Source: Candidatus Binatia bacterium (GTDB lineage: Bacteria > Desulfobacterota > Binatia > Bin18). Taken from it: DNA of 36,900 nucleotides. Both the position numbers and the translations under genes were made by a program. Position 1 is the stretch's first letter. Each line of letters begins with the position of its first letter. This document shows, piece after piece, positions 1-36,900 of the stretch. The notes below the pieces were generated by a model. That model ran no database searches. It was given only the letters and a program-made list of their open reading frames with translations, and had not been told where the DNA came from. The stretch is taken from NCBI GenBank assembly GCA_050185455.1, contig JBFWZL010000001.1, forward strand, positions 1 to 36,900. Reading direction: 5' to 3'.

Positions 1-2
1 TG

Positions 3-380
3 TTCCAGTATGGCTTGTTTGACCGCTTCCCTAAGGTAAAGATTGTTGTCCTAGAATCTGGCGCGGGTTGGGCGGGGTATCTGCTGAACCGCATGGATGC
101 GGTGTATGCCAGTGCGTTGGGCGACACGGTGCGGCTCAAAGAGAAGCCGAGCACCTACTTTTATCGCCAATGTTGGATCTCCGGCGATCCAGACGAGAAA
201 GCCTTCGGTCACATTGTCGACTTTGTGGGGGCGGATAAATTCTTCTGGGCGTCGGACTTCCCGCATTTTGATCATCCGGGGAACTACATGGAAGAACTCC
301 GCGAGCTGGTGGAGCCCATGTCGGCCTCCACTCGCCAGAAGGTCATAGGCGACAACACGAAACAGGTCTACGGGCTGTAA
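3..380 (+). CDS. amidohydrolase-2 family protein, C-terminal part (5' end lies upstream of the window)
   Basis: Frame 3 is open from base 3 (FQYGLFDRFPKVKIVVLESGAGW...). The C-terminal 'FFWASDFPHFDH' matches the W(G/A)SD(Y/F)PH metal-binding end seen in the paralogs at 991, 5532 and 14394. Confidence 0.8.
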   Translation, partial: FQYGLFDRFPKVKIVVLESGAGWAGYLLNRMDAVYASALGDTVRLKEKPSTYFYRQCWISGDPDEKAFGHIVDFVGADKFFWASDFPHFDHPGNYMEELRELVEPMSASTRQKVIGDNTKQVYGL

Positions 381-480
381 ATACGGTGTCTGCTCCTGGT
401 GTGCCCTCCAGGATGCAGCAAGCGGGAGGGAGGGAACCGTGGCGTTGACCCATGGACCACAACCCCTCCTATTCCCTCCT

Positions 481-516
481 CGGAGACCGCCAGTCCCCGG
501 CGGTCTCCGCTTTTTG
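481..516 (+). terminator. intrinsic-terminator-like hairpin (copy A of a duplicated ~60-nt element)
   Basis: Perfect 11-bp stem CGGAGACCGCC (481-491) / GGCGGTCTCCG (499-509) with a 7-nt loop, followed by CTTTTTG. It lies 100 nt downstream of the stop at 380. The same hairpin plus GAGGAGT-CTGCT-ATGGA tail recurs at 2342-2396. Confidence 0.6.
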
Positions 517-549
517 AGAGGAGTTCTGCTCTTGGAATGGAGATTATGA

Positions 550-747
550 AGAAGACCCTGGACTCAGCGAGAGGGCCTCCCGCACGACGGATCAGGGAGT
601 TCGGTACTGCCCGCCAACGAATGGCGACGTGTCCAGAAAGCTGAGGGTTACAGACATATCCTGGTGAACGGTGTCGAAACCTTCCAGGATGGCAACTGCA
701 CCGGCGCGACGCCTGGCGCCCTGCTGCGCAACGGACAGGCGGCGTAA
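550..747 (+). pseudogene. C-terminal relic of a D-aminoacylase-type (amidohydrolase-3) gene
   Basis: Start-less open frame ending ...KAEGYRHILVNGVETFQDGNCTGATPGALLRNGQAA*. This resembles the conserved extreme C-terminus (..VxVNG....DG..TG..PG..LR) of N-acyl-D-amino-acid deacylases. Only about 65 codons remain and no body of the gene is present. Confidence 0.35.
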
Positions 748-755
748 TTGCACGT

Positions 756-943
756 GGCTCGCTCGTTTCACTCGCTTTATGACTTGTAGCTTATGGCCCA
801 CTCGCTTCGCTCGTTCTATGGCAGATGGCTCGTTCCCTGTGCTCACTCTATGGCAAGAAAGCTCTGGCCATGAGCTAAAGAGCGAACATAATGAGCGGGC
901 TATAAAGCGAAGCGGGCGATAGAGCGAACGCAGTGAGCGGGCC
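756..943. repeat. array of six degenerate ~28-nt units, three direct then three inverted (long imperfect palindrome)
   Basis: Forward units: GGCTCGCTCGTTTCACTCGCTTTATGAC (756-783), GGCCCACTCGCTTCGCTCGTTCTATGGC (795-822), GGCTCGTTCCCTGTGCTCACTCTATGGC (827-854). Reverse-complement units lie at 872-901, 899-917 (a half unit) and 916-943; the last has revcomp GGCCCGCTCACTGCGTTCGCTCTATCGC. The array is centred near 860. The ORFs called across it (671-922 +, 592-1098 -) only translate the repeat. Confidence 0.7.
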
Positions 944-990
944 ACAGGCTGACAAAGGATTGCTCTAATAACCAGAAGGGGGGTTACCGT

Positions 991-2118
991 ATGACGAGTA
1001 TTGCAGGCAATTACATTTCGGCGGATGGCCATTTTGTCGAGCCGGCCAATCTGTGGGTGGAGCGGATGGACAAACGCTTTCGCGACCGCGCGCCGCACGT
1101 CGAGGCGCGCACCGATGCTGACTGGTATGTCATTGACGGTGTGACGCCGTTCCCGGTGGGCCTAGAAGGGGCGTCGATGGAAGACAAGCTCAGCGGAGGA
1201 ATTAAAATGATGGGTGGGCGTCGGCATGCCAACACACGCCCAGGGGCATGGGACCCGAAAGCGCGGTTAGCCGATTTGACGCTCGATCACATTACGGCCG
1301 AGGTCATGTATCCGGGCGGGTTTGGGCTGCAATTTTGGGCGGCGCCTGATGCAGAGTATCAGGCAGAGTGTTGTCGCGTCTTTAACGATTGGGTGAGTGA
1401 GTTCTGTTCCGCAGACCCAGGGCGGTTTTTAGGTGCAGCGCTGATCCCGATGCGCGGACCTATCGAACTGGCAGTGCAAGAAACTAATCGTGCAGCCAAG
1501 CTGAAAGGCATCAAGACGCTCTCCATTCCGACGACAATGGTGGATCGGCACTATGCAAGTCCAGAATACGAACCGCTATGGGCTGCGCTCCAGGAGGCCG
1601 ACATGCCCGTGTCCATTCACATCGGCACCACGGGTGAGCCGCTTTATGATCGTTTCCTTAAGCTGGGCATTGGTCCTGGCGTGGTCGAAGCGAAGATTAT
1701 TACGGGCCAACGGGCGGTGGCCGAACTCATCTGGGCGGGGGTGCCGCAACGCTATCCCAAGATACGGTTTATCATCGCCGAGGGTGGTATTGGTTGGATT
1801 CCGTCATTGGTTGGTTTCATGGATCACTGGTGGACGGATCATCGTCGCTGGATGGAGCCTAAATTAGACGAGAAGCCCAGTGTCTACTTTAACCGCCAGT
1901 TCTGGGCGACATTTGAAGAGGATCGGGCCGGCGTCATCCTGGCGCGCGAGGGCATCTTGAATCCGGATCGCATCATGTGGGGGTCGGACTATCCACACAC
2001 CGAAGGTACGTTCCCACACTCACGCGAGGCGATTACCAGGGATTTTGCCGGTATACCGGAGGCGCTGGTGCATAAGATCGTCGTCAGTAACGCGGCCGAG
2101 CTCTACAACCTCAAATAG
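991..2118 (+). CDS. amidohydrolase-2 family protein
   Basis: 375-aa ORF with a G-rich RBS before the ATG. N-terminal 'ISADGHFVEP' and C-terminal 'WGSDYPHTEG' motifs are typical of PF04909-type metal-dependent hydrolases/decarboxylases. Confidence 0.88.
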   Translation: MTSIAGNYISADGHFVEPANLWVERMDKRFRDRAPHVEARTDADWYVIDGVTPFPVGLEGASMEDKLSGGIKMMGGRRHANTRPGAWDPKARLADLTLDHITAEVMYPGGFGLQFWAAPDAEYQAECCRVFNDWVSEFCSADPGRFLGAALIPMRGPIELAVQETNRAAKLKGIKTLSIPTTMVDRHYASPEYEPLWAALQEADMPVSIHIGTTGEPLYDRFLKLGIGPGVVEAKIITGQRAVAELIWAGVPQRYPKIRFIIAEGGIGWIPSLVGFMDHWWTDHRRWMEPKLDEKPSVYFNRQFWATFEEDRAGVILAREGILNPDRIMWGSDYPHTEGTFPHSREAITRDFAGIPEALVHKIVVSNAAELYNLK

Positions 2119-2265
2119 TCGCAGCCAGGCAACCATACGGAGCAGAGGGGATGGCCTTTGCTCCTCGGAAAAGCAGGGTGAACAGGAGAATACAGGCGCC
2201 GCCACCCTGCTGCTTACCCCCATGTTCTTTATTCCGAAACGTACACAAAAAAGGGAGGAATCGTC

Positions 2266-2340
2266 ATGAGCGTGCAAGAGATCCAATCTCTAACGCAACA
2301 GTTTTGTGACGCCTTTAATAAAAAAGACCTCACCCCTTTC
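2266..2340 (+). pseudogene. possible N-terminal relic of an NTF2/SnoaL-like gene (small ORF 2266-2433 runs into the next gene)
   Basis: Strong RBS GGGAGGA sits 5 nt upstream of ATG 2266. The first ~25 codons (MSVQEIQSLTQQFCDAFNKKDLTPF) look like the start of a SnoaL/ketosteroid-isomerase-like protein. The frame then reads through the hairpin at 2343 and overlaps the DUF1329 start. Confidence 0.3.
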
Positions 2341-2342
2341 AT

Positions 2343-2377
2343 GGAGACCAGCTGTCCCCGGCGGTCTCCGTTTTTTG
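2343..2377 (+). terminator. intrinsic-terminator-like hairpin (copy B of the duplicated element)
   Basis: GGAGACC (2343-2349) pairs with GGTCTCC (2363-2369), followed by GTTTTTTG. Near-identical to 481-516. It lies only 17 nt upstream of the 2394 start codon, with GAGGAG (2382-2387) in between. Confidence 0.5.
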
Positions 2378-2393
2378 CTTTGAGGAGTCTGCT

Positions 2394-3713
2394 ATGGAAA
2401 CAATCCGAACCTGGGTCCGCGTCTTGTCGCTGAGCGTCTTCCTTGCCTCGCCTGGAATGTTAAGCGCCGAATCATGGAGCTGGAAATACCTTAGTGAACT
2501 CTCTGAGGCTGAGCGGAGCGCCATTGATTCACGGACCGACACGCCCCGTGACGCTACACTGCCCTACCTCCCTGCCGAGCCGTATCCTTTCACGCCGCCC
2601 TACACCGCCGAAGAAATGGGGCTGCGAGCCATGGAGTTTCCTCACATCGCGCGCTGGAACTTCGCCATGATCGAAGACTTTGGTTCGATCATGCCGACGG
2701 GGTATTTGTTTACCGGCAAAACTCTCGTGCTGTCCGTCTACCCCGAACCGGAAGGACTGGTCGGCTATCTCAACGCCAAACCCGGGGAGGTGTACGCCCG
2801 CTGGCTTTCGCAAGACACGTATCCACCGGAGAACCTGGGGAACCAATTTCTCATGATGCAGCACCGTACAGACCAGACCGCCACCACCAAGACCGATATG
2901 TTCGCCTATTCCCCCGTCTTGCGGCGTGTGCGTCGTTTTCCGCAGCCGCGTCGCCAGGACCGTTTCCCGGACCAGCCCATGACCTTTGACGATTTCCTCG
3001 GGCGCGACGCCTGGGAGTTCACCTGGCGTATTATCGGCTCTGATGTCCTCTCGGAGACGGTGCGGTTTCCCGCCACCCGAGACACCATCACGTTAGCCTT
3101 CGCGGACGGAGCGCTGAACGATGTCCCTGTCAACAGTCTCAAACTGATGGGGGATGAGTATCCGTATTATACGCCAGAAGGCGGTGTCCTCTGTTATGTA
3201 CTCGAAGCCAGGGCTAAGCCCGACTGGCTGCCCGATTATTATGCGCCGCGCATCCTCTATTGGGTGGATCAGCAGCACTTTTATCCACTGCGCACGGAAC
3301 AGTATGGACCGGACGGAGACCTGGTCGCCATGGAGGTGCGACTCGCGGCGTTGTTCAACCCTGACCTGAAAGAGCGCGGGTATCAGAACCTGATCACGGT
3401 GTGGTGGAATGCCCAGCTCGATTTTCTCGCCTATGGCATTCACGATGCGCATAAGCACTGGCAATGGACGGACAAAGATAAAGAGACGTACTTTAACCCT
3501 GACTTCATGCGCCGGGTGTGGTTCCCGATCCCGCTGAAGACGCAGGCCACCGTGCGTACGCCGGCGGAGATGTTTTTGCGGCCCCATCTGTATCGCGAGA
3601 AATTCCCTGACGAACGGCAGATTATCGTCTCTCCAGAGGTCGACGCTCGCATTCACGCCCAAGATGCTGCGGGACGGTTGGTGTTTAACCAGGCTGTAGC
3701 CGAAGCAGAGTAG
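2394..3713 (+). CDS. DUF1329 family periplasmic/outer-membrane-associated protein (LolA-like)
   Basis: 439 aa with an N-terminal signal peptide (METIRTWVRVLSLSVFLASPGMLSA). Size and layout fit DUF1329. It is directly followed by a DUF1302-like barrel, the known pairing. A clear paralog lies at 17183 (shared PY(L/I)PAE.YPF.PPYTAEEMG.RAMEF). Confidence 0.7.
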   Translation: METIRTWVRVLSLSVFLASPGMLSAESWSWKYLSELSEAERSAIDSRTDTPRDATLPYLPAEPYPFTPPYTAEEMGLRAMEFPHIARWNFAMIEDFGSIMPTGYLFTGKTLVLSVYPEPEGLVGYLNAKPGEVYARWLSQDTYPPENLGNQFLMMQHRTDQTATTKTDMFAYSPVLRRVRRFPQPRRQDRFPDQPMTFDDFLGRDAWEFTWRIIGSDVLSETVRFPATRDTITLAFADGALNDVPVNSLKLMGDEYPYYTPEGGVLCYVLEARAKPDWLPDYYAPRILYWVDQQHFYPLRTEQYGPDGDLVAMEVRLAALFNPDLKERGYQNLITVWWNAQLDFLAYGIHDAHKHWQWTDKDKETYFNPDFMRRVWFPIPLKTQATVRTPAEMFLRPHLYREKFPDERQIIVSPEVDARIHAQDAAGRLVFNQAVAEAE

Positions 3714-3734
3714 CACAGTGGTGAGGGAAGGGTG

Positions 3735-5408
3735 ATGGCGGAAAACACGAAGCAGCGGAACGGCGGCACGCGGACCCATCAAGGAGTAATCAACAATGCA
3801 ACACACGAGAGGCAAACGCGGGGGTGCGGAAGCGGTCCCAGACGTCTCTGCGTTGCGAGAGAGAGACAGACGGGCGCAGGTTTTATTTTTGCAGTGCTGC
3901 TCACCGTGAGCGTGTTGTCTCCAGCGCGATGCTTCGGAAACATACTGAGTAACGCCTGGGGCGAATTTGATCAGGCCTTGTCGATCTTTGATCCGGCGGG
4001 AGACTACATCAGCCAACCCATTGAGAAAGCCATCCCGGCGCTCACGTTCAAAGGGTTCTTTCGCCAATGGTCCGACCTCAATCTCCACCGCAATCAGAAA
4101 GTCGGCTTTCGTAACAAAGACTTCCGTTTTCTCCAATTGCAAAACCTGCTGGAAATCGAACTCCACTATCAGATCACCAATAATCTGGAACTGACCAGCG
4201 TGAATCACTTCCTCTACGATGGCGTCTATAACTGGCAGGACTCGGGCGGCCTCTTTGCGCCCCGTGTCAGCGAAACCGCACGATACTACCATAATTTTGA
4301 ACGCATCGTGCGCGAGTTGTACCTCAGTTATCGCACCCACAGTTTTGACATCGTCATCGGCAAGCAGCAAATCGCCTGGGGCAAGATGGATGGACGCTTC
4401 ATCGACATGATTAACCCCATGGACGTGCGCGAGTCGGTGCAACTGGAAGCGAGTGATTTTGAGTACCGTCGGCTGCCTACGTGGATGGCCAATGCGACTT
4501 ATTTTTTCGGCGGCAATTCTCTGCAACTCCTCTACATCCCGAACTTTGAGCAAGAGCGGCTGCCCACCGTGGGCTCGCCGTGGTTCCCTCCCTCCGTGCC
4601 GCCGCTGGACGCGATCGTTAAAAGGCGCAAACGGCCGAGCGCCGGCGATTTTGGTGACCATGAATACGGCACCCGGCTCGACATCTCGATGGATCCGCTG
4701 ACGTGGGGACTGATTTATTTCTATGCCTGGAACGACAATCCGAACTTCTTCCTCACCGGTGCGGATACGTCAGGCGAGACGGTCAAGCCGATTCTCACGC
4801 CCCGCCACACCCGGTTACATCATCTCGGAGTGACGGCCGATTATGCCACGACTCTCTCAGGAATGCCGGTGGTCGGAGATTTGCCGCTGGTCATACGTGT
4901 TGAGGGGCTGTACAGTTTCGGAGTCAAGTTTGCCGATGCCCAGCGACAACTCGCGGCATTCGCTGGCGGCGACGGTGGCGGGCATGTCAGTCGGGATACC
5001 CTGCGGGCGGCGATTGCGATCGAGTTCGCCTTGCCGGGGAACACGTCCTTCATCGTGCAGCCGTCGCTGTTTACAACGTTCGGGTGGCGCAAGAGTATTG
5101 TCGGCAGTGGATTTGGCGGAGCCACCGACAGCAACGAATGGAATCTGTTACCGGTCGTGTATGTCGAACATCCGTTCCGCTTCACCCGTGATCGGCTGCG
5201 GGCCAGCATTACCGTGTTTCCGTTTCTTGGCGCGCCGGGCCGCCATTATGAAGGGACAAAGAGCAAGCTGGTGGTGTCCTACAAGTTTTCCCGCTTCATT
5301 ACTGGGCGGTTGATCTACACGACCTATGACGGTGGCGGACGCGACAGCACCTTTGGCCAATACGACAAGTGGGACAATATCGGCTGGGAGATCAGTTATG
5401 AGTTTTGA
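3735..5408 (+). CDS. DUF1302 family outer-membrane beta-barrel protein
   Basis: Hydrophobic signal-like segment FIFAVLLTVSVLSPARCFG, a 'GKQQIAWGKMDG' motif, alternating beta-strand-like sequence, and C-terminal ...WEISYEF (terminal Phe, an OMP signature). The start is uncertain: GTG 3732 or ATG 3735 gives an unusually long N-region. A canonical AAGGAG-N9-ATG at 3796 is in another frame. Confidence 0.7.
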   Translation: MAENTKQRNGGTRTHQGVINNATHERQTRGCGSGPRRLCVARERQTGAGFIFAVLLTVSVLSPARCFGNILSNAWGEFDQALSIFDPAGDYISQPIEKAIPALTFKGFFRQWSDLNLHRNQKVGFRNKDFRFLQLQNLLEIELHYQITNNLELTSVNHFLYDGVYNWQDSGGLFAPRVSETARYYHNFERIVRELYLSYRTHSFDIVIGKQQIAWGKMDGRFIDMINPMDVRESVQLEASDFEYRRLPTWMANATYFFGGNSLQLLYIPNFEQERLPTVGSPWFPPSVPPLDAIVKRRKRPSAGDFGDHEYGTRLDISMDPLTWGLIYFYAWNDNPNFFLTGADTSGETVKPILTPRHTRLHHLGVTADYATTLSGMPVVGDLPLVIRVEGLYSFGVKFADAQRQLAAFAGGDGGGHVSRDTLRAAIAIEFALPGNTSFIVQPSLFTTFGWRKSIVGSGFGGATDSNEWNLLPVVYVEHPFRFTRDRLRASITVFPFLGAPGRHYEGTKSKLVVSYKFSRFITGRLIYTTYDGGGRDSTFGQYDKWDNIGWEISYEF

Positions 5409-5531
5409 CCGCGACCACCAAGGAAGCAGGGGAAAACTTCAACGTCTTGCGACTCAGGAGCAAGCAGGACATCTCGTGTTCTGATTCCCACAACGTCCCC
5501 GAACACCAACTGGAGAAAAGGAGGGTCTCGT

Positions 5532-6650
5532 ATGAAAATTATCGATGGTGACAGTCACTTCATGGAACCATTGGATCTGTTTGAGCGGTTCATCGATCCG
5601 CCGTATCGTGACCGAGCGATGCACGTCGCGAAAGATCCGACCAGCGGCGCCCCATGTATGGTCGTCGATGGGAAACCGATGCGGTTTCTCGATGTGGACG
5701 AGCTGCTCGGCGCAGTGGTGGCCTATGGCCAAAAAGAAGCCGATCATAACCTGACCGACTTCAATCGCCACCTGGTCTTTAACGCTCAGTGGCAGGACAT
5801 GGACAAGCGCGTGCAGTTTCTGGACGAGGAAGGGATCGACGCTTAAGTGCTCTTTCCTACCCTCGGCCTATTGTGGGAAGGGACCGTGACTGATCCCCAG
5901 CTCGCCGACGCCCATTGCCGCGCGTACAATACCTGGGCGTTTGAACTCTGTGCGGCCCACAAAGACCGGCTCTTCCCGGCGGCCCACATCTCGCTGCTCG
6001 ACCCGCGGTTGGCCGTGCGAGAGCTGGAGCGGGTGGCCAAGCTGGGGTGCCGGGCTATCATGTTAGGGTCTGCGCCGATTAAGGGGAGAAGCTTTGGTCA
6101 TCCGGACTTCGATCCAGTGTGGGCGACGGCGCAGGACTTGAACCTCAGTGTGGGCATCCATCCGGCTGGCAATCCAGACTACATCGGCAGTGCCTGGTAT
6201 CGGGACCGGGACCCCGGATTCATGTTCGTCACCATGAACGTCATCCAGGACCCGCGCATGGCGCTGACCACGATGGTCTATGACGGGGTGTTTGAGCGCT
6301 TTCCCAGGCTACGGGTGGCTACCGTTGAAGCGATGGTGGGGTGGGTCGGCGAGTGGCTCGAGCGGCTCAATTACCGCTACCAGTACATGAAACACACCTC
6401 GCAGATGAAGCGGCCAGCCACGGAATACTTTCAGCGTAACATCTGGATCAACGCGGACCCGGAGGAGAAGATGTTTCCACTGATCGTGCAGTTTGCCGGG
6501 GATGAGAAGTTCTTCATTGGGTCTGATTACCCCCATGCCGAGGGGTTCGTGCACCCAGTGCGGAAGGCACGAGAACTGCTCTCAGGCTTGCCTGCCGCGT
6601 CGGTGGACAAGATCCTGGGCGACAATGCCAGAGCGTTTTACGGCATCTGA
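5532..6650 (+). pseudogene. amidohydrolase-2 family gene interrupted by one in-frame TAA (5844-5846)
   Basis: ORFs 5532-5846 and 5847-6650 are in the same frame and are contiguous. The junction reads ...LDEEGIDA*VLFPTLG, inside the conserved 'GID..VL.P' segment. The N-terminal part carries 'IDGDSHFMEP' and the C-terminal part carries 'GSDYPHAEG'. Confidence 0.8.
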
Positions 6651-6713
6651 CCGCACAATCGTGGAGGCAACACTTCAGACAACTTCCTAACAAGCTCACA
6701 GGAGGAAACAGCG

Positions 6714-7190
6714 GTGAATCTGGAAGAGTTGAAGAGCCGGCTAGAGACGTTGGAGGCGATTGAAGCAATCAAGAAACTCAAGGCTCGCTACTGTCAGTGT
6801 GCGGATGAGCGCGACGCCGAGGGTTACGCCAACCTGTTTACCGAGGACGGGGTTTTCGAGGGAGGCGCCTTCGGACGTGGGCAGGGCCGGGCAGGAGTTG
6901 CTGCATTCTTACGCGGGGTGCAGCAGCAATCCTTGCCCTTTGCCCTGCACTATGTGATGAACCCGATCATCGAGGTTCACGGGGACACTGCAACAGGGCA
7001 GTGGTATCTGCTGGAGCCGTGCACCATGGTGGCCGAAGAAACTCAGGCCCAGCAAGCCGTGTGGGGGACGGCCCGGTATGAGGAGGAGTACGTGAAGGTG
7101 GCCGGCGAGTGGCAGTTCACGCATCTCAAAGTGTTTTCGTCGTTCATGACGCCGTACGAGCAGGGATGGGCGAAGAAGAAGTTTGTGTAA
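6714..7190 (+). CDS. SnoaL-like / NTF2-fold protein
   Basis: 158 aa with a GTG start after AGGAGGA. The N-terminus 'LEAIEAIKKLKARYCQCADERDAEGYANLFTEDGVFEG' is characteristic of the SnoaL_4-type NTF2 family. Confidence 0.75.
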   Translation: MNLEELKSRLETLEAIEAIKKLKARYCQCADERDAEGYANLFTEDGVFEGGAFGRGQGRAGVAAFLRGVQQQSLPFALHYVMNPIIEVHGDTATGQWYLLEPCTMVAEETQAQQAVWGTARYEEEYVKVAGEWQFTHLKVFSSFMTPYEQGWAKKKFV

Positions 7191-7349
7191 GGGAAGAGAG
7201 TTTGGTGGGAAAGGGCGGTGAGAGACCGGAACGGTGGTTTCTTTACAACTCATGAACACGCAAAGGAGGGTCAAGCAATGTTAGGCGCTGTAGTGGAGCT
7301 GCTGAAGAACCTCTAAGGCGCCAAATTTGCTTCATAAGGAGGGAAACGT

Positions 7350-7739
7350 ATGCTTAAAGGGATCGATAATGTTGGCGTCGCGGTGACTGACCTGAATCGT
7401 TCCATTGCCTTTTACGAAAAGCTTGGCTTTGTCAGGGGACAGGACTACGAGGCTGATGTGAGAGGCTGCAGCATGACCTGCGGCAGTGCAGTGCTCTTCC
7501 TGTTTCAGACCAAGCAGACCAAGCCCCAGGGGGTGAAGCGAGAGCCGACTCTGGCCCAGAACCCGCCCGGGCTCGACCACATCTCGTTCCTGGTTGAGGA
7601 CGTGAACGTGATGCCTGCCGAGCTGAAAGCCAAGGGTGTTGTTTTCCTCGGCGAGCCTGCGGATCAGGACTGGGGTGCACGGCTGGTGGGGCTCAAAGAC
7701 CCGGACGGCAGTAACCTCTACCTCCTGCAATACCTGTAG
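7350..7739 (+). CDS. VOC (glyoxalase/bleomycin-resistance/dioxygenase) family protein
   Basis: 129 aa. 'MLKGIDNVGVAVTDLNRSIAFYEKLGF' and 'GLDHISFLVEDV....GARLVGLKDPDG' are typical VOC betaalphabetabetabeta modules. An AGGAGGG RBS precedes the start. Confidence 0.85.
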   Translation: MLKGIDNVGVAVTDLNRSIAFYEKLGFVRGQDYEADVRGCSMTCGSAVLFLFQTKQTKPQGVKREPTLAQNPPGLDHISFLVEDVNVMPAELKAKGVVFLGEPADQDWGARLVGLKDPDGSNLYLLQYL

Positions 7740-7900
7740 AGCCGTGTGGTCGTGCGACGGACCCCCTCAGCATGAAGAACCCTGCGCCTGCTCCACGAGG
7801 ACTGTTCTACAGTTGGATTATCACCGCATGTGCGTTCGAGGTCTTGCTTTTGACCTGAGGCTACTGAGGGCCACCGGCAACAGGTGAGAAGGGATTGCGT

Positions 7901-8710
7901 ATGGTGAATACCAGAGTTGCGGAACGGATCGTGACTTGTCATGACTCGACGTGGACCTATCTGTGTGCTGGAGAAGGACCGCCTGTCGTCTGGCTCCACG
8001 GCCTGTGGGGAGAGCCGGGGTGGGAGCTACATCACCAGCGTCTCGCCGAACGGTACACCGTCTATGCTCCTGCCTTGCCGGGATATCATGGTTCGTCTTT
8101 TCCCCCGTGGATGGTCGATAGTGAGGATGCCGCGACGCTGGTCATCGACTTCCTGGATACGCTCAAACTGGCGCGTCCCATCCTCATCGGGCACTCGCTG
8201 GGAGGATGGCTTGCCGCCGAGGTGGCGGTCTTTCGTCCGCTTCATCTTGCGGGCTTGGTGCTCATCAATCCGCTCGGCATTGCCCTCGACTGGACGCAGG
8301 CGCCGAACGTTTTCTACCATGATCCAGCGGCGCTTGCCGGGCTCTTTTTTGCCGATGCCACTCTCGAAGCAGCGCGTCGCTACGTCCCGCTACCAAAGGA
8401 GTGGGACGAGCGGTTTCTGCACAACCGGGAGGCGAGTATGCGCCTGGCTTTTCAGCCGTACTTGCACAGCCGCAGACTGAAAGAACGGTTACGGTTTGTC
8501 GCAGCGCCAACGCTGGTTCTCTGGGGTGAACAGGATAAAATTTTGGGGGCAGAGCATGCGAGAGAATGGCAAACGCGGTTGCCGCACTCCGAGGTGGCGC
8601 TCATCCAGGGAGCAGGTCATTTCCCCCATGTTGAGCAACCAGAGGCGTGCCTGCCAACGTTGATGGAGTTTCTGTATGCACTCTCCGCTAAGGAGGTTGC
8701 CGCGCGATGA
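7901..8710 (+). CDS. alpha/beta-fold hydrolase
   Basis: Nucleophile elbow 'GHSLGG', 'VVWLHG' oxyanion region and C-terminal 'GAGHFPHVEQPE'. The ORF opens at TTG 7895 and the ATG at 7901 is preferred. The stop overlaps the next start (ATGA). Confidence 0.85.
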   Translation: MVNTRVAERIVTCHDSTWTYLCAGEGPPVVWLHGLWGEPGWELHHQRLAERYTVYAPALPGYHGSSFPPWMVDSEDAATLVIDFLDTLKLARPILIGHSLGGWLAAEVAVFRPLHLAGLVLINPLGIALDWTQAPNVFYHDPAALAGLFFADATLEAARRYVPLPKEWDERFLHNREASMRLAFQPYLHSRRLKERLRFVAAPTLVLWGEQDKILGAEHAREWQTRLPHSEVALIQGAGHFPHVEQPEACLPTLMEFLYALSAKEVAAR

Positions 8711-9861
8711 AGATCTTCAACATGGTGTTGTTCGGTTGGCCAATCTTCCCCAAGGACGTCGAGGTCGGCCAGCCGGGCAGTTATCCGGTGCACAACAAAT
8801 ATTTCGATCCTATTACTGGCCAAAAAATTTTGCAGGATTTCTTGGAGGAGATCGACCTGAGCGAGGCGATGGGGTTTGATGGCGTGAACTGCCAGGAGCA
8901 CCACGGCAACGGCATCTTCTGCGCATTTGTACCTTCGACCACGATTATGGCCGCAGCCCTCGCCCAGCGGACGCGTCGTCTGAAGCTGGCGCTCACTGGC
9001 ACCTGTCTCCCCCTGCACAACCCGATTACCATCGCCGAAGAGATCGCCATGGTGGATCAGCTCTCGGGGGGGCGCTTGATCTGGGGCGCGCTCCGTGGAA
9101 CGGCAATTGAATATATGCACTATGGCGTCAATGCGAGCGAGTCACAGGGACGCTTTCGTGAGGCGTTTCATCTCACCAGGAAGATCCTGACCACGGAAGG
9201 ACCGTTTAGCTATGCCGGTCGGTATTACAGTGTGCGAAACTACAACCTCTGGCCCAAACCGCTGCAACAGCCCCATCCCAAGGTGTGGATGGCCTGCAAC
9301 AGTTTGGACTCGCTGGACTTCGCCGTGGAGACACAGTCCTATGTGATGACCCCGTGGGTGCCCCTCACCCAGAGTGCGTTCGTGTATGAATCGTATCATA
9401 AGTTGGCGCAACAGCAGGAACGCGTGGCGCCTACAGACTTTGACGACATGTTTGCTGGCATCTGCGCGATTTATTGCGCCGAGAGCGATACGCAAGCGCG
9501 AGCGGAGGCAGAGGAACATGTCCACACGCATTTCACCAAGGCGCTGGCGGCGTTTGACAGCAACACCATGTCGCTCATTCCCGGACACATGACGCCCCGT
9601 GGGATGCGCACCTGGCTGGCGGCGACGTCCGGCAAGGGAGGACAATCCCTGGTTTTTGGCTTCGAGGAGGCGCTGCAGAATGGGACGCTCATCGTGGGGA
9701 GCCCGCGCACCTGTATCGATCTCATCCGCCGACAACGCACGGAAGGCAAACGTGGTACGCTGCTGGCGATGTTCCAGTTCGGTTCTCTGCCGCACAAGCT
9801 GGCCATGAAAAGCATTGCGCTCTTCGGAAAAGAAGTCCTCCCGGCGATCCGGGAGGTATAA
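8707..9861 (+). CDS. LLM-class (luciferase-like) flavin-dependent oxidoreductase
   Basis: 384 aa. 'LHNPITIAEEIAMVDQLSGGRL' and the overall layout are typical of the bacterial luciferase-like monooxygenase family. It is translationally coupled to the upstream hydrolase. Confidence 0.8.
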   Translation: MKIFNMVLFGWPIFPKDVEVGQPGSYPVHNKYFDPITGQKILQDFLEEIDLSEAMGFDGVNCQEHHGNGIFCAFVPSTTIMAAALAQRTRRLKLALTGTCLPLHNPITIAEEIAMVDQLSGGRLIWGALRGTAIEYMHYGVNASESQGRFREAFHLTRKILTTEGPFSYAGRYYSVRNYNLWPKPLQQPHPKVWMACNSLDSLDFAVETQSYVMTPWVPLTQSAFVYESYHKLAQQQERVAPTDFDDMFAGICAIYCAESDTQARAEAEEHVHTHFTKALAAFDSNTMSLIPGHMTPRGMRTWLAATSGKGGQSLVFGFEEALQNGTLIVGSPRTCIDLIRRQRTEGKRGTLLAMFQFGSLPHKLAMKSIALFGKEVLPAIREV

Positions 9862-9932
9862 ACGCTGACCGATAGTTGGACCCGCGAGGCTGGAGACCGA
9901 ATCTCGGCGTCAGACGACGCCAAAGAGGATCT

Positions 9933-11123
9933 ATGGATTTTGAATACACCCCTGAACAGGAAGCCTTTCGCCAGGAAGTACGGCGCTGGCTAGAAGCGAA
10001 CATCACGCCTGACCTGTGCGTCGACGACGCCATGGATGAGCGCGTGGCTGGAGACCGAGAGACGTTTGACCGACGCGTGGCCTGGCAGAAAAAACTCCAT
10101 GCCGCTGGCTGGGTGGGTCTGTCCTGGCCCAAGCAGTACGGCGGGCGCGGGGCCACGCTCATGGAGCAAATTGTTTTTAACGAAGAGTATGGGCGAGTCC
10201 GCGCGCCGGTGCTGCCCGGCTACATGGGCGTGAGCTTGGCTGGACCAACCATCATGCAATGGGGCACGGAAGAACAAAAGCAGCGCTTCCTGCCACGGAT
10301 TCTCAACGCGGACGACATCTGGTGTCAGGGGTACTCTGAGCCGGGTGCGGGCTCAGACTTGGCGGGCATACAAACCCGCGCCGTTGATATGGGGGACTAT
10401 TTTGTTGTAAACGGACAGAAAGTGTGGACCTCCGGCGCGCAGTTTGCCCAGTGGATGGTGCTGCTGGCGCGCACCGACCCGGATGCGCCCAAACATCAGG
10501 GAATCAGCTATTTTTTACTCGACATGAAAACCCCCGGCGTTACTGTGCGACCGCTGGTGTTGATGAACGGCCACCGTCATTTCAACGAAGTTTTCTTTGA
10601 GGAAGTGCGTGCGCCGCGCGAGCAGTTGCTGGGTCCGAAGAATGAAGGTTGGAAGGTGGCGATTACGACCTTAATGTTTGAGCGTAGCTTTGCTGGCGGT
10701 GGCAGTCACGGCGCGCAAGTCCGGCGGTTAACGGCATTAGCGCAACAGGTGCTGATCGACGGTCGGCCAGCATGGGAGCAAGGCTGGGTGCGGCAGAAGC
10801 TGGCGCAGTTCGCCATTGAGTGCGAGGCGCTCAAATACACCGCGCAGCGCAACCTCACGCGCCAGCTCAAAGGCCAACCGCCAGGACCGGAGGGATCGAT
10901 GCTCAAGCTGTGCGGATCCGAACTCGGCGTGCGGATTGCTAACTTTGCTACCGAGTTGCTTGGCGCCTACGCGCTGCTCGATCAGCCGACGGAGAGTGTT
11001 CCTGATGCGCCGCGTTGGCTCAACCGCGCCCTGAGCGCGCGGCAGTACACCATCGCCGGTGGGACCAGCGAGATCCAACACAACATCATCGGTGAGCGCG
11101 TATTAGGGCTGCCCAAGGGGTGA
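9933..11123 (+). CDS. acyl-CoA dehydrogenase family protein
   Basis: 'MDFEYTPEQEAFRQEVRRWL', 'WPKQYGGRG', 'CQGYSEPGAGSDLAG', 'VNGQKVWTSGA' and C-terminal 'TIAGGTSEIQHNIIGERVLGLP' are canonical ACAD motifs. ATG 9933, after AAAGAGGA, is preferred to the upstream TTG at 9876. Confidence 0.9.
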   Translation: MDFEYTPEQEAFRQEVRRWLEANITPDLCVDDAMDERVAGDRETFDRRVAWQKKLHAAGWVGLSWPKQYGGRGATLMEQIVFNEEYGRVRAPVLPGYMGVSLAGPTIMQWGTEEQKQRFLPRILNADDIWCQGYSEPGAGSDLAGIQTRAVDMGDYFVVNGQKVWTSGAQFAQWMVLLARTDPDAPKHQGISYFLLDMKTPGVTVRPLVLMNGHRHFNEVFFEEVRAPREQLLGPKNEGWKVAITTLMFERSFAGGGSHGAQVRRLTALAQQVLIDGRPAWEQGWVRQKLAQFAIECEALKYTAQRNLTRQLKGQPPGPEGSMLKLCGSELGVRIANFATELLGAYALLDQPTESVPDAPRWLNRALSARQYTIAGGTSEIQHNIIGERVLGLPKG

Positions 11124-11241
11124 GAAGAACCGCGTGAACCAGGCAACTGGTCACGGACGTGCAGACCGGGAGCATTTCACTGTCTGTGCAGGGAGGTGGC
11201 AAGCACTAGGGGAGGAGAGAGTCAGTCCGCCTCTGGCTGGC

Positions 11242-11288
11242 TGTGCGATCTGTGCGCACACCCTGCCATGCCCCAGCACAGTTTGCAC
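11242..11288 (+). promoter_or_regulatory. candidate enhancer-binding-protein site cluster (UAS-like)
   Basis: TGTGCG (11242-11247) and the perfect palindrome TGTGCGCACA (11251-11260), then TGCCATG (11264-11270) and TTGCAC (11283-11288). The same words occur at 30606-30645, upstream of the second NtaA-like gene. Confidence 0.35.
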
Positions 11289-11373
11289 GGAAAGTGGATC
11301 GAGGCTTCCTTCAAATCCCCCTAAGTAACTGGTTTTGCATTCTTTTTCTTGTCCGAACGACTCCTCTCTACTG

Positions 11374-11389
11374 CGGCATCATTCTTGTA
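11374..11389 (+). promoter_or_regulatory. weak sigma-54 (-24/-12) promoter candidate
   Basis: CGGCATCATTCTTGTA has GG and TTG at the exact consensus spacing of TGGCAC-N5-TTGC, but the -12 reads TTGT rather than TTGC. It lies ~55 nt upstream of ATG 11444 and ~130 nt downstream of the 11251 palindrome. Confidence 0.3.
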
Positions 11390-11443
11390 GTAGACCCCTA
11401 CCACTGATTTCTGCTGGTGATTTGGGAAAAAGGAGGTTCTGCA

Positions 11444-12034
11444 ATGGTAACTACCCTCCTCGGCATTTCTGGGAGCCTAACGAAAGGCGGGAGTACCCGC
11501 ACCTTAATTGATGCTGTCTTGCAGGCCGCCAAAGAACGGTACCCGGATATTACTACCACCGTCCTGGACCTCCGTGAGGTCCAGATTGCATTTTGTGATG
11601 GTCGGCCGCTGCACGAATATGGTGATGACACGCCACAGGTTGTGGCGCGCATTCAGGCCGCGGATGCCTATGTGATTGGTACGCCCATCTACCGCGGCTC
11701 GTACACGGGCGCGCTCAAGAACTTGTTGGACCACGTGCCGGTGGAAGCGATGATAGGCAAGGTCGCCGGACTGATCGCCACCGGCGCCACTGACCATCAC
11801 TACCTCAGCATCGATCAAGAACTGCGACCGATCCTGATGTGGTTCAATATGCATCTTGTGCCGGGCAGCGTGTATGCGCGCGGCAATCAACTCCAAGGCA
11901 GCGAGATTATAGACGAGCAACTGCGCGCGCATTTGCAAGCGCTCGGAGAGGCCGTGATCGACTTGCAGCAACTTCTTCAAGGCGGGCTGCAAGGACCCCC
12001 ACCGCTGAGCCTATGGGGAAGAAAAAGAGCGTAA
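11444..12034 (+). CDS. NAD(P)H-dependent FMN reductase (SsuE/MsuE-like)
   Basis: 'LLGISGSLTKGGSTRTL' and 'AYVIGTPIYRGSYTGALKNLLDHVP' are FMN_red-family hallmarks. AGGAGG sits 7 nt before ATG 11444. It lies directly upstream of an FMNH2-dependent monooxygenase. Confidence 0.85.
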   Translation: MVTTLLGISGSLTKGGSTRTLIDAVLQAAKERYPDITTTVLDLREVQIAFCDGRPLHEYGDDTPQVVARIQAADAYVIGTPIYRGSYTGALKNLLDHVPVEAMIGKVAGLIATGATDHHYLSIDQELRPILMWFNMHLVPGSVYARGNQLQGSEIIDEQLRAHLQALGEAVIDLQQLLQGGLQGPPPLSLWGRKRA

Positions 12035-12049
12035 GCCAGGGAGACAACA

Positions 12050-13354
12050 ATGACCAAAAAGATGCATCTGACCGGTTTTATGTTGTTTGCCCCAGCGCCG
12101 CACATGATCATGTCGTGGGTATATCCTCGAGAGAAGATTCGCTATCAGTGGCACGAGCCGGAGCACTGGGAGACCATTGCCAGAACACTTGAGCGCGGCA
12201 AGTTCGATATGTTCTTCTTTGCCGACGGCTGGGCGGGCGGCACGAACCCCACTGGCGTGCGCTACGCGATTCAGTTCCCCAACCACGACCCGGTGGCGCT
12301 GGTTACCTATCTGTCGGCGATGACCAGGAAGCTCGGCTTTGCCGTGACTATGTCCACCACGTTCTATCCACCTTTTATGCTGGCGCGCAAACTGGCCACG
12401 CTCGATCACCTCACCAAAGGTCGCATTGGCTGGAATATCGTGTCGTCGATCTCCACTGCGGAGGCGCGTAATTTCGGCATGGACGACCTGCCGCCACATG
12501 ACGAACGGTATGATCGAGCCGATGAATACATGGAGGCCTGTTACCAGCTGTGGGATAGTTGGGAGCCCGACGCTCTGCTGATGGACATGGAGAACGGCAT
12601 CTTCGCGGACCCGGCCAAGGTCCATCGGGTGGATTTTCACGGGAAGTGGTACAAGACCCAGGGACCATTGACCGTGATTCCCTCACCGCAGCGCCGGCCA
12701 TACCTCTTCCAGGCAGGGCAGTCTGAGTGTGGGCGAGAGTTCGCCGCCAAGCATGCCGAATGCATCTTCGCCGCGGCCATGGGAATCAAACAAATGCGCG
12801 AGTTCTGCGACGATATCGCCGCACGAGTCGAACGCTACGGTCGTGACCCGTCTACCGTCAAGATCATCTGGGGTGCGCAACCGTTGGTGGCCAGGACCAC
12901 CGCGGACGCCAAGGAGCAGCAAGCCGCCATTCGCGCCCGCATTCCGTTGGAAGCCTCGCTAGTGCTGATGTCGGGCCACTTCAACTACGACGTGACGAAG
13001 CTCGACCTCGACACGCCGCTGAGCGAACTCAATCTAGAGGTGAGCGGGACAAAAGGCCTGCTCGACATGTATCGTCGGTCGAACCCGCATATCACCCTGC
13101 GTGAGATCGCCGGCTCCTACCTGGCCGCGAGCGAGGATAACCCGCTGATCGGCGCGCCCGAGCAGGTGGCGGACTACATGCAATACCTGTTGGAGGAAGG
13201 AGGCGGTGAGGGCTTCCAGATTACTCCTTCGTATTACGCCCCCGATTATTATGAGGACCTCGTGACGCTGCTGATTCCGGTGCTGCAAAAGCGCGGCGTC
13301 TTTCGCACGGAGTACACCAGCCGCACGTTGCGGGACTCTATGACGCAGGGATAG
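12050..13354 (+). CDS. NtaA/SnaA/DszA-type LLM flavin monooxygenase
   Basis: 434 aa. The N-terminus 'KKMHLTGFMLFAPAPHMIMSW' and 'LDHLTKGRIGWNIVSS', together with the length, fit the nitrilotriacetate monooxygenase component A / DszA subfamily. A paralog lies at 30814. Confidence 0.85.
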   Translation: MTKKMHLTGFMLFAPAPHMIMSWVYPREKIRYQWHEPEHWETIARTLERGKFDMFFFADGWAGGTNPTGVRYAIQFPNHDPVALVTYLSAMTRKLGFAVTMSTTFYPPFMLARKLATLDHLTKGRIGWNIVSSISTAEARNFGMDDLPPHDERYDRADEYMEACYQLWDSWEPDALLMDMENGIFADPAKVHRVDFHGKWYKTQGPLTVIPSPQRRPYLFQAGQSECGREFAAKHAECIFAAAMGIKQMREFCDDIAARVERYGRDPSTVKIIWGAQPLVARTTADAKEQQAAIRARIPLEASLVLMSGHFNYDVTKLDLDTPLSELNLEVSGTKGLLDMYRRSNPHITLREIAGSYLAASEDNPLIGAPEQVADYMQYLLEEGGGEGFQITPSYYAPDYYEDLVTLLIPVLQKRGVFRTEYTSRTLRDSMTQG

Positions 13355-13430
13355 AAACACGACATGCCGCAATGCAATCAACAGGGTCTTTCTTCCCGAG
13401 ACAGCAATTTCCCCATGGAGGTGTGAGATC

Positions 13431-14321
13431 ATGGCCTTTTCCATCGAAGCGGCGTTGCCGCCACTGATCCGCCGTGACGTTGAGTACGCCGAACAGCACT
13501 ACCCGCCTATTCCTGAAACAATGCCCGCTGTTATCGCTGCCGACCCGGGCTGGAGTCGCCAGTGGACGAACATCAGAAACTCTATCGAGCAAGGCAAAAC
13601 CGCCCCTCGCAAGACGAAAGATCCCTCGCGGCGGCAGTTGGTCGCCAAGTATTTAGCGGGAATGGGCCACATGGAGTTACAGCTGATCGTCCAAGGCTGT
13701 ACCTACGCGGCGACGCAGTACGACATGCCCGCTGCCTGGCGCACGTGTATCATCAAACAAGCCTACGACGACATGCAGCACGCGGCGGGCTTCATCACGC
13801 GTGGGTCCCGTATGGCCAACGAAGACTACTGGCAGGGTACGGACGCACCGTATCTCTGGCCCGTGGACGCCTATCAGCCGATTTTACGACGCGATCTGGG
13901 CGGTTTCTTGGTGGCGATCGGGCTGCATACCGAGGCGTATCCGGCGTGGACCAATCTCAGCGGCGGCGGTCCGATCGCGGACATCTCCGTCGGCGCGTGG
14001 AGCTTACAAGAGATCGAAGATGAGGCATGGCACCTGACGTTTCTCCTGCCCGCGATCAAAGAGTATCTGCACACGGGCGCCCCGGAGGAACAAGACCGCC
14101 GTAAGCGGCAGATGGTGACGGATAACGAAATTCTTCTCGAAGCAGCGGTCCAGCCAGCCTACAAGAACGCGAAGGAATTCGTGGTGGGCCGTCTGGGGCA
14201 AGATCCGGCAATACTCTACGGCTATGAGCATCTCGATGAGCGCACGCGCCACATCTTCCGCTCCATTGGGATCGAAGAAAGCTACTGGCCCGCGTATCTT
14301 AAACAGGGTCTGGGAGTCTAG
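13431..14321 (+). CDS. uncharacterised protein with a ferritin-like diiron-carboxylate ligand pattern
   Basis: 296 aa with a GGAGGTG RBS. Candidate ligands are E82, D114-x-x-H117, E168 and E198-x-x-H201, with ~30-residue spacings, the pattern of four-helix-bundle diiron proteins. All are conserved in the paralog at 19985. No family name recognised. Confidence 0.6.
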   Translation: MAFSIEAALPPLIRRDVEYAEQHYPPIPETMPAVIAADPGWSRQWTNIRNSIEQGKTAPRKTKDPSRRQLVAKYLAGMGHMELQLIVQGCTYAATQYDMPAAWRTCIIKQAYDDMQHAAGFITRGSRMANEDYWQGTDAPYLWPVDAYQPILRRDLGGFLVAIGLHTEAYPAWTNLSGGGPIADISVGAWSLQEIEDEAWHLTFLLPAIKEYLHTGAPEEQDRRKRQMVTDNEILLEAAVQPAYKNAKEFVVGRLGQDPAILYGYEHLDERTRHIFRSIGIEESYWPAYLKQGLGV

Positions 14322-14393
14322 AGAGTCAAAGAGTCTAGAGTCAAAGAGACAGACCCCCAGACGCAAGAGACTCAAGCACTAAGGAGGAAAGAC

Positions 14394-15845
14394 ATGGCAA
14401 CACAGCAACAGAGTAAATCACGGGCCGTACGAGCCAAACTCACACATCCGGTTATCGACTCCGATGGGCATACCGTCGAATTCGAACCTGCACTGTACGA
14501 TTACATCAAGCAAGTTGGCGGCGCGTCAGTCCTGGAGCGGTATCTGTCCCGACGTGGGTGGGGTGGCTGGTATCGCCGGTCTCCCGAAGAACGGCGTGAG
14601 CATCGCACCGTCCGTCCACCCTGGTGGGCGCTGCCGACCAAGAACACGCTCGATCGCGCCACCGCCACACTGCCAAAGCTGCTCGCCGAGCGGTTAGACG
14701 ACATCGGCCTCGACTTCACTGTTTTGTACCCGACCACGGGACTGTTCTTTCCTCACCTGGACGACGAAGAACTCCGGCGCGCCTGTTGCCGGGGGCTCAA
14801 CACCTTCCATGCCGAGATTTTTCGCGAACACGCCGATCGTATGACGCCGGCAGCGGCTATTCCCATGCACACGCCCCAAGAAGCGATTGAAGAACTGGAA
14901 TACGCAGTCAAGACGCTCGGTCTCAAGGCCATTGTCATGGCCGGCCATGTCCGTCGGCCTATTCCGGCGGCCGCGCGGATCGCGCCGGGCGCGGGGCGGA
15001 AAGCCTTGTGGCTCGATACGTTTTGTCTTGAGAGCGAATACGATTATGATCCGGTGTGGGCCAAGTGTGTCGAACTCGGCGTAGTTCCCACCTTTCACTC
15101 CGCTGGCATGGGCTGGGGCAGCCGTATGTCAACCTCTAACTACATGTATAACCACATCGGCCACTTCGCCTCGGCGGGCGAGGCTCTGTGTAAGGCCTTG
15201 TTCTTTGGCGGCGTGACGCGCCGCTTCCCGACGTTACGCTTCGGGTTCTTGGAGTGTGGGGTAAGCTGGGCGTGCAGCCTGTATGCTGACATGATCGGCC
15301 ATTGGGCGAAACGCAATGGCAAAGCCATGGAGAATTACAACCCGGCCAATCTGAACCCGGAAATGCTGCTTGATCTTTTTCAGCGCTATGGCGGCAAGAT
15401 GGTGGAAGGCAAACTGGAACAACTGCGGCAGGGCTCTGGCGGCAGCATGTTGGCGAGCACGACAGAAGACCCGGCGACGATTGATGACTGGTGGCGCTGT
15501 GGGATTGAGAAGCCCGAAGACATTAAAGCCCTGTTCGTACCCAATTTTTACTTTGGCTGTGAAGCGGATGATCCCATGAACGCCAGCGCGTTTAACACCA
15601 AAATCAACCCCTTCGGAGCCAAGCTCAAGGCCGTGTTCAGTTCCGATATTGGGCATTGGGATGTGCCGGACATGACGGAAGTGACCGAAGAGGCGTATGA
15701 GTTAGTGGAGGAGGGAAAGATGACGGAAGAAGACTTCCGCGAATTCGTCTTTGTGAATCCCACGAAGCTGTGGACGGATATGAACCCGCATTTCTTCAAG
15801 GGGACGCGGGTCGAAAAAGATGTTGAGAAACTGATAACACGGTGA
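14394..15845 (+). CDS. amidohydrolase-2 family protein (long form)
   Basis: 483 aa. 'VIDSDGHTVEFEP' at the N-terminus and 'FSSDIGHWD' near the C-terminus. An AAGGAGGA RBS precedes the start. Confidence 0.8.
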   Translation: MATQQQSKSRAVRAKLTHPVIDSDGHTVEFEPALYDYIKQVGGASVLERYLSRRGWGGWYRRSPEERREHRTVRPPWWALPTKNTLDRATATLPKLLAERLDDIGLDFTVLYPTTGLFFPHLDDEELRRACCRGLNTFHAEIFREHADRMTPAAAIPMHTPQEAIEELEYAVKTLGLKAIVMAGHVRRPIPAAARIAPGAGRKALWLDTFCLESEYDYDPVWAKCVELGVVPTFHSAGMGWGSRMSTSNYMYNHIGHFASAGEALCKALFFGGVTRRFPTLRFGFLECGVSWACSLYADMIGHWAKRNGKAMENYNPANLNPEMLLDLFQRYGGKMVEGKLEQLRQGSGGSMLASTTEDPATIDDWWRCGIEKPEDIKALFVPNFYFGCEADDPMNASAFNTKINPFGAKLKAVFSSDIGHWDVPDMTEVTEEAYELVEEGKMTEEDFREFVFVNPTKLWTDMNPHFFKGTRVEKDVEKLITR

Positions 15846-17038
15846 GTGAGGTAGATGTGAAACGTATTGCCCTTGCGGACAACACACTACGGCTTGGGCT
15901 GTTTTACCCAAACACCCCGTCGATTCACGTGACCTCGCGCGTGGTGGCGGATATGAATCCCGATTCGATGTCTCTGGCGACACACAGGCGCATTGCCGCG
16001 GTCAGCGAAGAGATTGGCCTTGATTATGTATTTATCGCCGACCGCTGGGCGCCGTACGGTCCCGAGTCCACCGCCGCGCATCATCAGGACCCGATGCTAG
16101 CGGCGTTCATCTTGGGCGCGACGCTGATTGGGATGACCGAGCGTATCGGCATTATCACCACGCTGCACACCACCTATTTCCATCCGGCTCATCTTGCCCG
16201 TATCGGCGCGAACCTGGACACGTTGTCCGGCGGTCGCTGGGGCTGGAACATCGTGACTGGCGTCACTACCGATGAGATGGAAATCTTCGGTTACAAGGGC
16301 GGCGTGGCCCATGACCTCCGCTACGATATGGCGCGTGAGATGCTCGCGTTGATCAAAAAGATCTGGGACGGCATGCGGCGGGAAAACGCGTATGTGGACT
16401 GGCAGGGCACGCATTACACCATGCGTGGCGCGGTGGTGGGACCGGGACCGCTGCAACAGCCGTATCCGCTGCTGGTCAATGCTGGCGCGTCGGACGCGGG
16501 CCGCCGCTTCGCCGCTGAGCACTGTGATTACATCTTCCTTACCGACAGTTCACAAGAAGGGGTTCTCCGGCGTATGCAAAGCGCGCGGGAGCAGGCCGTC
16601 GCCTTTGGCCGCCCGGCGGACGCCGTGCGGTTGATGATGGCGGCGCGGGTGATCGTGCGCGACACGCAGGAAGAAGCGGATCAAGCGCGGCACTGGATTG
16701 CGAATAATGTTGATCTCCCAGCGGCGCGCAACTTTGTCGCGGCCCTCATGGGCGGGATTGAAAGCATTCGCGAAGCGTTCGGCGACCGGGATGAGGCGGA
16801 ACTTTTGCGCGTGTGGGGAGGTGCGGTAGGCGAGCACGAAGCCTATTGCTGCGGGCCGCCGGAAAAGATCGCCCGCTCGATTATCGACCTGCACCGCGAG
16901 GTCGGCTGCCAGGGATTACTCCTGACGTTTCCCTTGTGGCATGAGGATGAGATTCGCCGTTTTGGCACACAGGTGATGCCGTTACTAGCGGAGGCAGGCG
17001 TGTGGACGCACCCGAGTCAGCGGGGGTGGAATTGGTAG
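15842..17038 (+). CDS. LLM-class flavin-dependent oxidoreductase
   Basis: 398 aa. 'FIADRWAP', 'IGANLDTLSGGRWGWNIVTG' and 'VNAGASDAGRRFAAEHCDYIF' are luciferase-like monooxygenase motifs. The GTG start overlaps the upstream stop (GTGA). Confidence 0.8.
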   Translation: MSEVDVKRIALADNTLRLGLFYPNTPSIHVTSRVVADMNPDSMSLATHRRIAAVSEEIGLDYVFIADRWAPYGPESTAAHHQDPMLAAFILGATLIGMTERIGIITTLHTTYFHPAHLARIGANLDTLSGGRWGWNIVTGVTTDEMEIFGYKGGVAHDLRYDMAREMLALIKKIWDGMRRENAYVDWQGTHYTMRGAVVGPGPLQQPYPLLVNAGASDAGRRFAAEHCDYIFLTDSSQEGVLRRMQSAREQAVAFGRPADAVRLMMAARVIVRDTQEEADQARHWIANNVDLPAARNFVAALMGGIESIREAFGDRDEAELLRVWGGAVGEHEAYCCGPPEKIARSIIDLHREVGCQGLLLTFPLWHEDEIRRFGTQVMPLLAEAGVWTHPSQRGWNW

Positions 17039-17182
17039 AGGGGGATTGCCGGGGAGTCTCACAGGGGAATGAAAACATACCACCTCAAGAAGGAAGGGAG
17101 CAACAATGAGCGTACGTGATCAGGCTGGCGCGGTTGTACGGGTGTGAACAAAGAACCAGCGAGAAAAGGTGAAGAGACTTTT

Positions 17183-18577
17183 ATGGGCAGGACATCGAGA
17201 ATATGCATTGGCAGCTGGGGCGTCAACCTTCTTGTGTTGATGGCCCTGCCCCTGGCCGCCTTCGCCGCGGACCCGGCTGCCAATCTCAAGACGACACCCA
17301 CCTGGCGCACCGTGGCCGAGTTGACCGTAGCGGAGCGGACGCTCGTCGATTGGCGGGCTGAAACGCCCCGCAACGCCACCTTCCCCTACATACCCGCGGA
17401 GCGCTACCCGTTTGAGCCCCCGTACACCGCCGAAGAGATGGGGTATCGGGCCATGGAATTTAGTCACTCGCCCCGCTGGTCCTGTAACCTCATCGATGTC
17501 ACCGGCACGCTCACCAGTGAGGGCTATCTGTTTACCTCTAAGCTCTACAGCCCGATTTTCTATGTCCCCAATGCCAAGGGGCTGACCGGCTTTGCCGGTG
17601 AACTCTATGGTACCAAGCCCGGCGAACCCACGCGCCAGGTTACCGGCCAGGATGTGTTTCCGCCGGAAAACTATGGCAATCAAATGGTGATGATCCAGTA
17701 TCGCACGGACCAGGAGCACTCAACCCGATGGAACCTCTTTTTCTACAGTGAGGGATTGCGTCGGGTGCGCCGCCAACCCTCACCCCGCCGTGGGGACAAA
17801 CTCGCGCAAGGCGCAGAAGGCTTGGATGACGTCTTCGGGCGCGACCCTTGGGAATTCAGGTGGGAGCTGCTGGGCACGGACGTGCTGTTTCAGACCGTAC
17901 GCTTTCCGGTGACCCGCCCCACGGTCACTCTGGCGCGGCCCGATGGCACGTTCTACCCCGTTGCCCCCAAAGATTTACGCCTCATGGGGGAGGAGTATCC
18001 CTTTTACACCCCTGAAAGAGGGGTCAAGTGTTGGGTGGTCAAAGCCCAGGTCAAAGAGGACTGGTTGCCCCACTACTATGCGTCCACGATCCTGTACTGG
18101 CTTGATCAGCACTATTTCTATCCGCTACGCATTGAACAGTACGACACAGCGGGGAATCTCATCTTTATCGAAACACGCCTGGCTAAACTGCTCAACCCGG
18201 CCATGGGCGACAAGGGGTATGGGATGCTCTTCAATCACTATTGGGACGTGACCCTCGACTACATGCGCTACAGCGTGCACGACGCCCATGAGGTGCGGGA
18301 GTGGTCCAAGCGCGACCAAGAAGTCTTTTTCAATCCGGCGGTCCTGCCGCGGAAGTGGTATTTTGCGCCGCTCAAGAGTCAGGCAGAGGTGACTGCTGCT
18401 GACCAGTATTTTCTCCGTCCGGCGCTTGATCGCGACAAGTTCCCTGGGCACCGAAAGATTGTGCTGCCGCCAGAACTCGCGGCCCGCATTCAGGCCCAAG
18501 AAGCCAAGGGGCATCTAGTCTTTGACGCACAAGAGCAGGCATTGACCTCTACCGTAAGGGGGAAAGAGGACAGATGA
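17183..18577 (+). CDS. DUF1329 family protein (second, orphan copy)
   Basis: Signal peptide MGRTSRICIGSWGVNLLVLMALPLAAFA|AD. Collinear similarity to the 2394 gene along the whole length. No DUF1302 partner follows. Confidence 0.7.
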   Translation: MGRTSRICIGSWGVNLLVLMALPLAAFAADPAANLKTTPTWRTVAELTVAERTLVDWRAETPRNATFPYIPAERYPFEPPYTAEEMGYRAMEFSHSPRWSCNLIDVTGTLTSEGYLFTSKLYSPIFYVPNAKGLTGFAGELYGTKPGEPTRQVTGQDVFPPENYGNQMVMIQYRTDQEHSTRWNLFFYSEGLRRVRRQPSPRRGDKLAQGAEGLDDVFGRDPWEFRWELLGTDVLFQTVRFPVTRPTVTLARPDGTFYPVAPKDLRLMGEEYPFYTPERGVKCWVVKAQVKEDWLPHYYASTILYWLDQHYFYPLRIEQYDTAGNLIFIETRLAKLLNPAMGDKGYGMLFNHYWDVTLDYMRYSVHDAHEVREWSKRDQEVFFNPAVLPRKWYFAPLKSQAEVTAADQYFLRPALDRDKFPGHRKIVLPPELAARIQAQEAKGHLVFDAQEQALTSTVRGKEDR

Positions 18578-18606
18578 GGGGAAGTACAGCAGTGACGAGC
18601 CGCACT

Positions 18607-18754
18607 ATGAGCGAACATGAGTGTGAGGACATTCGTGCGCGCTTCCACCTAATCGCCAAGGAAAAAATTGCCGCGCCGGACTGTTAGGAAGCTGACGATT
18701 CCCAAAGAGTTCGGCGACCTCGGCGGCGGCACTGTAGACAACATTTTGAGATGA
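18607..18754 (+). pseudogene. decayed acyl-CoA dehydrogenase N-terminal relic
   Basis: MSEHECEDIRARFHLIAKEKIAAPDC* (18607-18687) resembles the ACAD '..EEHE.IRD.VR.FA.EKIAP' start. In a shifted frame, KLTIPKEFGDLGGGTVDNILR* (18689-18754) resembles the ACAD 'GLTIPEEYGGLG' segment. The intervening ~30 residues are missing. Confidence 0.4.
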
Positions 18755-18775
18755 ACCGAAAAGGAGGAGACTCGC

Positions 18776-19960
18776 ATGGCGCAGCAGAAGCAAGTAGAGA
18801 CCGAACTGGTGATGGGCTGGGAGAGCCGCAAACGGCTACAAGCAAAAGGCTTCACCAACAAAGAAGGCCAGATCTTCCGGGCCATGGCCCCGGTGCTGGA
18901 GCAGGAAGGGCTGATTACGCCGACGCCGGCATCCTATGTGGTCCAACATTTTGACGTACCCGCCGTGATGCGTCCGGAAGACTGGAAGGTGACCATTGGC
19001 GGTCACGTCAAACAGCCAGTGACGCTGACCTATAATGACCTGCGCGAGCTGCCGGGCCGCACGGTGCGCATGGTCATGGAATGCTCGGGTAACGACGCGC
19101 AATTCTTCGATGCGCAGTACGCCGAGCGCTTTATCGGCCTCATGCGCTATCTCGATCCCGATTATCAGGGGAAGCGCTGGCAGGGAGGACTCATCTCGGC
19201 GGGAGAGTTTACTGGCGTGCCGTTAGCCAGTGTGCTGGAGAGAGCCGGACTCAAACCTAATGCCGTCAATGTGCGTGTGGAGGGGACGGATCGCGGCGCG
19301 CCCGACCTGGTTATGCATGGTCTGCCGCCATCAGACACCCCGGTGCCGCCGTTTAACTATGACAAAGGTCTGCCCATGGAGAAGGCGTTGCATCCGGATA
19401 CTATTCTGGCCTGGGCGCAAAACGGCGAAGCCCTGGACCACGTTCATGGCGCGCCGGTGCGGTTGGTCGTGCCCGGCTGGCCAGGGAACTGGTCGGTGAA
19501 GTGGGTGCAACGCATCGAGGTGCTCGATCGTCCGGCGACCTGCTGGTACCAGACCGAGTACTATTACTATAGTCAGTCGCCAGACGATCCCCAGCGCGAG
19601 ATCATTACGACCCTGCCCGTCAAATCGATGGTGACCTACCCCAAAGACGACAATCCGACGCTGTCACGCGGTCGCCATGTCCTGCGAGGGTTTGCGTGGA
19701 GTGGCGCGGGGGCGATTACGCGTGTGGAAGTCAGCCTGGATGACGGTAAGACCTGGCAGGCGGCGCATCTGGAAGAGCCGCGAGAGAAATGGTTGTGGAC
19801 GCGTTGGTCGCTACCGTGGGATTTTCAAGCACCAGGGCAATACGCGATTCTGTGTCGCGCCACGGATGAAGCCGGACGGGTACAGAGCCGCGAGGCGCGG
19901 TGGAACCAGTTGCGCAAGAACTTCGATGGCATCGTGCCGGTGCAGGTGACGATCGCATAG
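18776..19960 (+). CDS. sulfite-oxidase-fold molybdopterin oxidoreductase (SUOX family), no signal peptide
   Basis: 'ITPTPASYVVQHFDVP', 'WKVTIGGHVKQPVTLTYNDLRELP', the Mo-ligand cysteine context 'VMECSGN', and a dimerisation-domain motif 'RGFAWSGAGAITRVEVSLDDGKTWQAAHL'. The N-terminus is hydrophilic, with no Sec or Tat signal, and there is no heme domain. Confidence 0.85.
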   Translation: MAQQKQVETELVMGWESRKRLQAKGFTNKEGQIFRAMAPVLEQEGLITPTPASYVVQHFDVPAVMRPEDWKVTIGGHVKQPVTLTYNDLRELPGRTVRMVMECSGNDAQFFDAQYAERFIGLMRYLDPDYQGKRWQGGLISAGEFTGVPLASVLERAGLKPNAVNVRVEGTDRGAPDLVMHGLPPSDTPVPPFNYDKGLPMEKALHPDTILAWAQNGEALDHVHGAPVRLVVPGWPGNWSVKWVQRIEVLDRPATCWYQTEYYYYSQSPDDPQREIITTLPVKSMVTYPKDDNPTLSRGRHVLRGFAWSGAGAITRVEVSLDDGKTWQAAHLEEPREKWLWTRWSLPWDFQAPGQYAILCRATDEAGRVQSREARWNQLRKNFDGIVPVQVTIA

Positions 19961-19984
19961 TACGATTAAGAATAAGGAGCGTGT

Positions 19985-20863
19985 ATGTTCGATCTCAATA
20001 CCCTTCCGCAACTGATTCGCCGCGACATTGAGCACGGTGAAAGCAATTTCCCTACTATTCCCGATGACGTACCTGCCGTGGTGGAAATCGACCCAAGCTG
20101 GAAGCGGCAGTGGCTAGCCGCGCGGGCTCGGGTGCGGCAGGAGGGGCCGACCTATGAGGGCTTGGACGCCAAACGTCAACGGTACTTCGCCCGCTACCTG
20201 GCCGTGGTCGGTTTAGCCGAGCTGGAAATGATCGTCCTGGGCTGCACCTACGCCGCCACGCACTACGAAATGCCGGCGGCCTGGCGCACCTGCCTGATCA
20301 AACAGGCGTATGAGGACATGCAACACGCGGCCAGCTACATCACCCGCGGCTGCAAACTGAGCGGGGAGAACTATTGGAACGGCATCGCGGACGTGCCCTA
20401 TCGTGAGAATATCGCTAAGACATACCATCCCATCTTGCGGCGCGACCTCGGCGGGTTTTTCGCCGCGATTGGTCTGCATACCGAAGCCTATCCGGCGGAG
20501 ACCAACATCTTAGAGCCCTTTGCGTTGGACCCGGTGTTGGTGCGCTGGATGCCCAATGAGATTCAAGAGGAAGCTGGGCATCTGACGTTTCTCTATCCGG
20601 CGATGCGCGAGTATGTACACAGCGGCACGCCAGAGGAACAGGACCGGCGCAATCGACAAATGGTGGCGGACAATGAAACGCTGCTGGAAACGGCGATGGA
20701 GGCCAACCGCCGCAATGCTGAGACCTTTGTGGTGGGCAAGCTGGGCATGGACCCGGCAGTGATGGAAGCGTTCGCGCATATTCCTGAGCGTACGCGTTAT
20801 ATCTTCCAGACTATCGGTATCGAAGAGAGTTACTGGCCGCGGTATCTGAAAAAGAGCGATTAG
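19985..20863 (+). CDS. uncharacterised ferritin-like diiron-pattern protein (paralog of 13431)
   Basis: 292 aa, roughly half the residues identical to 13431-14321 by eye. Shared blocks include GCTYAAT.Y.MPAAWRTC.IKQAY.DMQHA, ILRRDLGGF..AIGLHTEAYPA, EI..EA.HLTFL, PEEQDRR.RQMV.DNE and IGIEESYWP.YLK. It starts 24 nt after the SUOX-like gene. Confidence 0.6.
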   Translation: MFDLNTLPQLIRRDIEHGESNFPTIPDDVPAVVEIDPSWKRQWLAARARVRQEGPTYEGLDAKRQRYFARYLAVVGLAELEMIVLGCTYAATHYEMPAAWRTCLIKQAYEDMQHAASYITRGCKLSGENYWNGIADVPYRENIAKTYHPILRRDLGGFFAAIGLHTEAYPAETNILEPFALDPVLVRWMPNEIQEEAGHLTFLYPAMREYVHSGTPEEQDRRNRQMVADNETLLETAMEANRRNAETFVVGKLGMDPAVMEAFAHIPERTRYIFQTIGIEESYWPRYLKKSD

Positions 20864-20988
20864 CACTCAGCGTTCAGCCGTCAGCTTTTTACAGAGGGAA
20901 ACGGTGAAACGGGGAGAAGAAACCCCCGACTGCCCGGTTCTTGTCTTGTGCTGAAAGCTGATAGCTATTTTTCAAAGGAGGGACACTT

Positions 20989-22686
20989 ATGGCGACCATG
21001 ATTAGCGCGCAGGCGCTCAAGACACTTATGGAGAGTGACGCATTGTATGCCGTGCTCGATGTGCGTGACTGGGGTGAGTTTACGCTGGGGCAGATTCCCG
21101 AGACGCTCTCCCTGCCGCGCGGACATCTGGAAAAATACATTGCCGTGCTGGTCCCTAAGAAAGACAGCCACGTCATTCTCTACTGTGACGCTGGCCAACG
21201 CTCAGCTCGCGCTGCCGCGACGCTAGAGTCGCTTGGCTATACGAACGCGTCAGTCTTAGATGGCGGCCTGCGCAGTTGGAAAGCGGCCGGCTATGAGACG
21301 ATCCACGGCTGGAGTTTGCGCGGCAAGGAATATGGGGAACGGTTACAGGTGGAGGAAGACATCCCGGAGCTGACGGCGGAAGAACTCCATACCCGGCTCG
21401 CACAGGGCGAGAAGCTCTACATTCTCGACACGCGGACCGAACCTGAGTTTCTGAACTCGCATCTGCCCGGGGCGTATAGCACGCCCGGCGGCCAGCTTCC
21501 GGTCACCGTCACGGATATCGTGCGGGAGCGGAGCATTCCCATCGTGACGACCTGCGCCGGTCGCACGCGGAGCTTGCTTGGCGCTCATTTGCTGCGGCGG
21601 ATGGGATTTCCCCAGGTGTACGCGCTCAAAGGGGGCACGGGCGCGTGGCGTATCGCTGGGTATGGCGGCGAATTACAGTCAGGCCCGGGCGTCCCTGTTC
21701 CACCGATCTCGGCGGTGGGGCAGGCGGCCTGCGCCCAGTTTGCCGAACGGGTTACTACTGAAGACAGCATCCCTTTCATGTCCCCGCGTGAACTCAAAAC
21801 TCGACAGGAACAGGGGGAACTGTGCTACTTACTGGATGTGCGTCAGCTCGACGAATATCGCGTCGGTCATGTTCCCGGCGCGCGCTTCTGTCCAGGGACG
21901 CAGGCTGCGTTATTGGTCGAGTGTTTCGTTGGCGTCAAGAATGCCGCCATTGTGACGACGTGCGATAGCCGGGCGCGCGGCATTCTGGCCGCCGCTCTGT
22001 TTAAAGACATGGGCTACCCCCACGTATTCGTGCTCGACGGCGGAACGACGGCGTGGACTGCAAACGGGTTTGCGCTGGAAACGGGTGACCCGCACGAAGT
22101 CGATTATGGCCAGCCGGGTTGGCTGGCTCGACTCCTCCTCGGGCTTCCTGCCGGGGTGGAATCGCAAGCACTGCCGGTCCCCGGTTTGGCTGAGGCGCGC
22201 GCGCAGACGAATTTTATCGCTCTAGGGGCATTACAAGCTCGGCTCGCTACTGGTGAACGGTGTGCGTTACTGGATCTGCGCAGTGCTGGAGACTTCGCCA
22301 CCGCCCATATCCCTGGCGCCCGCTGGCTGTCGCGTGGGAAGTTGGATCTCGAGGTCGAGCAGGAAGCGCCGGACAAGAATGCCGAAGTAGTGCTCTATTG
22401 TCGCAAAGGCGCGGAATCCACGCTATCCATGCCAATGCTGAAAGCCTTGGGCTACCACAGCGTGTCCGTCCGTGAAGGCGGTTTCGAGGCATGGAAGGGA
22501 GCAGGGCTTCCGACCGAGCAAGGGTTAGGAGCACAAGCCGAATTTGAGGAACTGGCGATTGCGGAAGTCGGATTGCTCGGCAGTGGACCGTATGGCTACA
22601 ACAATGAACGCATGGCCAAGTATTTGAAGGATGAGGAAGAACTAGGCGCGAAGTTCCGGCGAAGGACCGAGCGACCACAGGCATAA
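20989..22686 (+). CDS. four-domain rhodanese-like sulfurtransferase
   Basis: Four tandem rhodanese modules each retain an active-site Cys loop: 'YCDAGQRS', 'TCAGRTRS', 'TCDSRARG' and 'YCRKGAES'. Each is followed by the (L/V).GG...W motif. A ~60-aa charged C-terminal tail follows. Confidence 0.85.
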   Translation: MATMISAQALKTLMESDALYAVLDVRDWGEFTLGQIPETLSLPRGHLEKYIAVLVPKKDSHVILYCDAGQRSARAAATLESLGYTNASVLDGGLRSWKAAGYETIHGWSLRGKEYGERLQVEEDIPELTAEELHTRLAQGEKLYILDTRTEPEFLNSHLPGAYSTPGGQLPVTVTDIVRERSIPIVTTCAGRTRSLLGAHLLRRMGFPQVYALKGGTGAWRIAGYGGELQSGPGVPVPPISAVGQAACAQFAERVTTEDSIPFMSPRELKTRQEQGELCYLLDVRQLDEYRVGHVPGARFCPGTQAALLVECFVGVKNAAIVTTCDSRARGILAAALFKDMGYPHVFVLDGGTTAWTANGFALETGDPHEVDYGQPGWLARLLLGLPAGVESQALPVPGLAEARAQTNFIALGALQARLATGERCALLDLRSAGDFATAHIPGARWLSRGKLDLEVEQEAPDKNAEVVLYCRKGAESTLSMPMLKALGYHSVSVREGGFEAWKGAGLPTEQGLGAQAEFEELAIAEVGLLGSGPYGYNNERMAKYLKDEEELGAKFRRRTERPQA

Positions 22687-22704
22687 CGAAAAAAAGGAGA
22701 ACTC

Positions 22705-24225
22705 ATGCTTCCGTGTTTTCTCGACTGCCAACCATTTAGCGTCGTTCTCGACGCGCTCCAGGACGGGGTGGCGGTCTATGATCGAGACGGTGCTCTCATT
22801 TGGATCAACAGCAAAGCTTGTCAAATCCTGGGCATGCCGAGAGAAGAGCTGCTCGGACGTAACGTGAGTGAGATCTCCACCTTACCGACCGTGCGGGCTA
22901 TCGTTGCTCCTGAACTCGCGGGTTACTCGCTCAGCGAGATCCGCGCTCGCTTTACCCGCCTCCAAGACTACACCTCGCCCGGCTACATGGTGTTTACCAA
23001 CGGCAAGCAGATGCTCTACATGGGCGCAAACGTACGTGACGAACAGGGGACGATCCAATATGCCATTGCCACCATTCGTGATGTCACCGATCTCAATGAG
23101 GCAAGAAAAAAAGTCGACGAACTGCAGAAATTGACCTCACTCTACCAGGCGCAACTGCGCACTTTGCACACCCAGGTTTTGGGGCGAGATATCGTCTACC
23201 AAGGCGAGGTCATGCGCAAAGTATTGGAGCGCACGCTGCGCCTGGCGCGCCTCGACGGCAACATCCTGCTGACCGGAGAGACTGGTGTTGGGAAAACCTT
23301 GCTGGCCCGCTACATCCATGTGATGAGCCGCCGCGCCCAGGGGCCCTTCATCCATGTGAATTGCGCCAGTTTGCCAGAGTCGCTGATTGAGGCGGAGCTG
23401 TTCGGCTATAGCGAAGGCTCCTTTACCGGCGCTTCACGCAAGGGGCGCAAAGGCGTGATCGAGATAGGGCACGGAGGAACGGTCTTTCTGGACGAGATCG
23501 GCGACATGCCGATGGCGATGCAGGCCAAGCTGCTTACGGTCTTGGAAGACAAAGTGCTGCGACGGATTGGCGGGGAGAAATGGGTCACCCTCGATGTCCG
23601 GTTTCTGGCGGCCACAAACAAGGGGCCGGACGCGTTGCTGCAGGGTAAAGTGTTGCGCGAGGATCTGTACTACCGGTTGGCGACCAACCGGATAGACATC
23701 CCGCCTTTACGGGAACGGTCGGAGGACGTTCCCAGCCTCATCGACCATGCCTTGGCCGAATTCAATGAGCAGAACGGAACCCACCTGTCCTTCCACCCCG
23801 ATCTGGTGCATCAGTTACAGGGAATGTCCTGGTCGGGCAATGTACGCGAACTGAAGAACGTGGTGTGGCAGATCGCCTCGGAGAACGAAGGGGAGGATGG
23901 AGCGGTCACGCTCCAGATGCTTCCCGCTGATTTGATGGGAGCGTTGGTGGACGCAAATGGGCTCGCTGGAATGAGTTCACAGTTTGTTATTTCCTCTGCT
24001 AGACACGACGCCGACGAGGCGCAGCGCTGGCGTGAGCTGTGTCAACAATACGCGGGGAATGTGCACGCTATCGCCGATGCGTTGGGCCTCCACAGAACCA
24101 CCGTGATCCGCAAGCTCAAGAGTTATGGGTTGCGGTATGCGCGGAAGAAGTCTGCCCGTTCGCCCCGCGCCGAGACCGCTGCATCTGCTGCAGCTCCTGT
24201 GCCCGTCAACGGACGCCATTCCTAG
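22705..24225 (+). CDS. sigma-54-dependent transcriptional activator with N-terminal PAS domain
   Basis: PAS-like N-terminus (LDALQDGVAVYDRDGALIWINSKACQILG). AAA+ core with 'GETGVGKT', a 'GSFTGA' loop (23416-23433) and 'VFLDEIGDM'. C-terminal Fis-type HTH (IADALGLHRTTVIRKLKSYGL). No receiver domain. Confidence 0.9.
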   Translation: MLPCFLDCQPFSVVLDALQDGVAVYDRDGALIWINSKACQILGMPREELLGRNVSEISTLPTVRAIVAPELAGYSLSEIRARFTRLQDYTSPGYMVFTNGKQMLYMGANVRDEQGTIQYAIATIRDVTDLNEARKKVDELQKLTSLYQAQLRTLHTQVLGRDIVYQGEVMRKVLERTLRLARLDGNILLTGETGVGKTLLARYIHVMSRRAQGPFIHVNCASLPESLIEAELFGYSEGSFTGASRKGRKGVIEIGHGGTVFLDEIGDMPMAMQAKLLTVLEDKVLRRIGGEKWVTLDVRFLAATNKGPDALLQGKVLREDLYYRLATNRIDIPPLRERSEDVPSLIDHALAEFNEQNGTHLSFHPDLVHQLQGMSWSGNVRELKNVVWQIASENEGEDGAVTLQMLPADLMGALVDANGLAGMSSQFVISSARHDADEAQRWRELCQQYAGNVHAIADALGLHRTTVIRKLKSYGLRYARKKSARSPRAETAASAAAPVPVNGRHS

Positions 24226-24277
24226 AGGAGCGGCAGAGAGAAAGAAGAGAGATAGAGAAGGCTGAAAACTGATCGCT

Positions 24278-25816
24278 ATGATTGAACCAATGACGAAGGA
24301 AACGCTCCCAGCCACCTGGGCGAAAGTCATCGACCACACCAAGTGTATCGGCTGTCACGCCTGTAGCACCGCATGTAAATCGGAAAATCAGGTGCCGCTG
24401 TCAGTCAACCGCACCTACGTCAAATATGTTGATGTGGGCGTGTTCCCACACGTGCGGCGGGCGTTTCAGGTCACCCGCTGTAATCAATGCGCGGATCCAC
24501 CGTGCGTCTCCGCCTGCCCGACGGCGGCGATGTACGCCCGGCCTGACGGCATTGTCGATTTCGATAAATCCGTGTGCATCGGTTGTAAAGCCTGCATCGC
24601 GGCTTGTCCCTATGACGCGATCTTTATCAATCCGGAAGACCATGCAGCCGAGAAGTGCAACTTTTGCGCTCACCGTATCGACATCGGGCTCGAACCGGCA
24701 TGTGTGATTGTCTGTCCCACCGAGGCGATTCTCATCGGTGACCTCAACGATGCCTCCTCGAAAGTAGCGCAAGTGGTTGGCCGCACCCCGGTCACCGTGC
24801 GCCGTCCGGAAAAAGAAACGCGCCCAAAGCTGTTTTACAAAGGCGCGCACCAGGCCACGCTTGATCCGCTGGCGGCGGAACGCCCCGGAGGCGGACTGTT
24901 TCTGTGGAGCGAGCAAGGAAAGGTGTCTCACCAGGTGACCTCTGGGCATCCTGGACACCAGAATTCCTCGGCCGCGGCCATGCTCTCGTATGACGTGCCG
25001 CATCGCGCGCCGTGGGACTGGCGGCTGAGCCTGTATACGTGGACGAAAGGCATGGCTTCAGGCGCTTACCTCATCCCTGCACTGCTCGTGCTGTTTGGCC
25101 TCTTACCGACGGAGAGCCCGCTGTGGCAATGGGTCACGCCACTCGTCGCCGGGCTCTTTCTCGCGCTCACCGGCCTGATCCTCATTGCCGACCTCGATCA
25201 TCCCGAACGGTTCTATCTCATCTTCACCCGTCGGCAGTGGAAAAGTTGGTTGGTGCGTGGTGCGTTTATCATCACTGGCTACGCGCTCGTCTTGGGCCTG
25301 CACTTCCTGGCCAGCTTTTGGCACGAAGCCGGTCAACCTCTTCAGACGGCCCTGACAGCGCTGGGGCTCCCTTTAAGTGTGATGACCGCTGTCTACACGG
25401 CCTATCTCTTTGCCCAGGCGGCGGCGCGTGACCTGTGGCAGAATCCCCTCCTGCCGTTCCACTTTTTCGTGCAAGCGCTACTGGCGGGCTCGGCGGTGTT
25501 GCTGCCGTGCGCGGCGATGTTTGCGCCAGAAGCGGCGCCGCCGCTGGCGTGGCTCCTCAGCGGGATCTGCCTGTTGCATCTTCTACTGGTGTTAAGCGAA
25601 GTCACGCTGGCGCACCCAACGGCGCATGCCCGGTTGGCTGCTGAAGAAATGACGGTGGGAGCTTTCCGTCAGTACTTCCGGGCTGGAGTCGCACTGGTAG
25701 TTGTGGGCATCGCTGCCCCGTGGATCGGCATTCCGGCGGTCCTACCAGCCCTTGCCGGACTGCTCGCCCATGAACATGCCTATGTGCAGGCCGGACAGGC
25801 TGTGCCCCTCGCATAA
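24278..25816 (+). CDS. fusion of a four-cluster [4Fe-4S] ferredoxin subunit (PsrB/DmsB/SoeB-like) to an NrfD/PsrC-type membrane anchor
   Basis: The N-terminal ~190 aa carry four Cys groups: CIGCHACSTAC, CNQCADPPCVSACP, CIGCKACIAACP and CNFCAHR...ACVIVCP. The C-terminal ~290 aa hold about eight hydrophobic helices and the NrfD-type 'ADLDHPERFY' motif. No signal peptide. Confidence 0.8.
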   Translation: MIEPMTKETLPATWAKVIDHTKCIGCHACSTACKSENQVPLSVNRTYVKYVDVGVFPHVRRAFQVTRCNQCADPPCVSACPTAAMYARPDGIVDFDKSVCIGCKACIAACPYDAIFINPEDHAAEKCNFCAHRIDIGLEPACVIVCPTEAILIGDLNDASSKVAQVVGRTPVTVRRPEKETRPKLFYKGAHQATLDPLAAERPGGGLFLWSEQGKVSHQVTSGHPGHQNSSAAAMLSYDVPHRAPWDWRLSLYTWTKGMASGAYLIPALLVLFGLLPTESPLWQWVTPLVAGLFLALTGLILIADLDHPERFYLIFTRRQWKSWLVRGAFIITGYALVLGLHFLASFWHEAGQPLQTALTALGLPLSVMTAVYTAYLFAQAAARDLWQNPLLPFHFFVQALLAGSAVLLPCAAMFAPEAAPPLAWLLSGICLLHLLLVLSEVTLAHPTAHARLAAEEMTVGAFRQYFRAGVALVVVGIAAPWIGIPAVLPALAGLLAHEHAYVQAGQAVPLA

Positions 25817-25836
25817 TGATGAGAAGGAGGAAGAGC

Positions 25837-28752
25837 ATGAGTGTGACAAAGCGTGATGAGCAGGTGGGGGTGACACAGCAGGAAACTGAAGCGCGCAAGG
25901 AAACCTTCTATCAAGGGCCGAGCCATATTCATCTGGCGGCGTTTCCCCCTAAAGAGCGGTGGGATGACTGGGCGGAACTGGACTCACGGGCGTGGCCGCA
26001 ACGGGTCGAGCACCATTATATGTTGACGCCGACGACGTGCTTCAACTGTGAGTCCGCGTGTGGGCTGCTCGCCTACGTGGAGAGAGAGACGCTTGCCATT
26101 AGAAAATTTGAGGGCAATCCTGAACATCCGGGATCACGCGGTCGTAATTGCGCCAAGGGACCGGCTACGCTGAATCAAGTGACCGATCCGGATCGGATTC
26201 TGTACCCGCTCAAACGCGCCGGCAAACGTGGGGAAGGCAAGTGGCAGCGCGTCTCCTGGGATGAGGCGCTTGATGACATCGCTGGACGGGTCCGCCGAGC
26301 CCTTCAGGAGCGTCGGCACAACGAGATTATGTATCACGTCGGACGGCCAGGCGAGGATGGGTACACCGAGCGCGTACTGGCCGCCTGGGGAATTGATGGT
26401 CACAACTCGCATACCAACATCTGTTCGTCGAGCGGTCGCGCGGGGTATCAGTATTGGATGGGGCTTGACCGGCCCAGTCCCGACCATGCGAATGCGGAAG
26501 TGATCCTGCTCATCAGCGCTCACCTGGAATCGGGTCATTATTTCAACCCCCATGCGCAACGCATCATGGAGGGCAAAGGGCAGGGTGCGAAGCTGATCGT
26601 GTTCGATGTCCGCCTCTCCAACAGCGCCACCCACGCCGATTACTGGGTAGCGCCGTACCCAGGGACGGAAGCCGCGATCCTCTTGGCCATCGCGAACTAT
26701 GTGATTCAGCACGACCTCTATAACCGCGACTTCATCCGCCGCTGGTGGAACTGGCAGGAATACCTGCGCGTCGAGTATCCCGACCTTGCCCCGACGTTCG
26801 AGGGCTTCGAGGGCATCCTCAAACAGTTATACACGGATTACACCTTTGACTTCGCCGCGCGGGAGGCTGGGATCGAAGTGAAGACGCTTGAGGAGATCGC
26901 CCGCCTGGTGGCGACCGCGGGGACACGGCTCTCGACCCACACCTGGCGGAGCGCCACTGCCGGGAATCTCGGCGGCTGGCAGATTTCACGCTCGCTCTTT
27001 CTGCTCAACACGCTGCTTGGCGCCGTCGCCACCGAAGGCGGCGTGTATCCCAACGCCTGGAACAAATTCGTCCCGCGGCCAATCTATACTCCTCCACATC
27101 CACACGTGTGGAACGCGCTCACGTGGCCCACTGAGTACCCGCTGGCCATGAATGAACTCTCGTTCCTCTTGCCGCACTTCTTGAAGGAAGGCCGCGGCAA
27201 ACTCAATGTGTACTTCACTCGTGTGTATAACCCGGTGTGGACGAATCCCGACGGCTTTACCTGGATCGACGTGCTGAGCGACGAAGCGCTCGTCGGCCTG
27301 CACGTCGCGCTCACGCCCACCTGGAGTGAGACGGCCTATTTCGCGGATTACATTCTTCCCATGGGTCTGGGCAACGAACGGCATGACATCCATTCCTATG
27401 AAACCCATGACGCGCAGTGGCTCGGCTTCCGCCAACCCGTACTACGCGCCGCCCGTGAACGTCTGGGGGAGACGATCACTGATACCCGTCAAGTCAATCC
27501 TGGTGAAGTGTGGGAAGAGAACGAATTCTGGATCGAGCTGTCCTGGCGCATTGATCCAGATGGCGCGCTCGGCATCCGCAAGTTCTTCGAGTCGCAGCAG
27601 CGGCCCGGCGAGAAACTCACCGTCGATGAGTATTACGGTCATATTTTTGCCAACTCAGTCCCGGGTCTGCCGGAACGCGCGGCGGCCGAGGGCCTCTCTC
27701 CGCTGGCCTACATGCGTCGCTACGGCGCCTTCGAGGTCCAGAAGAACATCGGTCCCCTGCACGAACAGGAAGTTCCTGGAGAGGAATTAGTAGACTGCCG
27801 GACCGACGAGATTGGACGCATGTTCACGCGCGCTCCCAAACCCGCAAGTCCCAATATCGTTCCCCTCCCGACTCCGGACGGGGACGCCGAGGGGCGGCGG
27901 TTAGTGGGGGTGGAAGTAGACGGCAAGATTCTGCGCGGGTTTCCCACGCCGAGTGGGCGGCTCGAATTCTACTCTCAGACCTTGAAAGATTGGGGGTGGC
28001 CGGACTACATAGTGCCCACCTACATCCAAAGCCATATCCATCCAGAACGACTGGACAAAGACCAGATGGTGTTGATTCCCACGTTCCGCTTGCCCGTGCA
28101 GATTCACACGCGCAGCGCCAACGCCAAATGGCTGGACGAGATTGCCCACACCAATCCGTTGTGGATCAACACCAAGGATGCGGCGCGCATCGGCGTGCGC
28201 ACTGGCGATTTGACGCGAGTGGAAACCGAGATCGGGTATTTCGTTGTGAAGGCGTGGGTGACCGAAGGCATCCGGCCCGGCGTGGTTGGATGCAGCCATC
28301 ATATGGGCCGCTGGAAACTCTCCAATGACGGACAACGGCAAATGATGGCGACGGTTGGACTTGATCGTCAGGGCAGTCACTGGACACTGAGCCGTAAGAA
28401 AGGAGTCGAAGCTTTTGCGAGCGCCGATGCCGACAGCCAACGTATTTGGTGGACCGACGCGGGCGTGCACCAAAACCTGACGTTCCCCGTACATCCCGAT
28501 CCCATTTCCGGCATGCACTGCTGGCATCAGGCCGTGCGCGTTACCCGGGCGCGGGTGGACGATCGCTACGGGGACATTCACGTGGATACCGAGAAGTCGC
28601 ATGCCGCCTACAAACACTGGCTAGAGCGCACGCGCCCGGCCGAACAGTTCTCTCCCGATGGGACGCGCCGCCCTTACTGGCTGCTCCGCCCGCTAAAACC
28701 GGCCCGCGCCGTCTATCGGCTGCCACAAGCAGAAGACGGAAAAGGGGAATAA
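25837..28752 (+). CDS. molybdopterin (bis-MGD, DMSO-reductase superfamily) oxidoreductase catalytic subunit, Tat-less
   Basis: ~971 aa. The N-terminal FS0 motif 'CFNCESACGLL...NCAKG' is C-x2-C-x3-C-xn-C. Length and layout are typical of Psr/Phs/Ttr/Soe-type A subunits. ATG 25837 follows AAGGAGG. There is no twin-arginine signal with a hydrophobic core. Confidence 0.85.
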   Translation: MSVTKRDEQVGVTQQETEARKETFYQGPSHIHLAAFPPKERWDDWAELDSRAWPQRVEHHYMLTPTTCFNCESACGLLAYVERETLAIRKFEGNPEHPGSRGRNCAKGPATLNQVTDPDRILYPLKRAGKRGEGKWQRVSWDEALDDIAGRVRRALQERRHNEIMYHVGRPGEDGYTERVLAAWGIDGHNSHTNICSSSGRAGYQYWMGLDRPSPDHANAEVILLISAHLESGHYFNPHAQRIMEGKGQGAKLIVFDVRLSNSATHADYWVAPYPGTEAAILLAIANYVIQHDLYNRDFIRRWWNWQEYLRVEYPDLAPTFEGFEGILKQLYTDYTFDFAAREAGIEVKTLEEIARLVATAGTRLSTHTWRSATAGNLGGWQISRSLFLLNTLLGAVATEGGVYPNAWNKFVPRPIYTPPHPHVWNALTWPTEYPLAMNELSFLLPHFLKEGRGKLNVYFTRVYNPVWTNPDGFTWIDVLSDEALVGLHVALTPTWSETAYFADYILPMGLGNERHDIHSYETHDAQWLGFRQPVLRAARERLGETITDTRQVNPGEVWEENEFWIELSWRIDPDGALGIRKFFESQQRPGEKLTVDEYYGHIFANSVPGLPERAAAEGLSPLAYMRRYGAFEVQKNIGPLHEQEVPGEELVDCRTDEIGRMFTRAPKPASPNIVPLPTPDGDAEGRRLVGVEVDGKILRGFPTPSGRLEFYSQTLKDWGWPDYIVPTYIQSHIHPERLDKDQMVLIPTFRLPVQIHTRSANAKWLDEIAHTNPLWINTKDAARIGVRTGDLTRVETEIGYFVVKAWVTEGIRPGVVGCSHHMGRWKLSNDGQRQMMATVGLDRQGSHWTLSRKKGVEAFASADADSQRIWWTDAGVHQNLTFPVHPDPISGMHCWHQAVRVTRARVDDRYGDIHVDTEKSHAAYKHWLERTRPAEQFSPDGTRRPYWLLRPLKPARAVYRLPQAEDGKGE

Positions 28753-28777
28753 GAGGGAAGACGGAACTGACATTATC

Positions 28778-30553
28778 ATGTGGTTGCTCCGGTATCTTCC
28801 ATTTCTTGATCTGGCTTCCTATCGCTTTCGTGCTTTTCGTCGAGATCTGTTAGCGAGTTCGACCGTCACGTTTCTCGATATTCCTCAAGGCGTCGCTTAT
28901 GCCATGATCGCTGGGCTTCCTCCAGCCATGGGACTCTACGCCGCCGCCGTGCCAGCGATTGTAGGGGCGCTCTTTCGTAGTTCGCGCCATGTCGTCACCG
29001 GGCCTACCAATGCCCTCAGTTTGCTAGTCGGCAGCGCGGTGGCGGGGGCGGCAGCCCATACTGGCGCTGGACCCATGGAGGTCGGCGTCACGCTGGCGTT
29101 CTTCGTTGGGCTCATGCAGTTCTTTGCCGGCCTGCTGCGGCTCGATGCCGTCGCCGATTACATTTCTCTGCCCGTCGTGCGTGGGTACATTACCGGCGCC
29201 GCCATTCTTATCGCGGTCGGCCAACTGCCGAATGTCACTGGTACGGCAGGATCGAGCGGGACTCTTGGGCCCATGCTCGTAGCCTGGAGCAGGGACTTGT
29301 CTCACCCCAACCCACTTGCCGTTACGTTTGCCTGTGGCACCGTGGTCATCGTGCTCCTCCTCCGTTGGGTCGACCGGCGCATGCCGGGTTCTCTCATTGT
29401 CATGGTGGTCAGCATTGGCGCCGATAGTATGCTGCACTTGCATGCCCACGGACTCAGGGTGGTGGCGGATATCGCGCCGATACCGGCTGGCCTGCCTCCC
29501 TTGACGGTTCCCTCCGTGCAGTACTGGGGAACGTTGGCTCCTGCCGCTCTCGCCTGCGCTGTCCTCTCACTGGTGGAGTCGAGTTCGGTGGCGCGTGCGC
29601 TCGCTGCTCGCACAGGGCAACAGCTCGATATGGCGGCGGAATTTGCAGGTCAGGGGCTGGCGAACCTGGCCGCCGCTTTTTCCGGAGGATATCCGGTGAG
29701 CGGCAGTCTCTCCCGGTCAGCGTTGAATCAACAAGCCGGAGCGGAGAGTCGGCTGTCCGCGTTGTTTTGCGGGCTACTCATGCTCGCAGTATTGCTTATT
29801 TTAGGACCAGTGGTTGGGAGAACGCCAGTAGCGAGTCTTGCCGGATTACTACTCGTGTTAGCCAATGACCTCGTCGATCGTCAGCAGATCCGGATGACGC
29901 TCCAGGGGACCATGAGTGATCGGGCGGCGTTTGTGGCGACGACCGTGGGAACCTGGGTCCTTCCGCTCGATCAAGCGATTTATTTGGGTGTGGGGATGAG
30001 CATCATCTTGTTCCTGCGGCGGGCGCGCTTGCTGACGATCCGCGAAATGACGATCAGTGAGAAACGACGGTTCCGCGAGATCGATCCCGACGCGAATGAA
30101 ACGGGGAGATCATGTTCGGCGATTCGCATCATGAACCTGACAGGGCCATTGTTTTTCGCCGCCGCGGGGGAGTTACAGTCCTTGCTCGACCGCTTCCTGA
30201 GCGACTCCAGGCTGCGGGTGCTTATCCTGCGGCTCCGACAGGCGGACGCTGTAGATGTGACGACCGCCAGTGTTCTGGAAGCAACCGCCGCCAAGCTGGC
30301 GCGGGAAGGGAAAACGCTTCTGCTCCTTGGGGTACGTCCTGCGACAATGCAGTTACTCGAGCGGACTGGTGTGGCTGAACGTCTTGGCCGAGAGCATCTC
30401 TTTCCCGCCCAAGCTGGATGGTTTACCGCCATGGAGGTGGCGCTGCGGCGAGCGCTGGCGCTGGCTGGAGCGCACGCGTGTGGAGCGACCTGCCCGTTAG
30501 CGGAGTATGTCGCTGCCCAGGAGACTTTGCGATCAGCGGTGAAAACCGCATGA
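28778..30553 (+). CDS. SulP-family anion (sulfate) permease with C-terminal STAS domain
   Basis: 'LDIPQGVAYAMIAGLPPAMGLYAA.VPAIVGALFRSSRHVVTGP' is the SulP signature region and many TM segments follow. The C-terminal STAS-like region is 'IMNLTGPLFFAAAGEL...VLILRLRQADAVDVT'. Confidence 0.9.
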   Translation: MWLLRYLPFLDLASYRFRAFRRDLLASSTVTFLDIPQGVAYAMIAGLPPAMGLYAAAVPAIVGALFRSSRHVVTGPTNALSLLVGSAVAGAAAHTGAGPMEVGVTLAFFVGLMQFFAGLLRLDAVADYISLPVVRGYITGAAILIAVGQLPNVTGTAGSSGTLGPMLVAWSRDLSHPNPLAVTFACGTVVIVLLLRWVDRRMPGSLIVMVVSIGADSMLHLHAHGLRVVADIAPIPAGLPPLTVPSVQYWGTLAPAALACAVLSLVESSSVARALAARTGQQLDMAAEFAGQGLANLAAAFSGGYPVSGSLSRSALNQQAGAESRLSALFCGLLMLAVLLILGPVVGRTPVASLAGLLLVLANDLVDRQQIRMTLQGTMSDRAAFVATTVGTWVLPLDQAIYLGVGMSIILFLRRARLLTIREMTISEKRRFREIDPDANETGRSCSAIRIMNLTGPLFFAAAGELQSLLDRFLSDSRLRVLILRLRQADAVDVTTASVLEATAAKLAREGKTLLLLGVRPATMQLLERTGVAERLGREHLFPAQAGWFTAMEVALRRALALAGAHACGATCPLAEYVAAQETLRSAVKTA

Positions 30554-30605
30554 TGGGGTAGACAGTCTACACAAGCCGACTCCAAGCCATTGCCCACAGT
30601 GCAGA

Positions 30606-30645
30606 GTGTGCGTTTTGCCATGTGCCGAGCGCACACGGATTGCAC
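30606..30645 (+). promoter_or_regulatory. inverted repeat / candidate activator-binding site (UAS)
   Basis: GTGTGCG (30606-30612)-N17-CGCACAC (30630-30636), with TGCCATG (30616-30622) inside and TTGCAC (30640-30645) after it. It lies ~120 nt upstream of the sigma-54 -12 element. The words are shared with 11242-11288. Confidence 0.45.
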
Positions 30646-30729
30646 AAAGACGCGTGTTGCTGCTTGCGGTTTCGTGAATAAAGGAGTGATTTCCCGACGT
30701 TTTACCTTGGTCAGTCTAATAGACACAGG

Positions 30730-30745
30730 CGGTACGGCTCTTGCT
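30730..30745 (+). promoter_or_regulatory. sigma-54 (RpoN) -24/-12 promoter
   Basis: CGGTACGGCTCTTGCT against the consensus TGGCACG-N4-TTGCW. GG and TTGC fall at exactly the canonical spacing. It is ~70 nt upstream of ATG 30814. Two sigma-54 activators are encoded in the window, one immediately downstream in the same transcription unit. Confidence 0.6.
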
Positions 30746-30813
30746 CTCTACCTATGCACCTGCTCTGTACGCCTCAAGGGCGCGGATGTCCGCTTTAGGA
30801 AGAGGATTCCTCA

Positions 30814-32130
30814 ATGCGCAAGAAGAAGATGCACTTCGCCCAGTTCCTGATGCACAGCCCCACGTACCACAGTCTGGCCATGTGGCGACATCCACATACA
30901 GAACCGCGCTACGACTGGGCACGGCCTGAGCTATACCAGCATATCGCGCAGGTCTGTGAGCGCGGCAAATTGGACATGGTCTTTTTCGCTGACGTCAGTT
31001 TCATCTCCGACACCTATACTGACTCCCTCGACCCGGCGATTCGCTACGCCACTCAGGCGCCCAACCATGACCCGACTCCTTTGCTTTCCTGGCTTGGCGC
31101 AGTGACCCGCAAGGTTGGCTTGGGCGGCACCTTCTCGATCAGCCACCAGCATCCGTTTTATGTCGCGCGTCTGTGGGCGACCTTGGATCATCTCACCCGT
31201 GGCCGGGCGGCCTGGAATGTGGTGACGTCGATCAACCACAACGAATCGGCCAATTATGGCGAAGAGTTGTTGGCGCACGACTTGCGCTACGAGCGTGCCG
31301 AGGAGTTCATGGAGGTCTGCGTCAAGCTGTGGAATAGTTGGGAGGCGGACGCGGTGGTGATGGATCGCGAGCGAGGGATCTTTGCTGACTCCGCCAAGGT
31401 GCATCGCATTGAGCATGACGGGCGCTTCTTCAAGTCCCGTGGTCCGCTGAATGTCACGCGTTCACCCCAGAACGGACCAGCGATTATCCAGGCGGGCGCG
31501 TCCGCGAAGGGGAGAGCGTTTGCCGCCAAGTACGCCGAGGCCATTTTTGCCATTCATCCCTTTGCCGAGGGTGCAGCCGAATACTATGCCGATGTCAAAG
31601 GGCGGATGGAGGATCTGGGGCGCAATCCCGATCACTGCAAGATCCTCTTTGGCGTGCAGCCGATCGTCGGACGCACGGAACAAGAGGCGCGTGAGAAGCA
31701 AGAGTTCCATAATAGTCTCGTGCCTGTGGAAGCGGGGCTGACCCTTCTCTCCGGGCACCTCGATTATGATTTTTCCCGCCTCAACCTTGATGACATGATG
31801 GAATACTCCCCTGACTTCAGTATTCAGGGGCTCAGCAAGATGTACGGCAAGATGGCGGGGCGAAAACTTACCCTGCGGGAAGTCGCGCAAATGCATGGAC
31901 AGAGCGTAAGTCTGCCCCAAATCGTGGGTACACCGGAGCAGGTGGCGGATCAACTGGAAGCCTATTGTGAGAAGGCCGGTGGCGATGGCTTCATGCTCTC
32001 GCCGATTTACACGCCGGGCGCAATCGAGGAGTTCGTGGATTTGGTCGTCCCCGTGCTTCAGAAGCGCGGGCTGTTTCGCGAGGACTACGCTGGCAGTACG
32101 CAGCGTGATCACCTGCATCAGGATGCCTGA
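30814..32130 (+). CDS. NtaA/SnaA/DszA-type LLM flavin monooxygenase (second copy)
   Basis: 438 aa, collinear with 12050-13354 (KKMH...F, 'LDHLTRGRAAWNVVTS', 'IIQAGASAKGRAFAAKYAEAIF', C-terminal 'VPVLQKRGLFREDY'). Confidence 0.85.
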   Translation: MRKKKMHFAQFLMHSPTYHSLAMWRHPHTEPRYDWARPELYQHIAQVCERGKLDMVFFADVSFISDTYTDSLDPAIRYATQAPNHDPTPLLSWLGAVTRKVGLGGTFSISHQHPFYVARLWATLDHLTRGRAAWNVVTSINHNESANYGEELLAHDLRYERAEEFMEVCVKLWNSWEADAVVMDRERGIFADSAKVHRIEHDGRFFKSRGPLNVTRSPQNGPAIIQAGASAKGRAFAAKYAEAIFAIHPFAEGAAEYYADVKGRMEDLGRNPDHCKILFGVQPIVGRTEQEAREKQEFHNSLVPVEAGLTLLSGHLDYDFSRLNLDDMMEYSPDFSIQGLSKMYGKMAGRKLTLREVAQMHGQSVSLPQIVGTPEQVADQLEAYCEKAGGDGFMLSPIYTPGAIEEFVDLVVPVLQKRGLFREDYAGSTQRDHLHQDA

Positions 32131-32143
32131 GCGAGGAGGGAGT

Positions 32144-33592
32144 ATGTTGCCCTGCTTTATGGAATGTCAGCCTTTTGGTCTGATCCTCGACGCCCTGCAA
32201 GACGGGGTGACGATCTATGACCGCAACGGCGATTTGATCTGGATTAACGACAAGGCGTGCCAGATCCTGGGTCTCCTGCGCGCTGAGTTGATCGGGCGCA
32301 ATGTGAGCGAGATCGCGACCCTGCCAACCGTCCAGGCGCTCGTGACCCGAGACGCTGCTGGTCGCCCGCTCACCGCGTTGCCGACCTACAGCACGCAGAT
32401 CGAAGATTACGCCTCCCCCGGTTACATGGTCTTCACCAACGGAAAAAAACTGCTCTATATGGGGACCTACGTGCGTGATGAGGACGATGCCGTGCAGTAT
32501 GCTATCTACACCATCCGTGCAGCGACTGATCTTGACGAAGCGCGGCGGAAGATCGACGAGCTGCAAAAACTGACCACCCTCTATCAGGATCAACTGCGTA
32601 CGTTGCACCTTCAGGTCTTGGGCCAGGAGATCGTGGCGCGTAGCGAGATCATGCAAAAGGTGCTGGAGCGCGCCCTCAAATTTGCTCGTGTCGATGGCAG
32701 TGTCCTGCTCACGGGCGAGACCGGCGTGGGGAAGAACTTGCTCGCCCGTTACCTTCACGTCATGAGTCGGCGGGCGCAGGGGCCGTTCATCCATGTCAAC
32801 TGCGCTACTTTGCCGGAACCGTTGATCGAGGCGGAACTGTTTGGCTACAGCGAAGGCGCCTTCACGGATGCCGCGCGCAAGGGACGGAAAGGGGTGATCG
32901 AACTGGGGCAGGGAGGCACGGTCTTTCTTGACGAGATTGGCGATATGCCGCCCGGCATGCAGGCCAAGCTGCTCACCGTGTTGGAAGAGAAAGTCATCCG
33001 CCGTATCGGTGGTGAGAAATGGCTCCCGGTCGATGTGCGTTTCGTGGCGGCGACCAATAAACGCCCGGATACCCTCGTGCAGGGACAGAGCCTGCGAGAA
33101 GATCTCTATTATCGTTTGGCGTTGCATAAACTGCACATCCCACCCGTACGGGAACGGCCCGACGACATCCCCGAACTCATTGATTACGCGCTCACGGAGT
33201 TTAACCGGCAGAGCGAGGCGCGCTGTGCGTTTCATCCCGACTTGGTGGCGCGGCTCCAGACGTTGCCTTTTCCCGGCAACGTGCGCGAAATCAAAAACCT
33301 GGTGTGGCAGATTGCTTCCGAGTTAGGTGGGACCGGGAGCGAGATTACGTGGCAGATGCTGCCTCCCGATCTGCTCCAAACGCTGGAGTCGTCAGGCGCG
33401 TCGCTGGCTTCAGGGACACGAGTCGCTACTGTACTCGAACACTCCATCGCTGAGGCGCGGCGGTTGCGGGAACTCTGTCAGCGGCATCAGGGAGATGTGA
33501 CTGCCATAGCAAAAGCCTTGGGGGTGCATCGCACGACGGTCACCCGCCGGCTCAGCGCCTACGGTATTGTCTATACACGCAAACGGATGTAG
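32144..33592 (+). CDS. sigma-54-dependent transcriptional activator with PAS domain (paralog of 22705)
   Basis: ATG 32144 follows GAGGAGGG. The longer ORF from 31967 overlaps the monooxygenase and is rejected. The N-terminus MLPCFMECQPFGLILDALQDGVTIYDRNGDLIWINDKACQILG is nearly identical in layout to the 22705 protein. Also present: 'GETGVGKN', a variant loop 'GAFTDA' (32855-32872) and a Fis-type HTH. Confidence 0.9.
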   Translation: MLPCFMECQPFGLILDALQDGVTIYDRNGDLIWINDKACQILGLLRAELIGRNVSEIATLPTVQALVTRDAAGRPLTALPTYSTQIEDYASPGYMVFTNGKKLLYMGTYVRDEDDAVQYAIYTIRAATDLDEARRKIDELQKLTTLYQDQLRTLHLQVLGQEIVARSEIMQKVLERALKFARVDGSVLLTGETGVGKNLLARYLHVMSRRAQGPFIHVNCATLPEPLIEAELFGYSEGAFTDAARKGRKGVIELGQGGTVFLDEIGDMPPGMQAKLLTVLEEKVIRRIGGEKWLPVDVRFVAATNKRPDTLVQGQSLREDLYYRLALHKLHIPPVRERPDDIPELIDYALTEFNRQSEARCAFHPDLVARLQTLPFPGNVREIKNLVWQIASELGGTGSEITWQMLPPDLLQTLESSGASLASGTRVATVLEHSIAEARRLRELCQRHQGDVTAIAKALGVHRTTVTRRLSAYGIVYTRKRM

Positions 33593-33748
33593 TATCCTGT
33601 CCGGGAGGAACACCAGGATCTTGCCGCTGCTGTCATGTCCAACACGAGTGGCAGTCCGCTAAAACATTGACAGTGACCTGTATGGCACACCGGCGCCCAT
33701 GGGTGTCGCCGGGTGCGTGGTGGGCAGGCAAACGAGGGAGAAAAGAAG

Positions 33749-34981
33749 ATGACACAAAAACCACTGTCGGGAGTCGTCGTGTTAGATTTGACCCGCTACC
33801 TGGCGGGACCATACTGCACCCTGCTTTTGGGCGGGCTGGGCGCTGAAGTGATAAAGATTGAGCCGCCGGGCAAAGGCGACCTGCATCGCCAGTTTCCCCC
33901 CTTTGGCGGTCCCCAGGGCGCCGCCTATCAACGGCAGACGGCGGACGATATGGGCGTGACCCTGTTGCATCGGGCACGTAACAAAAAGAGTATTACCCTC
34001 GATTTGTATCACCCGGAAGGCCGCGAGTTGTTCAAGGCGCTATGCCAGAAAGCGGACGTGGTGGTGGAGAATTACTCCCCCGGCGTGATGGACGAGATGG
34101 GCGTGAGCTACGCGGTGTTGAAAGAGTTGAATCCTGCCCTGATCCTGTGCTCGATTTCGGGGTTCGGTCAGACAGGACCACTGCGAGAATGGCGGGCGTA
34201 CGATCCGGTCATCCAATCCATGAGCGGCATTGCCAGCGTAACCGGTTTTCCTGATCATCCGCCAGTGCGCTGTGGCGCGGCGATCAGCGACACGGTAGCG
34301 CCGCTGTTTGCCGTGATCGGCATTCTGGCGGCGTTACGCCGCCGCGAGCAGGGCGGGACGGGGGAGTGGGTAGACGTGGCCATGCTGGACACCTCCTTCT
34401 TTTTATTGCCGGAGCTTTTGGAATATCTTAATGGTGGTCAGGAGCCGCGGCGGCGCGGCAACTCTCACGCTGCTGGGACACCGCTCAACACCTATCCGAC
34501 GCGCGACGGGTTTGTGACGATCGCCGTGGCGACGGATAAGAATTGGCACTGTTTGTTAGCCACGCTGGAACGAGAAGACCTTAAGACCGATGCGCGCTTT
34601 GCCACGCCCCTGTCGCGCCGTGAGCATATTCAGGTGATCGACGAGATGGTGGCCGCGTGGTTACAAGACCGGACGACGGCGGAGGCGGTCGCCGTCTTAC
34701 AGCGACACGACGTACCCGCTGGTCCTGTCCAGACGCTGCCCGAACTGCTCCACCATCCACAATTGCAAGCGCGCCAGATGGTAATTGACCTGGAGCACCC
34801 TACGACCGGTCCGATCCCGGGAGCGAAGGGCTTTGGCATGCCGATCCGTTTTGTTGACCATCCGGTGCAGTTCGACCAACCGGGGCCGCTCCTTGGTGCG
34901 CATAACGAGGAAATCTATCAGAACGTGCTTGGCGTCAGCGATGCCGCCCTAGCGGAGCTGCGGACAAAAGGCGTGATCTAA
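33749..34981 (+). CDS. family III CoA-transferase (CaiB/BaiF-type)
   Basis: 'LSGVVVLDLTRYLAGPYCTLLLGGLGAEVIKIEPPGKGD' is the canonical N-terminal motif, and 'SISGFGQTGP' is also present. ATG 33749 follows GAGGGAG. The upstream GTG at 33713 is less likely. Confidence 0.88.
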   Translation: MTQKPLSGVVVLDLTRYLAGPYCTLLLGGLGAEVIKIEPPGKGDLHRQFPPFGGPQGAAYQRQTADDMGVTLLHRARNKKSITLDLYHPEGRELFKALCQKADVVVENYSPGVMDEMGVSYAVLKELNPALILCSISGFGQTGPLREWRAYDPVIQSMSGIASVTGFPDHPPVRCGAAISDTVAPLFAVIGILAALRRREQGGTGEWVDVAMLDTSFFLLPELLEYLNGGQEPRRRGNSHAAGTPLNTYPTRDGFVTIAVATDKNWHCLLATLEREDLKTDARFATPLSRREHIQVIDEMVAAWLQDRTTAEAVAVLQRHDVPAGPVQTLPELLHHPQLQARQMVIDLEHPTTGPIPGAKGFGMPIRFVDHPVQFDQPGPLLGAHNEEIYQNVLGVSDAALAELRTKGVI

Positions 34982-34989
34982 GAGGCGAT

Positions 34990-36549
34990 ATGAGCTGGCA
35001 AGCGGAAGTCGAAGAGCTGCAACGGCGACGCGATCTGGCGCGCGAGCTGGGCGGAGCCGAACGCGTCCAGCGTCAGCATGACGACGGCAAACTGACGATC
35101 CGGGAACGGATCGACCGCCTCGTTGATCCCAACTCCTTTCACGAGGTTGGTCAATTAGCCGGGGCGGCGACCTACGAAAATGGCGAACTCCGACAATTTA
35201 TCCCTGCTCCCTATGTCATGGGATTGGCAAAGATCGACGGGCGGTTTGTCGCCGTAGGGGGAGAGGATTTTACCGTCCGTGGCGGATCGAGTGCTGGACT
35301 GGATCGTCGCAAAGGCGGCCAGGGCGGCTTTAGTGAGGACTTGGCTTACGAGTACCGCATCCCGCTGATCAATCTCTGCGACGGTGCCGGGGGAACGGTG
35401 ACGTCAAAGGCGCGCGGTCATGCGCGGCTGCCGGGGGTGGACTCGTTTGAGCGCTGCGTCCAGTTGCTAGAGCGCGGCCCGGTAGTGGGCGCGGTCGTGG
35501 GCTCGTGCGCGGGCGGACCGGCCGCGCGGGCGGTACTCTCTCATTGGTCAGTCATGGTTGATCGCACCGGCCACATCTTCGCTGCCGGGCCAGCGGTGGT
35601 GGAACGAGCGTTGAGTCAGCAGGTGAGCAAAGAGGAACTGGGCGGGGTCGAAGTGGCGGTGGATACCGGCGGCTGTATTCACAACCGGGCAGCCGATGAA
35701 GCCGAGTGTTTTGCCCTGATTCGTCGCTACCTCAGCTACATGCCACAAAACGTGTGGGAATTGCCTCCCCGTGTGCCCAGTAACGATGCGCCGGACCGTC
35801 AGGAAGAAGCTTTGCTGTCGATCGTCCCGCGCAACCGTCGCCGGGCGTATGACATGCGGCGGGTGATCCAACTGATTGTGGACCGGGACTCCTGCTTCGA
35901 GATTCAGCCCACGCACGGCCAGACCGTCATCACCTGCCTGGCTCGTCTGCACGGATATGTGGTCGGCGTCATTGCCAACAACCCGATGGTATGTGGCGGC
36001 GCACTGGATGCCGCGGGCGCGCGGAAACAGGAACACTTTGTCGAGGTCTGTGACACGTTTCACATCCCGCTCCTCTTTCTGGTCGATACCCCCGGCTTCA
36101 TGGTCGGACGCGAGGCGGAGCAGGCGGGAACCCTGCGTGCCGGTATGCGGGCATTGTATGTCGTGCAGCAAGCGACCGTGCCCAAGCTCAGCGTGATTAT
36201 TCGCAAGTGCTACGGCATGGGCGGTGGGCTCCCCACCTCGACCGATACGCTGAAACTCAGGCTGGGGTGGCCATCCGCCGAGTGGGGGTCACTGCCCATC
36301 GAGGGAGGCGTGGCGGTTGCCTACCGGCGGGAAATCGCCACGGCGGCGGACCCGGCCAAGCGGCAACAGGAGATCGAAGAGGAACTGCGCGCCCTTAACT
36401 CACCCCTCCGCACGGCAGAAGCTTTTGGCGTGGAAGACATTATTGATCCGCGCGAGACGCGGCCACTGCTATGTCGATTTATCGAAGCGGCGCAGTCAGC
36501 GCTGCGCGGCGGATTGGGGCCGAAACGGAAAGCCGGGGTGCGACCGTGA
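34990..36549 (+). CDS. acyl-CoA carboxylase carboxyltransferase subunit (PccB/AccD5/GcdA-like)
   Basis: 519 aa. 'GKLTIRERIDRLVDPNSFHEVG', 'GGEDFTVRGGS', 'PLLFLVDTPGFMVG' and 'RKCYGMGG' are carboxyl_trans-domain motifs. Confidence 0.88.
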   Translation: MSWQAEVEELQRRRDLARELGGAERVQRQHDDGKLTIRERIDRLVDPNSFHEVGQLAGAATYENGELRQFIPAPYVMGLAKIDGRFVAVGGEDFTVRGGSSAGLDRRKGGQGGFSEDLAYEYRIPLINLCDGAGGTVTSKARGHARLPGVDSFERCVQLLERGPVVGAVVGSCAGGPAARAVLSHWSVMVDRTGHIFAAGPAVVERALSQQVSKEELGGVEVAVDTGGCIHNRAADEAECFALIRRYLSYMPQNVWELPPRVPSNDAPDRQEEALLSIVPRNRRRAYDMRRVIQLIVDRDSCFEIQPTHGQTVITCLARLHGYVVGVIANNPMVCGGALDAAGARKQEHFVEVCDTFHIPLLFLVDTPGFMVGREAEQAGTLRAGMRALYVVQQATVPKLSVIIRKCYGMGGGLPTSTDTLKLRLGWPSAEWGSLPIEGGVAVAYRREIATAADPAKRQQEIEEELRALNSPLRTAEAFGVEDIIDPRETRPLLCRFIEAAQSALRGGLGPKRKAGVRP

Positions 36550-36620
36550 CGTACCGAGGTGCGGCGGACTTGTCATGAGAAGGGCGCCACGAACATATAA
36601 GGCAGAAGGGAGGAACACCA

Positions 36621-36900
36621 ATGATTATTGATTTTCGCGTGCGGCCGCCGGTCAAGTCGTTTCTCAGGTTGAGTATTTACACGCAGATCGAGTGGGTGGA
36701 GAACCTGGTTGCCGCGCCGTTGTTCGGTTCCCTGGCGCCATCAGCCAAAGAGCGTTCGCTGCCCAAGTTGCTCGCTGAACTGCAAGAGTGCGATGTCACA
36801 CACGGCGTGGTCTGGGGCCGGACCGTGCCTGACCCGCAGGAGAGCACGACAAATGAGGACATCGCGGCGATTGTCGCCGAGCACAAGGGACTGTTCTCCG
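36621..36900 (+). CDS. amidohydrolase-family protein, N-terminal part (continues beyond the window)
   Basis: ATG 36621 follows GGGAGGA. The frame is open to the window edge (MIIDFRVRPPVKSFL...VTHGVVWGR...). 'IIDFRVRPP' resembles the start of TIM-barrel amidohydrolases. It is absent from the ORF track because it has no stop. Confidence 0.5.
   Translation, partial: MIIDFRVRPPVKSFLRLSIYTQIEWVENLVAAPLFGSLAPSAKERSLPKLLAELQECDVTHGVVWGRTVPDPQESTTNEDIAAIVAEHKGLFS

Follow-up and report, generated by a model that had tools for sequence, protein, structure and literature searches.

Some of the most demanding oxidations in biology fall to ferritin-like dimetal enzymes, and newly recognized families with this fold (R2lox, AurF, ADO, and Mn/Fe R2c) have repeatedly brought new chemistry with them. 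R2lox and AurF/CmlI work as stand-alone proteins, about 285-330 aa long, whose R2-type fold holds an O2-activating Fe2 or Mn/Fe site. In multicomponent monooxygenases the alpha subunits, at about 500 aa, depend on beta and gamma subunits together with an effector, a ferredoxin, and a reductase. Dependence on an electron-transfer partner is common to AurF/CmlI, PaaA, ADO, and the multicomponent monooxygenases. The E/ExxH/E/ExxH ligand set also serves ferroxidase centers and peroxidases. For organosulfur compounds, the DMS-oxidizing DsoABCDEF provides a diiron enzyme precedent for oxidation, according to references cited in PMC13352529.

The window considered here, by which we mean the whole 36,900-nucleotide stretch of Candidatus Binatia DNA that was analyzed, carries two copies of a protein from a different family. 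Predicted structure, residue conservation, and gene setting together suggest that this family is probably an O2-activating dimetal oxidase or oxygenase of organosulfur catabolism and a new R2-like family of the ferritin superfamily.

Two paralogous genes in a sulfur-related neighborhood

The two genes and their immediate features are as follows.

13417..13421, + strand: Shine-Dalgarno sequence GGAGG, 9 nt 5' of the copy 1 ATG (read from sequence)
13431..14321, + strand: copy 1 (FAM1), 296 aa, predicted R2-like ferritin-superfamily protein (ORF, AF2 model, Foldseek, conservation)
13674..14033, + strand: putative metal-site core of copy 1, bounded by the codons of E82 (13674-13676) and H201 (14031-14033) (residues, helices, conservation)
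19974..19979, + strand: Shine-Dalgarno sequence AAGGAG, 5 nt 5' of the copy 2 ATG (read from sequence)
19985..20863, + strand: copy 2 (FAM2), 292 aa, paralog of copy 1 (ORF, BLASTP, AF2 model, Foldseek)

The products are genuine paralogs, with 57% identity over 289 residues (BLASTP, E = 9e-119), in agreement with an earlier sequence-only reading that had described a protein of ~295 aa present twice in the window. Each is soluble, cytoplasmic, and ~34 kDa in size. They lie among genes that, from 7895 to 24225, all run in the same direction with short gaps, and scans around the genes for the sigma-54 consensus, sigma-70 promoters, and terminators returned no more sites than shuffled sequence did. 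The neighbors of most interest are these.

11417..12034, + strand: MsuE/SsuE-like NAD(P)H-dependent FMN reductase (PF03358, E = 2e-36; TIGR03566 MsuE, below cutoff)
12050..13354, + strand: NtaA/DmoA-family FMNH2-dependent monooxygenase, 76 nt 5' of copy 1 (TIGR03860, 480 bits against a cutoff of 279.7)
14394..15845, + strand: 483-aa Amidohydro_2 protein, 72 nt 3' of copy 1 (domain scan; near the family in 9 loci)
15842..17038, + strand: second luciferase-like FMNH2 monooxygenase (SfnG/DmoA-like, below cutoff)
18776..19960, + strand: SorA/SoxC-like molybdopterin sulfite dehydrogenase, 24 nt 5' of copy 2 (near the family in 6 loci)
20989..22686, + strand: 565-aa four-domain rhodanese protein, 125 nt 3' of copy 2 (domain scan)

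The FMN reductase supplies FMNH2 to the monooxygenases of the cluster, the second of which has a start that overlaps the stop of the 483-aa gene by 4 nt. That 483-aa protein has PtmU3 and AibH as its best solved relatives, both of them amidohydrolase-related dinuclear oxygenases. The placement of copy 1 between an NtaA-like monooxygenase and an amidohydrolase, given in the sequence-only reading, is borne out by the domain assignments; the pathway that it left generic can now be specified as organosulfur catabolism.

Candidate metal ligands

In copy 1 the candidate dimetal ligands are E82, D114, H117, E168, E198, and H201 (E / DxxH / E / ExxH), exactly the residues picked out from sequence at the start. 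Their counterparts in copy 2 are E79, D111, H114, E167, E196, and H199; the first four had been named correctly, but the last motif had been given as E195xxH198, which is wrong by one because position 198 is Gly (the motif is E196-A-G-H199). The Asp of the first (D/E)xxH is less common at that place than Glu.

Conservation across homologs agrees with the proposed ligand pattern. An alignment of 60 sequences, 42-93% identical to copy 1, retains E82, D114, H117, E168, and H201 in every member and E198 in 59, with a spacing of 32/3/51/30/3. Only 31 of the 296 columns are invariant, those five among them; by our own estimate, made without a tool and taking invariant columns to be ~19% of the positions identical between both paralogs, the chance that at least five of six pre-chosen positions would be invariant is ~1e-3. 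When the alignment is widened to 16% identity, nine columns stay invariant, four of which are E82, H117, E198, and H201. Within the copy 1 core the family also keeps C90, W103, H166, Y170, W190, and E194 without exception, and it looks as if C90, H166, Y170, and W190 line a pocket. The C-terminal motif IGIEESYWP is strongly conserved as well, and is modeled as ordered (pLDDT about 95) with no free tail.

Predicted fold and sequence-level novelty

AF2 models of both copies are confident and all-helical (copy 1, pLDDT 92.7 and pTM 0.90; copy 2, pLDDT 96.4 and pTM 0.92), and all six candidate ligands fall within four long helices (65-96, 101-129, 156-174, and 185-214 in copy 1 numbering). Comparison of these models by Foldseek, a check suggested in the sequence-only reading, returned for both models a top 50 from the PDB made up solely of diiron/dimanganese-carboxylate (ferritin-like dimetal) proteins, with probability about 1.0, TM about 0.45-0.66 (0.31-0.46 in the R2lox/AurF/CmlI comparison), and E of at least 3e-3. 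These include RNR R2 (class Ia/Ib/Ic/Ie), R2lox, CmlI, PaaA/PaaC, aldehyde-deformylating oxygenase, acyl-ACP desaturase, toluene monooxygenase hydroxylase, and the unannotated ferritin-like structure 3ez0. RNR R2, R2lox, PaaA, and CmlI are among the matches of copy 1, and NrdF, class Ie R2, R2lox, and PaaA among those of copy 2.

The best reading of the models is thus a previously unnamed family in the R2-like branch of the ferritin-like (dimetal-carboxylate) superfamily. The basis of this assignment is the predicted structures, with their moderate TM scores, since no sequence model or profile comparison reaches the characterized diiron families. Scanning both copies against Pfam and NCBIfam, and all 60 members against Pfam, yielded sub-threshold hints only; searches of all PDB sequences by phmmer and hmmsearch, started from a single family protein, from the family profile, and from two broader profiles, found nothing relevant. 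The weak HMM hints that do exist are solely to diiron families (Phenol_Hydrox, E = 0.006; RNR beta, E = 0.047). The sequence-only reading had been unable to assign the protein to a named family, and the same holds after these searches: no ferritin-like or diiron family model reaches threshold, and no well-characterized non-metal family matches. HDO, DUF455, MiaE, Coq7, AOX, Mn catalase, and rubrerythrin gave no Pfam or NCBIfam match at E <= 1 and are absent from the Foldseek top 50 of both models. The fold of the heme-oxygenase-like diiron oxidases (HDO) was therefore rejected for want of a match, and ferritin/Dps iron storage was rejected on size and topology.

The family is also rare. Searched exhaustively with a profile, 1.84 billion representatives yielded 34 proteins only. 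The family is carried by uncultured soil and groundwater bacteria labeled Binatia, "Deltaproteobacteria," and Methylomirabilota, and database homologs are all annotated "hypothetical." A literature search on diiron or ferritin-like proteins with rhodanese, thiol dioxygenase, C-S cleavage, or Binatia found no description of it.

A search begun from the most distant match, P0095, reached only another unnamed family, a sister group in Chloroflexota, Binatia, and Acidoferrales MAGs with 16-21% identity to the family studied here and full-length homology to it (hhalign probability 96.6%, E = 5.5e-10). This group retains E82, a Glu at 114, H117, E198, and H201, but not the third-helix Glu E168, C90, H166, or E194. 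Likewise uncharacterized, it adjoins cupin, NicX, and amidohydrolase-like genes and occurs as three to five tandem paralogs next to ABC-transporter binding proteins, with no evident sulfur genes.

Comparison with characterized dimetal proteins

NrdF, the R2 of class Ib/Ie RNR, is the best Foldseek match of both models, with a probability of 1.0 and TM of 0.52-0.60 across about 285-315 columns. NrdF-like R2 proteins resemble the family in length (about 290-320 aa), in helix order, and in an E/D...ExxH...E...ExxH spacing that in Escherichia coli NrdF is 31/3/57/34/3, against 32/3/51/30/3 here. At the sequence level, in contrast, the family scores 13 bits against the RNR R2 model NF007184 (cutoff 310), and its profile aligns with E. 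coli NrdF at an hhalign probability of 0.1%. Where R2 conserves a radical Tyr four residues after the first His, the family has Phe (33 of 60 sequences) or Tyr (27 of 60); it occurs in a sulfur-catabolism setting with no nrdE, nrdI, or nrdH nearby. Identity with RNR R2 was therefore rejected, given the missing conserved Tyr and alpha-subunit gene, as was a metal-free R2 of class Ie, given that every ligand is present.

PaaA of E. coli has an almost identical spacing (30/3/51/29/3). The E. coli PaaA and NrdF residues used for these spacings, whose identities were verified in the sequences, are the metal ligands of the published structures. PaaA/PaaC match the models with TM 0.45-0.64, and CoA-transferase and ACAD-like genes occur near the family; it differs in having no PF05138 match at E <= 1 and no PaaB/D/E partners or other paa genes nearby. 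The hhalign probability with PaaA is 2%, from an alignment that places only the family's second ExxH onto PaaA's first motif. Neither local nor forced-global hhalign runs gave a meaningful alignment with E. coli NrdF or PaaA, so there is no ligand-by-ligand correspondence to either at the sequence level. A dead subunit like PaaC was rejected, since the family's ligands are conserved.

The family is predicted to be a stand-alone R2-type protein, as R2lox and AurF/CmlI are, and R2lox/CmlI-type structures are present in both Foldseek lists. These systems differ in their low TM (just 0.31-0.46) and in showing no sequence-level relationship to the family. An extra His ligand in AurF/CmlI sits at the position equivalent to E194, where the family instead has an additional invariant carboxylate, four residues ahead of E198. 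Nor was a secondary-metabolite context seen around the family. Finally, Phenol_Hydrox (PF02332) is the sole Pfam hint, at 16.5 bits against a gathering threshold of 24.4 (E = 0.006), and matches three of the 60 members; of the partners that a multicomponent monooxygenase needs, none is encoded near the family.

Genomic context across the family

Among 44 non-redundant family loci, 42 had usable context, which we tallied over four genes on each side. The commonest neighbor is a luciferase-like FMNH2 monooxygenase (23 of 42 loci), followed by ACAD-like proteins (13), a thiol-dioxygenase cupin (11), multi-rhodanese proteins (10, with two-domain rhodaneses in 4 loci), the 483-aa Amidohydro_2 protein (9), methyltransferases (8), and DsbA-like, TauD, and SorA-like sulfite dehydrogenase genes (6 each). 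The four-domain rhodanese protein, near the family in 10 loci, is its direct neighbor in five, and the solved relatives of the cupin are cysteine, mercaptosuccinate, and 3-mercaptopropionate dioxygenases. Some loci lie within a persulfide-dioxygenase-rhodanese / YeeE / ArsR operon, several include OsmC and AhpD-like genes, and CoA-transferase III, ACAD-like, and carboxyltransferase genes recur around the family. No reductase, ferredoxin, or effector gene recurs over the 42 loci, and neither nrdA nor nrdE is among their recurrent neighbors. Mapping of genomic co-occurrence, proposed earlier for this protein, thus brings out recurrent sulfur-related neighbors: the family's genomic home is almost always organosulfur catabolism, an unusually coherent setting. 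A single substrate is hard to deduce because the context differs between subfamilies, which pair with an amidohydrolase and a rhodanese, with a cupin and a monooxygenase, or with a Zn-alcohol dehydrogenase.

Proposed function and its alternatives

Taken together, the fold, the conserved metal-binding residues, and the organosulfur gene setting make it probable that an undescribed oxidizing enzyme acts there. The six candidate ligands would bind a carboxylate-bridged Fe2 or Mn/Fe pair, which when reduced would use O2 to oxidize a small organosulfur intermediate, as in R2, R2lox, AurF/CmlI, and PaaA, within a pathway that may run from thiol or thioether through sulfinate or sulfonate and sulfite to sulfate. 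The substrate itself, or the cluster's free FMNH2/NAD(P)H pool, could supply the electrons; we favor these sources because no reductase or ferredoxin gene recurs alongside. The missing electron-transfer partner also counts against the reading, given that AurF/CmlI, PaaA, ADO, and the multicomponent monooxygenases all depend on one. With low confidence, we place the oxidation at sulfur: candidate substrates include a thiol or persulfide from the rhodanese, or a sulfinate converted to sulfonate ahead of the FMNH2-dependent C-S monooxygenase, and the invariant Cys90, two helical turns from E82, might take part. A bolder suggestion, which we consider rather doubtful, is that these proteins found a new class of dimetal-carboxylate enzymes that oxidize or oxygenate sulfur as single components, with Cys90 beside an R2-fold Fe2 or Mn/Fe site and no dedicated reductase. 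Their substrate would be a thiol, a sulfinate, or a persulfide passed on by the four-domain rhodanese. We know of no such sulfur oxidation for the ferritin-like fold.

Were the dimetal site instead to hydroxylate or epoxidize a carbon skeleton, such as that of a CoA thioester, in the manner of PaaA or the BMMs, this would agree with the PaaA-like spacing, the PaaA and PaaC matches in Foldseek, the CoA-transferase III, ACAD-like, and carboxyltransferase genes close by, and the weak Phenol_Hydrox match. The neighbors, however, include no PaaB/C/D/E-like, reductase, ferredoxin, or effector genes, PF05138 finds no match, and the strongest and most specific neighbors (thiol dioxygenase, rhodanese, and sulfite dehydrogenase) act on sulfur; we regard a carbon oxygenase as unlikely. 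Slightly less likely again is an iron-handling accessory which, in the manner of a ferroxidase or a metallochaperone, would load or maintain neighboring non-heme-iron enzymes (the thiol dioxygenase cupin, TauD, persulfide dioxygenase, the amidohydrolase-related protein, or NicX). Bacterioferritin ferroxidase centers do use the E/ExxH/E/ExxH set, and both the family and its sister group adjoin cupins, NicX, and amidohydrolase-like metalloenzymes; yet a protein of about 295 aa with R2-type topology is unlike a ferritin/Dps subunit of 160-180 aa, no ferritin or Dps enters the Foldseek top 50, the invariant C90, H166, Y170, and W190 line an apparent pocket, and the enzymes to be served are far more common than the family.

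That R2 subunits, R2lox, and PaaC give the best matches in structure, that IGIEESYWP is so well conserved, and that the gene is tightly adjacent to that of the 483-aa amidohydrolase-related protein in several loci could point to a non-catalytic or ligand-binding role, whether as a PaaC-like scaffold, an R2lox-like lipid binder, or an R2-like subunit that provides the radical for, or activates, a partner (the 483-aa protein, for instance). The complete ligand set, unlike that of PaaC, argues against such a role, as do the Phe/Tyr alternation at the R2 radical position (33 and 27 of 60), the order of the C-terminal motif in the model (pLDDT about 95), and the absence of the 483-aa partner from many loci, and we think it very unlikely. 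Least probable of these alternatives is a rubrerythrin-like or Mn-catalase-like scavenger clearing H2O2 released by uncoupled two-component flavin monooxygenases. It would leave the link to rhodanese and thiol dioxygenase unexplained, neither HMMs nor the Foldseek top 50 offer a rubrerythrin or Mn-catalase match, and flavin monooxygenase clusters are ubiquitous, yet the family has 34 representatives in 1.84 billion proteins; in its favor are the luciferase-like monooxygenases that head the neighbor tally (23/42) and the OsmC and AhpD-like genes of several loci.

Implications

If the family proves to be only an accessory protein, it would be a routine addition to the superfamily. It is in any case tractable: a soluble protein of about 34 kDa, modeled with confidence, for which the choice of point mutants is obvious. 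As an enzyme, it would mark an oxidative step without an assigned protein in terrestrial sulfur cycling, and the proposed sulfur chemistry, if true, would fill the step between thiol dioxygenase, FMNH2-dependent C-S monooxygenases, and sulfite dehydrogenase in soil organosulfur catabolism.

Paralogous proteins with a conserved set of putative metal ligands

Both copies of the family, with their ribosome-binding sites, lie on the forward strand:

13431..14321, +, copy 1 (296 aa, ORF calling)
19985..20863, +, copy 2 (292 aa, ORF calling)
9 nt upstream of the copy 1 ATG, +, ribosome-binding site GGAGG (from sequence; graded good)
5 nt upstream of the copy 2 ATG, +, ribosome-binding site AAGGAG (from sequence; graded good)

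The products are 57% identical across 289 residues (E = 9e-119) and are taken as cytoplasmic because neither N-terminus resembles a signal peptide. The sequence-only reading had described a diiron-type motif in copy 1, which is present exactly as stated: E82, D114-M-Q-H117, E168 and E198-A-W-H201. For copy 2, E79, D111xxH114 and E167 stand; the last motif is E196-A-G-H199 (residue 198 is Gly), so that its numbering had been off by one.

A homolog search returned 63 clusters, all unnamed or "hypothetical protein" and none with a precomputed Pfam domain. An alignment of 60 family sequences (42-93% identical to copy 1) contains only 31 invariant columns of 296. Among them are five of the six motif residues (E82, D114, H117, E168 and H201), the sixth, E198, being kept in 59 of the 60, and the motif is thereby conserved across homologs. 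Also invariant, and grouped on the same helices, are C90, W103, H166, Y170, W190 and E194. At H117+4, where RNR R2 carries its radical tyrosine, the family is not conserved: 33 sequences have Phe and 27 have Tyr. When relatives at 16-21% identity are included, only nine columns remain invariant, four of which are E82, H117, E198 and H201.

The six residues are spaced 32/3/51/30/3 in copy 1, compared with 30/3/51/29/3 in Escherichia coli PaaA (E42, E72, H75, D126, E155, H158) and 31/3/57/34/3 in E. coli NrdF (D67, E98, H101, E158, E192, H195). The listed residues were confirmed in the E. coli sequences; in the published structures they are the metal ligands.

Predicted fold and sequence isolation

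AlphaFold2 models built with the family alignment are all-helical for both copies (copy 1, pLDDT 92.7 and pTM 0.90; copy 2, pLDDT 96.4 and pTM 0.92). The six residues of copy 1 fall within helices 65-96, 101-129, 156-169 and 185-214, in blocks at pLDDT 95-98. Foldseek comparison with the PDB (top 50 matches per model) gave consistent lists of ferritin-like dimetal proteins for both copies: RNR R2 proteins of classes Ia, Ib, Ic and Ie, R2-like ligand-binding oxidase, CmlI, PaaA and PaaC, aldehyde-deformylating oxygenase, acyl-ACP desaturases, toluene monooxygenase hydroxylases and a single unannotated ferritin-like structure, 3ez0. Because TM-scores are 0.45-0.66 at a probability of ~1.0, yet E-values are only 3e-3 to 0.2, the predicted fold class is clear and none of the solved proteins is closely related.

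By sequence comparison no named family includes these proteins, in agreement with the earlier reading. The only Pfam match of copy 1 is Phenol_Hydrox at 16.5 bits against a cutoff of 24.4 (matched in 3 of 60 members), and the only NCBIfam match of copy 2 is RNR beta at 13 bits against 310. Neither sequence nor profile searches across every PDB chain gave a relevant match, and hhalign found none to E. coli NrdF or PaaA. The family is rare and isolated. A HMMER profile search run exhaustively over 1.84 billion cluster representatives recovered 34 proteins, many of them fragments and only 7 below 1e-30. A genome-collection scan found 15 family loci, all in MAGs (labeled Deltaproteobacteria, Candidatus Binatia, Methylomirabilota, Pseudomonadales, Alphaproteobacteria or Enterobacteriaceae), and a metagenome scan 26 more. 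Two odd members look like assembly or frameshift artefacts, not real fusions: homolog P0064, in which the first ~220 family residues are joined to unrelated C-terminal sequence, and fetched locus L049, where the gene is divided into two adjacent ORFs.

Through its most distant match, P0095, the family connects to a sister family made up of 138 clusters, all "hypothetical" and homologous full-length (hhalign probability 96.6%, E = 5.5e-10). Five of the six residues recur in the sister family, which has E/ExxH/ExxH but no third-helix Glu. Its taxa are Chloroflexota/Binatia/Acidoferrales. At L026 2755-6946 and L027 4885-12826, 3-5 tandem paralogs of 280-281 aa alternate with ABC-transporter solute-binding proteins, followed by ParB_N, NicX and cupin genes.

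Gene neighborhood in the window

Genes from ~7895 to 24225 are all on the + strand with short gaps, in this order:

1, +, alpha/beta hydrolase
2, +, luciferase-like monooxygenase
3, +, ACAD-like protein
4, +, MsuE-like FMN reductase
5, +, NtaA/DmoA monooxygenase
6, +, copy 1
7, 14394-15845, +, 483-aa Amidohydro_2 protein
8, +, luciferase-like monooxygenase
9, +, DUF1329 protein
10, 18776-19960, +, SorA/SoxC-like sulfite dehydrogenase
11, +, copy 2
12, 20989-22686, +, four-domain rhodanese (565 aa)
13, 22705-24225, +, PAS-sigma54 activator

Copy 1 is thus flanked by the monooxygenase and amidohydrolase relatives that the earlier reading had named. Further downstream lie a Fer4-NrfD fusion with a 978-aa molybdopterin oxidoreductase, a SulP permease, another NtaA/DmoA monooxygenase, a second sigma54 activator, a CoA-transferase III and a carboxyltransferase. 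The gene content is that of a catabolic route taking organosulfur compounds to sulfite and sulfate. One published account (PMC13352529) gives DMS to DMSO, DMSO2, methanesulfinate, methanesulfonate and sulfite as the established route, using two-component flavin monooxygenases that a single MsuE-type reductase powers.

Several neighbors deserve separate mention. No NCBIfam model matches the 483-aa protein, and among solved structures it is closest to PtmU3 (6omp, E = 1e-6) and AibH (6m1w, E = 1.6e-4), with ACMSD-type decarboxylases between them (E about 3e-5). PtmU3 and AibH are recently described amidohydrolase-related dinuclear oxygenases (PMC13154177, PMC10811679), and the 483-aa protein may itself be a dimetal oxygenase instead of a hydrolase. 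The SorA/SoxC-like protein scores under equivalog cutoffs and has no obvious Tat signal or adjacent cytochrome. The rhodanese has a conserved C-terminal extension and, by eye, an active-site-loop Cys in each domain (CDAGQRS, CAGRTRS, CDSRARG, CRKGAES); it also directly follows family orthologs in L004, L013, L023 and L032. The genes at 24278-28752 (+), a fused 4Fe-4S dicluster/NrfD membrane protein (512 aa) and then the 978-aa oxidoreductase (nearest models PhsA, DmsA and TtrA, each far under cutoff), resemble SoeABC or PsrABC in layout and precede the permease (28778-30553).

Both activators (the second at 31967-33592, +) belong to the SfnR type. With its listed GTG start at 31967, the second shares 164 nt with the monooxygenase gene before it and therefore probably begins further downstream. 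A -24/-12 consensus scan gave fewer sites than shuffled controls, and promoter and terminator scans gave no more. DUF1329/LolA-like and DUF1302 genes, which form an outer-membrane-associated pair, lie inside the catabolic island at 2394-5408 and 17144-18577 (+), and three further Amidohydro_2 or SnoaL genes at 991-7190.

Neighborhoods at other loci

ORFs were called in all fetched loci and clustered by BLASTP. Loci were dropped as redundant when their family protein shared 97% identity or more with another, leaving 44 non-redundant family genes, 42 with usable context.

Neighbors of the family gene (loci within four genes; then, where given, loci directly adjacent)
luciferase-like monooxygenase, 23; 12
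ACAD-like, 13; 2
~184-aa cupin, 11; 10
multi-domain rhodanese, 10; 5
two-domain rhodanese, 4
483-aa Amidohydro_2, 9; 3
methyltransferase, 8
DsbA-like, 6; 6
TauD, 6; 2
SorA-like, 6; 1
CoA-transferase III, 5
Zn-alcohol dehydrogenase, 4; 4

No recurrent reductase, ferredoxin or effector gene was found among the neighbors at the 42 loci. The cupin, by sequence a thiol-dioxygenase homolog, has cysteine dioxygenase (E = 8e-8), mercaptosuccinate dioxygenase and 3-mercaptopropionate dioxygenase as solved relatives, and no Pfam assignment above threshold. In the more distant subfamily (~45% identity to copy 1) it follows the family gene after a short gap (e.g., L008 8925-9479; likewise L016, L018, L019, L020, L038, L040, L042, L043, L051 and L053), often with an NtaA/DmoA monooxygenase or ACAD-like gene next, plus a methyltransferase. 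At three loci (L037, L040, L044) a SorA-like gene and a small SorB-like cytochrome c with a signal peptide and CVMCH (CxxCH) motif precede the family gene; L040, the contig reaching furthest, continues with cupin, monooxygenase and methyltransferase. At two loci the family gene comes just after an ArsR/persulfide-dioxygenase-rhodanese/YeeE operon.

Proposed role and outlook

The analysis demonstrates the fold class, the conserved ligand set and the organosulfur setting; the diiron-type reading of both copies is supported as far as computation allows, and the original observation is confirmed. In the mechanism we propose, the six residues would bind a carboxylate-bridged Fe2 or Mn/Fe pair, which when reduced would activate O2 and oxidize a pathway intermediate. 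Because no electron-transfer partner is linked to the family gene, we favor an oxidase or oxygenase that is substrate-driven, or else reduced by the cluster's FMNH2/NAD(P)H pool. A PaaA-like carbon oxygenase with CoA thioesters as substrates fits less well, as do an iron-handling accessory serving the adjacent non-heme-iron enzymes, a peroxide scavenger for the flavin systems, and a noncatalytic or activating subunit.

For the favored oxidase or oxygenase, the gene order (family gene, thiol dioxygenase, monooxygenase), the linkage to rhodanese and the invariant Cys90 near E82 lead us to guess, with low confidence, at oxidation at sulfur: of a thiol, of a rhodanese-supplied persulfide, or of a sulfinate to the sulfonate ahead of the C-S monooxygenase.

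Copies 1 and 2 represent a new sequence-orphan family inside a well-known superfamily, and its coherent sulfur context, together with the absence of partner proteins, leaves room for new chemistry.

Follow-up and report, generated by a model that had tools for sequence, protein, structure and literature searches.

Do seven closely spaced genes of a Candidatus Binatia MAG, whose products are mostly sulfur-linked, form one dedicated pathway, or have they been brought together from separate sources? The window analysed here is the entire contig of 36.9 kb, in which the block occupies ~11.8 kb; all seven ORFs lie at the coordinates initially annotated, on the + strand, with intergenic gaps of -1 to 125 nt. 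We find that the septet is not one dedicated system but a patchwork of modules, each inherited and conserved on its own, that lie side by side in a catabolic island of Binatia. Each of the seven ORFs has many, or at least dozens of, homologs, so that these are real genes and not ORFs that arose by chance, and Pfam and NCBIfam searches agree with the domain content initially assigned to all but the 292-aa protein. The block and its flanks contain the following features.

11417-17038, +, upstream monooxygenase block (Pfam, NCBIfam, PDB)
11417-12034, +, MsuE/SsuE-like FMN reductase (below equivalog cut-offs)
12050-13354, +, NtaA/DmoA-family LLM (TIGR03860, 480 bits vs cut-off 279.7)
13431-14321, +, paralog of the 292-aa R2-like protein, 57% identity (BLASTP and tblastn cross-matches)
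18776-19960, +, SUOX-fold molybdoenzyme, 394 aa, cytoplasmic, arginine-less clade (Pfam Oxidored_molyb, Mo-co_dimer)
19985-20863, +, 292-aa protein of a rare family, predicted ferritin/RNR-R2-like four-helix bundle with a putative di-metal site
20989-22686, +, four-domain rhodanese, 565 aa (four Pfam stretches)
22705-24225, +, PAS and sigma-54 enhancer-binding protein EBP1 (Pfam PAS, Sigma54_activat, HTH_8)
24278-25816, +, ferredoxin-NrfD fusion (Pfam Fer4_11 and NrfD in a single polypeptide)
25816-28752, +, Tat-less Mo/W-bisPGD catalytic subunit, 978 aa (Pfam Molybdop_Fe4S4, Molybdopterin, Molydop_binding)
28778-30553, +, SulP/STAS anion permease, 591 aa, ~10 TM (Pfam Sulfate_transp, STAS; TIGR00815 below cut-off)
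30594-30745, +, conserved regulatory cassette (sigma-54 scan)
30814-32130, +, NtaA/DmoA-family FMNH2-dependent monooxygenase (TIGR03860, 501 bits vs cut-off 279.7)
32144-33592, +, second PAS and sigma-54 activator, EBP2 (Pfam; start codon and RBS)

Conservation of the seven genes in related loci

Gene neighborhoods were compared in both directions, among 80 species genomes carrying the closest relatives of the bis-MGD subunit (70-78% identity) and among 80 metagenome loci carrying SUOX-like relatives. The FeS-NrfD fusion precedes the Mo gene in 68 of the 80 species genomes (61-77% identity), and a close SulP follows it in 5, all of them Binatia-type loci. SUOX-like, 292-aa, 4x-rhodanese and LLM monooxygenase genes accompany the bis-MGD relatives in none of these genomes; conversely, none of the 80 metagenome loci combines a SUOX-like relative with FeS-NrfD, bis-MGD Mo or SulP genes. 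Thus, the septet that had been proposed as one system is not co-conserved. Furthermore, the most closely related contig (94% identity) carries phenol-hydroxylase genes and an IS element instead of the first four genes of the block, and in locus L001 the module of the second half is both flanked and disrupted by IS elements. The tight spacing of all seven genes nonetheless makes co-transcription in this host possible, even without conservation elsewhere.

The FeS-NrfD/bis-MGD/SulP module

The core of the second half, the FeS-NrfD fusion with the Tat-less Mo subunit, joined in some loci by SulP, is a widespread, poorly annotated, sulfite dehydrogenase-like module: homologs of the 978-aa subunit with 70-94% identity occur in at least 7 phyla, and the IMG names for its family are at COG level only. 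The ferredoxin part of the fusion accommodates four [4Fe-4S] clusters with 16 Cys in four motifs (residues 23-146) and is followed by an NrfD/PsrC-type quinone-binding membrane domain with at least 7 TM segments, the positive-inside loops of which suggest that the iron-sulfur part faces the cytoplasm. The 978-aa subunit contains the FS0 cysteines (C75, C78, C82, C112) and a putative Mo ligand, Cys203, aligned with the cysteine that serves as Mo ligand in PsrA and ArrA. The lack of signal and Tat peptides noted initially holds: the N-termini (MAQQKQVETELVMGW..., MMRRRKSMSVTKRDEQ..., MIEPMTKETLPATW...) have no hydrophobic h-region, the ORFs cannot be extended, since each opens at the first start codon that follows a stop, and homologs align from the same N-termini. 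The FeS-NrfD, bis-MGD and SulP trio is thus supported as a coherent module, and its orientation is cytoplasmic.

With its Tat-less Mo subunit, ferredoxin and NrfD anchor, the module resembles, and would work like, the described sulfite dehydrogenase SoeABC (PMC8076601, PMC5114278), from which it differs in the fusion of the SoeB and SoeC counterparts and in the gene order BC-A; the likeness is one of architecture and published description. The initial annotation, which did not recognize the gene set as a described system, had overlooked this resemblance. In a study with Gemmatimonadota MAG names matching four of our loci, SoeABC was 'not detected', so that the KO definition of SoeABC may not cover the module family.

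The commonest neighbor of the module, a Lactamase_B and rhodanese protein of the persulfide dioxygenase (PDO) type found in 33 of the 80 species genomes, points to cytoplasmic sulfite:quinone oxidation; a NarJ/TorD-like chaperone (29/80) and a single rhodanese (12/80) are also frequent. In Binatia reference genomes, the order is PDO-rhodanese, FeS-NrfD, Mo, SulP, and L002 additionally has an SQR-like gene, YeeE-like genes and a sigma-54 EBP. Rhodococcus jostii pRHL3 carries DsrE, TusA, FeS-NrfD and Mo, plus MBL hydrolases and ArsR regulators; in Thermomicrobium, a CsoR/CstR-type regulator lies directly 5' of the module; and even L097, at only 46% identity, retains PDO-rhodanese, two YeeE-like genes, the fused FeS-NrfD and Mo. 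The conserved neighbors elsewhere (PDO-rhodanese, TusA/DsrE, YeeE-like transporters, SQR) make sulfite, which supports the sulfite-handling role initially proposed. No PDO gene is present within the window.

PDO-rhodanese enzymes are also able to yield thiosulfate, so that thiosulfate or a sulfane species is conceivable as the substrate of the module. The FeS-NrfD/Mo pair might be a cytoplasmic quinol-fed reductase or lyase of the bSre/Psr/Phs type, acting on sulfane sulfur, polysulfide or thiosulfate, rather than a sulfite dehydrogenase, as could be argued from PhsA and PsrA being its best relatives by NCBIfam and PDB sequence and from the persulfide- and thiosulfate-handling neighbors (PDO-rhodanese, TusA, DsrE, YeeE-like). 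Moreover, the bacterial sulfur reductase bSreA has been grouped with SoeA in a large, highly conserved radiation (PMC10100899). However, the PhsA/PsrA matches are partial and fall far short of the cut-off (196 vs 694 bits), the module is carried mostly by aerobic soil lineages, in which it sits beside an O2-dependent, sulfite-producing dioxygenase, and the SulP-type permease directly 3' of the Mo gene in Binatia (L002, L016, L017, L019, L021 and L053 only; 66-69% identity) fits an oxyanion product. We therefore consider this scenario unlikely, although it is the strongest of the alternatives.

The SUOX-fold, R2-like and rhodanese proteins

The first three genes of the block have other associations. 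The SUOX-fold protein has no signal peptide and, in a residue-level alignment with SorA mutants and SoxC, retains the Mo-ligand Cys103, His58 and the Tyr of 'QTEYYYY'; SorA Arg55 is replaced by Val56 and Arg109 by Ala108, with Asp107 adjacent. The loss of both sulfite-binding arginines is common to the whole SUOX-like clade (family alignment; 67 metagenome copies), and the protein scores below the NCBIfam cut-offs for SoxC, SorA and SorT. Recurrent partners of the clade are a 4x rhodanese, a cysteine dioxygenase-like (CDO_I-like) protein, Cupin_2, a second, Arg-containing SUOX paralog, or Carboxyl_trans with ETF. Because the arginines are missing and the partners are rhodanese and CDO-like proteins, the clade is sulfur-linked but is probably not a sulfite oxidase and would not use sulfite, contrary to the role of second sulfite oxidase initially assigned to it. 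The rhodanese itself has the four domains first described, each with an active-site Cys loop (C66, C189, C325, C471); a 4x rhodanese lies directly upstream of the SUOX-like gene in 8 of the 80 metagenome loci, and a 52%-identical homolog adjoins such a gene in L014.

The 292-aa protein has no match in Pfam, NCBIfam or PDB sequence searches and only 75 homologs among 5.8e9 proteins. Its AlphaFold (AF2) model is all-helical (pLDDT 95.8), and all 50 Foldseek matches listed are ferritin-like, mostly RNR-R2, with TM ~0.55 and weak E-values (3e-3 or worse), the best being NrdF/R2, ADO and PaaA. Along with the invariant residues of the family (E79, D111xxH114, H165/E167, E192, E196xxH199), the model supports a ferritin/R2-like di-metal fold with a putative site, in keeping with the diiron pattern noticed at the outset. 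Elsewhere, the gene is found in the company of amidohydrolase and LLM genes and not of the Mo enzymes, with which it had been grouped. The same company recurs in the upstream block, comprising the FMN reductase, the NtaA/DmoA LLM, the R2-like paralog between this monooxygenase and a 483-aa Amidohydro_2 protein, and a second LLM with sub-threshold similarity to SfnG; in L012 and L014, homologs of the amidohydrolase are adjacent to SUOX-like or R2-like genes.

The DszA-like monooxygenase and its regulation

The flanking NtaA/DszA-type monooxygenases and SsuE-like reductase are as annotated. Both monooxygenases pass the TIGR03860 cut-off, and DszA/BdsA (PDB 5tlc, 375 bits) is the closest solved relative of the downstream one, a 92%-identical homolog of which occupies the same position in L001. 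The 3' end of the cassette is a sigma-54-type promoter, cGGTACGGCTCTTGCt (30730-30745), located 84 nt upstream of the start codon of the monooxygenase; in L001, the same cassette precedes the FeS-NrfD/Mo operon (83% identity) and again the LLM gene (68%). The scan found no sigma-54 promoter directly upstream of the FeS-NrfD gene of the window; the L097 operon follows a perfect TGGCAC-N5-TTGCA promoter, and the PAS-EBP divergent from this operon is 33% identical to EBP1. EBP1 and EBP2 are 66% identical, PAS domain included. The EBP2 ORF opens at 31967, the alignment with EBP1 starts at ORF residue 60, and the ATG at 32144, with the ribosome-binding site GAGGAGGGAG, is the likely start.

Evolutionary and functional scenarios

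We consider it reasonably likely that independent modules share this catabolic island and that the FeS-NrfD/bis-MGD/SulP module disposes of sulfite from organosulfur desulfurization, the genes for which are documented in Binatota genomes (PMC8262859). This module (24278-30553) would be a cytoplasm-facing sulfite:quinone oxidoreductase, followed by SulP in the Binatia lineage: sulfite would be oxidized at Mo, electrons would reach the quinone of the membrane domain via FS0 and the four [4Fe-4S] clusters, and sulfate would leave via SulP, for which we infer the direction of transport. The second module (18776-22686) consists of the arginine-less SUOX-fold enzyme and its conserved partner, the 4x rhodanese, with the R2-like protein between them; it may belong with the upstream LLM, amidohydrolase and R2-paralog genes, and its substrate may be some sulfur compound that is not free sulfite. 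In the third (30594-33592, with EBP1 as a duplicate), the DszA-like monooxygenase lies behind the sigma-54-type cassette and is accompanied by a PAS-sigma-54 activator. Overall, flavin monooxygenases would desulfurize organosulfur compounds, and the sulfite would enter the first module.

Of the route from organosulfur compounds through sulfite to sulfate proposed initially, the cytoplasmic trio beside a DszA-like monooxygenase stands; the single system does not, and a second sulfite oxidase is unlikely. A dedicated seven-gene route, in which two unrelated cytoplasmic molybdoenzymes oxidize monooxygenase-released sulfite and SulP exports the sulfate, could draw on the co-directional genes with gaps of at most 125 nt, the NtaA/DmoA/DszA-like LLMs and MsuE-like reductase as flanks, the sulfur-linked neighbors of the SUOX-like clade and a like inference published for SAR202 (PMC5395668). 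Nevertheless, it is improbable, given that the two halves never co-occur in 160 related loci, that the SUOX-like protein lacks the sulfite-binding arginines, that the R2-like gene keeps other company and that the first four genes are replaced in the closest relative. Least probable of all is the absence of a common sulfur function, with SUOX- and R2-like proteins using C/N substrates and the sulfite module a housekeeping detoxifier landed via mobile elements: the island contains many Amidohydro_2, LLM, DUF1329/DUF1302, SnoaL, glyoxalase, ACAD, CoA-transferase and carboxyltransferase genes, SUOX-like relatives sit among ACAD, PaaA/C, HpaB, ETF and carboxyltransferase genes, and IS elements beset the module in L001, but genes for 4x rhodanese and CDO-like thiol dioxygenase repeatedly accompany the SUOX-like clade, one promoter cassette is common to the Mo module and its DszA-like LLM neighbor in L001, and TauD and PDO genes lie close to R2-like and SUOX-like relatives.

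The seven-gene block is not a single system

The seven genes at 18776-30553 had been read, in the initial annotation, as one organosulfur-to-sulfate system with two sulfite-oxidising molybdoenzymes. The gene content described there stands: all seven ORFs are present on the plus strand, separated by intergenic gaps of -1 to 125 nt, and Pfam and NCBIfam profiles bear out every domain call. The features considered here are as follows.

13431-14321, R2-like paralogue (296 aa; 57% identity to the 292-aa protein), flanked by genes for an NtaA-type monooxygenase and a 483-aa amidohydrolase
18776-22686, plus strand, Module 2: SUOX-like molybdoenzyme (394 aa), 292-aa R2-like protein and four-domain (4x) rhodanese
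22705-24225, plus strand, EBP1, a PAS-containing sigma-54 activator
24278-30553, plus strand, Module 1: FeS-NrfD fusion, Tat-less Mo-bisPGD subunit (Mo subunit, 978 aa) and SulP/STAS permease
30594-30745, conserved cassette of about 150 nt
30814, DszA-like FMNH2-dependent monooxygenase (LLM)
31967-33592, EBP2, a second PAS-containing sigma-54 activator

The molybdoenzymes are also signal-less and Tat-less, as had been claimed: the N-termini carry neither a signal nor a twin-arginine leader, homologues begin at the same place, and a Tat signal concealed 5′ of the annotated starts is ruled out because the ORFs are already of maximal length.

When one genome per GTDB species was scanned, at least 598 genomes encoded close relatives of the Mo subunit. 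We compared the window proteins with the best 80 of these loci, which show 70-78% identity and span Binatia, Acidobacteriota, Gemmatimonadota, Chloroflexota, Actinomycetota, Myxococcota and Dormibacterota. The FeS-NrfD fusion lies 5′ of the Mo gene in 68 of these 80 loci, contig ends cutting many of the others, and SulP (67-69% identity) directly follows the Mo gene in only five, all of the Binatia type. None of the 80 has a SUOX-like, 292-aa, 4x-rhodanese or monooxygenase gene. Conversely, none of 80 metagenome loci carrying relatives of the SUOX-like gene (50-79% identity) contains FeS-NrfD, Mo or SulP. The septet is therefore no single system, and its reading as a “supercluster” is not supported. 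The closest relative contig (L001, 94% identity) retains FeS-NrfD, Mo, the LLM, the PAS-EBP and a SulP broken by IS insertion, with an upstream IS element and phenol-hydroxylase genes in place of the first four septet genes. In the same contig (L001:10087-17701), the SulP gene is in pieces, split by transposase and recombinase insertions, and an ISL3 element lies just 5′ of the FeS-NrfD gene, indicating mobile-element activity around Module 1.

The block works like three kinds of known system, namely, a SoeABC-type sulfite sink, the heterotrophic persulfide/sulfite detoxification clusters, and sigma-54-controlled FMNH2-dependent desulfurisation (sfn/msu, Dsz), but fully matches none of them: Module 1 has a fused BC protein and a reversed gene order, the SUOX-like protein is missing the arginines, and equivalog-level scores are lacking. 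Of the original proposal, the route from organosulfur compounds through sulfite to sulfate and export is plausible for the stretch 24278-33592, but neither the “supercluster” nor the pair of sulfite-oxidising molybdoenzymes is supported.

Module 1 is a SoeABC-like enzyme with a fused BC subunit

The Mo subunit consists of the Pfam domains Molybdop_Fe4S4, Molybdopterin and Molydop_binding, with an FS0 motif formed by C75, C78, C82 and C112, and its Cys203 aligns with the ligand cysteine of PsrA and ArrA. In the fusion protein, 16 cysteines in four ferredoxin motifs precede at least 7 TM segments, and the NrfD domain covers residues 242-481 (Pfam, 63 bits). A simple hydropathy scan detects seven hydrophobic segments, possibly missing an eighth; a SoeABC-type anchor has about 8 TM helices. 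The Lys/Arg-rich loops and the Fe-S domain share one face of the membrane, which by the positive-inside rule places this domain in the cytoplasm; given that the Mo and Fe-S subunits lack Tat and Sec signals, the active site faces the cytoplasm too.

Compared with SoeABC as described in the literature (PMC8076601, PMC5114278), Module 1 shares a Mo-bisPGD subunit carrying FS0 at its N-terminus and a cysteine ligand, a ferredoxin with four clusters, a probable haem-less NrfD/PsrC-type anchor, the absence of Tat or Sec signals from the Mo and Fe-S subunits, and linkage to genes for sulfur oxidation that makes sulfite. The reference genes are Alvin_2491-2489 of Allochromatium vinosum and aq_1234/1232/1231 of Aquifex aeolicus, SPO3559 being a further reference SoeA alongside Alvin_2491 and aq_1234. 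Unlike in SoeABC, the ferredoxin and the anchor form one polypeptide of 512 aa, the genes run BC then A instead of in the canonical soeA-soeB-soeC order (PMC5114278), and, in Binatia, a SulP/STAS gene is attached. Both the fusion and the BC-A order persist at 46% identity, in the locus L097. The taxonomic range differs as well: Module 1 is found in Binatia, Acidobacteriota, Gemmatimonadota, Chloroflexota, Actinomycetota, Myxococcota and haloarchaea, whereas PMC8076601 lists Proteobacteria, Aquificae and Clostridia as the groups with Soe.

No named Soe protein was recovered in a search of 1.8 billion representatives, and NCBIfam contains no SoeA model. Two loci considered as canonical soeABC, P0343 and P0317, were rejected, both being of the same fused BC-A type and P0343 a fragmented assembly. 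A tblastn search of plasmids returned only members of the Module 1 family and Arx-like enzymes in Azoarcus and Sulfurovum. The latter (L006, Azoarcus sp. KH32C pAZKH; L007, Sulfurovum mangrovi plasmid) are the nearest relatives outside the family, at 35-39% identity; in them, FeS and NrfD are encoded separately, the B-C-A order is kept and a TorD chaperone gene is present. The Azoarcus enzyme adjoins an ACR3 arsenite pump and a set comprising PhnD-like, histidine kinase and sigma-54 regulator genes, and thus is possibly arsenic-related.

The genomic neighbourhoods of Module 1 point to sulfur oxidation. Clustering of neighbouring genes in the 80 genomes recovered a persulfide-dioxygenase (PDO)-type Lactamase_B + rhodanese protein in 33 loci, a NarJ/TorD-like chaperone in 29, DUF445 in 21, a single rhodanese and a universal stress protein (Usp) in 12 each, and a cysteine-desulfurase-type aminotransferase in 9. 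Binatia reference chromosomes show the order PDO-rhodanese, FeS-NrfD, Mo, SulP, glutamate-cysteine ligase; in another locus (L002), SQR-like, YeeE-like and sigma-54 EBP genes are also present. On plasmid pRHL3 of Rhodococcus jostii, DsrE and TusA lie directly 5′ of the module, accompanied by MBL hydrolases and ArsR regulators, and a Thermomicrobium locus includes a CsoR/CstR-type regulator. A further locus (L019) carries PDO-rhodanese, FeS-NrfD, Mo and SulP at 67-76% identity and looks Binatia-like; its label, “uncultured Enterobacteriaceae bacterium”, is probably wrong.

From the SoeABC-like make-up and the PDO, SQR, TusA and DsrE neighbourhoods, we infer that Module 1 would function as a cytoplasmic sulfite:quinone oxidoreductase, with sulfate leaving the cell, in Binatia, via SulP. 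Its relatives resemble the SQR-PDO/FisR and cst (CstR/CstB) clusters in combining PDO-rhodanese fusions, SQR-like flavoproteins, YeeE-like transporters and TusA/DsrE with sigma-54 EBP and CsoR-like or ArsR-type regulators; FisR and CstR are the regulators of heterotrophic sulfide/persulfide oxidation clusters. To our knowledge, the described clusters of this kind end at sulfite or thiosulfate and include no molybdoenzyme. Unlike these clusters, the window has neither PDO nor SQR.

The bSreA/SoeA lineage has been described as a large, unappreciated and highly conserved radiation that collapses at 50% identity (PMC10100899). This description fits the extreme conservation of Module 1, yet it also leaves room for a sulfur/thiosulfate reductase role. 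The Mo-subunit family carries only a COG-level name in IMG. In a study of the Bohai Sea (PMC12345210), SoeABC was “not detected”; four Gemmatimonadota MAGs with names matching the station codes of that study encode the FeS-NrfD/Mo module (L045, L064, L071 and L093). Thus, KO-based annotation probably misses the family, a probable blind spot of such pipelines.

Binatota have already been reported to possess organosulfur-to-sulfite capacity (PMC8262859), and an argument combining LLMs with sulfite oxidase has been made for SAR202 (PMC5395668). Sulfite is predicted to be freed from sulfones and sulfonates in these groups and in many soil lineages (PMC8262859, PMC5395668); how such lineages dispose of this toxic product has rarely been addressed. 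The FeS-NrfD/Mo module, found in at least 598 species-level genomes, 70-78% identical across phyla in the best 80 loci, and PDO-linked, is a strong candidate for this role that passes under generic names, while at least one KO-based survey covering comparable MAGs recorded SoeABC as absent. Should the module be these phyla's sulfite dehydrogenase, soil and sediment sulfur-cycle inventories undercount direct sulfite oxidation.

Possible sigma-54 control and the flanking monooxygenases

EBP1 and EBP2 are paralogues that share 66% identity, including the PAS domain, and bracket the FeS-NrfD, Mo, SulP and LLM genes. The EBP2 ORF is probably over-extended, with the true start at the ATG at 32144; a start there follows a strong RBS and leaves no overlap with the monooxygenase gene. 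Across the whole window, the number of sigma-54 sites does not exceed that in shuffled sequences, the scan finds none before the SUOX-like, rhodanese or FeS-NrfD genes, and sigma-70 promoter and terminator scans perform at chance level. A single good sigma-54-type site, cGGTACGGCTCTTGCt, lies 84 nt 5′ of the DszA-like LLM, which EBP2 adjoins, within the cassette at 30594-30745 that combines palindromic GTGCGC/GCGCAC elements with the sigma-54-type promoter. The window has one copy of this cassette and L001 has two, ahead of different operons, namely, at 5274-5427 and 17753-17964, one copy preceding the FeS-NrfD/Mo operon (83% identity) and the other the LLM (68%). In L097, a perfect TGGCACGACAGTTGCA precedes the operon running from PDO to FeS-NrfD-Mo, beside a divergent PAS-EBP. 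The L001 cassettes and the L097 promoter make joint sigma-54 control of Module 1 and the LLM plausible in this lineage; within the window, the promoter is present only at the LLM.

The flanking genes are of the predicted types: two LLMs score above the NtaA/DmoA cut-off, and among solved structures DszA/BdsA is the best relative of one of them; another LLM shows below-threshold similarity to SfnG, and the FMN reductase is MsuE/SsuE-like but under the equivalog cut-offs. The block thus resembles sfn/msu (SfnR) and Dsz in combining an FMN reductase, FMNH2 monooxygenases of the NtaA/DszA family, a sigma-54 activator and a sigma-54-type promoter. The sfn precedent invoked earlier holds for the activator and the promoter before an FMNH2 monooxygenase but does not extend to the enzymes: no window protein reaches the NCBIfam equivalog cut-off for SfnG (best 157 versus 383), SfnB (36 versus 431), SsuD (at most 97 versus 518), MsuE (117 versus 212.5) or DszC. 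The activators also differ from those of sfn/msu in carrying a PAS domain, and no DszB-type desulfinase was identified. An acyl-CoA dehydrogenase considered as DszC/SfnB-type was rejected, being pimC-like and reaching no more than 28 to 36 bits against DszC and SfnB.

An arginine-less SUOX clade paired with rhodanese

The SUOX-like protein matches Oxidored_molyb (162 bits) and Mo-co_dimer (76 bits) in Pfam, with E = 3e-42 to SoxC and 1e-34 to SorA. In common with SorAB, SorT, SoxCD and sulfite oxidase, it combines both domains with the Mo-ligand cysteine in an ECSGN motif (Cys103 in MECSGN) and the conserved active-site His and Tyr; unlike SorAB, SorT and SoxCD, it lacks a signal peptide, and Pfam reveals no cytochrome partner gene in the block. 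The substrate arginines are missing. In an alignment to SorA, for which deposited chains of the mutants R55M, H57A and Y236F fix the register, Arg55, corresponding to chicken Arg138, is replaced by Val56, and Arg109, corresponding to chicken Arg190, by Ala108, preceded by Asp107. Every one of the 67 first-copy genes from the metagenome loci shows the same pattern, as do 28 homologues in the family alignment. Equivalog scores fall well below the cut-offs for SoxC (241.9 versus 420), SorA (181.3 versus 600) and SorT (167.8 versus 570). With both arginines gone and all three cut-offs missed, the canonical sulfite pocket is absent, and the proposal of two sulfite-oxidising molybdoenzymes is not supported.

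In many loci, the gene is co-encoded with a second SUOX paralogue that keeps the first arginine. Two recurrent metagenomic arrangements are seen. Type I (L136, L137, L150, L158, L163, L172, L175 and L176) comprises a CDO_I-like thiol dioxygenase, 4x rhodanese, SUOX-like, Cupin_2, the second SUOX paralogue (motif F[YF][IV]RNHW), a 92-aa ORF, MFS and cyclase. Type II (L118, L119, L133, L159, L165 and L167) comprises carboxyltransferase, SUOX-like, ETF-beta, ETF-alpha and carboxyltransferase, which suggests ETF as a possible electron acceptor of the cytoplasmic SUOX-fold enzyme. In another locus, L014, a SUOX-like gene (63% identity) and a 4x rhodanese (52% identity) are accompanied by TauD, CoA-transferases, a carboxyltransferase and the 483-aa amidohydrolase, the last in two copies. 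Thus, the pairing of SUOX-like and 4x-rhodanese genes seen in the window is conserved, and its link to Module 1 is not. Each of the four rhodanese domains has a catalytic cysteine loop, the sequences being CDAGQRS, CAGRTRS, CDSRARG and CRKGAES. Judged by its recurrent operons, the arginine-less clade is sulfur-linked.

An unlikely, more ambitious reading assigns all these parts to one chemistry and makes the fused-BC enzyme the main sulfite dehydrogenase of soils. Under it, the arginine-less, signal-less SUOX, together with the 4x rhodanese, would be an uncharacterised molybdoenzyme of the cytoplasm that acts not on sulfite but on an organic S-oxo compound, for instance, as a sulfinate-to-sulfonate dehydrogenase; such a role would be in keeping with the operons with cysteine-dioxygenase-like thiol dioxygenases, which make sulfinates, and with the co-encoded paralogue that has the first arginine. 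FMNH2- or TauD-type desulfonating oxygenases, the fused-BC Soe-like enzyme and SulP would complete the cytoplasmic route of the contig, from thiol or sulfone through sulfinate, sulfonate and sulfite to sulfate, and soil Acidobacteriota, Actinomycetota, Chloroflexota, Gemmatimonadota and Binatia would have, in the fused-BC enzyme, their main and hitherto unannotated sulfite dehydrogenase.

A rare R2-like family

The 292-aa protein, 100% identical to the NCBI protein with locus tag AB7P69_00100, belongs to a rare family (75 matches), which, given the paralogue at 13431-14321, is represented twice in this one 37-kb contig. Across 41 sequences of the family, E79, D111xxH114, E167 and E196xxH199 are invariant, in agreement with the “diiron pattern” noted initially, and the AF2 model matches R2, ADO and PaaA in Foldseek searches. 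With high confidence, the protein is predicted to adopt a ferritin/R2-like fold with an invariant putative di-metal ligand set. Both the 292-aa and the 296-aa proteins share a predicted helical bundle and the E...(D)xxH...E...ExxH pattern with RNR R2/NrdF, the R2-like ligand-binding oxidase, aldehyde-deformylating oxygenase and PaaA. Unlike known ferritin-like di-iron proteins, they have Asp for Glu in the first xxH motif; the model aligns to ferritin-like structures with a TM of only about 0.55, and no sequence match was found among Pfam, NCBIfam or PDB entries. A 289-aa ORF that follows the SUOX-like gene in locus L013 was ruled out as a homologue (17% identity).

Three parts are genuinely uncharacterised: the SUOX clade without the arginines, the R2-like family and the widespread, under-annotated Soe-like enzyme. 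The first two represent well-defined, testable targets for new molybdenum and di-metal chemistry on organosulfur compounds. Elsewhere, the R2-like genes have amidohydrolases and LLMs as neighbours and, in one case, PDO-rhodanese and YeeE-like genes. The window itself contains, at 1-11123 and 17144-18577, a dense catabolic island with five Amidohydro_2 paralogues, two DUF1329 proteins and one DUF1302 protein with signal-like N-termini, SnoaL, glyoxalase and alpha/beta-hydrolase genes, and the pimC-like acyl-CoA dehydrogenase.

Follow-up and report, generated by a model that had tools for sequence, protein, structure and literature searches.

RESULTS

Gene content of the locus

The window, by which we mean the whole stretch of DNA analyzed (36,900 nucleotides from a Candidatus Binatia bacterium), contains a gene for a molybdoenzyme of the sulfite oxidase (SUOX) fold followed on the same strand by a gene for a diiron-type protein of an orphan family, here called fam292 (Table 1). 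Both belong to an island that also holds genes for an FMN reductase, several flavin monooxygenases of the luciferase-like (LLM) and acyl-CoA-dehydrogenase (ACAD) folds, amidohydrolases, a four-rhodanese protein, sigma-54 activators, a SoeABC-like molybdoenzyme, and a SulP permease. In two other loci (L010 and L037), the orthologue of the luciferase-like gene LLM_b lies directly upstream of the SUOX orthologue; a DUF1329 gene separates the two only in the window, and not in the relatives in which they adjoin.

Table 1 Features of the SUOX-fam292 locus (positions within the window)
Feature	Position	Strand	Remarks
fam292 paralogue, 296 aa	13431..14321	+	57% identical to the fam292 protein; flanked by genes for an LLM monooxygenase and an Amidohydro_2 protein
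LLM_b	15842..17038	+	luciferase-like (SfnG/DmoA-like) FMNH2 monooxygenase
DUF1329/LolA-like protein	17144..18577	+	putatively secreted; lies between LLM_b and SUOX
Possible relic of an ACAD N terminus	18607..18754	+	in the gap before the SUOX gene; weak tblastn match (E 0.028 over 30 aa) to the window's own ACAD
Shine-Dalgarno sequence of SUOX	18760..18768	+	AAAGGAGGA (AAAGGAGG at 18760-18767); ends 7 nt before the SUOX ATG
SUOX-fold molybdoenzyme, 394 aa	18776..19960	+	Mo-binding and dimerization domains (Pfam); no signal peptide
SUOX Val56	18941-18943
SUOX Cys103 (Mo ligand)	19082-19084
SUOX Ala108	19097-19099
SUOX-fam292 spacer, 24 nt	19961..19984	+	Shine-Dalgarno sequence AAGGAG at 19974-19979
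fam292, orphan ferritin-like diiron-type protein, 292 aa	19985..20863	+	identified by alignment motif, AF2 model, and Foldseek
fam292 putative ligand E79	20219-20221
fam292 putative ligands D111 and H114	20315-20326
fam292 putative ligand E167	20483-20485
fam292 putative ligands E196 and H199	20570-20581
Four-rhodanese-domain protein, 565 aa	20989..22686	+	commonest neighbor of window-type fam292; downstream in 6 of 8 close relatives

Location and cofactor of the SUOX-fold enzyme

The initial annotation had described the SUOX-fold protein as devoid of a signal peptide, a heme domain, and a cytochrome partner gene, and our results bear out all three points. The check for a longer upstream ORF with a signal peptide found that position 18776 is the earliest start past the upstream stop codon, so that there is no room for such an ORF. 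No Tat or Sec signal was found in the N terminus, where an RRxFL-type motif was looked for and was absent. There was no hydrophobic stretch either: the most hydrophobic 12-mer scored 0.95, compared to 1.89 in the SorA protein of locus L040, which served as a control and has both a Tat motif and a hydrophobic stretch. Pfam gave no heme or cytochrome domain, while PF00174 (Oxidored_molyb; E 1e-47, 162 bits versus a cut-off of 24) and PF03404 (Mo-co_dimer; E 4e-21, 76 bits versus a cut-off of 22.7) were clearly matched, and the genes on the two sides of SUOX are those of the DUF1329 and diiron-type proteins. These observations support a cytoplasmic enzyme in which Mo occupies the sole recognizable cofactor site.

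Family assignment and active site

The best PDB sequence matches to the SUOX protein were SoxC (2xts, the top match), SorA (2blf), and SorT (5k3x). Its scores against the NCBIfam equivalog models were below the respective cut-offs in every case, namely, 242 versus 420 for SoxC, 181 versus 600 for SorA, 168 versus 570 for SorT, and 64 bits versus 207 for MsrP. The protein belongs to a signal-less clade (ca. 397 aa) marked by a "GW" extension at the N terminus and by extra residues inserted behind the Cys loop; the clade numbers at least 120 clusters among the matches listed (51 to 91% identity). It includes the window gene, a paralogue in the same genome linked to electron transfer flavoprotein (ETF) genes, and numerous homologues from metagenomes, of which some carry the name Dehalococcoidia.

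The Mo-ligand Cys103 corresponds to SorA C104 in the alignment and does not vary among 35 clade members, and the active-site Tyr262 and a C-terminal WN-x-LR motif, which we take to resemble that around chicken sulfite oxidase R450, are retained as well. The position of SorA R55 (chicken R138) is occupied by Val56 in three independent alignments, and that of SorA R109 by Ala108. Of the 35 clade members aligned, 33 have a hydrophobic residue (V, I, L, or W) in place of R55, and the other 2 have K.

Since the clade is devoid of two of the arginines that bind the sulfite dianion, the default assignment of sulfite as the substrate is weakened, and an S-oxyanion with less charge, for example, an alkanesulfinate, deserves serious consideration; the remark in the initial annotation that the substrate could be something other than sulfite fits this pocket as read from the sequence. 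In its strongest form, the alternative holds that the enzyme does not oxidize sulfite at all and instead converts alkane- or arylsulfinates to sulfonates, or reduces S- or N-oxides like MsrP, the diiron protein being unrelated to its catalysis. The substituted arginines, together with scores far below the cut-offs of every sulfite dehydrogenase equivalog model, argue for it, and so do the neighboring genes for SfnG-, DszA-, and DszC-like monooxygenases, the products of which include sulfinates (PMC11588060). The island, moreover, already contains a SoeABC-like candidate for a sulfite dehydrogenase, next to which another sulfite oxidizer may be redundant. We nevertheless find this alternative doubtful. 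In the known pathway, it is the ACAD-fold MsuC that oxidizes sulfinate (PMC11588060), and the island has genes of this fold; SoxC, which is likewise without the second arginine, still oxidizes sulfur; and the Mo-ligand Cys, Tyr262, and the WN-x-LR motif have all been kept.

The diiron-type protein

The diiron pattern proposed for the downstream gene product held up in an alignment of 37 sequences, in which E79, D111-x-x-H114, E167, and E196-x-x-H199, as well as C87 and C103, are invariant. The AF2 model is all-helical (pLDDT 94.8). When it was compared to the PDB with Foldseek, all of the 50 matches listed were ferritin-like proteins, nearly all of them known diiron or Mn/Fe enzymes, with RNR R2, R2lox, CmlI, ADO, and desaturases at the top; the probabilities were mostly 0.8 to 1.0 and the TM scores 0.35 to 0.67, with weak E values of 0.03 to 0.17. 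At the sequence level, the protein had no Pfam or NCBIfam match, and the family profile retrieved nothing from the PDB at E values of up to 10 and 34 matches, mostly fragments, from 1.84 billion representative proteins. Three distant full-length relatives had no Pfam match, and the most distant relatives had no NCBIfam match, so there is no bridge from fam292 to any named family. RNR R2, AurF/CmlI, ADO, PaaA, MiaE, and other named diiron families were considered and rejected, as none gave a sequence-profile match. The whole family comprises 75 clusters. Judging from the ligand pattern, fam292 is an orphan ferritin-like family whose members most likely bind a dinuclear metal site.

Flavin-dependent monooxygenases, which leak H2O2, are nearly always encoded beside fam292, and the Mo-only sulfite oxidase of plants produces H2O2. 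Both facts would suit a rubrerythrin-like scavenger of peroxide or oxygen, placed beside an O2-using SUOX enzyme that leaks H2O2 and beside uncoupled two-component flavin monooxygenases. We consider such a protective role very unlikely, as the best folds are of the R2, R2lox, CmlI, ADO, and desaturase types, of ca. 290 aa, rather than rubrerythrin or ferritin, the protein is without a rubredoxin domain, and the family is very rare compared to the ubiquitous LLM monooxygenases.

Neighborhoods of fam292 and SUOX genes

We compared ca. 49 distinct fam292 loci. An LLM monooxygenase gene lies beside fam292 in 17 of them and within 1 kb in ca. 27, and a gene for a cupin-like protein of 184 to 200 aa lies directly 3' of fam292 in 16; its likeness to cysteine dioxygenase is based on weak matches (CDO_I, E 0.004; Cupin, E ca. 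0.2). In L040, L047, and L048, the genes directly upstream of fam292 encode a SorA with a Tat signal (566 bits with the NCBIfam SorA model) and a SorB-like cytochrome c. Close homologues of the window SUOX gene adjoin genes for LLM, ACAD-fold, or HpaB flavin monooxygenases, TauD, or the four-rhodanese protein.

Two-component monooxygenases of the LLM and ACAD folds yield sulfinate and sulfite (PMC11588060), and in SAR202 a sulfite oxidase encoded beside such monooxygenases has been read as serving sulfite use or detoxification (PMC5395668). A tie of fam292 and SUOX to sulfite at the level of the pathway is thus supported. Some SUOX-family gene occurs within 8 kb of a fam292 member above chance and in at least four different arrangements, which could reflect a functional tie closer than a shared pathway. 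In one of the loci (L039), a SUOX gene of 79% identity is 1.7 kb from fam292 and forms a separate unit behind a regulator gene on the opposite strand.

Adjacency of the SUOX and fam292 genes

The gap of 24 nt between the two genes is as the initial annotation gave it, and the spacer sequence is kept (24 to 25 nt) in L058 and L059 only, the SUOX proteins of which are 91 to 93% identical to that of the window. Scans for sigma-70 promoters, terminators, and the sigma-54 consensus around the pair gave nothing above the shuffled expectation, so it is by inference that we place the transcript boundaries; in the window, SUOX and fam292 are probably cotranscribed.

The adjacency check, named in the initial annotation among the outcomes that would refute its proposal, went against a conserved pairing of the two families. 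SUOX is directly upstream of fam292 in 3 of the ca. 49 distinct loci (the window, L058, and L059), all of which fall within a single shallow clade of at least 83% identity. In five other, equally close relatives (87 to 92% identity), it is not: the upstream gene is Amidohydro_2 in L006 and L019 and Rieske beta-like in L018 and L032, and L031 has a deletion relic at this place. The branching of the window-type diiron clade did not resolve in a maximum-likelihood tree, which speaks neither for nor against a single group of SUOX-adjacent members or any order of rearrangements. L012 was considered as a second pair and rejected, as the unnamed 289-aa gene 3' of its SUOX homologue (73% identity) is unrelated to fam292. 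Four close SUOX homologues have no diiron neighbor.

The pattern across whole genomes was similar. Among ten other fam292-bearing genomes, one has a window-type SUOX gene, defined as having at least 53% identity to that of the window (53%, at a distance of 7.6 kb), another has a relative at 39%, and the remaining eight have relatives of no more than 37% identity or none. These absences are soft, as the relatives are mostly represented by metagenome-assembled genomes or short contigs. A search of 300 further genomes from the phylum of the window found neither the SUOX clade nor fam292, which makes co-occurrence there uninformative, and in 200 genomes of the order of genome G310 the SUOX clade was not found. 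In the window genome itself, one of three SUOX-family genes adjoins one of four fam292 copies; the 59% paralogue of SUOX lies between an Amidohydro_2 gene and the ETF beta and alpha genes that follow it.

These results bear directly on the proposal that SUOX and fam292 form an obligate two-component cytoplasmic enzyme, in which the diiron protein would reoxidize Mo, for instance, by reducing O2, in place of the cytochrome of SorAB or SorT/SorU. O2 reduction is within reach of diiron proteins, and the genes next to SUOX supply no evident acceptor such as a cytochrome or a heme domain; L058 and L059 have preserved both the short spacing and the separate ribosome-binding site of fam292. All the same, such an enzyme is very unlikely. 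The adjacency is limited to three loci of one shallow clade, the window-type SUOX is missing from 9 of the 10 other fam292 genomes, and the SUOX clade, with its 120 or more listed clusters, occurs much more widely than the entire diiron family with 75. The SUOX homologues without a diiron neighbor and the paralogue followed by ETF genes point the same way, and in other loci fam292 comes after the genes of a periplasmic SorAB, an enzyme already supplied with a cytochrome and out of reach of a cytoplasmic protein. Of the two-gene unit, then, probable cotranscription and the spacer kept in two relatives remain, and the diiron protein as a partner instead of a cytochrome does not. That the short spacer is kept in the three relatives may indicate a lineage-specific functional coupling.

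DISCUSSION

Since the adjacency of SUOX and fam292 is confined to a few very close relatives, the two look like separate enzymes and not like a new two-protein enzyme. The reading that we prefer, with a probability of roughly 0.65, is that they are two independent soluble cytoplasmic enzymes encoded in one large and often rearranged island for organosulfur catabolism, with no Mo-diiron complex. The SUOX protein would most likely be a single-subunit enzyme that carries out a two-electron oxo transfer on an S(IV) product of the neighboring C-S-cleaving flavin monooxygenases, sulfite being the default candidate for its substrate. Candidates for its electron acceptor are O2, which plant sulfite oxidase uses, and ETF, encoded beside the paralogue. 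The fam292 protein would most likely activate O2 and oxidize an organosulfur compound in a step of its own. The 24-nt adjacency would then be a recent, lineage-specific gene order that reflects the shared pathway. The folds, the ligand motifs, the missing signal, and the distribution of the two genes over loci and genomes are what the data show directly; the substrates, the bound metal, the acceptor, and cotranscription are inferred.

A further reading combines parts of those weighed above. The SUOX clade without signal and arginines would consist of cytoplasmic molybdoenzymes that use something other than sulfite, such as alkane- or arylsulfinates or S-oxides, act downstream of two-component flavin monooxygenases, and pass their electrons to ETF or O2. 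In the lineage of the window, the enzyme would also have come to share an operon with an undescribed diiron enzyme that activates O2 in the breakdown of organosulfur compounds. We rate this combination as unlikely; if true, it would provide two uncharacterized catalysts for one pathway.

A two-component Mo and diiron enzyme replacing the cytochrome of a sulfite dehydrogenase fails comparative testing and is not worth pursuing as stated. What the locus does offer is a clear and well-contextualized example of those cytoplasmic SUOX enzymes still listed as uncharacterized in reviews, and its altered pocket, flavin monooxygenase neighbors, and ETF-linked paralogue lead to testable ideas on substrate and acceptor. 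As for fam292, its firm link with genes of organosulfur and sulfite metabolism narrows the search for its reaction. Both enzymes bear on the mineralization of organic sulfur by uncultured soil and sediment bacteria.

Comparison with known systems

The fam292 protein shares with the R2-type proteins (RNR R2, R2lox, CmlI/AurF, aldehyde-deformylating oxygenase, and acyl-ACP desaturase) a helical bundle of ca. 290 aa and the ligand order carboxylate, D/ExxH, carboxylate, ExxH with spacings of ca. 30 residues. It differs from them in having no detectable sequence homology, two invariant cysteines, and no conserved radical tyrosine, the residue four positions after H114 being Y in the window clade and mostly F in the rest of the alignment.

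The periplasmic sulfite dehydrogenases SorAB and SorT/SorU work with a c-type cytochrome partner. The window enzyme has in common with SorA, SorT, and SoxC the two-domain SUOX fold, the Mo-ligand Cys, and the active-site Tyr, whereas it has no Tat signal and no adjacent cytochrome c gene, carries Val and Ala where SorA has R55 and R109, is far under the equivalog cut-offs, and possesses the clade-specific GW extension and post-Cys-loop insertion. MsrP/YedY has a Tat signal and the heme b partner YedZ; the window enzyme, in contrast, has neither a signal nor an adjacent YedZ-like gene, and its MsrP score is below the cut-off. The peroxisomal sulfite oxidase of Arabidopsis (1ogp, 393 aa) is closer in design, as both enzymes are Mo-only and heme-free, have the dimerization domain, and are alike in length, but the match between the two amounts to only 92 bits. 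The plant enzyme uses O2 directly as the acceptor and retains the arginine pocket, which the window enzyme does not. [quoted passage not shown] 2008, as cited in PMC7759655). The window enzyme resembles this class in being signal-less, single-subunit, and Mo-only, and, matched by that description, the class is the category that fits it best.

Adjacency of the SUOX and diiron-type genes

The initial annotation had suggested that a SUOX-fold molybdoenzyme gene and the gene following it after 24 nt, which encodes a protein with a diiron pattern, form a two-gene unit, with the diiron protein in place of a cytochrome partner. Both ORFs were found where it had put them, each with a good Shine-Dalgarno sequence before its start. 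Since 18776 is the first start downstream of the preceding stop, a longer SUOX ORF hiding a signal peptide is ruled out. The SUOX, diiron-type, and four-rhodanese genes are probably cotranscribed in the window; sequence scans detected no promoter or terminator signal around the pair. Upstream, a DUF1329 gene stands between LLM_b, the gene of a luciferase-like (SfnG/DmoA-like) FMNH2 monooxygenase, and the SUOX gene. Just before the latter lie two short frames resembling an acyl-CoA-dehydrogenase (ACAD) N-terminus ('...IRARFHLIAKEKIAAPD' and 'LTIPKEFGDLGGG'; weak tblastn support, E 0.028). An ACAD relic is possibly also present in this interval and, if real, would mark a rearrangement scar directly before the SUOX gene.

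Diiron-family loci were gathered from assemblies, species genomes, and metagenomes, their neighbors were labeled with the window's proteins, and about 49 distinct family genes were analyzed. A lack of conserved adjacency in other genomes was an outcome that the initial annotation itself had listed as refuting the unit, and this outcome was obtained: the SUOX gene was directly upstream of the diiron gene in only three of the ~49 loci, namely, the window, L058 (SUOX 91% identical; diiron gene partial, 83% identical), and L059 (93% and 90%, respectively), among which the 24- to 25-nt spacer sequence is kept. Five equally close relatives (diiron identity, 87 to 92%) diverge right up to the ribosome-binding site. 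A 483-aa Amidohydro_2 gene precedes the diiron gene in L006 and L019, and a Rieske beta-subunit-like gene precedes it in L018 and L032. In L031, an internal deletion has apparently fused an amidohydrolase-diiron pair: the first 38 codons of the 483-aa amidohydrolase gene continue directly at codon 154 of the diiron gene (91% identical), of which the C-terminal half is left. For the diiron genes closest to the window's (the window-type clade), a tree resolved neither their branching nor the order of rearrangements.

Ten other genomes carry the diiron family; all are metagenome assembled, which makes SUOX absences soft. In one of them, a window-type SUOX at 53% identity is encoded 7.6 kb away from the diiron-family gene; another has a relative at 39%, and in the remaining eight a search with E up to 1e-20 gave relatives of 32 to 37% identity only, or nothing. 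No diiron neighbor was found beside four close SUOX homologues (63 to 87% identity). An unnamed 289-aa gene after one of these four was considered as a second pair and rejected, being unrelated to the diiron family. With adjacency seen only in the window, L058, and L059, and nine of the ten genomes devoid of a window-type SUOX, a Mo-diiron two-component enzyme is not supported; we put its probability at about 0.07.

Positions of the features discussed
Feature	Sequence	Position	Strand	Remark
SUOX ORF	window	18776-19960	+	394 aa
Unknown (diiron-type) ORF	window	19985-20863	+	292 aa
Diiron paralogue	window	13431-14321		57% identical
ACAD-like frames	window	18607-18754
Candidate SoeABC-like genes	window	24278-28752
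Second signal-less SUOX locus	contig C370 (L061) of the window's genome, G000	1042-2283, 2353-3168, 3172-3777
SorA/SorB-like locus	L040	4232-5482		SorB-like has CxxCH
SorA/SorB-like locus	L048	4291-5562 and 5572-5961		SorB-like has CxxCH
SorA/SorB-like locus	L047			SorB-like has CxxCH
184- to 200-aa gene	L001	8904-9506
184- to 200-aa gene	L040	6926-7480
Amidohydrolase-diiron junction	L031	6109-6625
SUOX homologue in pieces	L037	4268-5486	-

An orphan ferritin-like family

The 292-aa protein had no match in Pfam, NCBIfam, or the PDB sequences. In an alignment of 37 homologues (50 to 92% identity), E79, D111, H114, H165, E167, E192, E196, H199, C87, and C103 are invariant, which gives the classical carboxylate/(D/E)xxH/carboxylate/ExxH arrangement; spacings between the ligand motifs are ~30 residues. 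The AlphaFold2 model is all-helical (mean pLDDT, 94.8; pTM, 0.91). All the Foldseek matches listed against the PDB were ferritin-like and nearly all were known diiron or Mn/Fe enzymes, including RNR R2, R2lox, CmlI, aldehyde-deformylating oxygenase, acyl-ACP desaturase, and toluene monooxygenase (probabilities mostly 0.8 to 1.0; E-values modest, 0.03 to 0.17; TM, 0.35 to 0.67). The invariant putative ligands and these matches bear out the diiron pattern, and the protein represents an orphan ferritin-like family.

As far as sequence searches reach, the family is tiny and isolated, with 75 clusters among 5.8 billion proteins, 34 profile matches, mostly fragments, among 1.84 billion representatives, and 14 loci among 185,579 species genomes; its distant full-length members gave no Pfam match. 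The window's genome holds four copies, of which the three others (one in the window and those on contigs C195 and C276) each adjoin a luciferase-like monooxygenase gene. A survey of 300 further genomes from the same phylum turned up no member of either the diiron family or the window-type SUOX clade, and the nearest relatives are labeled Binatia, Deltaproteobacteria, or Methylomirabilota. These distributions suggest that the island was horizontally transferred or the contig mis-binned; the genome has 5.8% contamination and 650 contigs.

Recurrent neighbors and proposed roles

A luciferase-like FMNH2 monooxygenase gene is adjacent to the diiron gene in 17 of the ~49 loci and within 1 kb in ~27. 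An unnamed 184- to 200-aa gene lies directly downstream in 16 loci, and family members of 52 to 67% identity are always followed by it. Its product shows an HxH...H pattern, with weak cupin/cysteine-dioxygenase-like matches (CDO_I E 0.004); this gene, then, may be what the family is really paired with. A DsbA-like gene is found upstream in the 52 to 55% identity clade, and the four-rhodanese gene is found downstream in six of the eight window-type clade members. The wider surroundings include TauD, persulfide-dioxygenase-rhodanese fusions, YeeE-like sulfur transporters, ACAD-fold proteins, and CoA-transferases.

In L040, L047, and L048, genes of a SorA with a Tat signal (NCBIfam SorA, 566 bits) and a SorB-like cytochrome c directly precede a 53%-identical diiron member, which is followed by the cupin-like gene and a luciferase-like monooxygenase (LLM) gene. 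Because SorAB is located in the periplasm, where it has a cytochrome of its own, and cannot be in contact with a cytoplasmic protein, this recurrence argues for a pathway-level link and not a complex. In L039, a window-type SUOX (79% identical) precedes the diiron gene by 1.7 kb as a separate unit, and an ABATE/CGNR regulator gene of opposite orientation stands between them; in L037 and L030, a SUOX gene is found 3 to 8 kb away. The steady neighbors of the SUOX gene itself are two-component flavin monooxygenases: LLM_b orthologues directly upstream in L010 and L037, flanking ACAD-fold genes in L011 and L012, and HpaB in L013. The L037 homologue, downstream of the LLM_b orthologue, matches in two overlapping pieces (residues 1 to 232 and 238 to 393) and may be frameshifted or a pseudogene.

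The pathway linking the diiron family and sulfite oxidizers would make sulfite or a related S(IV) compound. Two-component LLM and ACAD-fold monooxygenases break C-S bonds, releasing sulfinates and sulfite, the products being methanesulfinate for SfnG, methanesulfonate for MsuC, and sulfite for MsuD (PMC11588060). In SAR202, a sulfite oxidase beside such monooxygenase genes was read as serving sulfite use or detoxification (PMC5395668). From these products and this precedent, the SUOX protein would be a soluble cytoplasmic oxo-transferase on an S(IV) product of the island, with sulfite as the default substrate. The 292-aa protein would most likely use a dinuclear metal site to activate O2, as an oxidase or oxygenase of an organosulfur substrate. 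The same island also encodes a fused four-cluster ferredoxin/NrfD protein, then a 978-aa bis-PGD molybdoenzyme and a SulP permease, a candidate SoeABC-like sulfite dehydrogenase beside which the SUOX enzyme would be partly redundant as far as sulfite is concerned.

As electron acceptor of the SUOX protein, O2 is possible; plant sulfite oxidase is a Mo-only enzyme that uses O2. ETF is suggested as a candidate acceptor of the clade by the neighbors of a second signal-less SUOX gene in the same genome (413 aa, 49 to 59% identical, same clade), which is followed after 70 nt by ETF beta and then alpha genes. Upstream of this paralogue is an Amidohydro_2 gene that shares 87% identity with the 483-aa gene of the window.

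The SUOX-fold protein and its known relatives

Pfam assigned the Mo-binding (PF00174, E 1e-47) and dimerization (PF03404, E 4e-21) domains to the SUOX protein and no further domain. Its N-terminus is hydrophilic (best 12-residue Kyte-Doolittle mean, 0.95) and lacks a twin-arginine motif; the control, a Tat-bearing SorA from a related locus, scored 1.89 and has the motif. The description of a hydrophilic N-terminus with no heme domain thus held.

The best solved relatives are SoxC (2xts, 148 bits) and SorA (2blf, 123 bits), with SorT, chicken sulfite oxidase, and plant sulfite oxidase also matched. The protein scored far under each NCBIfam equivalog cut-off (SoxC, 242/420; SorA, 181/600; SorT, 168/570; MsrP, 64/207). 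Among 6,559 SUOX-family clusters retrieved, the 120 best matches are all 51 to 91% identical and similar in length (mostly 380 to 420 aa). All 35 aligned clade members have a conserved N-terminal 'GW' segment in the place of a signal peptide, and they share the motif Y-V-V-Q-H-F or a variant. In the databases, proteins of the clade go by no more specific names than 'molybdopterin-dependent oxidoreductase' (Dehalococcoidia) or 'YedYZ catalytic subunit'. Signal-less SUOX enzymes are a category already known but unstudied.

The protein retains C103, the cysteine ligand to Mo, as well as the tyrosine of the active site, Y262. HMMER alignments to SoxC and SorA and a BLASTP alignment to the L040 SorA placed Val56 at the central arginine of SorA (R55) and chicken sulfite oxidase (R138), and Ala108 at the arginine of the SorA-type 'CSGNSRG' loop; at the R55 position, the 35 clade members have a hydrophobic residue (33) or lysine (2). 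Because the two arginines that bind the dianion are lost from the pocket, a monoanionic sulfinate or another substrate in place of sulfite is a serious alternative, albeit an unlikely one. The finding would gain interest if the arginine-less clade had a non-sulfite substrate or a link to ETF. Compared with the characterized enzymes, the window's SUOX is a new member of a known, uncharacterized cytoplasmic branch, with a notably altered pocket.

Follow-up and report, generated by a model that had tools for sequence, protein, structure and literature searches.

A widespread pair of a fused ferredoxin-NrfD subunit and a molybdenum subunit in Candidatus Binatia, probably a cytoplasm-facing sulfite oxidiser

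The window analysed here, 36,900 nucleotides of Candidatus Binatia contig JBFWZL010000001.1, contains two adjacent forward-strand genes that encode the modules of a CISM: BC, in which a four-cluster ferredoxin and an NrfD-type membrane anchor share one polypeptide, and A, the Mo-bisPGD catalytic subunit (see the table). A preliminary description had recognized the three-module architecture and the placement of the B and C functions on one 512-aa polypeptide, and both are borne out by the Pfam domains of the two proteins and by the single BC reading frame. Pfam places Fer4_11 at BC residues 63-155, with more Fer4 matches from residue 14, and NrfD at residues 242-481; on A it finds Molybdop_Fe4S4, Molybdopterin, and Molydop_binding. 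BC homologues of equal length are 70-91% identical and A homologues 75-94% identical. Read from its first ATG, the A reading frame spans 25816-28752 (+) and 978 aa; the start is likely the ATG at 25837, which has AGGAGG ahead of it and gives 971 aa, and homologues of A start at this MSVTK position.

Table. Features of the BC-A locus and its surroundings in the window
Feature	Position	Strand	Evidence and remarks
SUOX-family Mo enzyme	18776..19960	+	Pfam Oxidored_molyb and Mo-co_dimer; without signal peptide
Four-domain rhodanese, upstream of BC	20989..22686	+	565 aa; Pfam Rhodanese x4
PAS, sigma-54 activator, and HTH_8 protein	22705..24225	+	Pfam, NCBIfam; directly upstream of BC, 52-nt gap
Fused FeS-NrfD subunit (BC)	24278..25816	+	512 aa, ORF; Pfam Fer4_11 and NrfD; without signal peptide
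Four-cluster ferredoxin domain, BC residues 1-200	24278..24877	+	16 invariant Cys; predicted cytoplasmic
Linker from ferredoxin to TM1, about 47 residues, variable	24878..25018	+	AlphaFold2 pLDDT <50 over residues 201-246; low confidence
NrfD/PsrC-type quinone-interacting membrane domain, BC residues 248-508	25019..25801	+	Pfam NrfD, AlphaFold2, Foldseek, positive-inside count
Mo-bisPGD catalytic subunit (A)	25837..28752	+	971 aa, 110.8 kDa; FS0 cluster; putative Mo ligand Cys196; without Tat signal
SulP/STAS anion transporter, candidate for sulfate export	28778..30553	+	Pfam, NCBIfam
NtaA/DmoA-family FMN monooxygenase	30814..32130	+	TIGR03860, 501 bits against a cut-off of 280

The window holds an FMN reductase and four LLM monooxygenases, likely sources of cytoplasmic sulfite, one of which is the NtaA/DmoA-family enzyme of the table. 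The SulP gene has been duplicated together with BC-A on contig C263 of the same MAG, the two SulP copies being 71% identical, and the sigma-54 activator has a paralogue at about 32144-33592 (65% identical). SoxC and SorA models score below their cut-offs on the SUOX-family protein. Scans of the window for sigma-54 and sigma-70 promoters and for terminators performed no better than chance, and we therefore make no claim about operon boundaries beyond the short gaps between genes on the same strand.

The residues expected to bind the cofactors are strongly conserved. All 16 ferredoxin cysteines of BC (C23/26/29/33, C68/71/76/80, C100/103/106/110, and C127/130/142/146) are invariant across 50 family members, which fits four [4Fe-4S] clusters, and the best PDB match of this domain is PsrB (2vpw_B; E 5e-48, 46% identity). 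In A, C68, C71, and C105 of the FS0 cluster are invariant and C75 is nearly so, and C196, within an HTNICSS motif, is invariant and is the putative Mo ligand. Judged by these motifs, A is predicted to bind Mo-bisPGD and an FS0 [4Fe-4S] cluster and to present a Cys at the place of the Psr-type Mo ligand, while BC is predicted to join four [4Fe-4S] clusters to a haem-less NrfD anchor through a variable linker, a region that carries insertions in some relatives. The membrane domain has 7-8 TM helices with its N-terminus inside and the sequence DLDHPERF after TM2; the DHPERF portion occupies residues 306-311, directly following that helix, and a conserved tail, EHAYVQAGQxVPLA, stands at the C-terminus. 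Hydropathy resolves seven hydrophobic stretches and does not separate the last two helices. AlphaFold2 models the NrfD part mostly at pLDDT >90, and Foldseek matches it to PsrC (2vpw_C, TM-score 0.77 on the target); together they suggest the full eight-helix fold, in line with the earlier estimate of about eight TM helices.

On which side of the membrane would BC-A work? We judged the absence of export signals from start codons, from the hydrophobic h-region, and from the N-termini of homologues, and the three agree that neither protein carries a Tat or Sec signal, as had been supposed. BC has no upstream in-frame start and no room for a signal: no start codon lies between the preceding stop and 24278, and some 13 residues separate that start from the FeS domain. 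A Tat signal on A might have been hidden behind an earlier start; the alternative ATG at 25816 reads MMRRRKSMSVTKRDEQ..., in which arginines are present and a hydrophobic h-region is absent, and neither A nor BC contains an RRxFLK motif with an h-region. The positive-inside count points the same way. In 50 of 50 sequences the loops on the ferredoxin side are the more positively charged, with a mean of 8.1 Lys and Arg versus 0.24 on the other side. By these loop charges, the ferredoxin and the face of the anchor that has the quinone site and the conserved DLDHPERF sequence are predicted to lie on the cytoplasmic side, in keeping with the proposal that the fusion holds the ferredoxin there, and the predicted orientation of BC-A is the mirror image of that of PsrABC.

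The preliminary description treated the fusion and the gene order as features of this genome, namely as an inverted SoeABC arrangement, and asked whether the fusion recurs. It does: a fused BC followed by A is the usual arrangement in a very large, highly conserved, and horizontally mobile family, in which the pair in this window is ordinary. In 71 of 80 independent species loci, A is preceded by a single-frame match over residues ~14-512, and this recurrence shows that the fusion is neither a missed stop nor a frameshift. With L032 and the partial L086 added to those 71, BC precedes A in 73 of 76 informative loci, so the order is not genome-specific. In another class a fused BC lies upstream of A at all 30 loci, with short flanks clipping the N-terminal end of some matches. 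More than 7,900 BC homologues of similar length exist, and relatives are encoded by more than 589 GTDB species in about ten phyla and in haloarchaea, including many Acidobacteriota, Actinomycetota, and Chloroflexota. In two sampled classes the family is carried by 170 of 401 and 97 of 300 genomes, about a third or more in each; one of the two is Binatia and the other, of high GC content, we take to be Gemmatimonadota. Two MAGs labelled Gammaproteobacteria and Enterobacteriaceae proved to belong to the high-GC class and to Binatia. The MAG studied here itself has a second copy of BC-A (82% identical, on C263) in the order YeeE-PDO-BC-A-SulP.

In L151 a stop and restart fall within the linker region, and this locus (DsrE-PDO-TusA-B-C-A-SulP) looks like a genuinely unfused variant. 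A second apparent split, L150, was rejected as a frameshift-ridden long-read contig, and a search for unfused relatives with the ferredoxin part alone yielded fragments of family genes and nothing else. A triple BC-A fusion, suggested by long open frames seen in genomes of high GC content, was rejected because at most of those loci the frame of BC differs from that of A. Weaker matches in the class sample proved to be family fragments at contig ends or Psr-like proteins of about 800 aa, not Soe-sized ones.

A Soe-like role had been put forward for the locus, and the sulfur-handling genes near BC-A, in the window and across the family, make it plausible. Within 6 kb of A, among 80 loci, we counted persulfide dioxygenase-rhodanese at 28, SulP at 18, TusA at 10, and DsrE at 10, and at least one of these sulfur genes was present at 41; a TorD-like chaperone adjoins at 39. 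For example, pRHL3 of Rhodococcus jostii RHA1 carries DsrE-TusA-BC-A-Mrp near MBL hydrolases and ArsR regulators, with BC-A as RHA1_RS43840/43835, and in Thermomicrobium roseum a CsoR-like regulator lies directly 5' of BC-A; Natrinema is a further carrier of the genes.

Sulfite is toxic and arises within cells on the breakdown of persulfides, thiosulfate, and organosulfonates, and to our knowledge its removal often has no assigned enzyme outside Proteobacteria, Chlorobi, and Aquificae. We propose that BC-A is a two-polypeptide, cytoplasm-facing, quinone-coupled CISM that probably oxidizes sulfite in the manner of SoeABC; it is the sulfur-handling neighbours that argue for cytoplasmic sulfite oxidation of this kind. 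The substrate would be sulfite made in the cytoplasm, supplied in this window by FMNH2-dependent organosulfur monooxygenases and by rhodanese-handled sulfane sulfur, and in many other genomes by persulfide dioxygenase. Sulfite would be converted to sulfate at the Mo site of A, electrons would pass from FS0 through the four clusters of BC to a quinone bound close to the cytoplasmic face of the membrane, and sulfate could leave through a SulP transporter that would be co-transcribed. Our literature search turned up neither biochemical nor genetic data on family members. Several observations count against sulfite oxidation: sulfur genes are absent from the 6 kb around A at about half of the 80 loci, the closest solved relatives (Psr and Arr) are reductases, most of the closest full-length outgroups are Tat-exported, and the SUOX-family protein of the same cluster could already cover this reaction.

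What else might BC-A do? That A is a true SoeA orthologue, and BC-A a plain SoeABC in which soeB and soeC were fused and the gene order changed, is the rival we take most seriously, although we hold it to be rather unlikely. The modules, the absence of signals, and the predicted orientation are those proposed for SoeABC (PMC8076601), A is of similar size, and in L151 the family includes a locus with unfused B and C. Moreover, the bSreA/SoeA lineage is large, mostly collapses at 50% identity, and includes five archaeal hits (PMC10100899), which resembles the conservation of our family and its few haloarchaeal members. Against this, JGI gives family members COG-type names alone and a neighbouring Psr-like protein a KO-type name, a Bohai Sea study reported SoeABC as "not detected" and yet its Gemmatimonadota MAGs carry the family (L058, L065, L080, and L085), and among the 150 best 50%-identity representatives we saw no cluster outside the family that is both Tat-less and Soe-sized. 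This indirect evidence tilts the balance against A being simply orthologous to SoeA.

The chemistry could also run in the other direction. A cytoplasm-facing, quinol-dependent reductase of the Psr/bSre kind would act on sulfane sulfur, polysulfide, thiosulfate, or tetrathionate; rhodanese, TusA, or DsrE would bring it the sulfur, and sulfide or thiosulfate would be its product. The nearest solved structures, PsrABC and ArrAB, several loci with sulfur-carrier neighbours, and a protein in the next clade out with the JGI name thiosulfate/polysulfide reductase chain A would all suit such an enzyme, as would the cytoplasmic Aquifex enzyme that clusters with SoeA and is classed as a bSreA sulfur reductase (PMC10100899). 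That Aquifex enzyme is, however, SoeABC in another account (PMC8076601), and these conflicting assignments mean that sequence reveals neither the direction nor the substrate. Reduction appears improbable to us for other reasons: the hosts, to judge from record titles and from what is known of these groups, are mainly aerobic heterotrophs (Acidobacteriota, Gemmatimonadota, Actinomycetota, Thermomicrobium, and haloarchaea), the commonest partners are SulP and persulfide dioxygenase, which depends on O2 and forms sulfite, and in this window BC-A is surrounded by sulfite-releasing monooxygenases. Least probable of all, and by a wide measure doubtful, is a substrate other than inorganic sulfur, either an organosulfur compound (DMSO, DMSO2, or methanesulfinate) or an oxyanion such as arsenite or selenite. 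The window is indeed rich in homologues of DMS/DMSO2-type monooxygenases, but this organosulfur context is specific to it and unconserved; A is 60-80% identical across phyla although its gene neighbourhoods there differ greatly, and this speaks for a single substrate that is simple and common. As for the ArsR-type regulators near some copies, ArsR and CsoR neighbours accompany persulfide dioxygenases and may fit better as persulfide sensors.

If BC-A is a sulfite oxidiser, the family would fill a gap in Binatia and in what are presumably Gemmatimonadota, and surveys of sulfur-cycle genes would have to be reinterpreted. We put forward a broader idea more tentatively, as one that may well prove wrong: that haloarchaea and the aerobic heterotrophs of soil, of sediment, and of sponges rely for cytoplasmic sulfite:quinone oxidoreductase activity mainly on fused BC-A instead of classical SoeABC, that BC-A forms its own clade apart from SoeA and is systematically missed by KO- and HMM-based surveys, and that the "missing" direct sulfite-oxidation step described for communities of this kind could be an annotation gap. 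In addition, the covalent ferredoxin-NrfD fusion offers a clean natural test case for a membrane-flipped NrfD with its quinone site on the N-side.

How does BC-A compare with known systems? SoeABC of Allochromatium vinosum, Ruegeria pomeroyi, and Aquifex aeolicus (EC 1.8.5.6) is a sulfite:quinone oxidoreductase that shares with BC-A the Mo-bisPGD subunit with its FS0 cluster and Cys ligand, the four-cluster ferredoxin, the haem-less NrfD anchor, and the absence of a Tat signal. The catalytic subunit is about 110 kDa in both (110.8 kDa for A); SoeA is said, after work by Dahl and colleagues in 2013, to be about 109 kDa. The two also share predicted cytoplasmic active and quinone sites with an inverted anchor (PMC8076601) and the company of rhodanese, TusA, and DsrE; in Acidithiobacillus caldus, bona fide soeABC adjoins rhd-tusA-dsrE-hdr (PMC6335251). 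Three modules and a missing Tat signal had been taken to define SoeABC, which goes too far, as these traits are not defining alone. SoeABC is encoded by three genes in the order soeA-soeB-soeC, whereas here BC is a single polypeptide ahead of A, the anchor part (about 30 kDa) is shorter, and, unlike in SoeABC, a TorD-like chaperone is often adjacent. The annotation sources seen do not call the family SoeABC, cluster look-ups gave no Soe names among the nearest 50%-identity representatives, and we found no SoeA in the PDB and no SoeA model in NCBIfam.

PsrABC of Thermus thermophilus (PDB 2vpw-2vpz) is the best solved match for all three modules, that of A to PsrA covering the N-terminal third (E 6e-34). 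PsrA, however, is Tat-exported and 765 aa long whereas A is signal-free and 971 aa long, Psr B and C are separate chains, and the PsrABC hydrophilic module lies on the opposite membrane face to that of BC-A. The NCBIfam equivalog models matched (PhsA, TtrA/B, ArrA/B, and others) all scored far under their cut-offs, and with no twin-arginine leader and an inverted predicted topology BC-A departs from the periplasmic placement of the PsrABC, PhsABC, TtrABC, and ArrABC types. Closer relatives emerged from the A tree, which was built from the family and outgroups with no SoeA reference among the sequences. There, Tat-dependent sister clades (P0303 and P0363, with A of about 1115 aa, and P0320) and a B-C-A-TorD cluster on a Sulfurovum mangrovi plasmid form a 100%-supported clade with the family. 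They are 34-48% identical to it and have in common with it the HTNIC motif, the RYPPFE.W N-terminal region, and the B-C-A order. Twin-arginine leaders on P0303, P0363, and P0320 imply that these are periplasmic, Sulfurovum encodes B and C by separate genes, and we found no characterised member among these relatives. Searching plasmids by tblastn with A and the NrfD part returned family members, Sulfurovum, and Azoarcus, and nothing else. Finally, alternative complex III (ActB/ActC) also combines fusion among A, B, and C modules with an NrfD-type anchor, and the fold of the anchor here matches ActC. BC-A was nevertheless rejected as a form of that complex, as A and B are separate and the FS0 and Mo-ligand residues are conserved: alternative complex III fuses A-like and B modules and has lost the Mo cofactor, whereas the pair described here fuses B and C and keeps the Mo and FS0 motifs intact.

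What kind of enzyme is formed by BC, a fused four-cluster ferredoxin and NrfD anchor, and A, a Mo-bisPGD catalytic subunit? The BC-A pair of the window is a typical, ordinary member of a widespread Soe-like family. The window is one entire 36.9-kb contig of a MAG with 650 contigs (91.8% complete, 5.8% contaminated), and its ORFs and Pfam matches confirm the 512-residue FeS-NrfD polypeptide and 971-residue A subunit of the preliminary description. Fer4_11 and other 4Fe-4S models match BC residues 14-155 and NrfD matches residues 242-481; A matches Molybdop_Fe4S4, Molybdopterin and Molydop_binding. Because AGGAGG lies immediately 5' of ATG 25837, the 971-residue form is the likely product of the A ORF. 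No NCBIfam equivalog reached its cut-off for BC (best TtrB, NrfC, DsrO) or A (best PhsA, DmsA). All 16 ferredoxin cysteines of BC are invariant among 50 family members; in A, the FS0 cysteines C68, C71 and C105 and Cys196 of HTNICSS are invariant, and the FS0 cysteine C75 is nearly so.

BC leaves no room for an export signal, since no start codon lies between ATG 24278 and the stop before it, no more than about 20 residues separate this start from the first Cys motif, and many homologues start M(R)YGFVIDQxxCIGCHAC. A Tat signal on A from an alternative start, which would have spoken against a Soe-like enzyme, was looked for with a negative result: the longer form begins MMRRRKSMSVTKRDEQVGVTQQETEARKE, with arginines present and a hydrophobic core absent, and alignments to A homologues begin at the MSVTK position. 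Hydropathy gives seven clear hydrophobic stretches in BC. An AlphaFold2 model computed from an alignment of 50 sequences (mean pLDDT 72.6, mostly above 90 in the NrfD part) places helices in the NrfD part at 248-272, 281-305, 324-345, 350-372, 392-415, 417-443, 464-483 and 485-508. In Foldseek superpositions this part fits PsrC (2vpw_C, TM-score 0.77 on the target), and the N-terminal part fits PsrB. These helices and the PsrC match indicate that the anchor is likely to adopt the full eight-helix fold, the last hairpin being less certain. With the AlphaFold2 helix boundaries, Lys and Arg in the loops average 8.1 on the ferredoxin side versus 0.24 on the opposite side, in the same direction in 50 of 50 sequences; the conserved DLDHPERF segment, with 'DHPERF' at residues 306-311, lies on the ferredoxin side. 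The predicted topology thus upholds the earlier claim that the fusion keeps the ferredoxin on the cytoplasmic face. Canonical NrfD proteins have both their FeS subunit and their quinone site on the P-side, and an inverted arrangement has been proposed for SoeC (PMC8076601); in our model, the BC fusion would fix that same inverted arrangement. The C-terminal tail of BC (residues 499-512, EHAYVQAGQxVPLA) is almost invariant across phyla, with E499 and Q507 invariant, and its membrane side depends on whether there are seven or eight transmembrane helices.

The fusion and the BC-then-A order had been read as departures from the A-B-C layout of SoeABC; both are the family norm and no peculiarity of this genome. 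A database search returned more than 7,900 homologues of similar length for BC and 8,000 for A; the best 120 of each are 68-91% (BC) and 74-94% (A) identical to the window proteins, bear generic names only, and come from MAGs labelled Acidobacteriota, Binatia, Thermodesulfobacteriota and Armatimonadota. With each GTDB species represented by one genome, a scan found relatives encoded in at least 589 stretches, the best 80 of which belong to Acidobacteriota, Gemmatimonadota, Actinomycetota (including a Mycobacterium isolate), Chloroflexota, Planctomycetota, Bacteroidota and Binatia. A single-frame match to BC residues about 14-512 precedes A on the same strand in 71 of the 80 species loci, usually adjoining it, and 0.6-2.4 kb away in Pyrinomonadaceae. 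With regard to the rest, BC is 3.2 kb upstream in L032, partial in L086 and absent within the locus in three (L035, L041, L067), and four loci are too short to judge. Similarly, A is present in 170 of 401 genomes of a class-wide sample (E<=1e-30), nearly all matches being about 60-75% identical or contig-end fragments of the BC-A family, and BC lies upstream of A in all 30 loci examined from it. The BC-then-A pair also occurs on annotated plasmids of Thermomicrobium roseum, Rhodococcus jostii RHA1 (pRHL3) and Natrinema halophilum, and further haloarchaeal plasmids (Natrinema, Halomarina, Halomicrococcus) match both A and the NrfD part. Within Binatia, A is present in 97 of 300 genomes; BC occurs in 13 of 30 relatives of the source MAG, including two of five of the same genus, which makes for a patchy distribution. 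Phyla are intermixed in the A tree, with Natrinema beside Bacteroidota and Mycobacterium beside Acidimicrobiaceae and Gemmatimonadales, a pattern consistent with horizontal transfer. In one family variant (L151, 7001-11472) the ferredoxin B (238 aa, about 80% identical to the corresponding part of the window's BC) and NrfD C (264 aa) are separate genes 33 bp apart; a second candidate for such a split, L150, was rejected as a frameshift artefact. Two taxon labels look wrong or coarse: L023 (CAZBUD010000057.1) is labelled Enterobacteriaceae, yet its genome falls in the same class as a Binatia genome, and L049 (JAPPHB010000002.1) is labelled Gammaproteobacteria, its genome falling in a high-GC class in which 42% of sampled genomes carry the BC-A family.

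Features of the BC-A neighbourhood in the window
Feature	Coordinates	Strand	Remarks
Organosulfur island around the string	8707-17038 and 30814-32130		
Acyl-CoA-dehydrogenase-like gene of the island	9876-11123		
FMN reductase of the island	11417-12034		
SUOX-family molybdoenzyme	18776-19960	+	Oxidored_molyb and Mo-co_dimer; no signal peptide
Four-domain rhodanese	20989-22686	+	
PAS-sigma-54 activator paralogues	22705-24225 (before BC-A); about 32144-33592 (after last monooxygenase gene)		65% identical
BC	24278-25816	+	ORF, 512 aa
A	25816-28752	+	ORF, 978 aa from first ATG
SulP/STAS anion transporter	28778-30553	+	

In the window, the SUOX-family protein, a 292-aa protein, the rhodanese, the first activator, BC, A and SulP/STAS form a same-strand string with short gaps. 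The SUOX-family protein, for which the SoxC, SorA and SorT models all fell under cut-off, looks from its sequence like a second, soluble, apparently cytoplasmic sulfite-oxidase-like protein of the string; the source MAG has paralogues on contigs C370 (49% identical) and C533. Neither the 292-aa protein (19985-20863) nor a 296-aa protein (13431-14321), both conserved-looking and encoded within the run of sulfur genes, has a Pfam match, and the former has no NCBIfam match either. Of the four luciferase-like monooxygenases in the surrounding island, which also encodes an amidohydrolase, two pass the NtaA/DmoA model and the others resemble SfnG and SsuD. Monooxygenases of the SsuD, SfnG and MsuD families yield sulfite in the cytoplasm. 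A weak sigma-54-like site (30730-30745) precedes the monooxygenase gene at 30814-32130; such matches are no commoner than chance. A second copy of the module lies on a 9-kb contig of the same MAG in the order YeeE-like, MBL-fold dioxygenase, BC, A, SulP (identities to the window copy: A 82%, BC 78%, SulP 71%), and represents a true paralogue or else strain heterogeneity within the MAG.

Is the BC-A family SoeABC itself? The nearest solved structures are PsrABC and ArrAB. In a tree of A relatives drawn from 1.84 billion cluster representatives, the Tat-less BC-A family is a clade (95% SH-aLRT) in which P0298, a protein likewise Tat-less, is nested. This clade and two small sister groups form one group with 100% support; the sisters include P0303, P0363 (Tat-bearing, about 1115 aa), P0320 (Tat-bearing), two divergent Tat-less proteins and a Sulfurovum mangrovi plasmid enzyme. 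The next clade out is all Tat-bearing and includes a JGI-named thiosulfate/polysulfide reductase chain A and an Azoarcus KH32C plasmid enzyme. Evidence on orthology is mixed. Size, architecture and orientation agree with SoeABC, and bSreA/SoeA is a large, highly conserved lineage with very few archaeal members (PMC10100899); against straightforward orthology, JGI names for the family are of COG type only, and a Bohai Sea study did not detect SoeABC, yet Gemmatimonadota MAGs with its station codes (M3, M8, BHB10) in their names carry BC-A. Likewise, no Soe-sized Tat-less cluster lies outside the BC-A family among the best 150 representatives.

Neighbouring genes bear on function. Within 6 kb of A, the 80 species loci encode a TorD/NarJ-type chaperone in 39, a persulfide dioxygenase with rhodanese domains in 28, SulP in 18, TusA in 10 and DsrE in 10; 41 have at least one sulfur-handling neighbour. 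No TorD-like homologue was found in the whole source MAG (tblastn, E<1e-8). For example, the Rhodococcus locus reads DsrE-TusA-BC-A-Mrp, adjoining MBL hydrolases, thioredoxin and ArsR regulators, the L151 cluster reads DsrE-PDO-TusA-B-C-A-SulP, and the Thermomicrobium locus has a CsoR-type regulator. [quoted passage not shown] We found no assays of family members in the searchable literature, and the family is a worthwhile bench target.

How does BC-A compare with known systems? The Sulfurovum mangrovi plasmid enzyme (L005, 5090-10175) has a Tat-less A like the family's, although B, C and A each have their own gene there, with TorD after them; its A groups with the Tat-bearing proteins of about 1115 aa. 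In that assembly the A gene is frameshifted, and a further 4Fe-4S protein follows TorD. In Acidithiobacillus caldus, bona fide soeABC lies with rhd-tusA-dsrE-hdr (PMC6335251), and sulfur-carrier genes likewise neighbour the BC-A family. The best reading is that BC-A works like SoeABC, and the SoeABC-like identity proposed from the sequence is supported in part: BC-A agrees with SoeABC in size, architecture and predicted orientation, whereas it lacks the defining three separate subunits in A-B-C order.
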